Assembly (NCBI GenBank): GCA_964599455.1
Contig: CAZREA010000001.1
Span: 71,687 to 135,686 of the forward strand
Length of the DNA stretch: 64,000 nt
From: an uncultured Gammaproteobacteria bacterium
Lineage (GTDB): Bacteria > Patescibacteriota > Patescibacteriia > UBA9934
Direction: 5' to 3'
The notes under the pieces are model-generated. The model was given only the letters and a program-made list of their open reading frames with translations, made no database searches and was not told the DNA's origin. How positions within the stretch are numbered: the stretch's first letter is position 1; each line of letters begins with the position of its first letter. The position numbers and the translations under genes are program-made. Positions 1 to 64,000 of this stretch are shown one piece after another.

Positions 1-899
1 TCTTTCGTAGACATTTTTTGTTTGGTTACGGGTTGTAACTCAAGAATCTCAAGAGCATTTGTTGCGGTTCCGAAAAAGAGACGCTTGTTTTCGATTACGA
101 GTTTTCCTGGCTGAAGTTTTCGATCGGTGTACGCAAGTTGATGTATCTTTACTTCAATTTTTGCACCATCTTGGAGAATAAATGCGGTTGAAAGTCCAGG
201 CCACGGGGTGTAGGCACGCAGCTTTTGCTCAATGACTTCAGCCGGTTCTTGCCAGTTGATGCGTCCATCTTCACGAGAGAGGAGTTTGCAATAGGTTGCT
301 TGCGGGTGATTTTGTTCTTGAGGAGTAATGGCACCTTGAGCAAGCTTTTTCAGCGTTTCTAAAAGAAGCGGAGCGCCAAGATTGATCACCTTTTCGGTTA
401 ATGATGGCGTCGTTTCGTTTTTTGTGAGAGGGAAGCGTATTTGTGCCAATAGAGGTCCATGATCCATTTCGGCATCAATAAGCATAATGGTGATGCCCGT
501 TTCGTTGTCACCATGAGCGATGGCTGCTTGCATGGGTGAAGGGCCACGCCACTTCGGCAAGAGTGAGGGATGTACATTTATGTTCCCTAAACGAGGGATA
601 TCAAGAATATGCTGAGGGATAATGCGACCGTAGGCAACGATCACAAAGGCATCGGCATTGAGTGTGCGAAGTGATTCGGCGAAGGCGGGATCTTTGAGTT
701 TGGTTGGCTGGAAAACGGGACGATCGGAATGGCGGGTAAGAAAGGTTTGTTTTGTTGCCGGAGGGGTGAGGATCTTTTTTCGTCCTTGCGGTTCATCGGT
801 CTGACAAACAAGACCGACAACAACAAAAAAAGGATCATCAAGCAGTGCTTGTAAAAAAGATGCAGAAAATGCAGGCGTACCAAAATAGATGACGCGCAT
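1..899 (-). CDS. fmt: methionyl-tRNA formyltransferase (3' end runs off window)
   Basis: Manual translation of the minus strand from the ATG at 897-899 gives MRVIYFGTPAFSASFLQALLDDPFFVVVGLVCQTDEPQGRKK...HPSLLPKWRGPSPMQAAI..., a typical Fmt N-terminal domain. There is no in-frame stop before position 1, which is why it is absent from the ORF track. It lies immediately downstream of def, the classic def-fmt pair. Confidence 0.85.
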   Translation of the reverse strand, partial: MRVIYFGTPAFSASFLQALLDDPFFVVVGLVCQTDEPQGRKKILTPPATKQTFLTRHSDRPVFQPTKLKDPAFAESLRTLNADAFVIVAYGRIIPQHILDIPRLGNINVHPSLLPKWRGPSPMQAAIAHGDNETGITIMLIDAEMDHGPLLAQIRFPLTKNETTPSLTEKVINLGAPLLLETLKKLAQGAITPQEQNHPQATYCKLLSREDGRINWQEPAEVIEQKLRAYTPWPGLSTAFILQDGAKIEVKIHQLAYTDRKLQPGKLVIENKRLFFGTATNALEILELQPVTKQKMSTK

Positions 900-902
900 A
901 GA

Positions 903-1382
903 TTATTTTCTTCCCCGAATTTTTTCAGCCCGATCAATAAATAGAATGCCGTCTAAGTGATCAATTTCATGCTGAAAAATAATCGCCAACAGATCGGTGG
1001 CATTGATGGTTTCTTCCACCCCTTGTTCGTTATAGGTTTTGACGGTCACGCTGCGATGACGCTTGACGATGCCTGAACATTCAGGAACCGATAAGCAACC
1101 CTCGGTGCCATTGATCATTTTAAATGATCGTTGCGTAATGACCGGATTAAAAAAAGCACGTGGACCTTGGTCGGGCGTGTCGACAATAATAATGCGTTTG
1201 TGAATGCCTACTTGCGGTGCGGCAATACCGATACCATCTTCTATAGCCATGGTTTCTTTGAGATCCTGCACAAACTGCTCCATGTCAGGCGTAGAAATTT
1301 CCGCAACCGCAATCGGCTGCGAAACAATACGCAGTTGTTCATTCGGTTCTTGAAGTACGGGGTAAGTCGCCATAGGGTCCAT
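903..1382 (-). CDS. def: peptide deformylase
   Basis: 159-aa ORF carrying the three PDF signature motifs GIGIAAPQVG, EGCLSVP and HEIDHLDG. Confidence 0.9.
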   Translation of the reverse strand: MDPMATYPVLQEPNEQLRIVSQPIAVAEISTPDMEQFVQDLKETMAIEDGIGIAAPQVGIHKRIIIVDTPDQGPRAFFNPVITQRSFKMINGTEGCLSVPECSGIVKRHRSVTVKTYNEQGVEETINATDLLAIIFQHEIDHLDGILFIDRAEKIRGRK

Positions 1383-3213
1383 CGAGAGTTAGGGTCCAGG
1401 AGGAGGGAAGTGAGCCGTAGAGGTCGGGTATACCCGACCCCTTGTTAGAAAACGAAGGAAAACGCAGAACAAATGTTTTTTTATCATCCTTCTCTTGTTT
1501 CTGTACGAGATAGGAATCCAATTCTTTTGGTAAATCATCTCCTTTTTTTGAGCTGAGATGCAGCTCATAACCAAATGGCGGTAAGCCATAGGTTTGCCGA
1601 AGATGAAATTCTTTTTCAAGAGCCTGTTCAACGGATAAGAAGTTGGTTATTTCATCCGGAAGCCAAGTTTGTGCGAGGCACTTTGCCTTTTGCCGATGGG
1701 CAAAGAAAGTGAGACGCAGGAGGTGACGAGCGGTATGTTCTTGAGCTCGGAAATTGAGATGATGAAGTGAAAGATCAGTAGCAAGATCAGCGACCAGGTC
1801 AAATTGCTGCTCCATAAACGGAACTGCAAGACTGGTAAAGAAATATTCTGTCGCAATCAAGATGTCAGCTGCCTGCCAATGGTCGTTTTCACCTTTTTGT
1901 GCAAGGGCAATGCGCGCATCAGGGAATGCTTGCTGCAGTGTGTGAGCGACTTTTTCTCCTCCCATGCCAACGTATTTGAGTGTGCGTTTTTGGCAAGAAG
2001 GGCAATGGTCTGGCACCCACATTTCAGCAAAGCATCGGTCACAGACCAAGTCCTCGGCGCGAATAGTAGGGATATTGCCACAAGTACCGCACAGAGGAAC
2101 GTAGCCGCAGGCGCTACACTGCAAGCGTCTGGCTACTCCTTTACGGTTAAGAAAGAGTAGCACCTTTTTTTGGCTCTGTAAAGCCATTTTTATCTCATTC
2201 AAGAGAGTGTTGGTGAGTAGGGGATTCGCCGTGCGTTCTTCTTTATTACGCAGATTGATGATTTGGGGAAAGGTAGTGGCATCAAGTCGCGTCAGAAGCG
2301 GATGAATACACGTGGACGTGGGTGTAGAGACGAGTCGCTGACTCGTCTCTGTCTTATCGACCAAGGTCATATACAGGTCCTCAGGTCGTGGCAACGGATC
2401 TATGTTGATCATGCGAGCCTGGTGTTGCTGGGCAAGAAGAAAAGCAGCCTCACGTGGATCAAAACGAGGATTGCGGCGCTGATTGGCAAATTCATCGTTT
2501 CCCGAACCAAGAACGAGTACATAGCCGAGTTGCCGAGGAAACCAAAGAGCCGCTTGTTTCGTGCCAACTAAAAGAGGAATCTGTCCGTTTCTCCAATCCT
2601 CACAGCGTTGCTTTCGTTGTAGTAATGAGGTCATGCCCGTCACTACGGAAGTGAGGTTTTGTGGAAGATAACTTGCAATACTTTCTGCATCTTTGTCATG
2701 GGGAACGAGAATGAACATTTGCTCTCCTTTTTTTAGTTGTTTTGCTAATCCTAATGCTAGCGCAATACCTACTTCGTTGTCTGCGGCTATTGATAAAAAT
2801 TGTTCATTACGTTGCAGAACATCATGAATAAACGCAATATCTTCCTGTGACAATCGTGCCTGTTGTTTTGTATAGCTGATTGTCCGAGATGTACGAGTGT
2901 TCTTTCTTTCTTCGGGAAGCGCGTAAGCGAAAAGTGAGCTGGGTGATTGAGCAATTATCCGGGCAATATGTTTAATACGCTCGATGTCTTGTGGGGTGAG
3001 ATAGGGTGTTTTCACTACGCGCTCAAGCGTGAGTAAGTTTTCTCTCTCATCTTGTTGTTCGACAACACCACAGACAATGCCGTGTAGTATTCTTCCACGA
3101 AACGAACAAAGAATAAGATCACCAACTTGTACGGTAAGGTGCTTAGGGATGAGAAAATCAAAAAAGGTGCAGTGACGAGGCAAGCGAGTAATCGGATATA
3201 CTCGTGCGATCAT
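1339..3213 (-). CDS. priA: primosomal protein N' (PriA) homolog with degenerate helicase ATPase motifs
   Basis: 624-aa ORF with a PriA-like layout and a Cys-rich zinc-binding insertion (CSACGYVPLCGTCG..CDRCF..CPSC). At the expected Walker A position the sequence reads IAADNEVGIALALG, with no GxxxxGKT. At the DEEH position it reads LVLGSGNDE. The 3' end overlaps the def start by about 44 nt. Confidence 0.7.
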   Translation of the reverse strand: MIARVYPITRLPRHCTFFDFLIPKHLTVQVGDLILCSFRGRILHGIVCGVVEQQDERENLLTLERVVKTPYLTPQDIERIKHIARIIAQSPSSLFAYALPEERKNTRTSRTISYTKQQARLSQEDIAFIHDVLQRNEQFLSIAADNEVGIALALGLAKQLKKGEQMFILVPHDKDAESIASYLPQNLTSVVTGMTSLLQRKQRCEDWRNGQIPLLVGTKQAALWFPRQLGYVLVLGSGNDEFANQRRNPRFDPREAAFLLAQQHQARMINIDPLPRPEDLYMTLVDKTETSQRLVSTPTSTCIHPLLTRLDATTFPQIINLRNKEERTANPLLTNTLLNEIKMALQSQKKVLLFLNRKGVARRLQCSACGYVPLCGTCGNIPTIRAEDLVCDRCFAEMWVPDHCPSCQKRTLKYVGMGGEKVAHTLQQAFPDARIALAQKGENDHWQAADILIATEYFFTSLAVPFMEQQFDLVADLATDLSLHHLNFRAQEHTARHLLRLTFFAHRQKAKCLAQTWLPDEITNFLSVEQALEKEFHLRQTYGLPPFGYELHLSSKKGDDLPKELDSYLVQKQEKDDKKTFVLRFPSFSNKGSGIPDLYGSLPSSWTLTLDGPYGDLPRTSRTE

Positions 3214-3956
3214 AACAGAAATTCCGCAACCACATAGCCGGCATCAAACGGAGATGAAATGCTACGAATTTCTGCACGCGTAGCAAAGCCATCAAGCATG
3301 CCAAAAAGAAGAGAGAGCGAACGATAACTGGCATCATTTTCATTTTCTTTCATCTCTGGTGCGAGTTTTAATAGGCTAGCGGTGCTTTTTTCTTCTAGGG
3401 TGATACGCATCGTTTCTAGATGAGCGACTGATACGTCACCTGTTGCAAGAATAGCGATGCGTTTCGAGCTTTCGCTCAAGACATGCTTCAGAGAAATACC
3501 GATATCGAAATGTTTTTTTGCATCAAATTGTTGTGCAGGAATAATAGGAACAATTTTTATTTTTGTCAGTCGTCGCGATAAGAAAAAAAGTGCTGAAGCT
3601 ACGCCAAAAGGAAGACTCGATTCAGTTGAAAGAGTGAGCGCTACGTCACGATGACGCGCGAATCGCTGCAGAGCATCAATAACCGAAAAGTCAGGATGAT
3701 AGCGAGCGACACTACTTAAATCACCGAATGATGATAGGTCAACGGTGTAGGGGTCGGCAACATCAATGCAGGTGGCGTCAGGATAGGCAAAGCGTGATTC
3801 TGTAATCACCACAATCGTTTCAATTTTTCGAGCATACCACTCATCGGCCAGCTCTTCGAGGGCGGTGACTGCTTCCTGTACCTCTGCTCGTTTGTGTTTG
3901 TTGACACTTTCAAGAAGAAGAGGAGAAGAAGGTGCGAATGCAGCGGTGATAAGCAT
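3210..3956 (-). CDS. hypothetical conserved protein
   Basis: 248-aa ORF in operon-like continuity with priA (4-bp overlap). I recognise no diagnostic motif. Confidence 0.4.
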   Translation of the reverse strand: MLITAAFAPSSPLLLESVNKHKRAEVQEAVTALEELADEWYARKIETIVVITESRFAYPDATCIDVADPYTVDLSSFGDLSSVARYHPDFSVIDALQRFARHRDVALTLSTESSLPFGVASALFFLSRRLTKIKIVPIIPAQQFDAKKHFDIGISLKHVLSESSKRIAILATGDVSVAHLETMRITLEEKSTASLLKLAPEMKENENDASYRSLSLLFGMLDGFATRAEIRSISSPFDAGYVVAEFLL

Positions 3957-3963
3957 AGAAAAT

Positions 3964-5370
3964 CTAATTCACACTTGCCGCCTGCACCTCATCATCAATA
4001 GCGGTATCAAGGGTATCACCGAGCGGGTGGAGTTCAAGAACATTATCGGCAATGACCATGACGTTTTCCCAGGCATAGCCATATGACGTAAAGACCGATT
4101 CTGAGGCAATCGGCAAGCGTTCGCCATCGGCAATGACGTAGACCGCAGGTTCAGAGGGTGAACGTACAAGCACGCCATCAGGCAAGGTGACAGGTGATCC
4201 TTCTTTAAATTGTTCAATCTCAGTTGGCGTGGCAGCAGTTAATCGATATCCAGGGAAACGAATAGTAAGAAGCGTGGCATCAAAAAGCGGGTGACGTATA
4301 CCGTCTTGCACATAGAAAACTGCACCATTGGTAGAGAGTTGGTACAAAGCTCCTTCCGGAGCAATGGTTTTTAAGGTGATGCTGTCGCCCAGATCGTATG
4401 TAGCCCGATCTGTATTGCTAACTGAAACGATCTCATCTTCAGAGAAACCGATTTTGCGGAAGGTTTCCATGGAGTCAATTGGTCGTAGTGCATCATCGAC
4501 CAGTAAGAAAATAGTGCCATTTTCATCTTGTAAGAGTGAGTAGTTGGGGAAGGAAATGGCATCACCTTCGGGATAGCTTTCCAAAACGGTTTTGGAAACT
4601 TGGACAATCAAATCAGGATTAAAACGTGATCGCAATGCGCTTTCTGACGTGATAGGGCGTCGGTATCCATTCTGCAAAAGATACACACCCTCTTCTCCTG
4701 GCACTTGCATTAATGTTCCACTGGGATATTCGCGTCCAAACCATGTTTGCCACAAGTAGGCAAAGTTTTTGTTTCCATGTAGATGCGGTGTGTAGGCGTA
4801 TAACGCTGCAGTGGCCGCATTTTCTGGAGTCACCTTCTCGCCGTCGATGGTGACGGTGATGTCGGGGCCATATTTTCCGGCGGTGTAACCATGAGCGGCA
4901 ATATCGGTAAGGTAGCCTTCGGTAAATTGTAAGGCTGTGGAGTTGATTTGCTTGCCAAAACCTTGCCAACGCTGCACGGCTGGATCGTTCATGCTGCAAT
5001 CATCACAAACGCCATAGCCCATTGCCCAATCCAATTGCTTTTGCGTTGGATCTTCATCCTCAATCAAACTTTGTTCTTTTTGCAGCATGACAAGAAGTAC
5101 CTTCGGGTTGATGCCGTGATTTTGCGAGGCATACCAAATAATGTCCGCCGCCCAACGTTTTCGCCCCTCATGATCTTCCAGGCGCATAGAGCCCAGCGCT
5201 CCTCGAGTCGAAAGAAACGCACGAATTTGATTGAGGTCCATGCCATACGAGTCGGTCATCTCCTCATCGGAGATAATGTAGTTTGGATCAAAGGCCAGTG
5301 CTGAAGAAAAAGGGAGAAAAACCGTGGTTGCCAGAAGAAAAGCAGAAGATAATCGTTGGAGTCGGTTCAT
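3964..5370 (-). CDS. secreted hypothetical protein (signal peptide)
   Basis: The ORF has an N-terminal signal-peptide-like segment, MNRLQRLSSAFLLATTVFLPFSSALA, when translation starts at the internal Met (5370). The longest ORF starts at 5388. Confidence 0.5.
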   Translation of the reverse strand: MNRLQRLSSAFLLATTVFLPFSSALAFDPNYIISDEEMTDSYGMDLNQIRAFLSTRGALGSMRLEDHEGRKRWAADIIWYASQNHGINPKVLLVMLQKEQSLIEDEDPTQKQLDWAMGYGVCDDCSMNDPAVQRWQGFGKQINSTALQFTEGYLTDIAAHGYTAGKYGPDITVTIDGEKVTPENAATAALYAYTPHLHGNKNFAYLWQTWFGREYPSGTLMQVPGEEGVYLLQNGYRRPITSESALRSRFNPDLIVQVSKTVLESYPEGDAISFPNYSLLQDENGTIFLLVDDALRPIDSMETFRKIGFSEDEIVSVSNTDRATYDLGDSITLKTIAPEGALYQLSTNGAVFYVQDGIRHPLFDATLLTIRFPGYRLTAATPTEIEQFKEGSPVTLPDGVLVRSPSEPAVYVIADGERLPIASESVFTSYGYAWENVMVIADNVLELHPLGDTLDTAIDDEVQAASVN

Positions 5371-5524
5371 ACACGGAGAGTATAGCAAAAGCGGACCCTT
5401 GTGAGGAGATCGCGCATGTCATTGCGAGGTAATCCATGATTCTTTGAAGGTTGCCGAAGTAATCTCTGAGGACGTGCAGTTACCTCTTCACCTGATTCTT
5501 TTTTCCTGCTACGCTATTCCCACT

Positions 5525-6031
5525 ATGCATCTCTCTATTGGTTCCAAGGCACCGGATGTGTGCCAGGTGGTTATCGAGGTTCCTAAGGGTAGTCAGAATA
5601 AGTACGAATTCGATAAGGAGCAGGGAATTGTGAAGCTTGATCGCGTGCTCTTTGCACCGATGTTCTATCCGTGCGATTATGGGTTTTTCCCGGAAACGCT
5701 GGGTGGTGATGGTGATCCACTCGACGCACTCGTAATGGTGACGAACCCACTTTTTCCTGGTGTTGCCGTTGATGTTCGCCCTATCGGTGTGCTGATCATG
5801 AGTGACGATAAAGGTGAAGATGAAAAGATTTTGGCGGTTGCCAAGGATGACCCACGCTTTAAACACATTAATGATTTACGTGACGTGACTGAACATTTCA
5901 AAAACGAAATTTCCTTTTTCTTCCAATACTACAAAGTACTCGAAAACAAGAAGGTCGTTATCGAAGGCTGGAAAGATGCGGCAGAAGCAAAGCGTTTGAT
6001 CGTGGAAGGCATGGAACGAGCGAAGAAATAA
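5525..6031 (+). CDS. ppa: inorganic pyrophosphatase (family I)
   Basis: Starting at the ATG at 5525 the protein reads MHLSIGSKAPDVCQVVIEVPKGSQNKYEFDKE...DYGFFPETLGGDGDPLDALV, matching family I PPase active-site motifs. The longest ORF, from TTG 5444, adds an unlikely 27-aa extension. Confidence 0.9.
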   Translation: MHLSIGSKAPDVCQVVIEVPKGSQNKYEFDKEQGIVKLDRVLFAPMFYPCDYGFFPETLGGDGDPLDALVMVTNPLFPGVAVDVRPIGVLIMSDDKGEDEKILAVAKDDPRFKHINDLRDVTEHFKNEISFFFQYYKVLENKKVVIEGWKDAAEAKRLIVEGMERAKK

Positions 6032-6032
6032 T

Positions 6033-6062
6033 AAAATCCCCCGAAGCTTCGGGGGATTTTAG
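6033..6062. terminator. bidirectional rho-independent terminator hairpin
   Basis: The sequence aaaatcccccgaagcttcgggggatttt forms a GC-rich stem of 9 bp with flanking A/T tracts. It sits between the convergent ppa and desaturase-like genes. Confidence 0.7.
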
Positions 6063-6763
6063 ATCTCATCACTTTTCGGCATGATCGGTGAGAGCAAGCG
6101 TTTGGTCTGCGGGAAGAAATGTATTTTATTGAGCAAGGGATTGAGCCAGCCGGTGGTGATACAGAAATCGCTGGTGTAGGGAGCGGTGTGATGAAGTTGG
6201 TGATGTGTGGGTGAAAGAATGAAGTGGTGTTTTTGTAACCAGGCAATTGATGCGGGTGCTTTATCGAGGTGCGCCCATTTGTGGAATTGATTGGTCGCGA
6301 AAATGCCGAGAATAAACACCAGTGCCGTTAAAAAGAACCAGGCTCCCCAACCATTCTGCAAGGCAGATTCCGGAACCAAAAAGACAAGTGCAAGAAGAAC
6401 GGGAAGACTGGCAAAACAATTATGCCCATTTGTTTCAATAAAACCATGTCGCGTAATATCTTTTTCATCAACGTGATGTTCTCGGAAAGGCTCCACAAAG
6501 AATGGACCAAAGATTGGTGTGGAACGACTGCCAAACGTATCTCCTAGAAAGTGTACAAACCCTGACGTAAAATCTGCCAAAAGATAACCGATGATGATAG
6601 CGCTAAGGACAGCGATCCAATCAAGTGGTTGATCACTGACAAAAACATAAGGAATGACGTACAGCAAACGAATAAAAGCCCAGATCACTAAAGCGAAAAA
6701 GGCAAAAATAGCAGCTGCATCAACGATAAGAATCCATTTGGGATGTTTCATAGCCAAAGGCAC
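6059..6763 (-). CDS. membrane His-box lipid desaturase/hydroxylase family protein (CarF/TMEM189-like)
   Basis: 234-aa polytopic ORF with histidine boxes HFLGD, EHHVDEKD, HKWAH and HHQLHH, typical of membrane di-iron desaturase/hydroxylase families. Confidence 0.5.
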   Translation of the reverse strand: MPLAMKHPKWILIVDAAAIFAFFALVIWAFIRLLYVIPYVFVSDQPLDWIAVLSAIIIGYLLADFTSGFVHFLGDTFGSRSTPIFGPFFVEPFREHHVDEKDITRHGFIETNGHNCFASLPVLLALVFLVPESALQNGWGAWFFLTALVFILGIFATNQFHKWAHLDKAPASIAWLQKHHFILSPTHHQLHHTAPYTSDFCITTGWLNPLLNKIHFFPQTKRLLSPIMPKSDEI

Positions 6764-6783
6764 GGAAATTTCCGTGCCTTATC

Positions 6784-9411
6784 TTACTTGATTTTGATAT
6801 CAATGTCATCTTTTTTGGCGTCGATGGTAACAATAGCCTCTTCGGGTACATCGCTTTTAATAATATGCATGGCCAAAGGGTCGAGCAGGAGATTTTGAAT
6901 AACCCGTTTTAGCGGGCGAGCGCCGTAATGCGGATCAAACCCTTTTTGTGCCAAGAGTTTTTTAGCTTTCTCGGTAATTTTTACGGTAATACCTCGATTT
7001 TCTTTGAGACGTTTGCTGACAAGCTCCAATTGCAGTTCAACCACTTGACCAATTTGTTCTTGGGTAAGGGGATGGAAAACGATCGTATCGTCGACACGAT
7101 TTAAGAATTCCGGACGGAACTGCTCCTTCAGGAGTTCAAGAATTTTTTTCTTCATGGGGTTTTCATCCTGAGCTTCTGAGGTGAATCCGATACCGTCCAT
7201 TTTTCCGCCCGAAAGAATCATGTCGCTACCGATGTTCGATGTCATGATAATGATTGTATTTTTGAAGTTGACGGTACGACCCTTGGCGTCAGTCAGTCGA
7301 CCATCGTCAAGAATTTGTAATAGTGCATGGAAGATATCAGGATGCGCTTTTTCAATTTCATCAAACAGGAGTACGCTGTACGGTCGACGACGAACGATTT
7401 CGGTTAATTGTCCGCCTTCATCGTAGCCAATATATCCTGGCGGTGAACCAATCATGCGTGACACGCTGTGTTTTTCCATGTATTCGCTCATGTCTAAACG
7501 AATCAGCGCTTTCTCGTCATTAAACATGAATTCTGCCAGTGCTTTGGCGAGTTCGGTTTTCCCAACGCCGGTTGGACCCAGGAAAATAAACGAACCAATC
7601 GGACGTTTTTCTTCCGAGATGCCTGCGCGCGATCGGCGCAAGGCATTAGAAACGGCATTGATGGCTTCTTCTTGTCCCACCACACGTTTTTTGAGCTCAT
7701 CTTCCATGCGTGCGAGTTTTGCGAGCTCACTTTCGAGCATTTTGGAAACGGGGATATGCGTCCAACGTGACACCACCATGGCAATATCTTCCTCGGTAAT
7801 GACTTCTTTTAAGAGGCCGCGTTCAGCCTGAAAACGACGCAGTTCATCTTCGAGTGCAGTAAGCTTTTTTCGTCGTTCAGGAATTTGTGCGTAACGAATT
7901 TCAGCGACGCGTTCCAAATTCCCTCGGCGCTCTTCGTATTCGGCTTCATTGCCGAGTTTATCGATCTCGCCTTTGGTTTTACGAATATCAGCAATAAGAT
8001 TTTTTTCATTTTGCCAACGTAATTCTAAATCGCGACTTTTTTCATTGAGGTCAGCCAATTGCTTCTCGATTTCCTTTAGTCGTTCTTTGGCCTCTTTATC
8101 ATCTTCTTTTTGCAATGCTCGCTTTTCAATTTGCAACTTTGTTTCCTCACGCTTAAAGCGATCAAGTTCTTCAGGCATTGAATCAATTTGCAAGCGCAAG
8201 GCCGACGCGGCTTCGTCAATGAGGTCAACGGCCTTATCGGGGAGTTGACGATCAGAAATGTAGCGCGTTGACAATTCAACGGCGGCCACGATGGCATTGT
8301 CAGAAATGCGCACGCCATGATGAATTTCGTAGCGCTCTTTGGTGCCACGCAGCATGGCAATGGCATCGCTCATCGAGGGTTCAACGACAAAAATCGGTTG
8401 AAAGCGACGTTCAAGTGCCTGATCTTTCTCAATATATTTTTGATATTCTTTGGTAGTCGTAGCACCGACGACGCGTAATTCACCGCGCGCAAGTGCGGGT
8501 TTCAGCAAGTTACTTGCATCCATGGGCGAGTCGTCACCTTTACCCGCACCGACAAGCATGTGAAGTTCGTCGATAAACAGCACGTACTTTCCCTCGGCTT
8601 CACGCACTTCTTTAATGAGCGCTTTCAATCGTTCTTCGAACTCACCGCGGAATTTTGTTCCCGCAATCAGCGAACCCAAGTCAAGTGAAACCACTTCACG
8701 ATTTTGTAATGTTTCAGGTACATCTCCTGCAACAATGCGCTGCGCTAAGCCTTCAACAATTGAGGTTTTACCCACACCGGCTTCACCAATCAGCACCGGA
8801 TTATTTTTGGTGCGGCGGGAAAGTACTTGCATCACACGGCGAATTTCTTCATCACGTCCAATAATAGGATCAAGTTTACCGTGTCGAGCACGTTCGGTAA
8901 GATTCAGACAATATTTTTCAATGGCTTGATACTTGGCTTCAGGTTCGGGGGAATCGACTTTTTGACTGCCACGAAGTGCTTTGAGCGCATTGAGCATCGC
9001 TTCTTCATGTACATCAAATTGTTGCAGCAAATCTCCGGTTAAGCGATCAGACAATAAGCCCAGAAATAGATGCTCGGTGCTGACATACTCATCACCAAAT
9101 TGTTTCGCTTTTTGACCGGCTTGTTGCAAAACGGTTGCCATCGATGGTGCCAGCATCACTTGTCCAACTGTACCTCGATCCACATCGGCATGCCGAGGAA
9201 GTGATTGCAGAAGCCGTTCAATATCACCGCGCAAAGCCGAGAGAGGAACCTCCATTTTTTTGAGCATGGTAATAACAAAACCGTCTTCTTGACTCAGCAG
9301 TGAGGCTAAAAGGTGTAGTGGCTCAACGCCATGTTGTCCGTTATCATTGGCAACAAACTGTGCTCGTTGAATAGCTTCTTGAGATTTAGAGGTAAAATTG
9401 TTGGGAATCAT
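6784..9411 (-). CDS. clpB: chaperone ATPase ClpB
   Basis: 875-aa ORF with a Clp N-domain, two AAA modules (GEAGVGKT and GPTGVGKT Walker A) and a long middle coiled-coil, the ClpB architecture. Confidence 0.95.
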
Positions 9412-9417
9412 AGAAGA

Positions 9418-9444
9418 TTAGCACTCTCAATTATAGAGTGCTAA
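9418..9444. promoter_or_regulatory. CIRCE operator (HrcA binding site) upstream of clpB
   Basis: TTAGCACTC-tcaattata-GAGTGCTAA is a perfect match to the CIRCE consensus TTAGCACTC-N9-GAGTGCTAA, 7 nt upstream of the clpB start codon. Confidence 0.85.
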
Positions 9445-9511
9445 AAAGATTTGTAAAGTCCAAAACACACAAGTTGCTCTCATCTCTATTTTACGCTAAT
9501 ATTGGCCGAGT

Positions 9512-9946
9512 ATGCGTTTATGGATGTTTACAACTCTTTTTATCCTTTTCGTTCTCGGCTTGCATGGTTTGGCTGAGCTATATTACTGGTACTATTTTTT
9601 GTGGTGGTATGACGTCATGATGCATTTTTTGGGCGGTGTTGCCATGGGTTTTGTCGGCGGGACATTGTGGTTTTGGCTTTATGAGGAGAAGCGTCCTGCT
9701 CAGGGAAAGATGCGTTTTTTGCAATGTGTGTTTATTTTGGGATTTGTGGGATTGATTGGTATTGGTTGGGAATGGTTTGAGGCAGGCGCTGATACCATTC
9801 TTGTTCCTCTTTTTGATCTGCCTCGTTCTCAACCTGGTCTGATCGATACCATGCTCGATTTTTACTTTGATTTACTAGGTGGAATTATTGCGTTTGCGAT
9901 TGTGGTTCTTATAGAAAAGAAAGTTCTTTCTCAAAAATCGATATGA
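9512..9946 (+). CDS. hypothetical membrane protein
   Basis: 144-aa hydrophobic ORF rich in Trp and Phe. Its stop overlaps the start of the next gene (ATGA). Confidence 0.45.
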   Translation: MRLWMFTTLFILFVLGLHGLAELYYWYYFLWWYDVMMHFLGGVAMGFVGGTLWFWLYEEKRPAQGKMRFLQCVFILGFVGLIGIGWEWFEAGADTILVPLFDLPRSQPGLIDTMLDFYFDLLGGIIAFAIVVLIEKKVLSQKSI

Positions 9947-10731
9947 TGCGCGAGCGTCTTTTGGGTATCCCATTGGATATTGCGGAAAAGGATGCATACG
10001 TCAGCTGCATTCGCGACATGCTCAAACAGCATGAAGGCAATACCATTGTCACCCTCACGTCCGAGATGGTGGTTGATGCGCAATCCGATCGTACATTTCG
10101 CAATGCACTCGAGCAAGCTGCTTGCATTATTCCTGATACAGTTGGCATTGTGTATGCGATGCAAATTCTCAAAAAGAAACATATTACTCGATATCCTGGC
10201 GTTGATCTTTTTCAAGACTTGCTGCGCATGGCCAATGAACAATCGTTGAGAGTACTGCTTTTGGGTGGAGACGCGCAGACGCAATCTGCGTTTCTTGATC
10301 GCTACCACGCTCTTTTCCCCGCACTATATGTCCGCGCCATTGATCCCGGTTTGATTGATGAAAAAGATCCTCATTTGTCGTCTCCTTTGCAGGAACGTCT
10401 CAAGCGCGAAAAATATGACGTTTTGTGTGTGGCGTTGGGGCAGGGAAGAGGGAAACGGCAGGGAAAACAAGAAAAGATCATGCAACAATTGCGTGATCTA
10501 TGTCCCCATGTGCGAATAGTGATTGGTATTGGCGGAACGCTTGATTATTTGGCAGGAAATGTTGCACGTGCACCAAAATGGTTTCAAGAAAAAGGATTGG
10601 AATGGCTGTATCGTCTGGTGCGACAACCGTGGAGATTGCAGCGAGTTTTTAAAGCGGTAATTGTTTTGAGCTTTTTGACAGTAAAGGAATATTTTTTACA
10701 AAAAATCAAGAGAACGTCAGAGAAGGAATGA
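9943..10731 (+). CDS. WecB/TagA/CpsF-family glycosyltransferase (N-acetylmannosaminyltransferase-like)
   Basis: 262 aa, with LLGIPLD near the N-terminus and EWLYRL near the C-terminus, characteristic of the TagA/WecG family. Confidence 0.75.
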   Translation: MMRERLLGIPLDIAEKDAYVSCIRDMLKQHEGNTIVTLTSEMVVDAQSDRTFRNALEQAACIIPDTVGIVYAMQILKKKHITRYPGVDLFQDLLRMANEQSLRVLLLGGDAQTQSAFLDRYHALFPALYVRAIDPGLIDEKDPHLSSPLQERLKREKYDVLCVALGQGRGKRQGKQEKIMQQLRDLCPHVRIVIGIGGTLDYLAGNVARAPKWFQEKGLEWLYRLVRQPWRLQRVFKAVIVLSFLTVKEYFLQKIKRTSEKE

Positions 10732-11145
10732 TTACTTGCCGCGGGCAATTTTGGCTTTTTGTAGAAAATCAAGATTATCAATAATCGCTGCAAAGAGCAC
10801 GGGTTGTTGTGAGTCTCTTGGACCCGTTATCTCAGGATCGTGATGTTCGACGATGAGATACCAATGTCCGTGATCATGCCGACTTGATTGTTCGTATCTT
10901 TTATAGGCGATGTCCCCTTCATTGTTTTTTAAAAAAACGTATGCAAATCTTTCTCTTGGCTTCTGACGTTTTTCAATAACAATATCGGGAAATTTCTTTT
11001 TTACGTCCTTTAGTTCTTTTGTTGTTATTTCGGAAAGACCCAACTCATCAATCTCTCTTTCTCTACGAATTTGTTCATCGCTTATCCCCAATCTTTCTTC
11101 ACCCCATCTTCTTATTCGGGAAAGCATATGAGTATAGCATACCAT
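10732..11145 (-). CDS. hypothetical protein
   Basis: 137-aa ORF divergent from gltX. No recognisable motif; His-rich segment HDHGHWYLIVEHHD. Confidence 0.35.
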   Translation of the reverse strand: MVCYTHMLSRIRRWGEERLGISDEQIRREREIDELGLSEITTKELKDVKKKFPDIVIEKRQKPRERFAYVFLKNNEGDIAYKRYEQSSRHDHGHWYLIVEHHDPEITGPRDSQQPVLFAAIIDNLDFLQKAKIARGK

Positions 11146-11206
11146 TTTGTTTTTTTATGAAAAACGGTATGCTGTTTATACTTTTCTTCCCCTTTTTATG
11201 ACTCCC

Positions 11207-12658
11207 ATGAGAACTCGTATCGCTCCTTCTCCCACCGGTTTTATGCATGTAGGCACTTTGCGCACCTTGATGTGGGATTACTTTATGGCCCGCCAGTCGA
11301 GTGGCCAATTCATTGTTCGTATTGAAGATACCGATCAGGAGCGATTTGTTCCTGGGGCCCTGGAGTCACTCCTTGAGACGCTGCAAAAACTTAATATTGA
11401 TCACGATGAAGGTCCTGTTTTGCAAGCTGACGGTACGCTTGCATCAAAAGGGGATTATGGACCCTACATTCAAACACAACGACTCGACATCTACAAAAAA
11501 TATGCCGATCAATTATTAGCACAAGGCGATGCCTATCATTGTTTTTGTTCGGTTGAACGGCTTGATGAGATGAGAAAAGAGCAGATGCTCATGAAGCAAA
11601 ATCCGAAGTACGACCGTGCCTGTTTGCGTCTTTCTGCCGACGAAGTTCAACGGCGTTTAGCGAACGGTGAGACGGCCGTTATTCGCATGAAATTACCCGA
11701 AGGAGTAGTTGTATTTGACGACGCAATTCGTGGAACAATTTCTTTTGATTTAAAAGATGCCGATGATCAGATTCTCGTCAAAAGCAACGGCATTCCCACA
11801 TATCATTTAGCGGTCGTTGTCGATGACGAACTCATGTACATCACCCATGTGTTACGTGGTGAGGAATGGCTACCTTCTATGCCCAAGCAAATTGTTCTTG
11901 CTAAGATGCTTGGCTTTACGCTGCCAACGTATGCGCATGTTCCGCTTATTCTCAATCCCGATAAGACTAAACTTTCTAAACGCAAAGGTGACGTAGCTGT
12001 TGAGAGTTATGTGAAAAAAGGCTATCTCCCCGAAGCGCTTATAAATTTTATTTGTACCCTCGGCTTTAATCCCAGTGCCGAGCAAGAGCTGTATACCCGA
12101 CAAGAGCTGATTGAAAAATTCGACATTAGTCGTGTGAATAAAAGCGGGGCAGTCATGAATACCGAAAAACTGGATTGGATGAACCGACAGTACTTGAAAG
12201 AAATGAGGGAAGGGGAGTTCTTTGCCTATGCGGCACAATTTGTTACTTCGGATATGACTAACGAAAAGGTTCGTCGTGCCATGCTAGTTGAACGATTGCG
12301 TATTGACCGACTTGATCAATTACCGCTGGTCATAGAGCAGTATTTGACGACGCAACAAATTGAACCTTCTGCTCTTGTCTGGAAGAAGGGAAGTCCTGAA
12401 GATGCCAAACAACAACTCACCAATCTCATTCCTATCATTGAACAATTACCAGAAGAAACGTTATCCGCACCAAAACTTCTTGAAGACACCGTAAAGCAGT
12501 ATATTACTCATAACGGTTTGCAAACTGGTGCAGTTCTTTGGCCGCTGCGTGTTGCCTTGTCGCGTCAAGAACAATCTGCGAGTCCGTTTGAATATCTTTT
12601 TGTTCTTGGTAAAGAGGAATCGCTTCACCGCATTCAAGATGCCATTACTGTGCTTTAA
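11207..12658 (+). CDS. gltX: glutamyl-tRNA synthetase
   Basis: The N-terminus MRTRIAPSPTGFMHVGTLRT carries the class I HIGH-type motif, and KLSKR is the KMSKS-type motif. The start is moved to the in-frame ATG at 11207; the longest ORF starts at 11147. Confidence 0.92.
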   Translation: MRTRIAPSPTGFMHVGTLRTLMWDYFMARQSSGQFIVRIEDTDQERFVPGALESLLETLQKLNIDHDEGPVLQADGTLASKGDYGPYIQTQRLDIYKKYADQLLAQGDAYHCFCSVERLDEMRKEQMLMKQNPKYDRACLRLSADEVQRRLANGETAVIRMKLPEGVVVFDDAIRGTISFDLKDADDQILVKSNGIPTYHLAVVVDDELMYITHVLRGEEWLPSMPKQIVLAKMLGFTLPTYAHVPLILNPDKTKLSKRKGDVAVESYVKKGYLPEALINFICTLGFNPSAEQELYTRQELIEKFDISRVNKSGAVMNTEKLDWMNRQYLKEMREGEFFAYAAQFVTSDMTNEKVRRAMLVERLRIDRLDQLPLVIEQYLTTQQIEPSALVWKKGSPEDAKQQLTNLIPIIEQLPEETLSAPKLLEDTVKQYITHNGLQTGAVLWPLRVALSRQEQSASPFEYLFVLGKEESLHRIQDAITVL

Positions 12659-12665
12659 GTATTTT

Positions 12666-13868
12666 ATGATTTCATGGAGGAAAATACCTGCGTTCGGAGT
12701 CATGTTTACCACCGTTCTTTTTTCATTTCCGCATCTTCTGTTTGCTGCAGCTGCACAAGATATCACGCAATTGCAAGCTGAAATTCAAAATCGCAAAGCA
12801 CAGGTAGAAAGTATTAATACACAACTTGCGGAATACAAAAAACGGATTGCAGAATATGCATCAAAAGCGGCTTCGCTATCGACCGACGTTGCGCTTTTGG
12901 AAAATGAGGCAGCCATGACTGAATTGGATATTGCAGGTACAAAAACAGAGATTGGCGCACAGGAACTCGAATTGCAAATCTTACAACAAGGTATTCAACA
13001 AGCTGATACCGATCTGGCCACACAGCGTGCACGATTGCGTGATATATTGTTTGCCTTACAAAAACAAGATAAACGGGGTGGGCCTTTTGAAATGGTCATT
13101 GGTGCTACAGATTTTGGGGATGTATTCCAAGCAGCTGCGCAGCTTGCTGATGTGAATACCGATTTACAAAAAGCACTTGCTGCTACACAACAATCACGAG
13201 GTGATCTCTCCGAAAAACAGATTGCTCGCGAAGAAAAAATGAATGATCTCCAAGGTTTACAGACTGAGCTTGAAAAGAAACTCACCACACTCGAAACACG
13301 ACAATATGCCAAGCAGGTACTTATTAACGAAACACAAGACTCTGAAAATGAATACCGACAATTGTTGAGTGAACTGCGACAAGAGCAGCAGGCGGTCTCG
13401 GCACGCATATCACAATTGCAAGGAGACATTACCGATCGTTTAAGCGAGGCTGATGCAATAGGTGACAGCTCAGCTATTTCTTGGCCCGTTGACGGCATTA
13501 TTACTGCTATATTTCACGACCCAACATATCCTTTTCGCAATCTTTTTGAGCATTCCGGACTCGACATCGCCGTCCCTCAGGGAACACCCATCACCGCCGC
13601 TGCACCAGGTGTTGTAGCCTGGGCTAAACTTGGTCGCATGTATGGCAATTATGTCATGATTATTCATACGGATGGTCGTGCAACATTATATGCACACATG
13701 TCGCGTATGGATGTGGTTCAGGATCAATATGTTAGTCGTGGTCAAATCATTGGTCTTTCAGGCGGACGCGCAGGTTCACCGGGTGCAGGTTTTTCTACCG
13801 GACCTCACGTACACTTTGAAGTACGTGAAAATGGTATTCCGGTAGATCCTCGAAGATACTTGCCGTAA
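12666..13868 (+). CDS. EnvC-like coiled-coil M23 family metallopeptidase
   Basis: Starting at the ATG at 12666 there is a signal/anchor, then a long Q/E/L-rich coiled coil, then a C-terminal M23 domain (HTDGRATLYAHM...GPHVHFEVRENG). The longest ORF (12528) would overlap the gltX 3' end. Confidence 0.8.
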   Translation: MISWRKIPAFGVMFTTVLFSFPHLLFAAAAQDITQLQAEIQNRKAQVESINTQLAEYKKRIAEYASKAASLSTDVALLENEAAMTELDIAGTKTEIGAQELELQILQQGIQQADTDLATQRARLRDILFALQKQDKRGGPFEMVIGATDFGDVFQAAAQLADVNTDLQKALAATQQSRGDLSEKQIAREEKMNDLQGLQTELEKKLTTLETRQYAKQVLINETQDSENEYRQLLSELRQEQQAVSARISQLQGDITDRLSEADAIGDSSAISWPVDGIITAIFHDPTYPFRNLFEHSGLDIAVPQGTPITAAAPGVVAWAKLGRMYGNYVMIIHTDGRATLYAHMSRMDVVQDQYVSRGQIIGLSGGRAGSPGAGFSTGPHVHFEVRENGIPVDPRRYLP

Positions 13869-13991
13869 AAAGACCCTGATTCTTCAATAGTCAAAAGTAA
13901 ATCTTCGAAAGGATCTGGTACTTGCTCTCAGCTTAAAATATCAGACGCATTTAAACGCGCTGTGTTGATTTAGGGGTAGTCTGATACCTTT

Positions 13992-14363
13992 ATGAATGAA
14001 TTCTCCACTCTCAAGCCTGGTTATACCGAAGAGCGCCCATGGGGACGATTCATTGTGCTTGAAGATGCCGCGACGCATAAGGTAAAACGTTTAGTCCTAT
14101 ATCCAGGAAAACGTCTTTCATATCAGCGCCATCAACAACGAACTGAGTATTGGGTGATCCTATCGGGAAATCCTATCCTGACGCTTGACGATGTTATAAC
14201 TGAGCAAAAACCCGGAGATACAATTTGCATTCCTGTAGGTACAAAACATCGTTTAGAAAATCCACATAAAACCGATGAGGTTGTTTGGATCGAGGTTCAG
14301 AGAGGCTCATATTTTGGGGAGGATGATATTGAACGTTTTGCTGACGATTTTGGGAGAATCTAG
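13992..14363 (+). CDS. cupin-domain protein (mannose-6-phosphate isomerase type II C-terminal-like)
   Basis: 123 aa with a two-motif cupin pattern (YPGKRLSYQRHQQRTEYWVILSG ... PVGTKHRLEN). Confidence 0.6.
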   Translation: MNEFSTLKPGYTEERPWGRFIVLEDAATHKVKRLVLYPGKRLSYQRHQQRTEYWVILSGNPILTLDDVITEQKPGDTICIPVGTKHRLENPHKTDEVVWIEVQRGSYFGEDDIERFADDFGRI

Positions 14364-14491
14364 AGCATAGTTACGTAAATTGTATATTGTACGACTCTTT
14401 AATAAACAAAGCTGCAAAGAATAATCTCTTTACTTTAATCCCCTTTTTTGCTACTCTTTATAGTTACCCCCACTAACTAGGAGTTTCTGCA

Positions 14492-14689
14492 ATGGCATTC
14501 ATTCTGCTTCTCATCAGCTTCTTACCCGCAGGCCTTGGTCTCTGGGTAGCGTGGGAATGGCTCGATGCACCAATCCCGGAGACCGATGAAGAGGAGCGAG
14601 CAAACAATTGGATGCAGCAGCGCATCTACGCTCCCTTCGTGGTCGCATTTTTCCTTGTGACCGTCTCCATCGCAATTTCCCTTCTCTGA
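14492..14689 (+). CDS. small membrane protein (65 aa)
   Basis: A good Shine-Dalgarno (aggag) lies 8 nt upstream of the ATG. The protein has two hydrophobic segments flanking an acidic loop. It is GC-rich relative to its neighbours and is followed by two hairpins. Confidence 0.35.
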   Translation: MAFILLLISFLPAGLGLWVAWEWLDAPIPETDEEERANNWMQQRIYAPFVVAFFLVTVSIAISLL

Positions 14690-14810
14690 CAAGCCCTCTG
14701 CACGAGGGTCTTGTCAAAAACCGTACCGTCACCTCGGATGCCACCCTGTACGAAGGGTGGCATTATGTATTTAAAGAAATCGTTTATACTAGCATCATCA
14801 TTTATATAAT

Positions 14811-15146
14811 TTGTATCGTTTTATGAACCCCTACATTCTTTCACTCATGTCTCTTGGATTTGCTTTCGTTGCGTATGCACTTGGGAAAAAGCTTCTCTCC
14901 ATCACTTCACTTGAAGCCGATCTCACACGTTACGAAACTAATGTGCAGAGTAGAACATGGTTTCAGAAATGGTTCCTGGGTTGGATTATTCCCTGGCAGC
15001 GTTCGATGACGCGTACCTGGATTAAACAAACCAGTGATAAAACGGTTACGATGTTTCATCGGTTCTTTGGCTATTTTTGTTACGCAGTTGCAGTTTTTGC
15101 AGCGGTTTGTGCGGTGCTCTTCCCTCTTCTGTTTCAAAATATCTAG
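14811..15146 (+). CDS. hypothetical membrane protein
   Basis: 111-aa ORF with two predicted TM segments. It converges on bcp with a 4-nt overlap. Confidence 0.35.
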   Translation: MYRFMNPYILSLMSLGFAFVAYALGKKLLSITSLEADLTRYETNVQSRTWFQKWFLGWIIPWQRSMTRTWIKQTSDKTVTMFHRFFGYFCYAVAVFAAVCAVLFPLLFQNI

Positions 15147-15607
15147 GAAAGCTTTTCGAGATCATCAAGAATTTCCTGTACATGCCCCGTGGGTTTCACG
15201 TTCTCGTAGATTTTTACTATCTTCCCTTCTGGAGAGATCAAATAGGTGTTGCGCAAAATGCCAATATATTCCCGTCCCATGAATTTCTTTTTTCCAATAG
15301 CACCGTAGAGTTCACAAACTTTCTTTTCTTCATCTGCCAGAAGAGGAAAAGTAAGTGATTCATTTTGTGCAAATTTCTCATGACGTTTAACCGAGTCAGC
15401 TGATACACCCAGCACTTGCGCTCCTTTTACAACAAGACCTTGGAGATTATCTCGGAAGCTACAAGCTTCAACCGTACAGCCCGGCGTCATGTCTTTTGGA
15501 TAAAAATACAGAATAACCCATTTACCACGGTAATCTGAAAGAGCATGCATCTTTCCTATTTGATCGGGCAGAGTGAAGTCAGGAGCGGGATTATTGAGGA
15601 GCGACAT
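15143..15607 (-). CDS. bcp: thiol peroxidase Bcp (peroxiredoxin Q type)
   Basis: APDFTLPDQIGK...WVILYFYPKDMTPGCTVEACSFRD is the Bcp/PrxQ active-site context with the peroxidatic Cys. Confidence 0.85.
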   Translation of the reverse strand: MSLLNNPAPDFTLPDQIGKMHALSDYRGKWVILYFYPKDMTPGCTVEACSFRDNLQGLVVKGAQVLGVSADSVKRHEKFAQNESLTFPLLADEEKKVCELYGAIGKKKFMGREYIGILRNTYLISPEGKIVKIYENVKPTGHVQEILDDLEKLS

Positions 15608-15634
15608 ATCGTCGAGGTGATTTAATGATTTCTC

Positions 15635-16498
15635 TTATCGTACATAAATTCGCTCATGAAAGCGAATGTCAATATAGGTTGTTGGTTGTTGATCGATCGG
15701 TAGTTCGTGCATGACTTTTTGATACCGAGCGACTTGTGTGGCTGCATTAAGAAAAGGATTGATAATAATGGTATAAGGTTTATCCGTTTGTACAATCACT
15801 CGTGCGGCATCAGTGGTAAGCGCGAATTGTGAAAGCGTTAGATTCGCATACTGATGAAGGAGTATTCCGTATTGTTCAAGACTTTGGAGATAGGATGCTT
15901 TGAGAAAAGGAGTACCTACGGAAGGAGCATTTGTTCCTTCTTCAGCAACAAGAAAGAAGAGTTTCTCAGAAGGAATAATTTTCCCTGCCGTTAATTCATC
16001 CTGTGTGGTCTCGCGTATAACGACTCCATTTTTATCTAAAAGAAAAATCTGATTGCTCACTTTTAATGGAATAAACTGCACCTTTTCTTCAACTGCGCAG
16101 GTGAGCATATGTTTATCGAGTACACAGCTCGCATGTTCTAAAGGATATGTTGTGATGAGCATCTGTTCGAGTGCAGTGGTATTAATCCTCCACGAGAATA
16201 AACGAGGAATACCTAGCCACTTTTCCTCTTGCAAGAATGTATGTATTGATAATGCGAAACGCTGTGATGGAAGCATGCGCGTACCCTCAATTTTTATGTC
16301 GGTGAGGAGATGTGTTGGACGTACAGCGATCCAAAAGATAAGTGAAACAAGGGCGATGAAAACAAAAAAACCTCCTCCCACAAACCAAGGTATTCCGGTA
16401 TGTGTTTTTTCTGGAGAAGGTGCTTGAAAAAAAGGATTTTTCCAACCTTTGACTGCGTATAATTTGGCATTAAGTTTTTGGATGAGCGATGAACTCAT
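15635..16498 (-). CDS. ftsQ: cell division protein FtsQ/DivIB-like (POTRA)
   Basis: 287 aa with a single N-terminal TM segment followed by a POTRA-like region (IKIEGTRMLPSQ...) and an FtsQ-type beta domain. Confidence 0.55.
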   Translation of the reverse strand: MSSSLIQKLNAKLYAVKGWKNPFFQAPSPEKTHTGIPWFVGGGFFVFIALVSLIFWIAVRPTHLLTDIKIEGTRMLPSQRFALSIHTFLQEEKWLGIPRLFSWRINTTALEQMLITTYPLEHASCVLDKHMLTCAVEEKVQFIPLKVSNQIFLLDKNGVVIRETTQDELTAGKIIPSEKLFFLVAEEGTNAPSVGTPFLKASYLQSLEQYGILLHQYANLTLSQFALTTDAARVIVQTDKPYTIIINPFLNAATQVARYQKVMHELPIDQQPTTYIDIRFHERIYVR

Positions 16499-16516
16499 AG
16501 GAAAAGTAGTGTCCCC

Positions 16517-17662
16517 TCACCCTACAAGAATGCGTGGTATATGTTGCCCGATACGAGCAACAACCTCGTAATGAATGGTCCCCCAGCGTTGAGCCCAATC
16601 ATCAGCAGTAACTGAGGCAAGGCCATCTCGACCAATAAGGGTGACGACATCACCTGTTTTTACAGAACTGGGTGCCGAACCGATATCAACCATACACATA
16701 TTCATGCACATATTGCCGACGATCGGACATTTTGCACCTTTGATAATCACGTAACCATTGTTTGAGGCACGGCGATCAAGTCCATCGTAGTATCCTACTG
16801 GCAAGACTGCGATACGCATGGGACGATTCGTAATAAACGTTGGTCCGTGACTAATTCCTGAACCCGGCAAAACGTCTTTAACCTGTGCGACACGGGTTTT
16901 CCAGGAAAGGACTGGTTTGAGTTCTGCATGGCGTTTTCCGAGTGTTCCCTCTCGTTTAGTGTCCGGTGATGACCATAACCCATAGAGCATGATACCAAAT
17001 CGTACAAGATTGTGTTGGGTTTCTGGTTGCATGATGCTGGCGGCAGAACAGGCAATGTGTTGGTAGATAGGATTGATGTGTTTTTGTTGCCACCAAGCTA
17101 TTGCGTCGCAAAATACAGTATTTTGTTTCTTTGTTTCCCACATGCTGCGTGTTTCTTCGGCTCCGGCAAAATGTGAAGCAATACTTTGCACGTACACCCA
17201 TCCTGCAGAAGCTCGTAGCGCATCATGTAATGCTGCATACGCACGTTCCCCTGCCCCCAAGCGATGAAGTCCTGTTTCAATTTCAAGAGTTATCTGTACC
17301 GACTTCATAAGCTTCCGTGCAGCATAAGCCAGGGTAGTAATCTCATCTGCACTAGAGACCGTTTGAATAGCTTGAGCTAAAACAACCCGCACCGCATGCT
17401 CGGGCAAGGTATATCCTAAAATAAAAATCGTTGCCTCTGGTACAAGTGACCGCACTTTTTCTGCCTCATCAATGGAATCAACAGCAAAGTGCGAAACGTC
17501 TTGTTCGGCAAGAAGACGAGTGCAAAGCGTTAAATCATGACCATACGCATCTGCCTTCACGACTCCACAAAATGTTACGCTAGGAGATAGCACATCGCGC
17601 AAAGCCTGAACATTCTGTGCAAAAGCGGATGAAGAAATTTCAAGCCAAGTTTTGGTGTGCAT
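16517..17662 (-). CDS. alr: alanine racemase
   Basis: GVVKADAYGHD PLP-lysine motif near the N-terminus; length and layout are typical for Alr. Confidence 0.88.
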   Translation of the reverse strand: MHTKTWLEISSSAFAQNVQALRDVLSPSVTFCGVVKADAYGHDLTLCTRLLAEQDVSHFAVDSIDEAEKVRSLVPEATIFILGYTLPEHAVRVVLAQAIQTVSSADEITTLAYAARKLMKSVQITLEIETGLHRLGAGERAYAALHDALRASAGWVYVQSIASHFAGAEETRSMWETKKQNTVFCDAIAWWQQKHINPIYQHIACSAASIMQPETQHNLVRFGIMLYGLWSSPDTKREGTLGKRHAELKPVLSWKTRVAQVKDVLPGSGISHGPTFITNRPMRIAVLPVGYYDGLDRRASNNGYVIIKGAKCPIVGNMCMNMCMVDIGSAPSSVKTGDVVTLIGRDGLASVTADDWAQRWGTIHYEVVARIGQHIPRILVG

Positions 17663-17691
17663 AAAGGATCGGTGATGGTTAAAACGGTTAA

Positions 17692-17712
17692 GCGGTTAAA
17701 CATCTTAACCGC
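17692..17712. terminator. hairpin downstream of serS (minus strand)
   Basis: The inverted repeat gcggttaa-acatc-ttaaccgc sits immediately after the serS stop, with a T-rich run following on the minus strand. Confidence 0.4.
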
Positions 17713-17721
17713 CTTGACCGA

Positions 17722-18990
17722 CTAATCTCCTTTCACGATCCGCTCTTTTCCCACCCAAGGTCGTAATACCTCAGGAACGATAATCGATCCATCTTCTTGC
17801 TGATACTGCTCCAAAATGGCTACCAACGTACGACCAATAGCAAAAGCGGTGCCATTGAGCATGTGCAGGTATTCAATTGATCCATCCTTGCGCTTCATGC
17901 GCGTTTGCAAGCGACGTGATTGATAGTCGGTACAGGTGCTCGTAGAATGAGTTTCGCGATAGGTATTTTGTGACGGCACCCATGCTTCAATGTCATATTT
18001 TCTGGCAGCAGGTAGACCTAAATCACCGGTACATTGTTTGATAACGCGATACGCAAGCCCAAGACCTTGCATCAACTTTTCTTCAACCGACAATAAAAGT
18101 TCATGTTCAGTATCGGATGTTTCTGGAGTGGTATACGAAAACATCTCAACTTTATCGAACTGATGCATGCGAATAATACCTTTTGTATCTTTGCCATAAC
18201 TTCCCGCTTCACGACGATAGCAAGGCGAGATGCCGATGTACCGAAGAGGCAATTTTTCCTCAGGCAGTATTTCATCCATGTGCAGTGCACCAAGCGGTTG
18301 CTCGGCCGTACCAATGAGATACATATTATCTTTTTGTAGATAATAAATTTCTTCTTGGCCACCGTGCTCTAAATATCCCATTGCGCGCATAACGCGAGGA
18401 TTAACCATATGGGGAACGACGGTCGGTCGGAACCCCCGAGCCATGGCAGTTTGGATGGCGTAGTTGATGAGCGCAAGCTGCAACAAAACGCCATCACCTT
18501 TGATATATGTAAAACGTGAAGCCGCTGCTTGCGTTGCCTTTTCCATGTCGAGGATATCGAGTGCTGTTCCCAGCTCGAGATGATCTTTTGGGGTAAAGGC
18601 AAATGTTGGTCGCTCACCTACTTCACGCAGGATTTCATTTTCTTCGTCATTTTCTCCTTTCTTTACGTCAGGAAGGGCGGGATTGGGAATACGGAACAAG
18701 AGTTCATCAAGTTCATCGCTGAGTGGTCGCTCCTGCGAAATCTTTTCTTCGTAATGACGATCAAGTTCGCGCATTTCTTCAATCAGCTTTTGTCGCTCTT
18801 CGGGAGTTGCTTTGGGTATTTGAGCTGAAGCGGTATTTTTCTGCGCACGCATGGCCTCGATATCCGAACGCAAACTACGCACTTGTCGATCAAGTTCAAG
18901 AATGCGATCGGTGTCAATCGTGACACACTTGGCTTGAGCAGCATCTTTAAAGAAAACGGAATTTTCGCGGAATTTTTTAAGGTCGATCAT
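17722..18990 (-). CDS. serS: seryl-tRNA synthetase
   Basis: 422 aa with an N-terminal coiled-coil tRNA-binding arm and class II aaRS core motifs (FRREAGSYG.., GSGLAVGRTL-like). Confidence 0.92.
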   Translation of the reverse strand: MIDLKKFRENSVFFKDAAQAKCVTIDTDRILELDRQVRSLRSDIEAMRAQKNTASAQIPKATPEERQKLIEEMRELDRHYEEKISQERPLSDELDELLFRIPNPALPDVKKGENDEENEILREVGERPTFAFTPKDHLELGTALDILDMEKATQAAASRFTYIKGDGVLLQLALINYAIQTAMARGFRPTVVPHMVNPRVMRAMGYLEHGGQEEIYYLQKDNMYLIGTAEQPLGALHMDEILPEEKLPLRYIGISPCYRREAGSYGKDTKGIIRMHQFDKVEMFSYTTPETSDTEHELLLSVEEKLMQGLGLAYRVIKQCTGDLGLPAARKYDIEAWVPSQNTYRETHSTSTCTDYQSRRLQTRMKRKDGSIEYLHMLNGTAFAIGRTLVAILEQYQQEDGSIIVPEVLRPWVGKERIVKGD

Positions 18991-19397
18991 AATAATCCTC
19001 TTAACAATGAACTCTTGTGCTTGTCCGGCTCAAAAGCCGACAATACAAGAACCTTCACAGAGTACCCCGTTTTTGCCTTCCATGCCAAGAAATTTCCCCG
19101 TAGGGCGTCTTGGTCATAGCCAAAGGCAATGACATCAGGTTTTTGTGCAAGAACACAGTGATACTCCCCCTCGACAGGGTCTCCAGGCACTACTTCATCA
19201 ACAAACCCCGAATGCAAAAGCGCCTCTCGTCTTTGTGAAAAAGTATATTGCGGCTGTCTTCCCTTCAGTCGCTGGATAACATCGTCTTGCGCGAGTGAGA
19301 CCCAGAGTTCCTCTCCATACTCTTTTGCTTTTGTAAGAAGATACTCATGTCCGGGATGCAGTCCATCAAACGATCCGAAGATCATGACTCGTGTCAT
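18987..19397 (-). CDS. cytidylyltransferase-like nucleotidyltransferase (RibL FAD synthetase / TagD-like)
   Basis: 136 aa. The sequence [17 protein letters not shown] matches the (H/T)xGH nucleotidyltransferase motif (GTFDxLHxGH in RibL/TagD). The following [17 protein letters not shown] resembles the RibL KGRKP..EQRREM region. Confidence 0.6.
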
Positions 19398-20875
19398 ACA
19401 TCTTTTGATTTTGGCTTGAGCGTAGGAAAGAAAATAACTTCTTTGAGATTCGGTGAATTGGTAAGAAAAGCAACTAAACGATCAATACCGATAGCCATAC
19501 CGCTTGTTGGAGGCATACCATATTCAAGCGCAGATAAAAAGTCTTCATCCAAAAATTGCGCCTCTTCACTTCCCTGTTCACGTAGTGCTTCTTGCTCCAA
19601 AAACCGTTTGCGTTGATCCAGAGGATCATTTAATTCGTGATAATACGCATTAATAATTTCTGCTCCTTCAACAACTAATTGAACAGAAGAGCTCTTGGTT
19701 GGATCTTCAGGGCAGGCTTTTGCGAGCGGTTTCAATTCAATAGGATAATCAAAAATCCAGGTTGGTTGCTGCAGTTTTGCACGTGCAGTCTTTTTATACA
19801 ATTGATCGTAATGCTCACCAATTCCTACACAATTGCCGAAATCTATTTTCAACCCCTTTTCTTTAACCGCTTGTATCAAATTTTTCTCTTCTCGATATGC
19901 ATCAATATCAATATCGCACGCCTCGATAATAGCTTGACGGAACGTTTTACGAGGCCATGCTAATGAAGAGTCGATAATATGGTTATCATAAGGAACGGAC
20001 AATGAACCAATCGAGTGCTCGATAATGCATCTCATGATCTTTTCCAGAAAATCAACGAAGAAATCCTTACTCGGCACATAGGCCCAATAGAGTTCGATGG
20101 TGGTAAATTCAGGATTATGTGCGTAATCGATACCCTCGTTACGGAAGAGCCTGCCTATTTCGTATACTTTTTCAAAACCTCCAACGATCAATCTTTTCAA
20201 GTAAAGCTCAGGAGCAATACGTAAGTAAAGATCTGCATCAAGTGCGTTGTGATGGGTAATGAAAGGCCGAGCGTTTGCCCCTCCAGGAATAGGTTGCAAA
20301 ATAGGTGTTTCAACCTCCAAAAATCCTTGTTCATCGAGAAAGCGACGGAGTGCAGAAATCATCTTTGATCGCACAACAAAACGTTGACGGACTTCTGGAT
20401 TTGCAATCAAATCAAGCTCGCGTTGACGATAGCGCACCTCGACGTCTTGCAATCCATGCCATTTTTCGGGCAGCGGACGGAGTGATTTTGCTAAGTGACG
20501 AACGGCCTGCGTTAAAATGGATTGCTCGCCAGTTTTTGTAACATACGCGACACCTTCAATTTCCAAAAAATCACCCACATCCAAAAAGGAAAGAAGGGTT
20601 TCGTAGGCAGCATTCAGATCATCCAAACGTAGAACAATTTGTATCTCACCCGACTCATCACGCAAACGTAAAAAAGTAAGAGCACCAATACGACGTACAG
20701 CAATCACGCGACCAACAATCTTGACGACGTCTTTACCTTCCAAAAGTTGAGCAAATGTTGCAAGGACTTGAACAATGGTATGCGTGCGTTCGGGATTGAC
20801 CGGATAGGGTTCAATACCCTGTTCGCGCATGGCGGCAAGGCGGTCTTTGCGAATGTCGATTTCTCCTTTTTCCAT
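19394..20875 (-). CDS. lysS: lysyl-tRNA synthetase (class II)
   Basis: 493 aa with an N-terminal OB anticodon-binding domain and class II core motifs ([30 protein letters not shown]). Confidence 0.93.
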
Positions 20876-20881
20876 ACAGGT

Positions 20882-21343
20882 TTATTTTACCTCAAGAATA
20901 TCGTACGTCATGACGCCTGAGGGAACTGTAGCTTCAACCTTCTCTCCTTTTGCCTTACCGAGAAATGCCTGACCTAAAGGCGAAACGTTACTAATCTTCC
21001 CTTCCATAGGATTAGCCTCATGCGCACCAACGATACTAAAAGTCTTTTCTGTGCCGTTCACACGCACCACAAACGTTGAACCAAGAGAAATTTTACCGCC
21101 GCTTTGTTCATCAACAACTACTGCGGTTAATAACATCTGTTGAAGAGTGGTTACGCGGGTTTCGTTGTGGCCCTGCTGTTCACGTGCTTCGTGATAGGCA
21201 AAATTTTCGGAGAGATCGCCCATTTCACGGGCATCAGAAATTTTGGCAGCGATCTCTGGTCGCAAGGTTTTTAGACGATATTCTAGTTCCTGCTTTAATT
21301 CTTTTAAAGCAGAGGAGGAGAGGTAAGTGATTTGATTTTCCAT
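20882..21343 (-). CDS. greA: transcription elongation factor GreA
   Basis: 153 aa with an N-terminal coiled coil carrying acidic tip residues and a C-terminal FKBP-like domain (SPLGQAFLGKAKGE). Confidence 0.9.
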   Translation of the reverse strand: MENQITYLSSSALKELKQELEYRLKTLRPEIAAKISDAREMGDLSENFAYHEAREQQGHNETRVTTLQQMLLTAVVVDEQSGGKISLGSTFVVRVNGTEKTFSIVGAHEANPMEGKISNVSPLGQAFLGKAKGEKVEATVPSGVMTYDILEVK

Positions 21344-21410
21344 ATTTTTTAATCAAGAAAACGACGCTCGGCATAGACCAAGCATCGTGGGGTAAGATTT
21401 ATGCATTAAA

Positions 21411-23369
21411 TCATTCCCTTTCTTGTCCGTCAATATTTCGCTGTCCTTCACCAAAATACCATTGCAAAATATCACGTGCAACCGGAGAAGCAAGACTTGC
21501 ATCACCCCCCTGCTCAATCAACACCGTAATCACCACTTCCGGGTCATCAAATGGCGCAAAACCGGTAAACCACGAATGAGGCGCGGCCGTTTGCGACCAT
21601 TGAGCAGTACCGGTCTTTCCTGCCACGGCAACCGGCACACTTTGCATCATCTGCGCAGAACCCGCAGTCACCGTTTGTCGCATGGCGTCTTGTATAACGC
21701 TTGCAATATCTTCCTCAATAACCCGCTGTGATTGATCAATCTCTTTTTCATATCGCAAATGAGGCACAACCATGAGTCCATTATTGGCAATAGCAGCAAT
21801 TGCTCGCGTGATCTGCAAAGGAGTGACGAGCACATCGCCTTGCCCAATAGAAACGTTGTACGTATCACCGATATACCAAGGCTCGCCTTTGGCAGCGAGT
21901 TTCCATGCTTTCGATGGCAGAAAACCCTCCGCTTCTCCGGGAAGATCAATATCAGACAAAACACCCAGGCCAAACACCCGGGCCCAATCCGTTAATTTTT
22001 CAACTCCTAATCCCACAAAATCACCCGTACCACCACCAATAGCATAAAAGTAGGTGTTCACCGAATCGGCAATCGCATGATAGACATTCGTAATGCCATG
22101 TCCACCCGCTCGCCAATCAGGAAAGAAGCGATCACCAAGCCACAAACCACCCGTCGATAGGAATGTTGTTTGCGGGGTAATAATGCCCTCGGTTAATGCC
22201 GCGGAAGCATACAAAGGCTTGATGGTAGAACCGGAAGGATACTCGCCCGAAATAACTCGATTAAAAAGAGGTGCGTTCGGGTCTTGAATAAGGGCCGTGT
22301 ATGCATCCTGCGAAATTCCTCCAACAAAACTATTTGCATCAAATGCTGGATACGATACAAGTGCCAACACTTCCCCATTTTTCGGATTCATCATGACCAC
22401 TGCGGCACGTTTTACAGGTGCAGCACCTAAACGCTCATTTAACACCCGCTCAATATACGCTTGCAATCGCGCATCAAGAGACAAGGTGAGATCAACTCCA
22501 TCTTGCGGAGCGGTACTTTTGATCGTACGTAAATAACCCCCTCCAGCATCGACTTCCATTTCGGTTACACCTTGGATGCCGCGTAACAATGTTTCATACT
22601 CCTTTTCCAATCCCTGCTTCCCGATATCGTCAAAGGGTCGATAACCTTCACTGCGCATGGCTTCGTATTCGGCATCAGAAATGGAAGAAATGTAGCCAAG
22701 AACATGCGAAAGTGAGGGAATTTCAGTGGTGAGATATGAGCGATCTTCAGCAACTTCAACCCGCACATCAAAAGGGAGATTCTGCTGTGACATGAGTTTC
22801 ATTGCGCATTCATACGAAAGCGTGTCATCAAGCAAAAAAACGTCGTAATCAGCCAGAAGCGCTTGGGCATAGGCATCAGTAAAACGCTGCATATCAAGGC
22901 CACACAAGAATGCGATCTGTGCAAATTGTTCCTGACGAAGATCTGTATTTTGGGAAAATGCACTTTGTTCAGCAAGTAAATGAAATTTGGGAATATTTTC
23001 CGCAAGCACAATACCATTACGATCAAAAATACGACCGCGATGAGCCAAGGTGACAACTTGTCGCAAACGATTGTGCTCGGCAAGTGCACGCAGCTGATTG
23101 CCTTGCAAGATTTGCAACTCGACTGCGCGTCCGAGATAAAAAATACCTACCGCCAAAAAACAACATGTCCCCACCAAAAAACGCGTGCGAGAAAACCACT
23201 GCCCCGCCAAAGAAGATACGGGCTGAGGTGTTTCTTCTGCAGACAAGGGCGAAGCAAAAATATCCTCCTCTTTTTTGAGATCTCCCTTTGGTGTATTGAG
23301 AAAAAATCCGAATAAACGAGACATAGGCACATGTTCTCTTAACCAATAAGCGATGGTCGTCGACGCCAA
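21411..23369 (-). CDS. mrdA: penicillin-binding protein 2 (elongasome transpeptidase)
   Basis: 652 aa with an N-terminal TM anchor and SxxK (SGSTIKP), SxN (SVN) and KTGT (KTGTA) transpeptidase motifs. It sits directly downstream of mreBCD. Confidence 0.85.
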   Translation of the reverse strand: MASTTIAYWLREHVPMSRLFGFFLNTPKGDLKKEEDIFASPLSAEETPQPVSSLAGQWFSRTRFLVGTCCFLAVGIFYLGRAVELQILQGNQLRALAEHNRLRQVVTLAHRGRIFDRNGIVLAENIPKFHLLAEQSAFSQNTDLRQEQFAQIAFLCGLDMQRFTDAYAQALLADYDVFLLDDTLSYECAMKLMSQQNLPFDVRVEVAEDRSYLTTEIPSLSHVLGYISSISDAEYEAMRSEGYRPFDDIGKQGLEKEYETLLRGIQGVTEMEVDAGGGYLRTIKSTAPQDGVDLTLSLDARLQAYIERVLNERLGAAPVKRAAVVMMNPKNGEVLALVSYPAFDANSFVGGISQDAYTALIQDPNAPLFNRVISGEYPSGSTIKPLYASAALTEGIITPQTTFLSTGGLWLGDRFFPDWRAGGHGITNVYHAIADSVNTYFYAIGGGTGDFVGLGVEKLTDWARVFGLGVLSDIDLPGEAEGFLPSKAWKLAAKGEPWYIGDTYNVSIGQGDVLVTPLQITRAIAAIANNGLMVVPHLRYEKEIDQSQRVIEEDIASVIQDAMRQTVTAGSAQMMQSVPVAVAGKTGTAQWSQTAAPHSWFTGFAPFDDPEVVITVLIEQGGDASLASPVARDILQWYFGEGQRNIDGQERE

Positions 23370-23800
23370 AAACGATAAAAGCTATATGCAAGGAGAGCAT
23401 ATGCCGTTATTGACCACAAAAATAATGCGATATTTTGATGAATGGCGGGAAAGGCTGAGGGAAGAAAAAGCAACACAAAAAGCAAGGCTAATGTGCCGAG
23501 ATACGAAGAAAATGCGCGAGAACTTAGGAAACGACGGGCAATGCCGTACCAAAAAAGGGAAAGTGCTGCATGGGTCAAGAAAAAAAGAGCGCTATTATGC
23601 AAAAAGGCAGCGATCACATAAAGAGAGATGAAAAATACCAATGCATGCTCAGAATCGCAGACATAATTTAAAATTGCCCCATACAGCAATGTGAGTAAAC
23701 AGAAAGAAAAAAGAATGGTCGGTACTCCACTAAAGGACCAAAAAAAGCCTCCGATCATACCTCCAAAGCCAATAAGAAGAAGGGGGATGAGTTGTTTCAT
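23339..23800 (-). CDS. mreD: rod shape-determining protein MreD-like membrane protein
   Basis: Small polytopic membrane ORF in the mreB-mreC-mreD-mrdA synteny. The start is moved to the internal Met (MKQLIPLLLIGF), which gives an ATGA overlap with the mreC stop. Confidence 0.5.
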   Translation of the reverse strand: MKQLIPLLLIGFGGMIGGFFWSFSGVPTILFSFCLLTLLYGAILNYVCDSEHALVFFISLYVIAAFLHNSALFFLTHAALSLFWYGIARRFLSSRAFSSYLGTLALLFVLLFLPSAFPAIHQNIALFLWSITAYALLAYSFYRFWRRRPSLIG

Positions 23801-24555
23801 AAGGCGAGATTTGCGACTACTTGTCCACTCGACCACATATCAGGATTTACAAGAGGAGAAACACGTGCACGTAAAAAAGGTGAGGCATCTGGGAAAGCAA
23901 TTTCCGTAATGATACCCACGGGAATATCTATTGGCGTCATTCCTCCCAATCCACTCGTAACCAAAACATCTCCTACAATCACATCAGCATCTTTGGGAAG
24001 ATACAGTAAATCAAGCCAAGCTCCAGTAGTCCCCACCGCCAAACCAATCGTTCGTTCTTTGCCAAGAACCATGACCGGTATACGACTTTGTGCATGTGAG
24101 AGCAAGCGCACAACCGCAGTATCTACCTGTACGCTCGTGACAACACCCGCCAGCCCCCCTTGCGTGACAATGGCATCGCCCATTTTTACTGAAAGATTCT
24201 CAGGAATGGAAAGAACAGCACTATGACTGTCGCTCGCATATCCTCGGGCAATAATTGTCGTTTCACCCTGATCTTGCTGAGGAATAACTCTCCCAAGCTG
24301 AGAGCTGAGTTGAGCCTTTTCCCAGGTGCACTGAGCGAATTCTGCTCGTAGTACCTCTTCTCCGGTAAATACATACCGCAGAGCAATGCCCACACGCATT
24401 AAACGTTCACCAATTCCTCCTTCGATATTTCGTAATATTCCTCCTACTATTGGTACTTTGTGCAGGAAAAGAAAAAGAATAGGCACAGCCAACAAGGGCA
24501 GCGAGCGAATGAGACGTGCACGAATGTCGGCAGATAAGCGCGGAATGCGACGCAT
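23797..24555 (-). CDS. mreC: rod shape-determining protein MreC
   Basis: 252 aa with an N-terminal TM/coiled-coil segment and beta-rich C-terminal domains (GDAIVTQGGLAGVVTSV, GDVLVTSGLGG). It is adjacent to mreB. Confidence 0.8.
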   Translation of the reverse strand: MRRIPRLSADIRARLIRSLPLLAVPILFLFLHKVPIVGGILRNIEGGIGERLMRVGIALRYVFTGEEVLRAEFAQCTWEKAQLSSQLGRVIPQQDQGETTIIARGYASDSHSAVLSIPENLSVKMGDAIVTQGGLAGVVTSVQVDTAVVRLLSHAQSRIPVMVLGKERTIGLAVGTTGAWLDLLYLPKDADVIVGDVLVTSGLGGMTPIDIPVGIITEIAFPDASPFLRARVSPLVNPDMWSSGQVVANLAL

Positions 24556-24561
24556 AACATC

Positions 24562-25611
24562 TTATCGTCGATCGTCTTGTGTAGAAGGTAGCGCAATGGC
24601 TTGAGCAATATCAGGACGGCGTAATAGTTCACCCGCACCGCGAACGCCCGCTGTCATTGGATCATCAATTACCCGAACAGGAATATCGGTTTCGCGCGAA
24701 ATTGTGCGGTCAATGCCGCGCAAAAGCGAGGTGCCACCAACCAGAATAATGCCGCGTTCATAAATATCAGCCACCAACTCGGCGGGTGTTGCCTCAAGGG
24801 TAGCTTTGATGCTTGTCACAATGGTGGAAATATTTTTGTGAATCGCTTCACGAATTTCTGCCTCACGCAACACGATTTGCTTTGGCAAACCGGTAATAAG
24901 ATGTCGGCCACGCACTTCCATTTCAAACGGTGTTCCTGTTTCCATGGTACTTCCCAATCGCCACTTCACTTCTTCGGCAATCTTTTCTCCAATCAACAAA
25001 CTGTACACATCACGAACGTATTGAATAATGTTGCGCGTCATTTCGTCTCCGGCAACCGTGAGCGTTTTAGAAGTTACCACGCCTCCCAAAGAAATAACCG
25101 CAATCTGCGTTACTCCCCCGCCCATATCAACCACCATCGAACCCACACTTTCCATAATCGGTAATCCCGCACCCACACAAGCAGCCAAAGGATTTTCGAT
25201 GAGCGTTACTTCGCGTGCACCCGCGGAAAGTGCCGCGTCTTCGGCGGCTTTGCGTTCAACTTCGGTCGTTTCAAGTGGAACGGTCATCATCATGCGTGGA
25301 CGAGGCAGAGGCGTGGGGATGTCTTCGTGTACTCGATCGATAAAGTAGCGCAACATTTTTTCGGTAACTTCAAAATCAGAAATCACTCCTTTTAACAAAG
25401 GGCGAATCACGGTCATGTGTGCCGGCGTTTTGCCCAGCATATCGCGAGCCGAAGTGCCCACCGCCACAATTGCCTGTAATCGGGTATTAATAGCCACCAT
25501 TGACGGCTCGTGCATGACAATTCCCCGCTCGTGCACAAAGACACGAGTATGCGACGTTCCTAAATCCAACGCAATATCTTGAGAAAAACGACCAAAAAGC
25601 CGATTAAACAT
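24562..25611 (-). CDS. mreB: actin-like rod shape-determining protein MreB
   Basis: DIALDLGTSHTRVF phosphate-1 motif, plus an actin/Hsp70 fold signature (GGGVTQIAVISLGG, ILVGGTSLLRGID). Confidence 0.95.
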   Translation of the reverse strand: MFNRLFGRFSQDIALDLGTSHTRVFVHERGIVMHEPSMVAINTRLQAIVAVGTSARDMLGKTPAHMTVIRPLLKGVISDFEVTEKMLRYFIDRVHEDIPTPLPRPRMMMTVPLETTEVERKAAEDAALSAGAREVTLIENPLAACVGAGLPIMESVGSMVVDMGGGVTQIAVISLGGVVTSKTLTVAGDEMTRNIIQYVRDVYSLLIGEKIAEEVKWRLGSTMETGTPFEMEVRGRHLITGLPKQIVLREAEIREAIHKNISTIVTSIKATLEATPAELVADIYERGIILVGGTSLLRGIDRTISRETDIPVRVIDDPMTAGVRGAGELLRRPDIAQAIALPSTQDDRR

Positions 25612-25728
25612 ACAATCCTCGCAAAACGTTCTTTTTTACACGCTTTTTACGTTTTTTGCGCGTAGTGATTGAACCATGTAAAGGCCTTTTGGTGAAGTGA
25701 ATTATGCACGGGTAAAAAAGGTAAACAT

Positions 25729-25757
25729 TTGCAAAAGATGTTTTTTTCTGTTATATA
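25729..25757 (+). promoter_or_regulatory. putative sigma-70 promoter
   Basis: TTGCAA-17 nt-TATATA, about 15 nt upstream of the ORF starting at 25773. Confidence 0.4.
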
Positions 25758-25772
25758 AAGCAGTCGATTCTT

Positions 25773-26078
25773 TTGGGCCGAGGTGGCCTAGAAGCCGACT
25801 TTCCTTCGGAGTTACACATGCTGGGAGATATCCTCGGTTCTGCGATTCTTCTCATTCTGAAAATCGCGATCGCCGGAAGCTTCTTTTACCACACGTACAA
25901 AGCCGTGGATTTGACCTACACTCCTGATAGGGATCAGAACCTCATCGGAAAGCATCGGTATTTCTCCATTCTCCTCCTCCTCGTCATAATCGTTATTAGC
26001 CAGAACGAGCAACACAAAGAACAGGAGAACAAACGGGATTGCTCCACCGAGGAGATCACGGGGACTCTGCTGAAGTAG
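25773..26078 (+). CDS. hypothetical small membrane protein
   Basis: 101-aa ORF with two hydrophobic segments and a TTG start, immediately after the promoter-like element. Confidence 0.3.
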   Translation: MGRGGLEADFPSELHMLGDILGSAILLILKIAIAGSFFYHTYKAVDLTYTPDRDQNLIGKHRYFSILLLLVIIVISQNEQHKEQENKRDCSTEEITGTLLK

Positions 26079-26236
26079 TACAGCCTCTCTCGTCGTTCTC
26101 CCGAGCCTCGTCCTGAAGACCCACGTCTTCAGGGCTCATCTCTTCTTGCGATATATTTATCGTAGGTGGAGATGAGATAGAATCTATCTCTCATTCGCAA
26201 CACATCGGGCCTCGCCCAATTCACAAGGAGTACATC

Positions 26237-26653
26237 GTGATACACGTTAATAATGCCTCTCGAAAACTATTCGTCAGATTCCTCTTTCCCGGTACATACG
26301 TCTCCGAGGAGACCGAACGGCAAGTCGATCACGACGATCCCGCACAGGTCGAACTACCACCCGAAGCCTATGGTTTCGAATTCTTCAGCCGTATCCATGC
26401 ATCAGCGATCGAGGACGGCAAAACCGTCGAACTCACAGGAGGAGAACAAGCCCAACCGGGCCTGTACTATCCCGGTGGCAAGATCTACAGCATCGGACAG
26501 ATCGAAGCGACCTTCGGTCACGACAGGGAGTACGATGCGCTCATCGACAACATGCAAACCAACGGCTGGCCGCACGTCGTCCAGACCTGCACTGGTCTGT
26601 GGCGCCGCTTCAGGATGGGTATCGATCACATCGTCCTGAAGACGCCGAGCTGA
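26237..26653 (+). CDS. hypothetical protein (GC-rich islet)
   Basis: 138-aa ORF preceded by aaggag 7 nt upstream of a GTG start. A second long ORF in another frame (26253..26639) reflects the locally elevated GC content. No recognisable motif. Confidence 0.3.
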   Translation: MIHVNNASRKLFVRFLFPGTYVSEETERQVDHDDPAQVELPPEAYGFEFFSRIHASAIEDGKTVELTGGEQAQPGLYYPGGKIYSIGQIEATFGHDREYDALIDNMQTNGWPHVVQTCTGLWRRFRMGIDHIVLKTPS

Positions 26654-26754
26654 GCTCATCATCACCATCTCGCGCGTTCCGCGAGCAGAGAGTACCCGTC
26701 TTGTCGGGCCTCTGCCGACGAGACGCGCTCTTTGTTTTGCGAAATATATTTCTC

Positions 26755-27159
26755 CTACGAAACACGACGAACTTGTTGTTCTTCCCAAAAAAGAAACAGG
26801 AATTCTAAAATGCCCGCACCTACAATAATAAAAAAGAATGTGAGCGAAGAAAAAATACGTGCATTCACCAACAGCAATGCGCCGATGACGAGACAAGCGA
26901 GTACTATTCCCTGACGAAATGAACGAACAATCACACGCAAAAAAACCGACTCTTCATGCGACTTTACGCGAGCAAGACGAATAACGGTTCCGATAATTGC
27001 GGCTAGACCAAGCACGGAACAAAAAAGCGTAATATAAAATGCAAAAAATCCTGGCAAACCTGCGGTCGCCGGATCGAGCATGTACAACACAATGGCCCAG
27101 GCCGTTAGTGATGCCAGAGTTCCGAGCGAAAGAATAAGGACGTAGTGACGAATGTTCAT
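26755..27159 (-). CDS. hypothetical membrane protein
   Basis: Four hydrophobic helices. The start is moved to the internal Met (MNIRHYVLILSLG), which removes the overlap with the upstream gene. Confidence 0.4.
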   Translation of the reverse strand: MNIRHYVLILSLGTLASLTAWAIVLYMLDPATAGLPGFFAFYITLFCSVLGLAAIIGTVIRLARVKSHEESVFLRVIVRSFRQGIVLACLVIGALLLVNARIFSSLTFFFIIVGAGILEFLFLFWEEQQVRRVS

Positions 27160-27167
27160 ACTCTTTC

Positions 27168-27494
27168 CTAAGTATACTCCTTCCAAATCTCTGTTCGTAA
27201 TTGGCATTGCGGATGAACGGTTAGTGCAGGAAAAGCACATTCTAATGCGCGAGCAACATCATGAGCTGTTTTTTGCATAGCATACATGGCAGCAGCATGA
27301 CGACAAGCAAAAAGCAAAGTGCCATCTTTGTAACTCACGATACGCACATCGTTCACAAGTGGCGTATCGGCAGCGATCTCAACAAACAAACGATTTGCTT
27401 CCGCAATTACTCGGGAAGCAGTGAGTTGAGCACCAATGTGATGACGCTTGCTGAAGGAGGACAGCAGGGATGGCAGCGCTTTGGGAGTCTTCAT
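27168..27494 (-). CDS. DUF721 (DciA-like) family protein
   Basis: About 110 aa. The pattern ..ASRVIAEANRLF..NDVRIVSYKDGTLLFACRHAAAMYAMQ resembles the DUF721/DciA core. The start is moved to give an ATGA overlap with the helicase-nuclease stop. Confidence 0.4.
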   Translation of the reverse strand: MKTPKALPSLLSSFSKRHHIGAQLTASRVIAEANRLFVEIAADTPLVNDVRIVSYKDGTLLFACRHAAAMYAMQKTAHDVARALECAFPALTVHPQCQLRTEIWKEYT

Positions 27495-27496
27495 AG

Positions 27497-30466
27497 TTAC
27501 ATTTTTGCTGCCGGACAAATATCTTTAAAATCACAATATTTACAAATTCTCTCATTCGGTGTGGGCGTAAAATCTCCGACGCGAATGTGAGCGATTGTTT
27601 CTCGAATTTCTTCACGCAATTTGTCTTTGTCTTTATCGGTAGGAACAAAAGAAACCGTTGTATTATTTTCTAAATAATAATACGTCAAGGCTTGCACAAG
27701 CATGGGTGGTGCAAAACACTGTTCAGCCGCAAGTGCATAGAGCACTAATTGTCGCTTGTCGTCCCATTCCAATTTTGTTTTTGGACTTCCGGTTTTATAA
27801 TCAATAATTTCCACTCCACCTTCAACGGTATCAATACGATCAATACGACCTTTCACCGCAATATCATCAATTTTTAAATGAAAACTCGCTTCAAGCTTCC
27901 ACGGCTTGGGAATATTTCCTACAAGACGCTCATAAAAATCTTTTAAAGAGGCTCGACCCAAATTTCGATATTCTTCTTTTATCTCCGCCGATGGATACCA
28001 TTCATCAATGAAATGCGCGTCGTAGAGGGTAAGCAATTCTTGCAAAGAAGGTAGCGTGTTGGAAGCCCCAGTTTCACCAAACAACGTTACTTGCACCGCT
28101 TGTTGCGAATGCATAAGTTGTTCGAGATAACGTTGTAAGGTGTTGTGCATGCTTTGCCCAAAAGACAACTGATGTCGGCCAAAGGTAGGAATATGCAAAA
28201 TATGCGCGTACCGATATTGCGCCGGACAAGAAGCAAAGGAAGAGATTTGCGAAAAGCTTAATTGCTTTAACGCCTGCTCAGGCACAGAAAATGGTAATGG
28301 CGTTGTAGGAGTTTTATCAATAAATGATAAAGAGACTGGCTTTTCTTTCTTTTTAGTTGAGGGAGTTGATTCGGCAAGAAAACCCAATTCCTGTAAGAAA
28401 CGAGAAGGTTTGCGCAAGCGACTTCCGCCATAATCATCGGCAGAAAAAAGAAAGAGACCTTCTTTGGCACGCGTCATAGCCACATAAAAAAGTCGACGCT
28501 CTTCCGCAACGTGATCGTCGAGTTCGGGCGCTTCCCTTACAAGACCCGGAGGCAAGGGCAAGGCTTCCGTTCGTGATACGGAAGGAAAACGCTGTTCGAT
28601 CAAATTAACCACAAACACATACCGAAATTCTAAACCTTTTGCCGCATGCACCGTCATCACATGCACCACATCTGGTCCACCTTCGATATCAGCAGCAACT
28701 TGTCCACCCTCACCTGCCTCACGCTCGGCATCAAATTCTTCCAAAAAGGCACGGATATGCTTTTGCTCAGGATTCATTTCTACAAACCGCTTGATGCGTG
28801 CTAAAAATTGTTCGAGTTGCCGATACATTTCCTGCTGCGTTCGCTCATCAAAGAAAGCAACATCCGCCAACAAGCCGCTCTGCTTAAGTGCGGTGACCAA
28901 AAACTCGGTCGCACTTTGCTGTTTGGCAGCGCGGTTCAACGTTTCTAACAATCCTAAAATGGTAAATAAACGATTGCGCCCTTCCATACTTAAACCCATG
29001 GCATCGCTAACGCGCCGCATAGCTTCAAGAAGCGGCATGCCTTTGCGTCGAACGAAAAAGAGGAGCGCCTGTACGTCTTGTTCCGACAGTCCCAAACGTG
29101 GATGCGATAAAACGCGATACCACGCTGGTCCATGATAAGGCTCGACTGCCACGCGCAGATAGGCTAACAGATCGAGAATAAGCGGCTTACTGTAAAGTCC
29201 CGACATGGCCGAAAAACGAAACGGAATACCAAAACGTTCAAACGCCTCTAGAAACGGTTCCGCTGAATCATTTGCTCGCACGAGCAAACAAAAATCTCCC
29301 CAATTCGCCTCGCCCTTCTCGACGAAATCCAAAATCGTCCGCACCGCCGCCTGTACTTCATCGTTTTGCGTTGGCATGTGTATATGCTTCACAAAACCAG
29401 CATGTGGATGATGTGAAAGCAGTGCTTTGGAAATTCCTTCAGCAACTTCTAATCGGTGAGGATTGTTTTTGGTGATGAGCGTATAAGCGGCATCAAGCAC
29501 CTCTTTGGTACTGCGATAATTTTCAACGAGCACGACACGTTTAGCATCAGGAAAATCAGCACGAAATTGTAAAATGTTTGCGAGCGCCGCGCCACGGAAT
29601 TTATAAATCGCCTGGTCATCATCACCCACGACCGTAATATTCCGTTCTTTCCCGGCCAACAGTTTTACCAGCTGATACTGAATACTGTTGGTGTCCTGAA
29701 ATTCATCAACGATAATTTGTTTAAATTGCTCTTGATATTCTTTTAAAATATTTGGTCGCTTTTGAAATAGCTCAAGTACATTGAGAAGTAACCCTCCAAA
29801 ATCCATCGCGCTTTGTTCAGCAAGGAGTTGCTCATAGGTTGCATATGCAGCAGCCAACTCACGCCACTTCAGCATCTCTACCTTTGCTTCATCAGTAAGC
29901 GTTGTGAACGCCTCGGGTGCACCACCAGATTTTTCCGTCAGTATTTCTTCTACCCGCGTTGCATATGCAGAAGGAAAAATTCCTTCATCTTTACAACGAG
30001 AAAAATGTTTCAACAGTTGCTGTAAGAATTTGGTTGGATTGCCTCGTGGACGGAAATATTCAAGCGCAAAACGATCAAGATATCGACGAACCAAGAGCCA
30101 CGTATCAATCTCGTTGAGCAAGCGGAAATCGGGAGATAGACCAATATGTATAGCGTGCATGCGTAAAACCTTTTCACAAAAAGCATGAAAGGTGGAAATA
30201 TGGACATCAACATATCCCATTGGCAACAAACGATCGACACGCTCCTCCATTTCCGTCGCCGCTTTATCGGTAAAGGTGAGGGCAAGAATTTCGTGCGGTA
30301 ACACCTTTTTAGTTGCCAGTAACCAAGCAATACGCCGCGTAATCACCGTGGTCTTCCCCGTTCCGGCACCCGCAATAATCATGAGTGGTCCTTGGGTATG
30401 AGTAACCGCTTCACGTTGCGCGGCATGAAGATCGATCAGTAAATGCTCGGCATCATGATGCTCCAT
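27497..30466 (-). CDS. UvrD/PcrA-like helicase fused to C-terminal Cas4/AddB-like Fe-S PD-(D/E)XK nuclease
   Basis: 989 aa. The N-terminus has the UvrD Walker A (IIAGAGTGKTTVITRRIAWL) and further SF1 helicase motifs. The C-terminal about 250 aa carries a RecB-family nuclease core (IDRIDTV, EIIDYKTG) plus a four-Cys cluster: one Cys upstream (FASCPAQYRY) and CKYCDFKDIC at the C-terminus. Confidence 0.8.
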   Translation of the reverse strand: MEHHDAEHLLIDLHAAQREAVTHTQGPLMIIAGAGTGKTTVITRRIAWLLATKKVLPHEILALTFTDKAATEMEERVDRLLPMGYVDVHISTFHAFCEKVLRMHAIHIGLSPDFRLLNEIDTWLLVRRYLDRFALEYFRPRGNPTKFLQQLLKHFSRCKDEGIFPSAYATRVEEILTEKSGGAPEAFTTLTDEAKVEMLKWRELAAAYATYEQLLAEQSAMDFGGLLLNVLELFQKRPNILKEYQEQFKQIIVDEFQDTNSIQYQLVKLLAGKERNITVVGDDDQAIYKFRGAALANILQFRADFPDAKRVVLVENYRSTKEVLDAAYTLITKNNPHRLEVAEGISKALLSHHPHAGFVKHIHMPTQNDEVQAAVRTILDFVEKGEANWGDFCLLVRANDSAEPFLEAFERFGIPFRFSAMSGLYSKPLILDLLAYLRVAVEPYHGPAWYRVLSHPRLGLSEQDVQALLFFVRRKGMPLLEAMRRVSDAMGLSMEGRNRLFTILGLLETLNRAAKQQSATEFLVTALKQSGLLADVAFFDERTQQEMYRQLEQFLARIKRFVEMNPEQKHIRAFLEEFDAEREAGEGGQVAADIEGGPDVVHVMTVHAAKGLEFRYVFVVNLIEQRFPSVSRTEALPLPPGLVREAPELDDHVAEERRLFYVAMTRAKEGLFLFSADDYGGSRLRKPSRFLQELGFLAESTPSTKKKEKPVSLSFIDKTPTTPLPFSVPEQALKQLSFSQISSFASCPAQYRYAHILHIPTFGRHQLSFGQSMHNTLQRYLEQLMHSQQAVQVTLFGETGASNTLPSLQELLTLYDAHFIDEWYPSAEIKEEYRNLGRASLKDFYERLVGNIPKPWKLEASFHLKIDDIAVKGRIDRIDTVEGGVEIIDYKTGSPKTKLEWDDKRQLVLYALAAEQCFAPPMLVQALTYYYLENNTTVSFVPTDKDKDKLREEIRETIAHIRVGDFTPTPNERICKYCDFKDICPAAKM

Positions 30467-30467
30467 A

Positions 30468-31895
30468 CTATAAGCCCGCCGCTAAACTACTTGCAGCTTG
30501 TACAAATACCTGAAGTCCCTGAGGTGTTAATAGCCACAGTGCAAAGCCAATATGTACCGCTACCAACATCCAAACCAAAACTCGGTACAAAGTATATAAA
30601 TCATTCCCGTCATGCGATACGGATGATGAAAAAAGGGGAGGTGCATAAAGCGAGAATGCTTTCATGACCATACCCAGCGAAATCACGGTAAAAAATATGA
30701 CCCATCCTGGCTCTTGCTGTAACCCGTAGCCTAAAGAAAAAAACAAAAAAGGAAAAGGTGCGCACAACATGACGAGAATAGGAACTTTCTCGATCTTTTC
30801 CTGTTCATCAGTTTCTTGATTTTTTACAGAAAGGAGGAACGATCCAACACCAAAAAGCATCGTTGGTAATAACATGAGTGCGGCAATAATTCCCGCCGGA
30901 CCCGTACTTGCGGTCAGGAAAAAGAGTGCTATCAGGAACATCTGCAGGAAGTGAACGAAAGCAAAACGCGCAGACTTGTGCCATACCAACAAAAAGCTGT
31001 AGGCAAACAGCACGATGCCCACAAAAAGATAGACCCCAAGTACCCATCCGTTTTGTTGTAAGACAACATCGAGCACATATCCTAAACGCAGCATGTGCAC
31101 AAGGCTGATAATGGGAAGAAAAAGCATGATAAGCGTGCGCAATGGTTCAGCAAAGACACGATGCTTTTCAAAAAAGACCGACAAGAAAGGTACCAACCCC
31201 GCAACAAGCAACAATCCCATGCTGCTCAGCAAAAAACCAAGCTTCATCAGCAAGACATGATTTTGTGCTACCTGGGCCGCAATTGAAGTAATTTGACTCA
31301 TGTCCGCAAGCATCGTATAGGTCCAAGCCCACTCTCCATGCGCCAAAAAGATCGCCGTACTAACCGCACCATATCCGATTATCACGAACAGTAAACCTAT
31401 ACTACTCAAACGAACACATCGTTCAATGCCCTTCCAATCAGGAGATGGCAGCCCACGAACGCCATGCACAAGGCAAGTTACGAGTGCGCCCACCATACCG
31501 ATGATGACGAGAGGCAACGCATCGGCGAGCAAGGTTAGGAGGAGAAAAAAACCACACAGAAAGAAAGCCGTGATATGGCGCATGAGCATGATGCGCGAAA
31601 GAACACCCTTTTTGTACCCATCTGCCCAAGAAAATCCAGCAAACAGAGAGATCATCATGAACATGCTCGCAAAAGCAAGTAAACAGAGCGCAGTTGTAAA
31701 ATCCACCTTTAACGTCGCCAAAGGGGCATAGACTGCTACCACTCCCGACAGATGAGGAATCGCGAGTGCAAGAATGGCTATAGCATCAATCAATACCATT
31801 CCAAAAAAACCCATGCGCATGGAGCGTTCTTTGCACGGTATCAGCGGCAAGAGTGCCGAAAGAAAGAAGAGAAGAAGGATGGCGACAGGGGGCAT
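30468..31895 (-). CDS. polytopic membrane protein (possible antiporter-like paralog)
   Basis: 475 aa with at least 12 TM segments. It is adjacent to, and weakly similar in pattern to, the upstream NuoN/MrpD-like gene. Confidence 0.4.
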   Translation of the reverse strand: MPPVAILLLFFLSALLPLIPCKERSMRMGFFGMVLIDAIAILALAIPHLSGVVAVYAPLATLKVDFTTALCLLAFASMFMMISLFAGFSWADGYKKGVLSRIMLMRHITAFFLCGFFLLLTLLADALPLVIIGMVGALVTCLVHGVRGLPSPDWKGIERCVRLSSIGLLFVIIGYGAVSTAIFLAHGEWAWTYTMLADMSQITSIAAQVAQNHVLLMKLGFLLSSMGLLLVAGLVPFLSVFFEKHRVFAEPLRTLIMLFLPIISLVHMLRLGYVLDVVLQQNGWVLGVYLFVGIVLFAYSFLLVWHKSARFAFVHFLQMFLIALFFLTASTGPAGIIAALMLLPTMLFGVGSFLLSVKNQETDEQEKIEKVPILVMLCAPFPFLFFSLGYGLQQEPGWVIFFTVISLGMVMKAFSLYAPPLFSSSVSHDGNDLYTLYRVLVWMLVAVHIGFALWLLTPQGLQVFVQAASSLAAGL

Positions 31896-31899
31896 AGAT

Positions 31900-33522
31900 T
31901 TAGAGAAAGAGGCTCAAAAGAATAATCACGAGCACCACGAGAACGAAGACTGCACTCGTGGGTGCTATCGTAGCTATGTTGTCAGCCCCGTGAGTTACGA
32001 CACGATCAGCATTCAAGAACAAACGCTGTACGCGAGTAGTCACTAAAGCGATTCCTTTTTGAATAAACACATCTAGACGCTGGAGAAATGAAATGATTAT
32101 TTCCGAAAGAGTACTTATGTGTTTTTTGATCAAGGTAACAAGAACAGGTTTTTCGTGTTGCAACACCGTGGCAATCGTCACAACAAGCATGAGTATCAGT
32201 GTGGTGTAGGTAAAGAGTTTTATGGGCGCCAATGAGGCTGTACCAAAAACGATCACTCCCTCCGAAACCAAATCCGTACCCAATGTCACGAGTAAGAAAG
32301 GAAGAATGGGGATCAAGAAAAGATTGGCAATACATGCCAGAAAGAGTCCATACCACTTCATTCCTTGATAATTATTCATTGTGTTTTCGGACGATGCTTG
32401 AGAAAGCAAGATTTTCCTTATCAATGTCAGCAGCATTACGCCGATCATGAGTCCGGTCATGATCAAAACAATGGCTATAAACACTGAAAAAGAAGAAGCT
32501 TGTGGAAGCGCTGCAATTGTTCCCGTAAAGAAAAGCCACATTGCCGACCACATGACTGATCCGGGTAGTCCCACGGCAAACAAGGCAAGCATCGTCCGCG
32601 TCCATGATGTTGATGAAAGCTGAAGCAGCACCTCTGTGCTCAATACTCGAGCCAAGATCATGAAGAAACAGGCAAAGAGCAATGCCTGAACCGGTTCAAA
32701 AATACCCAACGCTCCAATAAGGAGTGTCATGGCTGCAGCAATAAGGATGAGGACAAGTTGCGCTTGTCCCATGCGCTGCCAAAAAAGTTCAGCCGAGGCA
32801 CGCAAAAGACGATAGCTTGCACCTACCCCCCCAAGGAGCAACACACCCAAAGTCACCGTAAAAAGAATTGGCTCACTGCCTGTCAATAAAAAGAGGGTGA
32901 GACGGAAGAAAATGTAGACAGCAGCGATATCCAAGCCAACAGGTAAAACAACGGCAATCATTCCCAGTCCAGTAATGATCGCAATAGTTCCAAGCAAGAG
33001 TGTTTGACTAGGAAGTTGAGGAATGATCATCGCCATGGTAGGAAAATCAACCAACAATGCCCCACCTGATAATGCCAAAAGTCCACCGCCCAACAAAAAG
33101 ATTCCGGCAATGGCTAAACCCTTGTGAGCAATGGAGGATGAGATTGCGAGTGTACACAACAGGACCATGCTCGAGAGCAGCAGTACCACCATGCTCGAAG
33201 CCGTCAGTACCCCTAACGCCGATAGAAAGGTGATGAAAAAGAGAACGGGATGTATCTTCCCTCTCCTTCCTAACCATTGCCAAACTGCCGAGATCGAGAG
33301 TAAACAAACAAAAATGGCCGCAAAGCGATCGAGCGTAAAGCCCAGTCCATACAACATGGTCCACGCGGTTGAAGGGAATTCTATCAATGTTTTCCAGCCC
33401 ATCAACACCTCAAACCCCGGAAAAAAGACCGCTCCAATAAGCACGAGTCCGAGAACTCGACCAAGAAACCCGCACACCTTTCTCCCCGAAAATGACCAGC
33501 GCATAGGCAAAAAAGACATCAT
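31900..33522 (-). CDS. proton-conducting antiporter-like membrane subunit (NuoL/M/N-MrpD superfamily)
   Basis: 540 aa with about 14 TM segments. The sequence AISSSIAHKGLAIAG matches the conserved SS[IV][AS]H[ML]G signature of complex I antiporter-like subunits. Confidence 0.45.
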   Translation of the reverse strand: MMSFLPMRWSFSGRKVCGFLGRVLGLVLIGAVFFPGFEVLMGWKTLIEFPSTAWTMLYGLGFTLDRFAAIFVCLLSISAVWQWLGRRGKIHPVLFFITFLSALGVLTASSMVVLLLSSMVLLCTLAISSSIAHKGLAIAGIFLLGGGLLALSGGALLVDFPTMAMIIPQLPSQTLLLGTIAIITGLGMIAVVLPVGLDIAAVYIFFRLTLFLLTGSEPILFTVTLGVLLLGGVGASYRLLRASAELFWQRMGQAQLVLILIAAAMTLLIGALGIFEPVQALLFACFFMILARVLSTEVLLQLSSTSWTRTMLALFAVGLPGSVMWSAMWLFFTGTIAALPQASSFSVFIAIVLIMTGLMIGVMLLTLIRKILLSQASSENTMNNYQGMKWYGLFLACIANLFLIPILPFLLVTLGTDLVSEGVIVFGTASLAPIKLFTYTTLILMLVVTIATVLQHEKPVLVTLIKKHISTLSEIIISFLQRLDVFIQKGIALVTTRVQRLFLNADRVVTHGADNIATIAPTSAVFVLVVLVIILLSLFL

Positions 33523-33596
33523 AAACTGTCAGTAGTGTAGGCAAAAAGTAAGGTATTAGGCTATGAGCTCAGTGGATAAGAAAAACGAGAGATCGT

Positions 33597-34040
33597 TTAT
33601 CTCTCGTCTCCCTGCGTAATTGTTCGTCCCTTGCCTTTTCCTTTCAAAGCAACCTTGTAGCGAACGAGCTCACGTTCAAGCGCGGCTGCGGCGGCGGCAT
33701 ACGAAACATCATCAGCAAAACGAACCTGCTTCTTCGCTTCTTCCGCTTCTTGCTTGGCTTTCTCAATCGCAACCAGCTCAAGCTCATCTGAACGCTCGGC
33801 GGTATCGGCTAAGATCGTGAGGGTGTTGTTCGTAAAGGAGAGAAAACCCGTTGAAAGCGCAAAAAGCTCTTCTTTTCCTTTGGAACGTACGCGCATCTCC
33901 CCTGGAGCCAGTAACGATGAAAGCGCGATGTGACCGGGAAAAATCGTAATTTGACCGGTGGTTGTAGGTACGATAAGAGCATCGGCTTCGCCGGTAGCAA
34001 CCGTTCTTTCGGGAGTGAGGAGGGAGTATATAAGAGGCAT
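33597..34040 (-). CDS. atpC: F1 ATP synthase epsilon subunit
   Basis: N-terminal beta-sandwich (LLTPERTVATGEADALIVPTTTGQITIFPGH) plus a C-terminal helical hairpin. It is the last gene of the atp operon. Confidence 0.88.
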   Translation of the reverse strand: MPLIYSLLTPERTVATGEADALIVPTTTGQITIFPGHIALSSLLAPGEMRVRSKGKEELFALSTGFLSFTNNTLTILADTAERSDELELVAIEKAKQEAEEAKKQVRFADDVSYAAAAAALERELVRYKVALKGKGKGRTITQGDER

Positions 34041-34051
34041 AGAGAAAGACC

Positions 34052-36299
<2,248 letters not shown>

Positions 36300-36304
36300 A
36301 AATA

Positions 36305-37819
36305 TTAGACGTTCGTTGAAAAGTTTGCGACGAAATCTTTGAGATACGTGTCAATCTCCGTTTTTACCTCAGCAGACACTTCCTTGTTTTCAGCAATCTT
36401 GCGCAACAATTCTGCGCCAAGGCCTTTCATTGATGCTAACAATTCGCTTTCGAAACGCATAACATCAGCAACAGGAATGGTGTCGAGATAGCCATTGTTG
36501 AGTGCATACATGATGATTGCTTGTTCGGAAAAATGAAGCGGGGCGTATTGCTTTTGCTTCATCACCTCCATCGCACGACGTCCGCGTTCAATCTGCTTCT
36601 TTGTCGTTTCATCAAGATCAGTAGCGAATTGCGCAAAGGCTTCCAATTCACGGTACTGTGCCAAATCAACCTTGAGTGTTTTGGCTACATTTTTCATGGC
36701 CTTGGTTTGCGCAGCCGAACCGACACGCGATACCGAGTTACCAATGTTCACCGCCGGACGCTGACCCTTGTAAAACAGGTCGGTTTCCAAGAAAATCTGT
36801 CCATCGGTAATAGAAATGACGTTGGTAGGAATATATGCCGAAATATCACCACCTTGTGTTTCGATAATCGGCAACGCGGTGATTGAACCACCACCATGCT
36901 CTTCGTTGACACGTGCACTGCGTTCCAATAAACGTGAGTGAAGATAAAAAACATCACCTGGATACGCCTCACGACCTGGCGGACGACGCAACAACAACGA
37001 GATTTCACGATAGGCCCAGGCATGTTTAGAAAGATCATCGTACACAACAAGGACATCATCACCTTTGGCCATGAAGTATTCGGCTAACGTACAGCCGGAG
37101 TATGGCGCGATGTACTGCATAGCTGCAGGATCGGATGCACCTGCCAAAACAATGGTGGTGTACTCCATTGCACCCGCTACCTGTAAACGGGCCATGAGTT
37201 GCGCAATCTTTGATTCCTTTTGACCAATGGCCACGTAAATACATTTTACATTTTCACCTTTCTGATTAAGAATCGTATCAATTGCCAATGCGGTTTTTCC
37301 GGTTTGACGATCACCGATAATAAGTTCGCGCTGTCCACGACCAATCGGAATAAGGGCATCAATCGCTTTAATACCCGTGTGCATTGGCACGCTCACTGAT
37401 TTACGCGACATGACGCCTGGTGCGATTTTTTCTACCGGAGCAAATTGCTTCGAGGCAATTGCACCTTTTCCATCGATAGGATTACCAAGGGGATCGATCA
37501 CGCGACCAATAAACGCATCACCAACCGGTACCGACAAAATGCGGCCCGTGCCCTTCACGGTATCGCCCGCCTTGATCGTCGTAACGTCCCCCAAAATCAT
37601 GGCGCCAACCGCACCTTCTTCAAGGTTCAACGCAACGCCCAACACATCACTAGAAAATTCAACAATTTCTTGACTCATGACGGTCGACAGTCCGCTAATA
37701 CGCGCCACGCCATCGGCAACAGATAAAACTGTTCCTACCTGCTGTTCTTTTACGGATGTTTCAAAACGTGCAATTTCTGCACGCAAGGCGTCAAGAATGT
37801 CGGTTTTTTTTGCTGCCAT
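36305..37819 (-). CDS. atpA: F1 ATP synthase alpha subunit
   Basis: Walker [17 protein letters not shown]. Full-length at 504 aa. Confidence 0.95.
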
Positions 37820-37827
37820 ACAACAGA

Positions 37828-38217
37828 TTAAATACTTTTTTCAAGAGAAGCTTCTAGCGTCTGCAAGGCACCCAGTGCCGAACCGTCGATCAGTCGGTCA
37901 TCTACGCGCACAATCGCGCCACCCAATAACCGAGGATCAATAACGGTGTGAAATTCTGCACTTCCTGCCTTTTCTTCGAGATGCTTTTTTAATTCAGCAG
38001 GCAAACGATAAGCGCTTGTGACCGTTACCTTTGACGCACCAAATTCTTCTGCCCATGTTGCATCGCAGGCACGAAGCAGTTCGCGCGATCGGGATAATAG
38101 TCCCTGTTCGCGCAAAAAGTGCACCACCTCGGCAACGGCTTTATCGAGCTGCTTGTCGGGTACTTCGGCCAAGGTGCGAATAATGGCGCGAGCAAGAGGT
38201 TTGATGTTTGATTTCAT
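37828..38217 (-). CDS. atpH: F1 ATP synthase delta (OSCP) subunit, short form
   Basis: 129 aa in the canonical position between atpF and atpA. The C-terminal ...[29 protein letters not shown] is a delta-like motif. Confidence 0.7.
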
Positions 38218-38219
38218 AC

Positions 38220-38813
38220 TTACGTCATCTTTCTCACCACTTCCTCAGCCATGGATGTTGATTTCTTTTCATCAATTTGGCTAGCGACAATCTTCGTTGC
38301 CGCCGCAACCGCAATTTCGACCACATCTTTACGCATAGCCATCATCATCGCCTGTCGTTCGGCATCAAGCTGTTCCTTCCCTTTTGCAATAACTCGTTCA
38401 ACTTCTTTCTTGGCCGCTTCAACCATTTCTACCTTGCGAATTTCGGTGTCGGTTAGTGCCTTGGTTGTGAACGCATCAGCTTCTTGACGAGCGGCGCGCA
38501 AAATATCTTCTTTTTCTTTTTGCGCTTGTGCCAGCTTCTGCCCGATCGCTTCAGCGTTTTTGACGCTTTGCGCAATTTTGTCTTCCCGTTCGTGCAACGC
38601 ACGCAAAATGGGTTTGTAGGCAAATTTCCACAACACCAACAACACCAACAAAAAGTTAACAAGCTGCGCGATAAACAGATCAGTGCGCAAGCCAAAAGTA
38701 CCGATCACGCCTGCGATACCGCCAGAAGATGCTTCCTCGGTGGAAGCATGGGTGGTAGCCGTAGGTGATTCGGTTTCGTGCTGAGTAGTAGGGGCAGTAG
38801 TAGCCATAATCAA
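38220..38813 (-). CDS. atpF: Fo ATP synthase subunit b
   Basis: A single N-terminal TM helix followed by a long charged helix (AQAQKEKEDILRAARQEADA...). Confidence 0.85.
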   Translation of the reverse strand: MIMATTAPTTQHETESPTATTHASTEEASSGGIAGVIGTFGLRTDLFIAQLVNFLLVLLVLWKFAYKPILRALHEREDKIAQSVKNAEAIGQKLAQAQKEKEDILRAARQEADAFTTKALTDTEIRKVEMVEAAKKEVERVIAKGKEQLDAERQAMMMAMRKDVVEIAVAAATKIVASQIDEKKSTSMAEEVVRKMT

Positions 38814-38865
38814 GCCAAAGAATCTCCGGAATGTAGTGGAAAACCACTACACAACCGCAAATACC

Positions 38866-39084
38866 TTAGAGGGTAAAAGCAATGATGAGTGCGTAAATGG
38901 CAACGGCTTCCGCAAAAGCCATACCAAGAAGCATCGGCGTGAACATTTCCTTACGGGCTTCGGGGTTGCGACCGATGCCTTCCATTGCCGAGCGTCCAAT
39001 CAAACCGATCGCAATTGCTGGTCCAAAACCACCAACCGCGATAGCCAACGCCTTTGCAAAAAGCGTCATTGTTGCTGCATCCAT
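38866..39084 (-). CDS. atpE: Fo ATP synthase subunit c
   Basis: 72 aa forming a two-helix hairpin with an RNP loop (GIGRNPEA) and the conserved carboxylate helix (MAFAEAVAIYALIIAF). Confidence 0.92.
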   Translation of the reverse strand: MDAATMTLFAKALAIAVGGFGPAIAIGLIGRSAMEGIGRNPEARKEMFTPMLLGMAFAEAVAIYALIIAFTL

Positions 39085-39144
39085 ACAAGAAGTTAAAAAT
39101 GAATGACTGAACGTCGAGCATATTCGACGTTCCGTGGTTCACTT

Positions 39145-40026
39145 TTAGCCAGCGTGGGCATCGGCCTCGTGCGTGTGTTCGTCATGGTCGCCATGTTCTT
39201 CGGTAGCGATAGTCAGAAATACCAACACCAGTGTAGCAAACACCGTTGCCTGAATAAGACCAACAAGAATTTCCATGAACATGAAAGGGATAGGAACCAG
39301 ATACGACACCAACGATAACATGACGGTCATGAGAATTTCACCAGCAAACACATTTCCAAATAAACGTAATGATAACGAAGCGACACGCGCAAATTCTCCG
39401 ATGATCTCAATAAGGCCAACAAAAAACTCAATAACCGCTGTCACAATAGCCATTGGTCCTTTAGGAATAGCGCGGAAGATGCCACGAATATTCACGAATT
39501 TAGAAACATAATTCACAAAACCCGTTACACGAATACCCACAATCTGCACCACAAGCAACGACAAGGCTGCAAGAGCCAAAGTAAGATTCAGATCAGCTGC
39601 TGCCGGACGCAACAGAGGAATGAGCTCAGTATGGCCATGCACTTCTCCCCAGATACCAATGGTTCCTGTTCCTGGCAATAGTCCCATCCAATTATTAATA
39701 AGAATAAAGAAAAAAATGGTGGCGACTAACGGGAAGAATGCGAGCGCTTTTTTTCGATTTCCCGTAATACCTTCCATCTGATCGAGAAACCAAACAATGA
39801 CGGCTTCAATGAGATTATGGACGCCCCGTGGAATAAGTGCGCCCTTTCGGCGAGAAGCGATGAATGCGACAAGAACAAAAAATCCGGCTGCAATCCAGGC
39901 ATTGAGCATGGAATTGGTGACCGGAAATGTACTGATATGAAAAAGCGGCTCAGCGGCCAAGGCAGCCGGTGCAAAACGTATCGCAGGCGATAAGGAAGAA
40001 CGCTTTTCCAGGTGCATAACAAACAA
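39145..40026 (-). CDS. atpB: Fo ATP synthase subunit a
   Basis: 293 aa and polytopic, with a conserved Arg-containing helix (LSLRLFGNVFAGEIL). It is the first gene of the operon. Confidence 0.9.
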   Translation of the reverse strand: MFVMHLEKRSSLSPAIRFAPAALAAEPLFHISTFPVTNSMLNAWIAAGFFVLVAFIASRRKGALIPRGVHNLIEAVIVWFLDQMEGITGNRKKALAFFPLVATIFFFILINNWMGLLPGTGTIGIWGEVHGHTELIPLLRPAAADLNLTLALAALSLLVVQIVGIRVTGFVNYVSKFVNIRGIFRAIPKGPMAIVTAVIEFFVGLIEIIGEFARVASLSLRLFGNVFAGEILMTVMLSLVSYLVPIPFMFMEILVGLIQATVFATLVLVFLTIATEEHGDHDEHTHEADAHAG

Positions 40027-40107
40027 AAAGCGGGGGTAGTATACGATTTTTGTAGGCCGAGCGTCAAGGAAGTGTGGAAAGAAAAGGGGTTAAGGTGGTT
40101 AAAATGG

Positions 40108-40968
40108 TTAAGGGGTTATCTGAAACATGCGTTCTGCATTTTTTACGGTTTGTTCAGCCACTTTTTCCAATGGGAGATTGAACATATCGGCAATTTTTTG
40201 AGCAGTTTCGACAACATATGCAGGCTCATTGCGTTTTCCGCGATATGGCGTCGGGGCGAGATACGGCGCATCAGTCTCGATCAATATCGATTCGAGAGGA
40301 ACATGGGGCACCACTTCGGCAACATTTTTTCCGAACGTGATAATGCCGGAAAAAGAGATCATAAAGCCGAGCTCAACATACTTCATAGCTTCATCAATCG
40401 TTCCCGTAAAACAATGAATCACTCCTCGTCGTAATAATCCGCCGTGAGCGATCTCTTCTTTGATGAGATCAGTCATGTCGACATGCGCATCTCGGCAATG
40501 GATAACCACAGGCTTTTGTAACTCGGTAGCAAGCTGCAGTTGTGCTCGTGCAACAGCCTGTTGATCCGTCATTATCCGTTGCGATCCGTCATCATCTGTT
40601 TTCAACCGATAATAATCAAGACCGAATTCTCCGATCGCAACAACCTTTGGATTCTGCGCCAACACTCGAAGTTCATCGAGATTCACTCTTCCCTCTTCAT
40701 CAATAACACCTTGGTGCGTCATCCCTTCTGGCAATTCGTTGTCATCATGATAATCCGGTGCATGCACGTGACACGGGTGAATACCTACCGCTGCCCAAAC
40801 GTCGGGATGGACATTTGCAAAACGCACAGCAGCTTCGTTGGTATATGCAGTTGTTCCCACGGTCAACATACCAACCCCCGCCACACGCGCACGAGCCATA
40901 ACTGCATCAACATCTTCTTTATAGGCTTCAAAAGAAACGTGACAATGGGAATCAAAAAAACGAAACAT
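40108..40968 (-). CDS. tatD: TatD-family metal-dependent deoxyribonuclease
   Basis: Starts MFRFFDSHCHV (the HxH motif); also CFTG and ETDAPY motifs. Confidence 0.85.
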   Translation of the reverse strand: MFRFFDSHCHVSFEAYKEDVDAVMARARVAGVGMLTVGTTAYTNEAAVRFANVHPDVWAAVGIHPCHVHAPDYHDDNELPEGMTHQGVIDEEGRVNLDELRVLAQNPKVVAIGEFGLDYYRLKTDDDGSQRIMTDQQAVARAQLQLATELQKPVVIHCRDAHVDMTDLIKEEIAHGGLLRRGVIHCFTGTIDEAMKYVELGFMISFSGIITFGKNVAEVVPHVPLESILIETDAPYLAPTPYRGKRNEPAYVVETAQKIADMFNLPLEKVAEQTVKNAERMFQITP

Positions 40969-40971
40969 ACA

Positions 40972-41454
40972 CTAAAGCCAACCTAAACCAGACAACATTC
41001 GGATGCCATAACCGACAGCCTGTGATGAAAGTAATAAAGCGCGCCAAGTTGCATCGGTAATAAATTGTACAGAAAGATAACTTACACCAAGAATGACGGC
41101 CACCGCCTCTACCAATCCTACTGCCGCTCCACCCAGATGATTTAATAAACCTACACCCGGAATAATGGAAAATAATCGTCGTACAAGATCCAGAGCGGCA
41201 ATGATAAGATTTACAATTATTCCCACCAACACCGCAATCATGAGAAAAGCAAAAATGAGTGCGATGGGATGGACAGAGAAAGGAATACCCACCACATCTT
41301 CCAGCCAGCTAATACTCCAAATACTCACAACAATACTCACAACCAAACTCACGAGCCCGCCAGCCATTCGCACAAATCCACGTCGCCAACCAAAGATAAA
41401 AAATCCGATTGCAACAAGGGCAAAAAGTATATCGATGTGAAAGGAAGTGAGCAT
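40972..41454 (-). CDS. CvpA-family membrane protein
   Basis: 160 aa with four TM helices; CvpA/colicin V production-like topology. Confidence 0.5.
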   Translation of the reverse strand: MLTSFHIDILFALVAIGFFIFGWRRGFVRMAGGLVSLVVSIVVSIWSISWLEDVVGIPFSVHPIALIFAFLMIAVLVGIIVNLIIAALDLVRRLFSIIPGVGLLNHLGGAAVGLVEAVAVILGVSYLSVQFITDATWRALLLSSQAVGYGIRMLSGLGWL

Positions 41455-41475
41455 AGAGATTGTCAGAGGGGGCCT

Positions 41476-42963
41476 TTACTCTTCTCTTTTTGGAAATAAC
41501 GGCGCACCATATTCTAATTTTTCGCCGCTATATCGACGGACAATTTCTTCACCGACCGTTGGCATAACTGGCATCAATGCATACCCGATCCAACGAATCA
41601 TGACTGCAAGTTCGGACAATGTTTTTTTGCATGCGACCGGATCGGTTTTGGCCGTACGAAACGGTGCTTCATCATCGATTTTTTTATTGGCTTCATCAAT
41701 TGCCTGCTGAACGATTTCTAAATAGCGTTTGAAATCGCGATTTTCGATTTCGGTGTGTAATTGCGTATCGTGGTCGAGGGAGACGGGTCGACGACCCGTC
41801 TGTACGTCGACATGGCCATCAAAATATTTATTGGCCATGGCGGCGACACGGCCAACTAAATTCCCTAATCCGTTTGCCAGTTCATTATACCGCTCTTCCA
41901 ATCGCGCTTTTGCAATGTCACCGTCACCCACAAGCGGCAAATCACGAAGCAACAAATAGCGTGTCGCATCAACGCCGTAGGTATCAATCAATTCTTTTGG
42001 CGCAATGACGTTTCCAATCGATTTTGACATTTTCTCGCCTTCAACGGTCAAAAATCCATGCACAAACACTTCATGCGGTAATGGCAATCCGGCCGATAGC
42101 AAAAATGCTGGCCAATAAATAGCATGAAAACGGACAATATCTTTGCCGATAACCTGTATGCGTGCGTCTGCCTGTTCCCAAAAGGTTTTATACGTCTCGG
42201 CATCATCTGCAAATCCAAGCGCGGTAATATAGTTTGACAGTGCATCAACCCACACATACATCACTTGGGACTCATCGCCCGGTACCGGCACGCCCCAATT
42301 CTCTGCACGTGCTACTGATCGAGAAATACTAAAATCTTGTAACCCCTTTTTTACAAATGAAAGCATCTCGTTACGTCGTTCGTCTGGCCACACTTTCAAA
42401 CGATGCTTCATGCCGCGGTCATTGACGTATTCTTCGCCGATCAACAATTTCTCGATAGCATCCTGATAACGAGAGAGTTTAAAAAAGTAATTTTCTTCTT
42501 TAATGGTTTCAACGGGCTTTCTGTGGGTAGGACAAAGATTTCCATCAAGTAAATCTATTGCGTCGTAAAAGGCTTCACATCCCACACAATACAATCCTTC
42601 ATATGATCGTTTCTCAATATCTTCTTTCTTCATCATGGACCACAACTTTTGCGCACCGCACATGTGGATGTCATCACGAGTACGAATAAAATTCCGGAAT
42701 GACGCATCAAGATTTAAAAGCTCATCAAGCTCCCGAAATGCCGCTGAGAGACGAGCAACAAATACTTCAGTCTCTTCCCCGGCATCACGTGCGGCACGAA
42801 CATTTTTTAAACTATTATCATCACTACCAAATTGACCACGAACGGTTTCGCCTTGTGCTTTATAATAGCGCAACAATGCATCAACCTGAATAAGCTCGAG
42901 CGCGTATCCAACGTGCGGAGTGGAATTAACGTAAGGAATGGAAGCAGTAATATAACGCGTCAT
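41476..42963 (-). CDS. metG: methionyl-tRNA synthetase (short form, no C-terminal dimerisation domain)
   Basis: IPYVNSTPHVGY is the HIGH-type motif, CPTHRKP a zinc knuckle and KMSKSIGNVI the KMSKS motif. Confidence 0.88.
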   Translation of the reverse strand: MTRYITASIPYVNSTPHVGYALELIQVDALLRYYKAQGETVRGQFGSDDNSLKNVRAARDAGEETEVFVARLSAAFRELDELLNLDASFRNFIRTRDDIHMCGAQKLWSMMKKEDIEKRSYEGLYCVGCEAFYDAIDLLDGNLCPTHRKPVETIKEENYFFKLSRYQDAIEKLLIGEEYVNDRGMKHRLKVWPDERRNEMLSFVKKGLQDFSISRSVARAENWGVPVPGDESQVMYVWVDALSNYITALGFADDAETYKTFWEQADARIQVIGKDIVRFHAIYWPAFLLSAGLPLPHEVFVHGFLTVEGEKMSKSIGNVIAPKELIDTYGVDATRYLLLRDLPLVGDGDIAKARLEERYNELANGLGNLVGRVAAMANKYFDGHVDVQTGRRPVSLDHDTQLHTEIENRDFKRYLEIVQQAIDEANKKIDDEAPFRTAKTDPVACKKTLSELAVMIRWIGYALMPVMPTVGEEIVRRYSGEKLEYGAPLFPKREE

Positions 42964-43015
42964 AATGGAACTTTTGTATCATAAAAAATACGAGATCACA
43001 AATACTAACCTCGTA

Positions 43016-43564
43016 TTAATCTTCATTGTTTGTTTTGAAACCAATTGGTCGCCTTTTTGGTTCTTCATCTTCTTCGAGCAATTTTCTAATCGCTTCAAAA
43101 ATTATTCGAAAATGCTGATCGTACTTATTTTCAAGCGCATCAATTCTTTTTCGTAAAGTGCTATTTTCTTTCAAAATTTCTCGAAGTTTTATGAACGTTC
43201 TAATAATTTGAATGTTCACCGCGATCGCACGCTTACTATTAAGAACACTTGAGAGCATTGCGATGCCCTGTTCTGTAAAGGCATAAGGAGCATAACGGAT
43301 ACCCTGGCGTTCATTTTTGGAGATCACAAATTGTGATCTCCAATTTACCACTTCATCTTTGGTAAGTTTAAACATGAAGTCATCAGGAAAACGTTCATTA
43401 TTTCTTTTAACTGCCTGATTAAGCGTTCTCGTGTCTACTCCGTACAATACTGCAAGATCTCTATCAAACATGATTTTCTTTCCACGCAAAAGATAGATGC
43501 TCTTCTCAATTCGTTCAAAAGGCACGATGTCTTTTATTTTCTTCACCTTCTTTTTCATACGCAT
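43016..43564 (-). CDS. ORF6N (KilAC-like) domain protein, phage/mobile-element associated
   Basis: The sequence LLRGKKIMFDRDLAVLYGVDTRTLNQAVKRNNERFPDDFMFKLTKDE...RSQ is the ORF6N-domain pattern. The start is moved to an internal ATG; the GTG of the longest ORF lies inside the upstream palindrome. Confidence 0.7.
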   Translation of the reverse strand: MRMKKKVKKIKDIVPFERIEKSIYLLRGKKIMFDRDLAVLYGVDTRTLNQAVKRNNERFPDDFMFKLTKDEVVNWRSQFVISKNERQGIRYAPYAFTEQGIAMLSSVLNSKRAIAVNIQIIRTFIKLREILKENSTLRKRIDALENKYDQHFRIIFEAIRKLLEEDEEPKRRPIGFKTNNED

Positions 43565-43583
43565 CAAGTATATATTGAAAAAT

Positions 43584-43610
43584 CTGGAGGTCACAATTTG
43601 TGACCTCCAG
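43584..43610. terminator. perfect palindrome / bidirectional terminator-like hairpin
   Basis: ctggaggtcaca-att-tgtgacctccag, flanked by aaaat and atttt. It lies 3' of the Nudix gene and 5' of the ORF6N gene. Confidence 0.6.
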
Positions 43611-43613
43611 ATT

Positions 43614-44063
43614 TTACCGCGGTTGATAGATGATACCTGTTTTATAATTCCTTATCACCATCTGATTTCCCTCAAGCATGTTGTTCGGAAGGTCATCAAT
43701 GGGAAACCACCTCCATTCTTCACATTTTTCTGGTTCCATAACCTGAGGATCGCCTCCCATGTATTCCGCTAATATACCAATATTGAGATAATGTTTGTTA
43801 TCGGTTTTAATGTAACGCATTTCATCTGCGACTGAAATCAATTGTAATTTTTCCACATTTAAACCGGTTTCTTCTCTTACCTCCCGCTTTGCTGTTTCAA
43901 AGATCGTCTCCCCGAATTCAAGATGGCCTCCAGGAAAACTCCATTCGCCCTCTCCGTGCGATCCTTTTCGTAATCCAAGTAAAATATGTCCATCAACATT
44001 CTTAATAAGAACACCGATGCCAACACGTGGTCGAGGTACGATACCTTGTGCATTCATTTCCAT
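43614..44063 (-). CDS. Nudix hydrolase
   Basis: Nudix box GGHLEFGETIFETAKREVREETGL. Confidence 0.85.
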   Translation of the reverse strand: MEMNAQGIVPRPRVGIGVLIKNVDGHILLGLRKGSHGEGEWSFPGGHLEFGETIFETAKREVREETGLNVEKLQLISVADEMRYIKTDNKHYLNIGILAEYMGGDPQVMEPEKCEEWRWFPIDDLPNNMLEGNQMVIRNYKTGIIYQPR

Positions 44064-44099
44064 ATAATGATTTCTGAATAAAAAGTAGAATTCAAAAAC

Positions 44100-44774
44100 T
44101 TATTTTGATGCAATGATAAGAACAAATTCTCCTTTCGTACTCGTTGCTTGTAATTGTTCTAAGATATCTTCTGCCTTTCCGCGATAGATCGTTTCATGCA
44201 TTTTCGTCAGTTCACGACAAACAACAAGTTCGCGATCGTGCACTTTTAGTGCTTCAAGCGTTTTCTCGATACGATGCGTTGATTCGTACAGTACAATGAC
44301 ATGTTCGATAGCATCAATTTCGCGAAAAAATGTTTCTCGTCCCTTTTTATGCGGTGGGAAACCTAAAAAGGTAAATCGTTGCGTAGGAAAGCCGCAAATG
44401 GAAAGTGCGGCAGTGACCGCAGATGCCCCAGGAATAGGCACAACCTGAATTCCCTCTTTCACTGCGTCGGCTACAAGCACGCCACCAGGATCAGAGATAC
44501 CTGGCGTGCCCGCATCCGTCACAAGTGCCATAGAAATACCAGAAAGAAGATCAGTGATAATCTTCTTTCTTTTAAAGGTATCGGTATGTTCATGAAACGT
44601 GTGCAGCGTGGGTTCAATACCAAGCTTGGCACACAATTTTGCAGTCACACGCGTATCTTCACACAAGACTACATTCACCTGCGACAATACGTACCGCGCA
44701 CGATCGGTGATATCACCCACATTTCCCAGAGGCGTTGCGACAATGAATAACGTTCCTCCGATATCAGCAGACAT
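44100..44774 (-). CDS. rsmI: 16S rRNA (cytidine1402-2'-O)-methyltransferase
   Basis: GTLFIVATPLGNVGDITDRARYVLSQVNVVLCEDTR is the RsmI / tetrapyrrole-methylase-fold N-terminus. Confidence 0.88.
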   Translation of the reverse strand: MSADIGGTLFIVATPLGNVGDITDRARYVLSQVNVVLCEDTRVTAKLCAKLGIEPTLHTFHEHTDTFKRKKIITDLLSGISMALVTDAGTPGISDPGGVLVADAVKEGIQVVPIPGASAVTAALSICGFPTQRFTFLGFPPHKKGRETFFREIDAIEHVIVLYESTHRIEKTLEALKVHDRELVVCRELTKMHETIYRGKAEDILEQLQATSTKGEFVLIIASK

Positions 44775-44776
44775 AC

Positions 44777-46066
44777 TTATTCGATAACGACCGGTTTGTC
44801 TTCGGAATTGGTGAGGTCCATAGCGTCACTGGTTACATCATCAGTTGTTGCGCTATCATCCTCAGTTTTTGGTTGGAGTATTTCTTCACCAGAAATGGGG
44901 ATATTGGGATAAAGTGCAAAAGCAGTAAAGGCAAACATGCGTACATGCGGCACTTGTTTTAATTGCGTGCCGCGCAACTCGCCAGAAATTGCTTCACCCT
45001 TTTCATTCCACACCGAACCGGTTTCATTATCGATAATGTCGCCATCTTTGCGCGTAAAGGTCAGTATTTGTCCGTTGACGGTGCGCTCAAACACGCGCAA
45101 CGCATATCCTTTTAGTTGTGATTTCACCGAAACCAAGGCAACGATTGGCAAATCACCGAGTTTCTGATTCGGAATCTCTTGAAAAACGAGATATTTATCC
45201 GCAAAGGCAACGCGATTATTTCCACTTTCAACCACATACACCGTTTCTTTTGCAGCAAGACGACTCTCGGTGTGATTCATGGGGAAAAAGACGCCGGGTG
45301 AGGTGTCGTAGTTGCCGTACGGATGGCGCGTATAGTCACGAACAACACCCGTGTCACGCGATAAAACCGTGCCACTGGGATACTGCTCTTTCCAATCGCT
45401 CCATTTCATGAATACAAAAGGATATGGCTTAAGGGCCATGCGAAAATCACCATACAGTTTTCCAACCACAACACGATTATCAAGACCAGACCATACAGTA
45501 TCTGTTTTTTCTTCCGTCAATAACATGTCATTATTGTAGACCTTTCCCGATGCATGAAAAACAGGAGTTTCACCCGCGATAACAGGTAAGCCATCAATAG
45601 CATCAAAACCACCAAAAAAATCTCGTTCATACACCGCTGCACCACCAGACAGTGGCGAGTAGTACACAAGCAGTTTTTTATCAGCAAAGGTATCGTTAAC
45701 GATTTCATGCCAATTCATGATTTGCACCGGATAAAAACGATGCTGTCCGTTCACCGCAACGTCGATACCGGGAAGATCATCGGCAATATATTCATCTGCC
45801 GCAGCAATCGAAACAAAAGTAGGATCGTTTAATGCGGGAATATTTTCAGCTGCAACGCCAGTATCATAGAGCTCATCGGGAGGTATTGCATAATATGCAT
45901 CTTGATACGGCACCAAGGCATTTTGCTGATAAAATCCTCCATCAAGTTGTGCAAAACGTCCTTTGTTAAAAACATGTTGGAGATACCCGTCATGGATGAC
46001 ATATCCCAGTACACCAACAATGACCGCAACACCGAAAAGAATCAAAGGGAGATATTTCTTTTGCAT
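44777..46066 (-). CDS. hypothetical membrane-anchored extracytoplasmic protein
   Basis: 429 aa with one N-terminal TM helix (LPLILFGVAVIVGVLGYVI) followed by a large soluble domain. No motif recognised. Confidence 0.45.
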   Translation of the reverse strand: MQKKYLPLILFGVAVIVGVLGYVIHDGYLQHVFNKGRFAQLDGGFYQQNALVPYQDAYYAIPPDELYDTGVAAENIPALNDPTFVSIAAADEYIADDLPGIDVAVNGQHRFYPVQIMNWHEIVNDTFADKKLLVYYSPLSGGAAVYERDFFGGFDAIDGLPVIAGETPVFHASGKVYNNDMLLTEEKTDTVWSGLDNRVVVGKLYGDFRMALKPYPFVFMKWSDWKEQYPSGTVLSRDTGVVRDYTRHPYGNYDTSPGVFFPMNHTESRLAAKETVYVVESGNNRVAFADKYLVFQEIPNQKLGDLPIVALVSVKSQLKGYALRVFERTVNGQILTFTRKDGDIIDNETGSVWNEKGEAISGELRGTQLKQVPHVRMFAFTAFALYPNIPISGEEILQPKTEDDSATTDDVTSDAMDLTNSEDKPVVIE

Positions 46067-46085
46067 ATATTATCTAAGAGAAAAC

Positions 46086-46610
46086 TTAGGCCTTCCCTAG
46101 CGTCGCCTCACCCGGCTCCCATTCAATAGGACACAGTTCACCCGACTGCAACGCCTGCACCACGCGCAACACTTCTTTCACCGATCGACCAACAGAACCC
46201 GCGGAAACAACGGCATACTGCACAATACCCTCAGGATCAATCACAAACAGTCCTCGCTGTGCTGAGCCACTCTCTTCATCTAAAATGCCATAATCACGCG
46301 AAACACGCTGCGTGGTGTCGGCGAGAATGGGATATGTTACTTCGGGAAGATCTTTTTCGAACCAGGCTTTGTGGCTCCATTCAGAATCGGTGGAAGCGGA
46401 AAGAATTTTCGTATTCAACTTTACGAACTCTGCTTCATGTTTGGCAAAGCCACGAATTTCGGTTGGACAGATGAAGGTAAAGTCACGGGGATAAAAGAAC
46501 AGTGCAAGCCATGAACCGTGATAATCGGAAAGATTGACCTTGGTAAATTCACCCGCTTTGTAAGCGGTTACATTTGAAAATTCAGGAGCGGGTTTGCCAA
46601 TAGAGATCAT
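46086..46610 (-). CDS. peroxiredoxin (AhpC/TSA family)
   Basis: The sequence LALFFYPRDFTFICPTEI carries the peroxidatic Cys in an FTFVCPTEI-like context. The start is moved to MISIGKPAPEF. Confidence 0.85.
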   Translation of the reverse strand: MISIGKPAPEFSNVTAYKAGEFTKVNLSDYHGSWLALFFYPRDFTFICPTEIRGFAKHEAEFVKLNTKILSASTDSEWSHKAWFEKDLPEVTYPILADTTQRVSRDYGILDEESGSAQRGLFVIDPEGIVQYAVVSAGSVGRSVKEVLRVVQALQSGELCPIEWEPGEATLGKA

Positions 46611-46658
46611 AAGAAAAGGTTCAAGAGTATAGAGAGAATGATAGCGCAAAAAATGCGA

Positions 46659-46749
46659 GAAGGCCAGTAGGCCAGCCCTCGGCCGTAGCCTACGGGCGAG
46701 GCCTTCAGAATTTTCTGAATATCTGGCCTACCGGCCTTCTGGCCCACTT
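46659..46749. repeat. about 90-bp hairpin-forming repeat element (copy A)
   Basis: gaaggccagtaggcc...ttcagaattttctgaa...ggcctaccggccttc is internally palindromic with both an outer and an inner stem. It is an inverted partner of copy B at 49709-49785. Confidence 0.7.
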
Positions 46750-46752
46750 TAT

Positions 46753-48276
46753 TTATCTCGCCATTCCTTCAATCCATTTCCACAATGTGCGTACGCCATA
46801 CCCCGTTGCACCTTTTTGCAAACACGCACCCATGGGCTTTTCGGCAAATGCGGGACCTGCAATATCAAGATGTGCCCAAGCGGTTCCTTCGGGAATAAAT
46901 TCCTGTAAAAAGAGACCTGCAGTTAATGATCCACCGTATTTTGAAAGTGCAATATTACGCAAATCAGCCACATCACTTACCACTAATTCTCGATACCGTT
47001 TTTCGAGTGGCAATTCCCAAATCTTCTCTCCTCCTTCTTTTGCTGCCGTTACAAGTTGTTTTGCTAAGCTTCGATCATTCGTCATTAAACCGGCAATCTC
47101 TTCACCTAATGCAACCATGCACGCACCGGTCAGCGTTGCCAAATCAACCATGGCATCAGGTTTATCTTTTAAGGCATAGGTCATGGCGTCAGCAAGGGTG
47201 AGGCGACCCTCGGCATCGGTATTGAGAATTTCGATGGTTTTACCGGACATCGAACGCACAATATCGCCCGGACGAATCGCTTTACTTGAAGGCATGTTTT
47301 CGGTAGCAGCAATGTAGCCATGCACGTTCAGGCGCGGACGCAATCGTGCCAAAATAGCGAACACACCGATAACCGCGGCAGCACCCGCCATATCACACTT
47401 CATGCTCATCATGGCCTCGGCGGGCTTGAGCGACAATCCACCCGAATCAAAGGTGACACCCTTGCCCACGACCGCAACCGTTTTTTTGCTTGCGCGAGGA
47501 GATGTGTAGGTAAGATGAATAAATTTCGGTTCACGATCAGCACCTTGGGCAACGGCCAAAAATGCACCCATACCTAATTTTTCACATTCAGCTCTTCCCA
47601 ACACTTTTACTTTCACCGTGCCACCCGATTCCTTTGCAACTTCTTGAGCGGCTTGTGCCAAACGTTCCGGCGTCATGTCATGCGCAGGAATGTTCACGAG
47701 ATCACGCGTGATGTTTACGCCAGCCATGATCATGTGCACGCGTTCAACGGCCTTGCGCATCGCTAAAACCATTTTACTGTCGGCAATTAACAAGTCGATC
47801 TCAGCAATTTTGCGATTGCCATTTTCTTTTTTGTAGGCATCGAAATGATAATTTGCAAGCAATGCCCCACTGGCAAATGCCTCGACAGCTTCGACGTGAA
47901 ATTCTCGTGCAGAAAAATCAACCGCCAACGTACGCAATGCCGATTTCTTTGCCGTTTGTACCGCGAGTCCCGCTGCTTCACGCACCACATCCAAAAATGC
48001 TTCGTGTTTTTTATCGCCCACACCAACAAGTAACAACATATCCGCACCATGTCCTGGCGAGATAGGTAAAAGCAGCGATTGTCCTGCGCGACCAATGAAT
48101 TCTTGCGCTTTGGCCAAACGCTCGGCACGCATCACCATATCATTGCCAAAACTGGCCAATGCCGAAAAGCCTTTCTCCAAAAAACACGGAACGACGAGCA
48201 ATTCTGCACCCGCTTGCGTCAATCGCCCCCGGGAAATGGTGATATTCATATAGAGATGTTTTGCAGCAGAATGCAT
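46753..48276 (-). CDS. pepA: leucyl aminopeptidase (M17)
   Basis: The M17 active-site signature NTDAEGRL is present, along with VGKGVTFDSGG. Confidence 0.9.
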   Translation of the reverse strand: MHSAAKHLYMNITISRGRLTQAGAELLVVPCFLEKGFSALASFGNDMVMRAERLAKAQEFIGRAGQSLLLPISPGHGADMLLLVGVGDKKHEAFLDVVREAAGLAVQTAKKSALRTLAVDFSAREFHVEAVEAFASGALLANYHFDAYKKENGNRKIAEIDLLIADSKMVLAMRKAVERVHMIMAGVNITRDLVNIPAHDMTPERLAQAAQEVAKESGGTVKVKVLGRAECEKLGMGAFLAVAQGADREPKFIHLTYTSPRASKKTVAVVGKGVTFDSGGLSLKPAEAMMSMKCDMAGAAAVIGVFAILARLRPRLNVHGYIAATENMPSSKAIRPGDIVRSMSGKTIEILNTDAEGRLTLADAMTYALKDKPDAMVDLATLTGACMVALGEEIAGLMTNDRSLAKQLVTAAKEGGEKIWELPLEKRYRELVVSDVADLRNIALSKYGGSLTAGLFLQEFIPEGTAWAHLDIAGPAFAEKPMGACLQKGATGYGVRTLWKWIEGMAR

Positions 48277-48344
48277 GTTTGGTCAAGAGGAATGCGGGAA
48301 AAAGCGAAGCCGCCGAGTTACGCTCGGCGGCCACGATGACACTA

Positions 48345-48659
48345 TCAGTTCCACATGATCTCCAGTGAGGCCGTTTCCGCATCTTCATCTGTCACTTCAT
48401 TCAAAAATGCAACTGCACGGTCCATCAACTCATCATACAGCGCCTCACTCTCACAGTCTGCAAAATACGGAAAAACCTCTTCATCGACGATCTGTAGAAG
48501 GATGAGCTCGTATGAACCATCCTCATCCTGACTAGTAGAAATGAACACCACGTAATACTCATCATCCTCCTGTAACAATAGACCGGGATAACGTTGATAG
48601 ATCTTCTCGTCCAAAACCACCGTATCTCGATCGATGACGGTCGCTTCCCTCTCTTCCAT
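48345..48659 (-). CDS. DUF1292-like small acidic protein (paralog 1)
   Basis: 104 aa, highly acidic. The pattern DTVVLDEKI..EYYVVFIS..DEDGSYELILLQIVDEE fits the DUF1292 consensus. Confidence 0.5.
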   Translation of the reverse strand: MEEREATVIDRDTVVLDEKIYQRYPGLLLQEDDEYYVVFISTSQDEDGSYELILLQIVDEEVFPYFADCESEALYDELMDRAVAFLNEVTDEDAETASLEIMWN

Positions 48660-48786
48660 ATTCCCTCCGAACGGTGCCGACGAAGTTCATCGTAATTCTT
48701 CTAAAAAGGCAATTGTAAAATAACGAGGCCGTCGGAGATCGCCCCGACGACCCACGACACGAGCAACGTTTCTTATTGATACTCAT

Positions 48787-49014
48787 TCACGCCACCCCTC
48801 GACGATCCTCTTGCATGAGAGCAAAAGCGATAAGCGAGAGCTGCGCATCGATCTCTCTGGGTAGTTCTTCGTCAACGAGATCTCCCTCGTCGTTGATTCG
48901 CCGTATCTGGAAATCATCCTCACGAAAGAAAACGGCGTACTCTTTGTCTTCATACTCCAGATCGACCACCCAGCTATACCACGTATCACCTACTTGCAGT
49001 TCTTTTCTCATCAC
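48787..49014 (-). CDS. DUF1292-like small acidic protein (paralog 2)
   Basis: 75 aa with the same pattern (EYAVFFREDD..DEGDLVDEELP). Confidence 0.4.
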   Translation of the reverse strand: MMRKELQVGDTWYSWVVDLEYEDKEYAVFFREDDFQIRRINDEGDLVDEELPREIDAQLSLIAFALMQEDRRGVA

Positions 49015-49044
49015 CCCTCCTTGTCTTGCGATGAGGAATCGGGA

Positions 49045-49341
49045 TCAGGAACCGAAGAACTCTTCCATGAGTTCCGACGGCTCACCTTCTCGTTCAAGAA
49101 CAAACGCTGCAAAGTCGAGGATCGAGGCGATCAGCATATCTTCAGCGTCATCACCTGTGCCAAAGTCATGGTCAAAGGTGCAAGTATTCTCATCCAGCAG
49201 CTTCAGCACCATGACGTCCACTTCTTCGTCGCCAATGGTACGCATCACCACGAGATGATGACCCTCGCGATGCAGTTCGAACCACCACTCGAACACCAGA
49301 CCCTCTTTTGGATTTGTTAGTACAAAACCTTGAAGACTCAT
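49045..49341 (-). CDS. DUF1292-like small acidic protein (paralog 3)
   Basis: 98 aa with the same pattern (HHLVVMRTIGDEEVDVMVLKLLDEN). Confidence 0.45.
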   Translation of the reverse strand: MSLQGFVLTNPKEGLVFEWWFELHREGHHLVVMRTIGDEEVDVMVLKLLDENTCTFDHDFGTGDDAEDMLIASILDFAAFVLEREGEPSELMEEFFGS

Positions 49342-49441
49342 GTCATCCTCCGTAGTGAAAGATTTTCGTCACCTTCTTTACGCTAAAGACTAACTCCCTC
49401 TTCGTCAAGACTTTCGGAAAATATTCACTTTTGGCCAATAT

Positions 49442-49470
49442 TTGACCATTTTATCTGCATCGGGCATAAT
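49442..49470 (+). promoter_or_regulatory. putative sigma-70 promoter
   Basis: TTGACC-17 nt-CATAAT. Confidence 0.45.
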
Positions 49471-49560
49471 AATTGTACCTTTTATCCGAATACAACACGC
49501 ATATTTGTATTTTTTGGATAATCCCCTCAATCCCTTTACTCCCTTCTCTCCTCTTTACCT

Positions 49561-49698
49561 ATGCCCTCACGTCATCATCTTTCTCGCAAAGGACAAAACG
49601 CTCGTTTCGCTGTGAAGCGTGAAGACGGCTTTGCCAAGCGTCGCAAGGCCAAGGCTATCCGCATGCGCAAATTGGAAGCGAAGATTGCTGCGAAGTAA
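49561..49698 (+). CDS. small basic protein (45 aa), unknown
   Basis: ATG...TAA ORF encoding MPSRHHLSRKGQNARFAVKREDGFAKRRKAKAIRMRKLEAKIAAK. It is below the ORF-track size cutoff, lies downstream of the promoter-like element and is followed by hairpin repeat copy B. Confidence 0.3.
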   Translation: MPSRHHLSRKGQNARFAVKREDGFAKRRKAKAIRMRKLEAKIAAK

Positions 49699-49708
49699 AC
49701 ATATTTAA

Positions 49709-49785
49709 GTGGGCCAGTAGGCCGGTGGGCCAGATATTCAGAAATTTCTCTGAAGGCTGGCACAACTAGCCTTACTGGCCTTCTT
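49709..49785. repeat. about 80-bp hairpin-forming repeat element (copy B, inverted relative to A)
   Basis: aagtgggccagtaggccggtgggccagatattcagaaatttctctgaagg... is about 85 percent identical to the reverse complement of copy A over roughly 50 nt, and its terminal ...ttactggccttc is conserved. Confidence 0.7.
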
Positions 49786-49851
49786 TTTATCTCCCTTCCC
49801 GCTTGCGATGAGAAAAAGATTTTGGTATCATGCTGACGGTTTGAAATATAT

Positions 49852-49926
49852 TCCGAGGTAGCTCAGCGGTAGAGCAGTTGGCTGTTAACCAATTGGTCCT
49901 GGGTTCAAATCCCAGCCTCGGAGCCA
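49852..49926 (+). tRNA. tRNA-Asn (anticodon GTT)
   Basis: A cloverleaf folds by eye. The acceptor stem is TCCGAGG/CCTCGGA, the D-arm GCTCAGCGGTAGAGC, the anticodon stem-loop GTTGG-CTGTTAA-CCAAT and the T-arm CTGGGTTCAAATCCCAG. The discriminator G and CCA are encoded. Confidence 0.9.
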
Positions 49927-50009
49927 GCAAGAGACATCAATATTTATTGGTGTTTTTTGTTTGACCTAAGTGGGACGTTAGAACCCGAGCATGATAATAT
50001 ATACTCAAT

Positions 50010-50663
50010 ATGAGAAAAGAAGATCTACAAAAGCTAGGATCACCAGATAAGGAAAGTCGGATTGGCAACGATGTCACGGATCATGATTTTCAAGTACTTC
50101 TGAAAGAAATTGAGCAGGCGTGCGTCGTGTTTCCCAAGAAAACCCCAAAACCATTCATCCTCATTCCAACAGGATTGACCGCATCAGGTAAATCGACAAT
50201 CGTAAAACAAATTGCAGAACACTATTCATTGGTCATTATTCGGACCGATAGCATACGAAGTTACTTAGAAGGTAGAGGATTTAATTTGGTGAGAACGGTT
50301 GAATTTGCATATGATCTGGTAATGAACAGTTTAAAACGAGGATACGGTGTAGCGATTGATGCAGATGTAGTTCAGGAGAAGGATAGAGATGTTATGAGGA
50401 AAGTTGCGAGAGAATTTGGAATTCCTCTTATTTCTATCAAGGTTGTTACACCAGAAAATGTTATTTTATCTAGATTAGATGAAAAGAATTTAGATAGAGA
50501 CTATCGGGGTCGGGAAGCGATAAAACGGTATTTTGAACGAAAGCCTCTTCATAGTGATCACGATTTAGATCATGACTTTAAATTCAATGGAAACTCAGAC
50601 TTAGCACCACAGTTAATAATGGCCTTTGAGCGAATCAATGAGCGTCTCACTGAAGAGAGTTAG
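50010..50663 (+). CDS. P-loop kinase (AAA_33-like ATP-binding protein)
   Basis: Walker A ILIPTGLTASGKSTIV. About 200 aa, the size of small-molecule or polynucleotide kinases. Confidence 0.55.
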   Translation: MRKEDLQKLGSPDKESRIGNDVTDHDFQVLLKEIEQACVVFPKKTPKPFILIPTGLTASGKSTIVKQIAEHYSLVIIRTDSIRSYLEGRGFNLVRTVEFAYDLVMNSLKRGYGVAIDADVVQEKDRDVMRKVAREFGIPLISIKVVTPENVILSRLDEKNLDRDYRGREAIKRYFERKPLHSDHDLDHDFKFNGNSDLAPQLIMAFERINERLTEES

Positions 50664-51543
50664 ATCTAAGGTTTGCCAGTTCACCGTTCTAAACCCGTCC
50701 ACTATTCGGAGCCACATGGAACTGACGTGTGAAAATGCGTCAGTTTTATGTTTGTCTTCGCCATTTTTCATCGGTTCTAACCTACGGTACTCGGCTTCTA
50801 ACGCTGGATACTCATTTACGATAGGAACAAGCCAAGGATGTGCCTCAATGCGGAGTTTTCCGTGCAAAATCGTCGGGTTCGAACCTAACGCCATCATGAT
50901 CTCTTTCTTGCGTTGCAGGTCGCCTTTGAGAAAGGCGCTGTGCGCATAGGTGGCAAAGTCGAACAGCTCCTCCGTAAGCTCAAGCCATCGGTCAGCACGG
51001 GTTTCTGTTTTATCAATCTCTTTGCGCAACTCTGCTTGTTCAGCTTTCAAACGGTCACGCTCTCGGATGTATTCGGCATCGTCAATCAAATCCCGTGCCC
51101 GCATGCGGGTGAGGTTATCGATCTGCGACTGGTTTTCAGCAATGGCCGCAAGTTGGGACTCGTACACTTTCGTGCGTTTGGTCACTTCGTTGTCATGGTC
51201 TTTACCGAGGTTCTCCAACGCCCATGTTCGGAACTCTGGGAGAATAGTGACTGTATGGGGATCGTTCTGTTCTATTTGGTTCAAGAAGTTCAAAATCGTA
51301 GGTGTGTTTCTGTTCAGTGTTCTTTCCGATGAGTCGGATCTTTCCTTCGGCATCGAAATCCTGCAAGATTGTGAGCTGTTCGCTTCGATCAAGGAAAATC
51401 GGCTCATAATCACCCTCGTCTTTCACCAAGTACGCAAAATACGAAGCCGTATTACTTCCAGCTTTTTGTGCGGCCTCGGTCAGATTTCCCCACACATACT
51501 TTCGTTTCTGTTCTTGTGACCATGGCCAGTCCCTCGCATCCAT
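50613..51543 (-). pseudogene. multiply frameshifted coiled-coil, recombinase-like gene (possible integrase remnant)
   Basis: Two long ORFs in different frames overlap (51202..51543 and 50613..51413). A third short frame starts at an ATG with a good SD (ggaggagg). The sequence has a long charged coiled coil (DAEYIRERDRLKAEQAELRKEIDK). It is positioned like an int gene next to the Xis-like HTH and a tRNA. Confidence 0.3.
50680..50716. repeat. direct repeat copy 1 (about 37 bp)
   Basis: ttcaccgttctaaacccgtccactattcggagccaca matches copy 2 at 55354-55390 with 6 mismatches. The 28-bp core ctRaacccRtccaStattcggagccaca has 3 mismatches. Confidence 0.75.
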
Positions 51544-51624
51544 AGTTGTGTAATAGTCATTTTCCTCCTCCTGAATATGATGTAGTATATAGTAACTAAT
51601 GGTAAGTCAGGAATCAAGACCGCT

Positions 51625-51813
51625 ATGGACATAAAAACGCTCCCCGACATTCTTACACTTGGTCAAGTGTGCGAGATCTTGAACGTGCATGCAAACACGC
51701 TCCGACAATGGGATGCAAAAGGTATTCTTCCCGCCATCAGATTCGGAGCAAGAGGCGATCGAAGGTACAAGAAACAGGACGTGCTCAAGTTACTGGATCA
51801 AAAGGGTGCTTGA
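51625..51813 (+). CDS. excisionase/MerR-like HTH DNA-binding protein
   Basis: 62 aa. LTLGQVCEILNVHANTLRQWDAKGILPAIRFGARGDRRY is the Xis/AlpA/MerR-type HTH_17 pattern. Confidence 0.6.
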   Translation: MDIKTLPDILTLGQVCEILNVHANTLRQWDAKGILPAIRFGARGDRRYKKQDVLKLLDQKGA

Positions 51814-51825
51814 GCTCATCAAAAA

Positions 51826-52659
51826 ATGATTATGAATATCAAGCATTTTTACGAAAAATCACAAGGGGAGATAGTCGAGCTATTTCGTGATTTTATCGTG
51901 ACCGACATGTTCGAGCAGTATCCAAAGCTGAAAGACAAGATCAGCTTGATTATCACGGGATCCGTTCCTTCTGATCACTACGACCAATACAGCGACATCG
52001 ATTGCGAGTTCTTTTATGTAGAGGAGTCGGATCGGGAAACGATGAACGCAATAGTAAAGGAATACAAAAAGAGTATTCATGAGCGGAAGCTACCAATCCA
52101 GTTTCATCCCGCAAAGACGTTTGAGGAGCTTCGAAAAGAGCATCTCAATGGGTGGAAAAATGATGACGCCCTGCGGGAGTACTCGATTGCACTCGTGGTA
52201 CTTGATCCAGAAGATCGCTATAAGAAAATCGCATCGACGATTCAGTGGTATCCCGAAGATGTTTTGAGTGAAAAAATCAACTGGCTTTTTGCCGAGTCCA
52301 TTTTTCATTTTGAAGATAGATTCGTTATCGCCGCCAGACGAGAAAATGCTCTCTACGCACATTCTGTGCGCTCCCACATCATCAAGCTACTCGGTAACGC
52401 ATTACTCATGACGGGCGGGCATTGGCCTGTTTTTGAAAAGCATCTTTCGACCGAGCTGAATACGTACGGTGAAAAGGACTTTTGTCTTGCAGTGAGTGAT
52501 TTGTTGGTGACAACAGATTTGGGGGAGATGCAAGCGAAGCTGAAAAAAGTCATCGCCTTGGTCGAGGATCGTTTATTGCGAGATGGACGGATTGAAAATA
52601 AAGCATCCGAGCAATGGATTTTGTTACGACCGAAATATCAGGTCGAGCATTGTCGTTGA
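51826..52659 (+). CDS. Pol-beta-superfamily nucleotidyltransferase (ANT(4')/Lnu-like)
   Basis: IITGSVPSDHYDQYSDIDCEFF matches the minimal NTase signature GS-x(9-13)-[DE]h[DE]h (compare kanamycin NTase GVYGSLGRQTDGPYSDIEMMCV). A roughly 180-aa helical C-terminal domain follows. Confidence 0.6.
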   Translation: MIMNIKHFYEKSQGEIVELFRDFIVTDMFEQYPKLKDKISLIITGSVPSDHYDQYSDIDCEFFYVEESDRETMNAIVKEYKKSIHERKLPIQFHPAKTFEELRKEHLNGWKNDDALREYSIALVVLDPEDRYKKIASTIQWYPEDVLSEKINWLFAESIFHFEDRFVIAARRENALYAHSVRSHIIKLLGNALLMTGGHWPVFEKHLSTELNTYGEKDFCLAVSDLLVTTDLGEMQAKLKKVIALVEDRLLRDGRIENKASEQWILLRPKYQVEHCR

Positions 52660-52671
52660 GAAAAACCATCT

Positions 52672-53214
52672 ATGCATCCAGCTGAACCACAGAGCGAGTT
52701 ATTGCAGTGTTTCGATGAGCAGGGTCTTCCTACCGAAGTGCACACGAGAAGCGAAGTAAAAATGATGCCACCACGCTGGTGGTACGCCACGAGTAAAGTA
52801 TGGCTCGTGAACGATCACGGTGAACTCATGTGTTCGAAACGTGCGGAGGGTCTTTCTGGAAATCCAAATAAGTGGCAAACGTATTTCGGGGGTCATGTGG
52901 CGGCGGGACTCACGATCAAAGAGTCGGCGCAGAGAGAGCTTGAGGAAGAAGCGGGCGTTGTTCGGCCTCTTGAGGACTTTCATTTTATTGATCGTGGTCG
53001 AGATGACATAAAGAAGGTGCATTACGAGTTTTACGCCGTGCGTTTCAATGGTCAGCCATCGGATCTTCACTTTTCTGATAACGAGGTCACCGAAGCGAAA
53101 TGGATGAGCATGGAGAAATACTGGTCTGATCAAGCGGCAAATTCTGACCGTTGGTGCAACGGCTGTACGCCTGAACGACAACAGTTGATCTGTGATTGGT
53201 TGAAAGCCGTCTGA
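52672..53214 (+). CDS. Nudix hydrolase
   Basis: Nudix box GGHVAAGLTIKESAQRELEEEAGV, which has the same 13-residue spacing as MutT (GGKIEMGETPEQAVVRELQEEVGI). Confidence 0.75.
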   Translation: MHPAEPQSELLQCFDEQGLPTEVHTRSEVKMMPPRWWYATSKVWLVNDHGELMCSKRAEGLSGNPNKWQTYFGGHVAAGLTIKESAQRELEEEAGVVRPLEDFHFIDRGRDDIKKVHYEFYAVRFNGQPSDLHFSDNEVTEAKWMSMEKYWSDQAANSDRWCNGCTPERQQLICDWLKAV

Positions 53215-53705
53215 TGGGCGGGGTATCTATGCCTATTGTTTTCACAATACATCCCGCTTTGGAAACCGCTTCGTTGCCCAGCGTTAGCGAAGTGAGTTCG
53301 GTTGCGCTTATTGCGTTGAACCAGCATGGCGAAATACTAGTCACTCACCATAAAGAGCGAGGTTGGGATATTCTTGGTGGTCACGTCGAAAATGGGGAAA
53401 GTATTATTGAGGCGTTACAGCGTGAGGTACTCGAGGAGGCGGGGGCGACATTCGGAAAAGCGACCTTGATTGCAACAATCGCCTCTGATGCAACCGAGGA
53501 GAAATACCGTGGGAAATCGATGCTCATTTTTGTAACGAACGATTTTCAGCTGACCGAACAGTGGCGACCGTCTGATGATGTTTCGGATCGAGCGATTATC
53601 AGCGCTGACGAGATGCTCAAGGGATATCACGGTGATAAAGGCGGCATGATCGAGTTACTGAATCTGGCCGCAAGACGTTTGGGATTATCTGCAAGACATC
53701 TATGA
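53196..53705 (+). CDS. Nudix hydrolase
   Basis: Canonical Nudix box GGHVENGESIIEALQREVLEEAGA. It overlaps the upstream Nudix gene by 19 nt. Confidence 0.8.
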   Translation: MVESRLMGGVSMPIVFTIHPALETASLPSVSEVSSVALIALNQHGEILVTHHKERGWDILGGHVENGESIIEALQREVLEEAGATFGKATLIATIASDATEEKYRGKSMLIFVTNDFQLTEQWRPSDDVSDRAIISADEMLKGYHGDKGGMIELLNLAARRLGLSARHL

Positions 53706-54484
53706 GCATATTCAACCCAGAACTGCGTGAAAACCGTGAATCAAAATGGGAGGAAAATCGATTCTCTCCCGACCTTCAGAAGAAGCTATTGAAGGCGCTT
53801 GATGATGGTAAGGATCGATTCCCTGATATTGTTCAGTGTCCCAACCAAACATGTGGAAACCCTTTGAAAATAGAGATGCAAAAGGATGCTATCTTGGTAC
53901 ATTGCACTAACTGTGGTTGGGAAAGCGTCGTGAGGAGGATTTCGGCATCGAGCTTACGGAAAGATCGTAAATATAGCATCGTGCCTTATCAGCCAAGTTG
54001 GGCGACTGACTTCGAAACTGTCAAAAAGCAGATCGCTCCAGTATTTGGTGATCGAGCCGTTGAGATAATGCATGTTGGAAGTACGGCGATCGTCGGCATG
54101 AGTGGGAAACCCACCATCGATGTACTTGTAATCGTAAACGCCATTACAGGGGTGGACGATTTGAACGGAGCGATGTCTGAACTGGGCTACATCGCACTTG
54201 GTGAATATGTCGCCCCGAATGGCCGACTATTTGCAAAGGAGGTGAATAACGAGCGCTTGGTCAACGTGCATTGTTTTGAGAAAGATCATCCGCATGCGCA
54301 AGAAATGATCGTGATGCGTGACTTCTTGCAAAGCCATCCCGACGAGGCAAAGGCATACGCCGATTTGAAGATCCGCCTGTACGAACAGTACCCTGACGAT
54401 TATCAGGCATACCGACATGTCAAAGATCCATATTTGGCAGAAATGAAAATACGAGCAATGGAATGGGGGCGTACCCATCGCTAA
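53702..54484 (+). CDS. Zn-ribbon / GrpB-family (nucleotidyltransferase-fold) fusion protein
   Basis: The N-terminus has a CPNQTCGN...CTNCGW zinc ribbon. The C-terminus has HVGSTAIVGMSGKPTIDVLV, the GrpB/UPF0157 motif. It has an ATGA overlap with the upstream gene. Confidence 0.65.
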   Translation: MSIFNPELRENRESKWEENRFSPDLQKKLLKALDDGKDRFPDIVQCPNQTCGNPLKIEMQKDAILVHCTNCGWESVVRRISASSLRKDRKYSIVPYQPSWATDFETVKKQIAPVFGDRAVEIMHVGSTAIVGMSGKPTIDVLVIVNAITGVDDLNGAMSELGYIALGEYVAPNGRLFAKEVNNERLVNVHCFEKDHPHAQEMIVMRDFLQSHPDEAKAYADLKIRLYEQYPDDYQAYRHVKDPYLAEMKIRAMEWGRTHR

Positions 54485-54640
54485 ACGCAATCTGCCACTG
54501 TGAGCTTGGGAATGTGAATGTACCCTTTGTGCTCACGAATAGCGGTTCCGATGTCGTTTGCGATGTGGAGCCAACAGGACTTGAACTAGAAATGGTTCAA
54601 GTTTTGTTTTACATTAGAAAAAAGATGGGTTCTGACCACT

Positions 54641-55318
54641 ATGGAAATCAATCATCAAAAAATATTAAAAGATTTCATCTCGCACCTAGATAAGTATATT
54701 GCGCTCCTTGAAAAAGGATCATCATCCACCATCGATATCCCCGATGACCTAGATGTAAAGCAAATTTACAGAATATTTCTTAGGAGATTTCGATCAAATC
54801 TTTACGCTTTATTATCACTCGAAGATCCTTTAATATTCGCCCTTCTGCAGCGGTATAATCATGAAATGTTATTAGATTTTTATTTTCTATGTTCTGATAA
54901 AGATGAAGAAAAGCGAGCGAAGAATTTCAAAAAGTTTTCATCATTTCCAAAAGAAATTCCAGAAGAAATAAAATCAAAAAAATGGAAAAAGTGGGGTGGT
55001 TACGATACATCTTATAAAGAGATATTCATGCCACCTTGGACTGGTAGTCAAGATTCTTTCGAAAATATTTATAAACATCTGAGCAATCTAGCTCATTCGA
55101 ATATTCTATCTATCACCCTCAACGTTCTTGATAATGACGCTAAAAGAAGCCGTAAAGTTATAACCGAAGCAATTTTTCTCTGTATTTTTGAGATAGCCAC
55201 ATGTCTCGATTACTATGGCTTTAGAATAATACTCGGCCCGAATGATTTAAATGATGATTTATATTCTGCTAATTTAGACTTTCAACACCAAGCAGGCCTC
55301 ATGCTAATCTCAGATTAG
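54641..55318 (+). CDS. hypothetical protein (AT-rich compositional outlier)
   Basis: 225-aa Lys/Asn/Ile-rich ORF in a segment visibly more AT-rich than anything else in the window. No motif recognised. Confidence 0.4.
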   Translation: MEINHQKILKDFISHLDKYIALLEKGSSSTIDIPDDLDVKQIYRIFLRRFRSNLYALLSLEDPLIFALLQRYNHEMLLDFYFLCSDKDEEKRAKNFKKFSSFPKEIPEEIKSKKWKKWGGYDTSYKEIFMPPWTGSQDSFENIYKHLSNLAHSNILSITLNVLDNDAKRSRKVITEAIFLCIFEIATCLDYYGFRIILGPNDLNDDLYSANLDFQHQAGLMLISD

Positions 55319-55353
55319 CTATCGAGGAATAATTCATAATCCATCCTTTCCAA

Positions 55354-55390
55354 TCCACCATTCTGAACCCATCCAGTATTCGGAGCCACA
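55354..55390. repeat. direct repeat copy 2 (about 37 bp)
   Basis: tccaccattctgaacccatccagtattcggagccaca; see copy 1. Confidence 0.75.
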
Positions 55391-55581
55391 GAAATCTCTC
55401 GCATTTCACGAGGGATTTTTGTATTTTCAAGTCCCTCCCCGGGCGGGTACAGAACTTGATTTCCCTTAACCCCCAGAGCGATTTTTTAGGAGGTCGTACG
55501 AGCACCCGGGTCACATGGCAAAATGAGACAAATGAGACACAAAAACGGGGTGTGTCTCAAGTTAAAATTAACCCAGATTTT

Positions 55582-56091
55582 ATGCGCACAAAACGCGAAC
55601 AGATCGAATCTTTCAAGGAACTTTGGAAGAAAGAGTACGACCAAGATTTAACCGACGATCAGGCGTTGGAGTATTCCGAGAATCTCCTGGGACTTTACCG
55701 AACTTTGCTCGACGTTCATGTAAGGATGGAACAGTGGAAGGAGCGGCTTATCAAAGAGCCCGATGGATTCGCGGTGACCAATCAGGGTACTTATTCGTGT
55801 GCCGTTTGTTCGCAGCACATGTTCAACGATGAGGGCTGGTATGACCAATTCGGCATTAAGTGCCCTGTTTGCCAGAAGGCCGTGAAGGAAGGCGTGATCC
55901 CCGGAGAAGTCGCCTGCAAGTCCGATACCTGGTTATCATCGGATGATCTCAAAAAGAAGTTCGGTTGGCACCATACGACTGTCGCCAAGAAAGTGCGGAA
56001 CGGCGAGCTCAAGGCGCGGCAGATCAAGAATGGCGAGCATCATTGGTTCTATGTGTTTTTGAAGGAAGAAAATCCGGACATTAGCCAATAG
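55582..56091 (+). CDS. hypothetical Zn-ribbon protein with C-terminal HTH-like segment
   Basis: The sequence CAVCSQH...CPVCQK forms four Cys. The C-terminal LSSDDLKKKFGWHHTTVAKKVRNGELKARQI is HTH_17-like. The start is uncertain (ATG 55582 chosen; the longest ORF starts at 55456). It converges on, and overlaps, the CD-NTase 3' end. Confidence 0.4.
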   Translation: MRTKREQIESFKELWKKEYDQDLTDDQALEYSENLLGLYRTLLDVHVRMEQWKERLIKEPDGFAVTNQGTYSCAVCSQHMFNDEGWYDQFGIKCPVCQKAVKEGVIPGEVACKSDTWLSSDDLKKKFGWHHTTVAKKVRNGELKARQIKNGEHHWFYVFLKEENPDISQ

Positions 56092-57442
56092 GTACATTGA
56101 CACTGCCTTTTCCAACAAGCATTCCCGTAGAATTCTCAACTAAGTATGCCTCTACATAATGAGCGCCCGAATAAGAAGTCGTCTCCTTTTTGCGATACGA
56201 ACCTTGGTCACGAGTAATCTCTCCACGAAGTTGCCCCTTCGCGCGAGCCTCTTCGCCCGTGTTGCGCACCTTCCAATAAAGAGTATGACGCGATTTATCG
56301 ATATTTCTCGGTGGCTTCACGAAGAATTGAAGAGTGGCATTCTTCAACAGCATGTTACCGATCATTGAGAGTCGCTTTCCAAGAAACTTCATACGCTTGA
56401 TGTCTGCATCGACCACCAAAACAAGTAGAACAGGAGCGGTTCCACTGATGTAGTTCTCGATAAAGTCTTCTTGAACCGAGGGAAAACGAACAGCAACGGC
56501 GAATGGCGAAATAGACAGCAAGGGAGACGCTGCCTTTCCAATGACACACTCGTCGCCAAAGATGTCAATCATTTCGGCTTCAAAGTCCTCATCGCTGGAA
56601 GTCAGAGCATCAAGAATTCTTGATGAGTATCCATCAAATTTCTCTCGGAAATTTTCGTATTCCTCCTGTGTCCAGTGACGGGAGGTGAATTTCTCGCTCA
56701 TCAATGCTGGATTGTATACATCCGGCATGTCCTGGTTAGCCTGAAGATATCCGTTCAATCGTGAGAGGATGGTTTTACAAGTGGTTGCGAGATCCGCATA
56801 CAGGCGCTGGTCATCGGCATGATTAACCTGCAGGCCGAGTAATGTCGTTAATACTATAGACTTTACCTTGAATGTACCCTTGTAATCGCGAAGGTATTTT
56901 ACGAGACGAACTACTTTAGAGAGATTTCCGTTAGTGATTGCATTTTGTGAGGCAAACCACTCTGCATACCCGTCTCCATCCGTAGGTTCAGATTGGTTTG
57001 TATTCTTGTTAAAGATAACCTTCTGGGATCCAACCTGCACACAAGGGACGATATCGATATGAAAATCGCTTTCGTAATCCAGTGTTACGCAACGAGTCTT
57101 ACCTCGTCGGTCTACGATGTCGCGATAACGATCCATGCCGTAGAAAAAATCGTGTAGGTGCTTAAGGTAATCCTTCGGCTCCCACCCAGCGACTTCCTTC
57201 TGTATAAACAGCAGGTCAAGGTCGAAATCGTCATCTTCGGCAACAGGCCGAATGGCCGTGTCATTGCGAAATGACCCTTGCGGAACCAAATCGACGAAAA
57301 GATCCTTATAAGGATCGTTATTCTGAAGAAGGCCGGTGACAACCTCGATTCCTTTGTGAATGCGCTCAACGCGATTTTCATTCAGGGATACGCAGTCACT
57401 CACAAAGGATTCAAGACAGTCATTGATTTCTTTCTGTGCCAT
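56081..57442 (-). CDS. SMODS-domain cGAS/DncV-like nucleotidyltransferase (CD-NTase) with C-terminal extension
   Basis: The sequence VPQGSFRNDTAIRPVAEDDDFDLDLLF matches the CD-NTase GS-x4-TA[IL]-x-[DE]h[DE]h pattern. A third acidic motif, DFHIDIVPCV (hDhVP), lies about 60 aa later. A roughly 150-aa C-terminal region of unknown fold follows. Confidence 0.6.
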   Translation of the reverse strand: MAQKEINDCLESFVSDCVSLNENRVERIHKGIEVVTGLLQNNDPYKDLFVDLVPQGSFRNDTAIRPVAEDDDFDLDLLFIQKEVAGWEPKDYLKHLHDFFYGMDRYRDIVDRRGKTRCVTLDYESDFHIDIVPCVQVGSQKVIFNKNTNQSEPTDGDGYAEWFASQNAITNGNLSKVVRLVKYLRDYKGTFKVKSIVLTTLLGLQVNHADDQRLYADLATTCKTILSRLNGYLQANQDMPDVYNPALMSEKFTSRHWTQEEYENFREKFDGYSSRILDALTSSDEDFEAEMIDIFGDECVIGKAASPLLSISPFAVAVRFPSVQEDFIENYISGTAPVLLVLVVDADIKRMKFLGKRLSMIGNMLLKNATLQFFVKPPRNIDKSRHTLYWKVRNTGEEARAKGQLRGEITRDQGSYRKKETTSYSGAHYVEAYLVENSTGMLVGKGSVNVPIG

Positions 57443-57447
57443 ATAGA

Positions 57448-58590
57448 TTAGTTAAGAGTAATCGTTGGTCGGTATTCACCATCAACAAGATCGTGAATCA
57501 CCACTTTAGGAGCGACATCGCGAAGAAGCTCTCGACCGCAGATGATGGCGATCGGTGCAGGAACCGCGAGAAAGAAGTGCACTTTCTCAACATTTCTATG
57601 ACGTGATTCAAGCAGCGACAAAAATTCCTGGAAAGTGTTCCGGAAGTTTTCCAATGTCTTTGGTGAACGTAGGAGTGTTCTGCTCGGCGGCACATCAATT
57701 GGTTCGATCTGGTAGACGATTCCGCCACCCATCGATTTCTCGACCTTATCAACCTCACCTCCGCTGATTGAAGCAAGGAATGCTATTTTGTTGCCACTCT
57801 GTTTTCCGTGCTGGGAAATTTTAAACTTCACCTCAGCACCATCTTCCGGCCAGATCCATCCCTCACCGTCATCTCTATGCTTTTGATAAAGGCTGATCGG
57901 GACTTTGTCACCAAGGTGATAACCGAAGAAACAAAGAAGTGGAATGCGGGCAAGTGAAAACACAGAAAGACGCTCGATATCCCCGCGCTCGATTTGTGGC
58001 AGGATTTGCTCTTGCAGTACGGTCTTGATCTTAGCAGTACCCGCCTTCCAGTAATCCCTGTCGCCGGTATCCGCGATTTTTCCGAGGTCAATGTCGATTA
58101 TTCGCTGGTCGGTATAGCGTTTTTCATGCTTAAACACCGCCGGGTACACCTCACTGTCTGACATCTTTGTGAGATTTCCCCTGACTTGTCCCAACAAACG
58201 GATTACGTGCGTTTTCGCTGTTGCCGGAATACTTGTCAAAAGTGTCATGCGATCTTCGTGCTTCTGTTTCCACTCCCGAAGAAGATCGACTGGAAAATCG
58301 GGGACATGTTTCTTCTTATCTATAAGCGCATGATGCTTGGTGCACATCAGCATCAAGTTTTCCGGTTCAGACCGCTTTTTCATTGGCAGTGGGTGATCTC
58401 CTCGAGGTCCCTTGCGTGAATCTCCGACAATGTGCGCAATATTTCCAAGTCGTGCTTTTTTATGAGTCAGCGATTCAACCATGACCCCCTCGGGGCAGCC
58501 GTAAAACGAGCAGCGACCAGCGGCTGCAACGTATACTTCAAGAATGGTTGCCTCGGAAATCGCTGGCGCTTTTTCTTCTCTTTTTGCCAT
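57448..58590 (-). CDS. Cap5-like CBASS effector (N-terminal HNH endonuclease + C-terminal SAVED-like domain)
   Basis: The N-terminus has HNH motif elements (CSFYGC..., NIAHIVGDS, ENLMLMCTKHHALID). The roughly 260-aa C-terminal remainder has the size of a SAVED sensor domain. It sits 5 nt upstream of the CD-NTase gene. Confidence 0.6.
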   Translation of the reverse strand: MAKREEKAPAISEATILEVYVAAAGRCSFYGCPEGVMVESLTHKKARLGNIAHIVGDSRKGPRGDHPLPMKKRSEPENLMLMCTKHHALIDKKKHVPDFPVDLLREWKQKHEDRMTLLTSIPATAKTHVIRLLGQVRGNLTKMSDSEVYPAVFKHEKRYTDQRIIDIDLGKIADTGDRDYWKAGTAKIKTVLQEQILPQIERGDIERLSVFSLARIPLLCFFGYHLGDKVPISLYQKHRDDGEGWIWPEDGAEVKFKISQHGKQSGNKIAFLASISGGEVDKVEKSMGGGIVYQIEPIDVPPSRTLLRSPKTLENFRNTFQEFLSLLESRHRNVEKVHFFLAVPAPIAIICGRELLRDVAPKVVIHDLVDGEYRPTITLN

Positions 58591-58591
58591 A

Positions 58592-59266
58592 CTAACTCCA
58601 GTTCACGGTCGGTTTTTTAAGAACGAACTTTACCTCACCTGCCACGAAGAATTTATCGGAGTCTTCCGGATGAAGAAAGATTGGCGGGTTAGGTTCTGTG
58701 GATTCCGAGAGAAGCGCGATCTCCCCCGTCTGGTCGTTCTTGGAGAATCGCTTGATGTTCGCCAGACCTTCGAGCACAGCGACGATGTAGGAACCCGACT
58801 CCGGATTGCGCTTGGTGGAGTCGATGATGACGTAGTCGCCGTCCTCGATGCTGTTCTTGCGATCTCCCGCCTTTGCAGCGTTCATGGAGTTGCCGCTTGC
58901 GCGAAGGGCGAACAGCTTCTTTCCCGGATGGACGAGCTTCGCTGAGACCTGAAGGAAGCCTTCCACCACGTCTTCCGCGTACAGACTTGCGGGACCGCAG
59001 TTTGCGGCACCAAGGATCGGGATGGAGTTCAGAGAAAGATTGTCACCGCGGTCATCAAGTGCAGTCACGACACCGCCCTCTCCCTTTTTAAGATGCCCCG
59101 ACGCGTAAAGCTGGGAAAGGTGATAGCTCACGCCGCTTGGGTTCTTGATACCAACGGCGTCCCCAATCTGCTGGAGGGACATATCGCCCAAGTTCCGGCT
59201 ACGGGCGAGGGCAAGAAGTTTGCGTTTTGTCTCATGCATACGGGTAAATACTAGCTTGCTTTGCAA
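58592..59266 (-). CDS. LexA/CI-like S24-family repressor
   Basis: The N-terminus has a winged HTH (LQQIGDAVGIKNPSGVSYHLSQL). The C-terminal S24 peptidase domain has the Ser nucleophile in ASGNSM and the Lys in LANIKRF. Its stop lies 1 nt before the Cap5-like start. Confidence 0.8.
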   Translation of the reverse strand: MQSKLVFTRMHETKRKLLALARSRNLGDMSLQQIGDAVGIKNPSGVSYHLSQLYASGHLKKGEGGVVTALDDRGDNLSLNSIPILGAANCGPASLYAEDVVEGFLQVSAKLVHPGKKLFALRASGNSMNAAKAGDRKNSIEDGDYVIIDSTKRNPESGSYIVAVLEGLANIKRFSKNDQTGEIALLSESTEPNPPIFLHPEDSDKFFVAGEVKFVLKKPTVNWS

Positions 59267-59296
59267 ATCCTTTCAAGTCCTGTAATATTGCGGTAT

Positions 59297-59830
59297 ATGC
59301 CAGCAAAAATAAGATTCCTTAATCCGGTGTGGCGAGAAATGGCCGAACTAGCTCTTCAAGAGCAGACAGAGCGTGTGAGGGAGCTAGGAGCATCCATGCG
59401 TGACCACGCGGAAATCAGTCGTACCCTTCTTTCCGCATCATCGTTCAATGGAATAAAGGGCTCTGAAGACCGAATAGCTGAGCGTGTGACGAACAGCCTG
59501 ACCGACCTCTTTGTGACTGCAGGTGGTGCCGATCGTGTCGTCTTCGTCGTCTCGGATAATACTTTGCGGCGCTGGCCATCCACCGCAACGGGAATGCTGC
59601 TCAGTGCGCAACGCAGGAAGTTGATCGAGTCCCTATCTCACGAATTTACTTCTCCAAAAACTCTGGCAGCACGTTCGGGTTTTAAGAATGCTGTCGGCGT
59701 GCAACAGGCGGTAGCAAAGATCAAGCGCAAATTTCAAGCGACGTTCGGATTGTCGACACCTTTCATTGAAGGACGGGAGGGCTACGGATACAGACTCGCC
59801 GAAGCATACAGCCTGATCGACACCGCTTAA
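59297..59830 (+). CDS. hypothetical regulator with OmpR-type winged-helix C-terminus
   Basis: It is divergent from the S24 repressor. The C-terminus PFIEGREGYGYRLAE resembles the trans_reg_C wing. The start is moved to MPAKIRF. Confidence 0.4.
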   Translation: MPAKIRFLNPVWREMAELALQEQTERVRELGASMRDHAEISRTLLSASSFNGIKGSEDRIAERVTNSLTDLFVTAGGADRVVFVVSDNTLRRWPSTATGMLLSAQRRKLIESLSHEFTSPKTLAARSGFKNAVGVQQAVAKIKRKFQATFGLSTPFIEGREGYGYRLAEAYSLIDTA

Positions 59831-59856
59831 CCCAACATCCTGCGGACAAGGTTTGG

Positions 59857-59885
59857 AAACAGCCGAAAAGACGGCTGTTTTTTGT
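59857..59885 (+). terminator. rho-independent terminator
   Basis: aaacagccg-aaaaga-cggctgttt followed by TTTTG. Confidence 0.65.
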
Positions 59886-59922
59886 ATTGGAGCGGAGGCT
59901 CGGGTTAATCGACGGTTAAGCG

Positions 59923-61242
59923 GTGAGTGCGGGAAAATTTCTGCATATGAAAACCCAATCAACAGCCAAGCTCACATGGCGAACCGAGAAGCGGCGCGTC
60001 ACGGATCTCGTGCCAAACGACAAGAACCCTCGGGTCATGAGCCCGAAGCAGGTCGAGGATCTCACGAATAGCCTCAAGAAATTCAATCTCGTTGAAATCC
60101 CCGTCATCGACGCGGACGACAAGGTGCTCGCAGGCCATCAACGCCTGGCCGTACTGAAACTCCTTGGACGTGAGGACGAGGAAATCGAAGTGCGTGTACC
60201 GAATCGCAAGCTCACACAATCTGAATACGACCAATACCTTCTCACGAGCAATCGCGTCCACGGTGATTGGGATTGGTCAAAGCTCGCGGAAGGATTCGAT
60301 ATCGATCTGCTGCTCGACGTCGGGTTCGACAGCGAAGACATCGCTAATATCTGGGATGAGACGCTTGAGACGGAAGACGATGAGTTCGATGTGGCGAAGG
60401 AAATCGCCGCAATTAAGAAGCCCGTAACTAAACCGGGAACGCTTTACGCGCTTGGCTCACATCGTCTGCTCTGCGGAGACTCAACCAAGACCGAGGAAGT
60501 GAGGCTGCTCGTTAGCAAACGTGAAGTGGGCTTTATCGCTTGCGATCCCCCGTACAACATCGGGCTCTCTTACGACAAAGGCGTCGGCACTGCTGGGAAG
60601 TACGGAGGACACAAGACCAACGACAGCCTGAGCGACAAGGACTATCGCGCATTCATCAGGAAGACGATGGAGAACGCACTCGGCGTCGCAAGGCACGACG
60701 TCCACGCCTTCTATTGGTGCGACGAGTCCTACATCTATCTCATGCAGGAACTGTTCCGCGAATTCGGACTTACGAATCGGCGCGTCTGCATTTGGCTCAA
60801 GGACAACGCAAATCCCACACCGGGCGTTGCTTTCAACAAAGTCAGTGAACCGTGCGTGTACGCAACGCGCGGGAAGCCGTATCTCGCACCCTCCGTTATG
60901 AACCTGAACGAAGTCCTCAATAAAGAAGTTGGTACAGGCAACCAGCTTATCGAGGACGTGCTTGATCTCCTCAACGTATGGCTTGTGAAACGCCTCGCCT
61001 CATCTTCTTACGAACATCCGACGAGCAAGAATCCGACGCTCCACGAAAAGTCATTGCGACGCTGCACTAAGCCAGGTGATTACGTTCTCGACCTATTCGG
61101 TGGAAGCGGTTCGACGCTCATTGCCTGCGAACAGCTCAAACGTCGCGCACTTCTCTGTGAACAGGAGCCGATTTTTTGTGACGTGATCGTAAAGCGATAC
61201 GAAAAACTTACCGGCAAAAAGGCGGAAATCATTAGCTCGTGA
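59923..61242 (+). CDS. ParB-like nuclease domain fused to DNA N6-adenine/N4-cytosine methyltransferase
   Basis: The N-terminal ParB/Srx fold reads EIPVIDADDKVLAGHQRLAVL. In the methyltransferase domain the DPPY motif (IACDPPYNI) precedes the AdoMet motif DLFGGSGST (beta-class order). Confidence 0.8.
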   Translation: MSAGKFLHMKTQSTAKLTWRTEKRRVTDLVPNDKNPRVMSPKQVEDLTNSLKKFNLVEIPVIDADDKVLAGHQRLAVLKLLGREDEEIEVRVPNRKLTQSEYDQYLLTSNRVHGDWDWSKLAEGFDIDLLLDVGFDSEDIANIWDETLETEDDEFDVAKEIAAIKKPVTKPGTLYALGSHRLLCGDSTKTEEVRLLVSKREVGFIACDPPYNIGLSYDKGVGTAGKYGGHKTNDSLSDKDYRAFIRKTMENALGVARHDVHAFYWCDESYIYLMQELFREFGLTNRRVCIWLKDNANPTPGVAFNKVSEPCVYATRGKPYLAPSVMNLNEVLNKEVGTGNQLIEDVLDLLNVWLVKRLASSSYEHPTSKNPTLHEKSLRRCTKPGDYVLDLFGGSGSTLIACEQLKRRALLCEQEPIFCDVIVKRYEKLTGKKAEIISS

Positions 61243-61245
61243 TTT

Positions 61246-61665
61246 ATGTCGGAAGAAAACCGTATCGAAGTCCGGCAAGCCGAGCAAAAAAAGCTACTGA
61301 TTGATCAGCTTAAGAAGACGCCGATCGTGCAGGTCGCCTGCGAGAAGATCGGCGTCGGTCGCGCCACGTTCTACCGGTGGCTTAAGGACGATCCCGATTT
61401 CGGAAAGCTCGCCAACGAATCCATTACCGAAGGTAACGGCCTCATCAGCGACGTGGCCGAAAGCCAACTTGCGAACCTTATCAAGAGCGGAAACCTCGGA
61501 GCTATCTCGTTTTGGCTCAAACATCGCCACCCCGCCTACCGCAACAAGGTGGAAGTACAAGCTAATGTCCGCCATGAAGACACGCCGCTTACCCCCGAAG
61601 AAATGGAGGTCGTTGCTCAGTCGCTACGGCTCGCACTCACAGGTGATGAGAATCAAGAAAATTAA
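61246..61665 (+). CDS. phage terminase small subunit (HTH type)
   Basis: 139 aa. The N-terminal HTH reads VACEKIGVGRATFYRWLKDDPDF. It is immediately upstream of the terminase large subunit. Confidence 0.55.
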   Translation: MSEENRIEVRQAEQKKLLIDQLKKTPIVQVACEKIGVGRATFYRWLKDDPDFGKLANESITEGNGLISDVAESQLANLIKSGNLGAISFWLKHRHPAYRNKVEVQANVRHEDTPLTPEEMEVVAQSLRLALTGDENQEN

Positions 61666-61674
61666 TCCTTACTT

Positions 61675-63204
61675 ATGCAAAGTCAAACAGCTCAACCTAC
61701 CAAAGAGCTCATCGACAGCCTTCTAACGAATCACAAGACCCGCGTTGCGGTCACTCGGGCAAGCCACCTCATGTTTTGTGCAACCTACTTTGCGCATTAC
61801 ACCCAATTTCCATTTGCGGACTTTCACCGGGAGATGTTCGCGCTTAGCGAGCGCGACGACATCCCGCTCTTTATCGTGGAAGCGTTCCGGGGCTCGGGAA
61901 AATCCACCATCATGACGATGTCGCTGCCCATCTGGAGCGTGCTCGGAAAGGATCAGCGGAAGTTCATCATGCTTTTGGGTCAGACGCAGCGACAGGCTAA
62001 ACAGCACTTCATGAACCTCAAGCGCGAACTTGAGACAAATGAACTGCTCCGCAATGACCTGGGACCATTTGAAACTGTTGAGGATGAGTGGGGTTCAAAT
62101 TCAATCGTGCTGACCCGCTACGGCGCGAGGATTACCTGCGCGTCCATGGAACAGCCGATTCGTGGAATGCGTCACGGACGCCATCGTCCCGATCTGGTGA
62201 TCTGTGACGACGTGGAAGACGTATCCTCGGCAAAGACGAAAGAAGGACGCGATAAAGCCTACCAGTGGTTTACGAGCGAGGTGCTCCCCATTGGGGACGA
62301 ACGGACCAAGATCGTTGTGGTGGGAAATCTGGTTCACGAAGATGGACTGCTCTCGCGTTTGGAAAATGCCATTACCAACAAAGAGCGTAAAGGCGTTTTC
62401 AAGAAGTATCCGTTTCTCGACGGCAAGGATAAGCCGCTCTGGAAGAGTCGTTTCCCAACCAAAGAAGACGTGCAGAAGAAAATTGCGTTCGTCGGCGACC
62501 TGATTACCTGGGCGCGCGAATACATGCTCTACATCATCTCGGACGTCGAGCGTGTTATTCATCGCGAATGGCTCCACTATTATGACGAGCTTCCCGGCGT
62601 GAATGGAGACAATTTCAAGTTCGGTGTTATTGGGGTGGATCTCGCCATCTCCCAACGGAGCCGCGCCGACTATACCGCCATCGTTACGGCGATGGTGTAC
62701 AAGAATGGCGACAGCCGAAAGATATATATCTTGCCAAGCCCAATAAACGCGCGTCTGACATTTCCCCGTGCAGTCGAGAAAATCAAGGATACTCACGACG
62801 CGTCGCCACGCCCGAAGAAGACCAAAATCGCTGTTGAATCCGTTGCGTATCAGGCCGCCATGTGGCAGGAACTTAAGCGCCAAGGATACGAAGCCGAGCC
62901 ATACGAGGTACGAGGAAGCGACAAGCGTTCTCGTCTTGCGCTTCTTTCAGAGCCGATTAAGAACGGCACCATTCTTTTCCCGAAGCACGGAGCAAAGGAT
63001 CTTATTAACCAACTCGTAAACTTTGGCGTAGAGCGCCACGACGACCTTGCGGATGCCTTTGCAATCACTGCTTCTTATGGCATGGAGAAGAAGATTAAGA
63101 CATTTGGCGTCTGGGTCATCGACACCAGGCCAGAGCCTCGTTACAGCCTCGGGGACGTGTTCGGTGGCGGATACTGGAATCAGCCCGGAAACTTCCGACG
63201 ATGA
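61675..63204 (+). CDS. phage terminase large subunit
   Basis: Walker A IVEAFRGSGKSTIM, Walker B LVICDDVED, and a C-terminal RNase H-like nuclease region (VIGVDLAISQRSRADYTAIV...DDLADAFAI). Confidence 0.85.
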   Translation: MQSQTAQPTKELIDSLLTNHKTRVAVTRASHLMFCATYFAHYTQFPFADFHREMFALSERDDIPLFIVEAFRGSGKSTIMTMSLPIWSVLGKDQRKFIMLLGQTQRQAKQHFMNLKRELETNELLRNDLGPFETVEDEWGSNSIVLTRYGARITCASMEQPIRGMRHGRHRPDLVICDDVEDVSSAKTKEGRDKAYQWFTSEVLPIGDERTKIVVVGNLVHEDGLLSRLENAITNKERKGVFKKYPFLDGKDKPLWKSRFPTKEDVQKKIAFVGDLITWAREYMLYIISDVERVIHREWLHYYDELPGVNGDNFKFGVIGVDLAISQRSRADYTAIVTAMVYKNGDSRKIYILPSPINARLTFPRAVEKIKDTHDASPRPKKTKIAVESVAYQAAMWQELKRQGYEAEPYEVRGSDKRSRLALLSEPIKNGTILFPKHGAKDLINQLVNFGVERHDDLADAFAITASYGMEKKIKTFGVWVIDTRPEPRYSLGDVFGGGYWNQPGNFRR

Positions 63205-63206
63205 GT

Positions 63207-63986
63207 CTACTTGTCAGCGGCTGTTACGCCCGTGTAATAGCCGCTCTTGTTTATGATCTGCACCGGTTTTACGGAGTAGGTGGTTGCGTTTTCGTCCATA
63301 TTTGCGAGCTTCGCGAGTGACTTCCAGTCGCGTGTCTCTCCAGTTCCACCGTCGCCAAGAGCATCCTCATTTGTGGCGATGAAGAAGCTCGTGACCTGGC
63401 GTGACTTCATGTCGTAGTCGAGCACCAAATCGTATCCGTTAACTTTGAACGAGTTGTCCCAAGTTGTTGTACCCATGGAGATTTGTAGAGCGGTGGGTTC
63501 AGTTTGCTTGCCGTCGGTGGGCGTACCGAGTTCCTTGCGCGCATCTTCAATTGTCAGCGAGAGGATGTGCGGGGCGTCGACGATGGGCGTTACGGTTTCG
63601 TCAGCAACGGAGGCGTCATTCTGCTCACTCATTCCTTCGATGAAACCAACGATTGCACCGACGCTGATAAGAGCAATGAAAATGATTCCGCAGACCTTGA
63701 GCAAAAGCGTCATCTGGCTCGGCTCCTTCGTCGTTCCACTTGGATCGGGATGCTGGCTATCTAGATCGAGGTAAACGGTATAGTCGTTCTTCGCCATGTA
63801 ATACAAGGCGTACGGAATTACGCCGGTAATCAAAGCAAAGAGACAGGAAAAGGACTTCTTGCGAACAAGCTGCGCACTTGATGAATCTTGTAGCGTGACC
63901 GTGTAACCGTGCTCGACCAACTCTTTGATCTGAGCCTTGAGGTTGTTTGGGTGTTTGTTAACGACCCAAGCGGGGTTGTGAGCCAT
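63207..63986 (-). CDS. hypothetical membrane-anchored protein (prophage-borne)
   Basis: 259 aa with two hydrophobic helices (LFALITGVIPYALYY, LLLKVCGIIFIALISVGAIVGFI) and a Thr/Asp-rich extracellular part. Confidence 0.4.
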   Translation of the reverse strand: MAHNPAWVVNKHPNNLKAQIKELVEHGYTVTLQDSSSAQLVRKKSFSCLFALITGVIPYALYYMAKNDYTVYLDLDSQHPDPSGTTKEPSQMTLLLKVCGIIFIALISVGAIVGFIEGMSEQNDASVADETVTPIVDAPHILSLTIEDARKELGTPTDGKQTEPTALQISMGTTTWDNSFKVNGYDLVLDYDMKSRQVTSFFIATNEDALGDGGTGETRDWKSLAKLANMDENATTYSVKPVQIINKSGYYTGVTAADK

Positions 63987-64000
63987 AGGTGAAGCTTTTG

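Follow-up and report, generated by a model that had tools for sequence, protein, structure and literature searches.

Described repressor-linked immune systems and the present locus

The closest described arrangement is cI-rexA-rexB of phage lambda, in which a self-cleaving S24 repressor comes first and is immediately followed by abortive-infection genes of the same orientation. The same order is found within the window analyzed here (the whole 64,000-nucleotide stretch of DNA), where an S24 repressor gene precedes the genes for an HNH-SAVED effector (Cap5) and a CD-NTase. In both, the repressor gene is divergent from another arm on a mobile element, and the repressor mRNA is leaderless, as known for lambda cI transcribed from PRM and as predicted here. 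The window's repressor has the wHTH fold of LexA and not the HTH of CI, its cargo is CBASS, in a slot that holds many unrelated cassettes in close relatives, and there is one operator candidate against lambda's six, with three phage-type genes seen rather than a complete prophage.

CapH/CapP, CapW, and CapK/CapS are likewise repressor systems that lie beside CBASS or other immune operons, are associated with many different defence systems, and let expression rise upon DNA damage; CapH is also removed by proteolysis, as proposed here for the S24 repressor. Their composition differs, as CapH/CapP is a pair of HTH protein and Zn-metallopeptidase on the opposite strand, CapW is a wHTH-WYL-WCX protein, and CapK/CapS combines a kinase with a repressor. 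All of these sense ssDNA directly, whereas the S24 protein, a single LexA-type protein with its own protease and first in its operon, would couple to RecA filaments. Pfam and PADLOC detected no CapH, CapP, CapW, CapK, or CapS domains, and the first-pass annotation was right to set the control apart from CapH/CapP and CapW, a distinction that extends to CapK/CapS.

Canonical SOS LexA shares with the S24 protein the two-domain fold, Ser-Lys dyad, cleavage loop, and the annotation of family members as LexA, and probably also control of its own gene through a site in the promoter. The S24 protein is set apart by a score under the LexA equivalog cut-off, a Cys-Gly cleavage site as in UmuD, a different recognition helix, a private operator candidate, and its place on a mobile element of foreign GC content. 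The CBASS genes resemble CdnG-Cap5 type I CBASS in being a pair of CD-NTase and HNH-SAVED effector, with CdnG among the best matches of the cyclase, but the effector gene comes first and the cyclase has an extra C-terminal AGS_C domain, beta-rich and following a disordered linker in the model.

Temperate phages and satellites are known to carry defence hotspots, as in P2/P4 or, in cluster N mycobacteriophages, in the prophage-expressed variable region next to the immunity cassette. There, as here, a conserved backbone flanks a slot of unrelated defence systems beside an integrase/repressor module. The present slot, in Patescibacteria hosts, differs in beginning at the repressor's stop codon, and a cassette would consequently inherit the repressor's promoter and damage-sensing switch. 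We found no published description of a LexA-type repressor heading exchangeable defence cassettes. The new part is the comparative context, in which the same slot is occupied in close relatives by a different defence system, and this arrangement points to an undescribed wiring of immunity to DNA-damage sensing.

The predicted operon and its flanks

The three minus-strand ORFs recognized earlier (56081-57442, 57448-58590, and 58592-59266) are confirmed, together with their spacers of 1 nt (58591) between S24 and cap5 and 5 nt (57443-57447) between cap5 and cdn. The repressor start was moved from TTG 59266 to ATG 59239, the context of which does not vary among eight loci; read from the TTG, the frame runs into a stop in locus L004, and the public gene call also starts at the ATG (Table 1).

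Table 1. Features of the S24-cap5-cdn locus and its surroundings
Feature	Position	Strand	Remarks
S24 repressor gene	58592..59239	minus	first gene of predicted operon
cap5 (380 aa)	57448-58590	minus	second gene of predicted operon
cdn, CD-NTase gene (453 aa)	56081-57442	minus	third gene of predicted operon
Convergent gene, 211 aa	55456..56091	plus	overlaps cdn 3' end by 11 nt
Approximate end of mobile element	55436		similarity to L133 stops
Divergent gene, 167 aa	59327..59830	plus	shares intergenic region and single operator candidate with S24
ParB-N6/N4 DNA methyltransferase	59923-61242	plus	Pfam; PHROGs 1.4e-88
Small terminase (TerS)	61246-61665	plus	Pfam; PHROGs 1.3e-10
Large terminase (TerL)	61675-63204	plus	Pfam; PHROGs 1.7e-76
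Sigma-70-like promoter, TTGAAA-17 nt-TAGTAT	59248..59276	minus	promoter scan and sequence; hexamers conserved in relatives
Invariant 15-nt block ATATTACAGGACTTG	59274..59288	minus	overlaps -35; candidate S24 operator, left arm and centre

The Shine-Dalgarno sequence of cap5 (GGAG, 5 nt upstream of its ATG) lies within the S24 coding sequence, and the 1-nt spacer is kept in loci L133 and L013. Between 55.3 and 60 kb, a scan for sigma-70 consensus sites only (CPR promoters being poorly characterized) found one consensus promoter on the operon strand, upstream of S24, with terminator-like matches at chance level (7 found, 5.4 expected). The genes are packed as one operon, as read earlier; the packing leaves no room for an internal promoter, and it is kept in L133 with the same 11-nt convergent overlap at 79% nucleotide identity; dN/dS between the two loci is 0.04-0.05 for S24, cap5, and cdn. 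This layout suggests that the three genes form one co-transcribed operon. GC content drops from 0.55 to 0.48 across the S24/cap5 boundary.

Cap5 combines an N-terminal HNH nuclease (weak HNH_2 match) with a C-terminal SAVED sensor (2e-30), matches the PADLOC endonuclease effector over its full length (1e-101; dN/dS 0.038 against L133), and aligns, also full length, with the solved Cap5 structures 8ysq (4e-44) and 7rwk. The CD-NTase matches SMODS (1e-22), AGS_C (1.7e-23), and the PADLOC cyclase (5e-119), and aligns in sequence with CdnG and cGAS-like structures; the catalytic motifs noted earlier are real, with G56-S57, D74-x-D76, and D130 (HIDIVP) invariant in the cyclase family. Its AF2 model (pLDDT 86.7) has a SMODS core (residues 1-300), a disordered linker, and a beta-rich AGS_C domain at about 334-452, and the top 50 PDB matches are all CD-NTases. 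The two points on which the first-pass annotation had staked its reading, a SAVED fold in the 380-aa protein and a 453-aa protein that models as a CD-NTase, were thus settled in its favour by the Cap5 alignment and the cyclase model. The cap5-cdn pair is a type I CBASS, with CBASS activity predicted.

The S24 protein (215 aa; Peptidase_S24, 2.4e-16) is composed, according to Pfam, NCBIfam, and alignments, of a wHTH, a Cys81-Gly82 cleavage site, and a Ser118/Lys163 dyad. The motifs ASGNSM and IKRF, singled out earlier, do contain Ser118 and Lys163, which align with LexA S119 and K156, and Cys81-Gly82 aligns with A84-G85 of E. coli LexA; all are invariant among 19 family members aligned at 41-93% identity. 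Cys-Gly is an accepted UmuD-type cleavage site (PMC8565304). The best PDB matches of the AF2 model (pLDDT 81) are full-length LexA, and as modeled the protein has a LexA fold over both domains; fold, dyad, and Cys-Gly site agree with its earlier naming as an S24 autoproteolytic repressor, cleavage being predicted. It scores under the NCBIfam LexA cut-off (68.9 vs 110.95), its dN/dS against L133 is 0.047, and the recognition helix of the close clade reads NPSGVSYHL, compared with HPQKVKHHL in typical CPR LexA. Within Patescibacteria, the wider family is that of LexA, and its members go by "repressor LexA" in the sources.

The -10 box lies 8-9 nt from the S24 ATG, a proximity typical of the whole S24 family, without a Shine-Dalgarno sequence; as it ends 8 nt before the ATG in the window, a leaderless or nearly leaderless S24 mRNA is predicted. 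Given the ATG start, the divergent intergenic region spans about 59240-59326 and not 59267-59296, the interval earlier proposed for an operator search. The palindrome TTTGCAAA, previously put at about 59300, is found at 59260-59267, within the promoter spacer, is not conserved in relatives, and is unsupported as an operator. A candidate is instead offered by the 15-nt block ATATTACAGGACTTG. Its sequence is the same in 8/8 close-clade promoters, against about 77-85% identity in the coding DNA, and each locus has it a single time, other promoters carrying no copy. In L133, the block extends into a perfect 8-bp inverted repeat, ATATTACA-N5-TGTAATAT, over the -35. The window retains the left arm and centre, the right arm being degenerate (TGAAAGGA vs TGTAATAT), so that binding there may be weak. 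Alternatively, the block may serve another role, e.g., as an UP-like element, and regulation by S24 may be negative, as for lexA, or positive, as at lambda PRM.

Window and L133 share a continuous block of 79% nucleotide identity from 59309 to 55436. Its final gene is the 211-aa convergent gene (169 aa from 55582 in the public call), which is 70% identical in L133 with the same overlap and a dN/dS of 0.21 and has no match in Pfam, NCBIfam, PADLOC, or PHROGs. Past 55436, L133 continues with GIY-YIG, DUF362, CoaD-like, and UvrB genes and the window with DUF5677, GrpB, and Nudix genes. The 167-aa divergent gene is just 48% identical in L133 despite conserved flanks; with no significant family match in Pfam, NCBIfam, or PHROGs, its former label of regulator is unsupported. 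Beyond it, the repressor is indeed divergent from a ParB-methyltransferase, TerS, and TerL arm (59923..63204; GC 0.53, host 0.457), which is phage-type by PHROGs, and a homologous block (48-58% amino acid identity) lies near the S24 module of locus L002.

The slot downstream of the repressor gene

In all ten loci with an S24 at least 48% identical to that of the window, a same-strand defence operon follows the S24 gene; the contents fall into five kinds of CBASS and a TIR/caspase pair. The eight loci whose S24 is 85% identical or more hold six different cassettes, and two more are found at 59% and 48%. By DNA comparison, the similarity of the window to L002, L004, L007, and L008 is confined to 59294-58597, and the loci cease to resemble one another at the S24 stop codon. 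These four loci have a convergent large serine recombinase gene at the far cassette end, as do most relatives, whereas the window slot is closed by the 211-aa gene. What lies upstream of S24 changes from locus to locus in the close clade (phage lysis genes, FtsZ/pyruvate kinase, SNase, the terminase arm, different tRNAs), meaning that S24 is itself mobile. The L004 module is flanked by host cell-division genes plus a tRNA on one side and by a type I restriction gene on the other, without phage genes; an IMG/VR viral contig of 55.9 kb contains an S24 copy at 93% identity, immediately preceded by LysM and Amidase_2 genes of lysis type and followed by a large serine recombinase. The L007 cassette starts 252 nt past S24 and may have its own promoter.

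A survey of 80 species-representative genomes, most of them Patescibacteria, gave at least 30 genome loci out of 80 with defence-type genes directly downstream of the S24 homolog on the same strand. These include RM systems, CBASS, and PemK toxins, with spacers of 1-25 nt and PemK start codons overlapping the S24 stop; three ORF clusters were assigned to methyltransferase families from cluster sizes against Pfam counts and partner annotation, and not from a per-member table. The S24 genes linked to defence group in clades of their own, with mixed cargo in each, apart from housekeeping-linked ones, and relatives at about 46% identity stand alone among housekeeping genes. An IMG/VR contig has genes for an AbiEii-like ATPase and an OLD nuclease after an S24 homolog.

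Proposed regulation and alternative explanations

We consider it somewhat better than an even chance (roughly 55%) that a RecA-coupled, autoregulated LexA-type switch gives exchangeable defence cassettes on mobile elements a portable platform for their expression. A conserved promoter of sigma-70 type, probably yielding a leaderless mRNA, would drive S24-cap5-cdn as one operon at the border of a mobile element with phage-type packaging genes. The LexA-fold repressor would bind ATATTACAGGACTTG over its own -35 and keep the operon, CBASS included, low and autoregulated. Upon DNA damage or phage replication, RecA-ssDNA filaments would induce self-cleavage at Cys81-Gly82 via Ser118 and Lys163, the promoter would be derepressed, and Cap5 and CD-NTase levels would rise. 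When infection is sensed, the cyclase would make a cyclic oligonucleotide, and binding of this product to SAVED in Cap5 would activate the HNH DNase, leading to abortive infection. Repressor gene and promoter would be the conserved backbone, with the exchangeable slot after the stop codon.

A distinctly less probable alternative is that S24, in the manner of lambda CI, is the master repressor that maintains a complete prophage, and CBASS a passive moron like rexAB, which, being co-transcribed with S24, would be expressed in lysogens and tied to the lysis-lysogeny switch rather than to a dedicated defence circuit. The divergent phage-type arm shares the GC content of S24 and recurs near the module in L002, the 93%-identical viral copy lies beside lysis-type genes and a serine recombinase, and most close relatives pair S24 with such a recombinase in the manner of a lysogeny module. 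The leaderless mRNA resembles that of cI from PRM, and a single operator between two divergent genes could control both. Against this, the window holds three phage-type genes only, with no integrase, portal, capsid, tail, or lysis gene seen, and TerL precedes an unrelated opposite-strand gene in both the window and L002. The operator candidate is absent from other promoters, the fold is LexA-type (wHTH) and not CI-type, and S24 relatives head defence operons without phage genes nearby in L004, in L012, and at many GTDB loci, in host-like neighbourhoods. From the earlier picture of a prophage maintenance repressor in a cI-rexAB-like setting, what stands is a repressor that heads defence genes and faces a phage-type arm; a role in maintaining a prophage is the less probable reading.

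It is improbable that the genes are adjacent without being co-regulated, with cap5-cdn read from a non-consensus promoter in the 3' part of S24 and the repressor controlling other targets. A sigma-70 scan could miss such a promoter in CPR, the 252-nt gap in L007 would accommodate one, and unrelated cassettes each carry their own 5' ends; yet the 1-nt spacer with its Shine-Dalgarno sequence inside S24 is kept in L133 and L013, and all ten close loci are tightly packed on one strand. An internal promoter would in any case be a backbone feature, since loci with unrelated cassettes still share conserved S24 coding DNA.

Least probable of all is that S24 is the host's chromosomal lexA next to an insertion hotspot where defence genes pile up without a regulatory tie (as SCCmec inserts at the end of rlmH, or serine-recombinase islands at their attB), for although the family's LexA naming, its solitary members at about 46% identity, and a cassette boundary exactly at the stop codon with a serine recombinase at the far end in L002, L004, L007, and L008 would suit this, the S24 gene is itself mobile, has the GC content of the element (0.55) and not of the host (0.457), belongs to separate defence-linked clades with another recognition helix, and is integrated with its cargo as an operon, as short spacers and PemK overlaps indicate.

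The presence of CBASS in a CPR host, regarded as notable in the first-pass annotation, is in itself nothing unusual; homologous SMODS+AGS_C cyclases occur in several Patescibacteria MAGs.

A type I CBASS operon and its LexA-type protein

The three minus-strand ORFs reported in the first-pass annotation are present, with spacers of 1 nt between S24 and cap5 and of 5 nt between the gene for the cyclic-nucleotide sensor effector and the adjoining cyclase gene. The proposal that the 453-aa protein is a CD-NTase is borne out by domain, residue and fold. Pfam reports SMODS (1e-22), a DncV-like NTFase domain and a C-terminal AGS_C domain (1.7e-23), and a PADLOC oligonucleotide-cyclase model matches over the full length (5e-119). 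The GS...[D/E]xD...D arrangement is found in the expected order, with catalytic residues G56, S57, D74, D76, and D130 unchanged across 24 homologs, and CdnG and cGAS-like structures align to the protein through QGS...DfDlD...hiDivP. In the AlphaFold2 model (pLDDT 86.7), a disordered linker (residues 303-322) connects an NTase core to a β-rich C-terminal domain, and all of the best 50 PDB matches of the model are bacterial CD-NTases.

In the 380-aa protein, the predicted C-terminal SAVED domain is likewise detected (Pfam 2e-30; NF033611 4.6e-31). HNH-SAVED endonuclease effector models of PADLOC match the protein over its full length (1e-101; SAVED_HNH 3.9e-99), the Pfam HNH_2 match being weak (0.0024, under its cut-off). 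Comparison with the PDB by phmmer aligns residues 8-380 to the solved Cap5 8ysq (4e-44) and gives further matches to the Cap5 structures 7rwk, 7rwm, and 8fm1. Pfam and PADLOC domain searches detected no Cap2/Cap3 or HORMA/TRIP13 ancillary genes in the three-gene operon or its neighbours. The Cap5 structure alignments and the residues and fold of the cyclase pass both refuting checks named in the first-pass annotation, and the window system is assigned to type I CBASS, with Cap5 as its effector, and is predicted to be active. The SMODS+AGS_C architecture is widespread, occurring in Cyanobacteria, Spirochaetota, and several Patescibacteria, and consequently CBASS in a CPR host, initially regarded as notable, is unremarkable by itself.

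The first protein of the operon carries a Peptidase_S24 domain (Pfam, 2.4e-16). Its start is placed at ATG 59239, in agreement with the public gene call, and the context of this codon, GTATGCATGAGAC, is unchanged in eight loci; the TTG at 59266 from which the ORF was first drawn is ruled out, as its frame meets a stop in the related locus L004 and conservation favours the ATG. The AlphaFold2 model (pLDDT 81) combines a winged-helix N-terminal domain with an S24 C-terminal domain, as had been proposed, and its top Foldseek matches are full-length LexA structures, the best being LexA of T. maritima (3k2z), the complex of E. coli LexA with DNA (3jso), and RecA-filament-bound LexA (8trg). Lambda CI resembles the model through its C-terminal domain only. 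The anticipated Ser/Lys dyad, Ser118 (GNSM) and Lys163 (IKR), is invariant in 19 family members of 41-93% identity and aligns with LexA S119 and K156, and where LexA has its Ala84-Gly85 bond there is an equally invariant Cys81-Gly82. A Cys-Gly scissile bond is the form seen in UmuD (PMC8565304). In its sequence and its fold, the repressor is fully equipped for RecA-stimulated self-cleavage, which it would presumably undergo.

The repressor scores 68.9 bits against the LexA equivalog TIGR00498, under the cut-off of 110.95; because of this score, and because the operator candidate described below occurs once per locus, the protein is not filed as host LexA. Pfam LexA_DNA_bind has no match in the repressor itself but is recorded for several family members. 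The predicted recognition helix reads NPSGVSYHL in the close clade (loci with S24 at least 85% identical), as opposed to HPQKVKHHL in typical CPR LexAs.

Coordinates of the features discussed. L-handles denote loci with S24 homologs.
Feature	Locus	Position	Strand	Remarks
Cyclase gene (cdn)	window	56081-57442	minus	453 aa
cap5 effector gene	window	57448-58590	minus	380 aa
S24 repressor gene	window	58592-59239	minus	215 aa, from ATG
S24 repressor gene as first drawn	window	58592-59266	minus	ORF from TTG
15-nt promoter block	window	59288-59274		ATATTACAGGACTTG
Palindrome TTTGCAAA	window	59260-59267		inside promoter spacer
211-aa protein gene	window	55456-56091	plus	two CxxC pairs
Accessory block	window	50010-55318	plus	AAA_33 kinase, nucleotidyltransferase-like protein, two NUDIX hydrolases, GrpB, DUF5677-like protein
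tRNA-Asn	window	49852-49926
Two ORFs	window	30468-33522	minus	475 and 540 aa
Lysine-rich ORF	L002	4507-4641	minus
Terminase, 217-aa ORF, D12 methylase	L002	10840-12986
DUF2188-looking ORF	L007	~8652-8880		MPNYHVTNKKGSDNWRIVKE...
Small DUF2188 gene	L006	9585-9773		divergent from S24
Small DUF2188 gene	L011	164-382		divergent from S24
PemK/MazF-type toxin gene	L035	6744-7094
PemK/MazF-type toxin gene	L073	6735-7067
PemK/MazF-type toxin gene	L084	1184-1732
PemK/MazF-type toxin gene	L088	6735-7076
ORF behind S24	L051	1793-3281		no Pfam family
ORF behind S24	L053	3745-4617		no Pfam family
ORF behind S24	L092	6998-8140		no Pfam family
ORF behind S24	L025	2214-3353		no Pfam family
ORF behind S24	L012	12808-13575		no Pfam family

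Promoter, candidate operator and element boundary

Packing, promoter scan, and conservation favour S24-cap5-cdn as one transcription unit. A GGAG lies 5 nt ahead of the cap5 ATG, and dN/dS between the window and L133, a second genome with the same operon, is 0.047, 0.038, and 0.039 for the three genes, indicating that all three are kept by selection. The S24 promoter reads TTGAAA-17 nt-TAGTAT; as its -10 element ends 8 nt ahead of the ATG, with no Shine-Dalgarno sequence ahead of that codon, the S24 transcript is expected to have little or no leader. Members of the S24 family commonly have an ATGCA(T/C) start with a -10 box 6-10 nt away.

A repeat search of the window sequence found none in the S24 intergenic region, and the palindrome became visible only by way of L133. 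The 15-nt block ATATTACAGGACTTG is the same in all eight close-clade promoters, the coding DNA of these loci being merely 77-85% identical, and occurs in exactly one copy per locus. In L133 it grows into a perfect inverted repeat, ATATTACA-N5-TGTAATAT, over the -35 element, the right arm of which is degenerate in the window. We take this block as the candidate repressor operator, and the distinct recognition helix would fit a private operator with no cross-talk with host SOS boxes. The palindrome TTTGCAAA, previously put forward as an operator near 59300, lies in the promoter spacer and is rejected as operator, since it is not conserved in relatives.

The identity, fold, key residues, packing, and conservation of the genes are shown by the analysis, as is the exchange of cassettes; the model that we consider most likely, with repression as its sign, is one that we infer. 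The repressor would bind over its own -35 element, so that the three-gene operon is held low and self-limited. RecA filaments, arising through DNA damage or phage replication, would then induce self-cleavage at Cys81-Gly82, the promoter would open, and Cap5 and the cyclase would rise, after which cyclase signalling would activate the Cap5 DNase.

The candidate operator sits between S24 and a divergent 167-aa gene, and a single operator between divergent genes means that the same switch could also control the terminase arm. Such lambda-like control is compatible with a defence switch, and the two are not mutually exclusive. The 167-aa gene, which has no family match, is followed in order by a ParB-N6/N4 methyltransferase (PHROGs, 1.4e-88), a small terminase (1.3e-10), and a large terminase (1.7e-76), all clearly phage-type, and a close repressor homolog is found in an IMG/VR contig. 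No integrase, portal, capsid, tail, or lysis gene is visible in the window or in 570 bp more of L001, the public contig carrying it. In the window, the large terminase and the next gene take up 61675-63986; this next gene is an unrelated ORF of 259 aa, encoded on the other strand and matching no family. The block of methyltransferase and terminases may come from an element that is satellite-like or decayed, as opposed to a complete phage. Terminase relatives in IMG/VR reach only 24-26% identity, and usable synteny was not obtained from them. In L002, a 217-aa ORF and a D12 methylase come next after the terminase in place of a portal gene. Taken as the whole story, prophage maintenance is a reading that the data argue against.

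Comparison with L133 (GCA_034680565.1) delimits the element. Identities to the window are 93% for S24, 88% for Cap5, 83% for the cyclase, and 70% for the convergent 211-aa gene, and window 59309-55436 forms a single continuous block of 79% nucleotide identity. Past 55436 the two diverge, with CoaD-like and UvrB genes in L133 as against DUF5677, GrpB, and two Nudix genes in the window. This puts the end of the element at about 55.4 kb and the operon at its very edge. The GC steps agree with this boundary: 0.52-0.55 for S24 through the large terminase, 0.46-0.48 for cap5, cdn, and the 211-aa gene, and 0.457 for the host. Membership of the region 50-55.3 kb in the same element is ruled out by the end of L133 similarity at about 55436 and by its differing GC. 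The accessory block between tRNA-Asn and the element end has a GC of 0.443 and, being absent at this position in L133, may be a separate island. The 211-aa gene, which has no match in the family libraries searched, is convergent with the cyclase gene with an 11-nt overlap retained in L133, and is the last gene before the boundary, a place taken in relatives by a serine recombinase.

The first 49 kb of the window are ordinary host chromosome (ClpB, PriA, SerRS, a class II aaRS, PBP2, AddA, ATP synthase α and β, MetRS, and PepA). At 90% identity, the repressor clusters with a GenBank protein of a Candidatus Uhrbacteria MAG, which supports a CPR host. Directly downstream of the AddA-like UvrD/PD-(D/E)XK helicase-nuclease are two ORFs (475 and 540 aa), neither with a Pfam match.

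An exchangeable cassette slot behind the repressor

Homologs of the repressor number 463; nearly all are about 210 aa long, and the majority are 40-48% identical to it. Where sources give names, the organisms are chiefly Patescibacteria and the proteins are often called 'repressor LexA'. In L005 and L006 (about 46% identity), S24 stands alone amid housekeeping genes. At every recovered locus with S24 identity of at least 48%, S24 is immediately followed by a co-directional defence operon, the content of which varies among the closest relatives.

Cassettes (defence genes behind the S24 stop) at the recovered loci. Equals signs join loci as in the analysis.
Locus	S24 identity	Cassette	Remarks
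Window, L133	100%, 93%	Cap5 + AGS_C cyclase
L013	93%	Cap5 + unrelated cyclase	Cap5 just 31% identical
L007 = L009 = L094	93%	NTase + Cap15	55.9 kb IMG/VR viral contig
L004, L008	89%, 92%	ThsB-like TIR + caspase-like peptidase
L002 = L003	87%	SMODS + S_4TM
L010	85%	SAVED effector + SMODS + Cap2 + Cap3	type II CBASS
L011	59%	SMODS + S_4TM
L012	48%	Cap5-like + NTase	host-like neighbourhood

The TIR and caspase pair of L004 and L008 presumably resembles type IV Thoeris. DNA likeness of the window to L002, L004, L007, and L008 extends from 59294 to about 58600 only, a span consisting of some 50 bp of promoter and the S24 gene, and it stops at the stop codon. As likeness among these four loci returns at a convergent large serine recombinase gene, their cassettes lie between two stop codons. 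On the other side of S24, and divergent from it, six close-clade loci (L002, L004, L007, L008, L010, and L013) carry a conserved lysine-rich ORF of 44-50 aa (MPKKATSKKIAKVASKQLRSK..SALSQREKKRR), which is missing from the window and L133. A tRNA lies just past this ORF in four of the six, different in each (Ser-GCT, Asp, Ser-TGA, and Ser-GGA), and the farther upstream flanks are dissimilar in every close-clade case. From the comparison of flanks and cassettes, the repressor, usually with the recombinase, is a mobile backbone with an exchangeable slot after its stop codon. Cassettes would probably be swapped by homologous recombination in the conserved flanks. No repeat of the tRNA-Asn 3' end as an att site was found in the window or L001, nor did L002, L004, and L008 show att-type repeats shared by their tRNA flank and their recombinase flank. 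Serine recombinases leave just a 2-bp core, making such searches uninformative.

In L007, the 252 nt that separate S24 from the cassette are filled by a DUF2188-looking ORF. Small DUF2188 genes also occur divergently upstream of S24 in L006 and L011, with two more in the genome survey. The CapH/CapP preprint associates DUF2188 operons with its DNA-damage regulators.

The wider S24 family and known immune regulators

A single-protein scan of GTDB genomes gave no matches, and an alignment-based scan of species-representative genomes recovered 80 loci (L014-L093) at 37-45% identity, mostly from Patescibacteria, with some from Acidobacteriota, Nitrospirales, and Chitinophagaceae. A co-directional ORF begins within 300 nt of the S24 stop in 61 of the 80. 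The first two such ORFs per locus (102 proteins) were scanned in batch against Pfam, yielding C5 DNA methylase (7), N6_N4 methylase (7), N6_Mtase (7), Eco57I (3), D12 methylase (2), SMODS (2), ThsB_TIR (2), PemK (4), Fic (2), class II aaRS (5), and MgsA (4); PADLOC finds type IIG enzymes among the same proteins. Local clustering and direct annotation of partner genes resolve the cargo into type II RM pairs with MvaI/BcnI, NgoPII, or HNH endonucleases, six type IIG enzymes, one type ISP enzyme, one Eco57I/TaqI-like enzyme, two SMODS loci, one Schlafen/AlbA_2 protein, and four PemK toxins whose start codons overlap the S24 stop. Defence-type genes thus stand directly downstream of S24 in at least 30 of 80 loci, a figure that is approximate because three clusters were assigned to methylase families by matching cluster sizes to Pfam counts. 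In another IMG/VR contig (L096), only 2 nt separate an S24 homolog from an AbiEii-type ATPase downstream, behind which comes an OLD-family nuclease.

In the neighbour-joining S24 tree, defence-linked genes form their own clades, each with mixed cargo, and S24 genes adjoining aaRS, MgsA, and other housekeeping genes fall in separate clades, a pattern that fits dedicated regulator lineages better than it fits a random hotspot next to one host lexA.

It can be hypothesized, with a probability that we put at roughly 0.45, that in Patescibacteria and a few other phyla LexA-family S24 lineages serve as dedicated first-gene, RecA-coupled switches of anti-phage operons, slot exchange included. The operons would comprise CBASS types I and II, TIR/caspase pairs, and OLD/Abi ATPases, together with type II, IIG, and ISP restriction-modification and PemK toxins, the repressor occupying the antitoxin position for the last. 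In the lineage of the window, the repressor, usually with the convergent serine recombinase, would bound an integron-like slot, and every exchanged cassette would inherit the same damage-sensing promoter.

How abortive-infection systems are silenced and unleashed is an active question. To our knowledge, three classes of DNA-damage-sensing regulator have emerged since 2022, none working via the classical RecA-LexA route; dedicated S24 switches would add a fourth, single-protein class after CapW, CapH/CapP, and CapK/CapS. These regulators respond to DNA damage and share with the window the logic of a repressor beside CBASS and other immune operons. Lambda cI-rexAB shares an S24 repressor in first position, abortive-infection genes behind it, and a leaderless mRNA, predicted in our case. 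In contrast to both lambda and the Cap regulators, the window relies on one LexA-fold protein that carries its own protease. Its gene heads the operon instead of lying on the opposite strand, and the protein is presumably RecA-coupled where others sense ssDNA directly. Searches with Pfam, PADLOC, and NCBIfam detected neither an HTH and DUF955 Zn-metallopeptidase pair (as in CapH/CapP), nor a wHTH-WYL-WCX protein (CapW), nor a kinase and repressor pair (CapK/CapS) in the operon or its neighbours, in keeping with the early suggestion that control differs from CapH/CapP and CapW. Overall, the observation in the first-pass annotation is confirmed with two corrections, and its interpretation is partly supported.

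We found no account of a LexA/S24 regulator tied to CBASS, SMODS, or other defence operons in searches of openly accessible full text. DNA-damage-coupled control of defence operons and the linkage of defence genes to a prophage repressor are known already, and the feature added here is the conserved cassette slot. If the window operon works as modelled, the oldest bacterial damage sensor would be wired directly to CBASS and many other defence systems. The promoter-repressor module is compact and testable, with a defined operator candidate and natural cassette swaps.

Several smaller observations concern the 80 loci. The four PemK/MazF-type toxin genes begin inside a longer S24 LexA-like gene (about 245-255 aa), 3-21 nt ahead of its stop, an overlap that places a self-cleaving repressor in the antitoxin position. 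Next after the toxin come a RhuM-Fic protein in L035 and a TOTE-type AEP primase-helicase in L084. Upstream of the host-type S24 genes, YTTGWCAAR occurs in 16 of 80 loci, often in two copies, compared with 0.1 in shuffles, and a GTCAA-N4-TTGAC palindrome is also enriched, mostly at defence-linked loci. Nearly all of these genes combine an ATGCA(T/C) start and, 6-10 nt ahead of it, a TATAAT-like box, a sign that lexA-type genes throughout Patescibacteria may be leaderless.

CPR bacteria are largely without CRISPR, and their immunity is little studied. Searching just behind these S24 genes, where several ORFs lack a known family, could offer a simple way to new CPR defence genes. ORFs of this kind are packed directly behind S24 in L051, L053, L092, L025, and L012; since the position often holds defence genes, they are candidate undescribed defence proteins.
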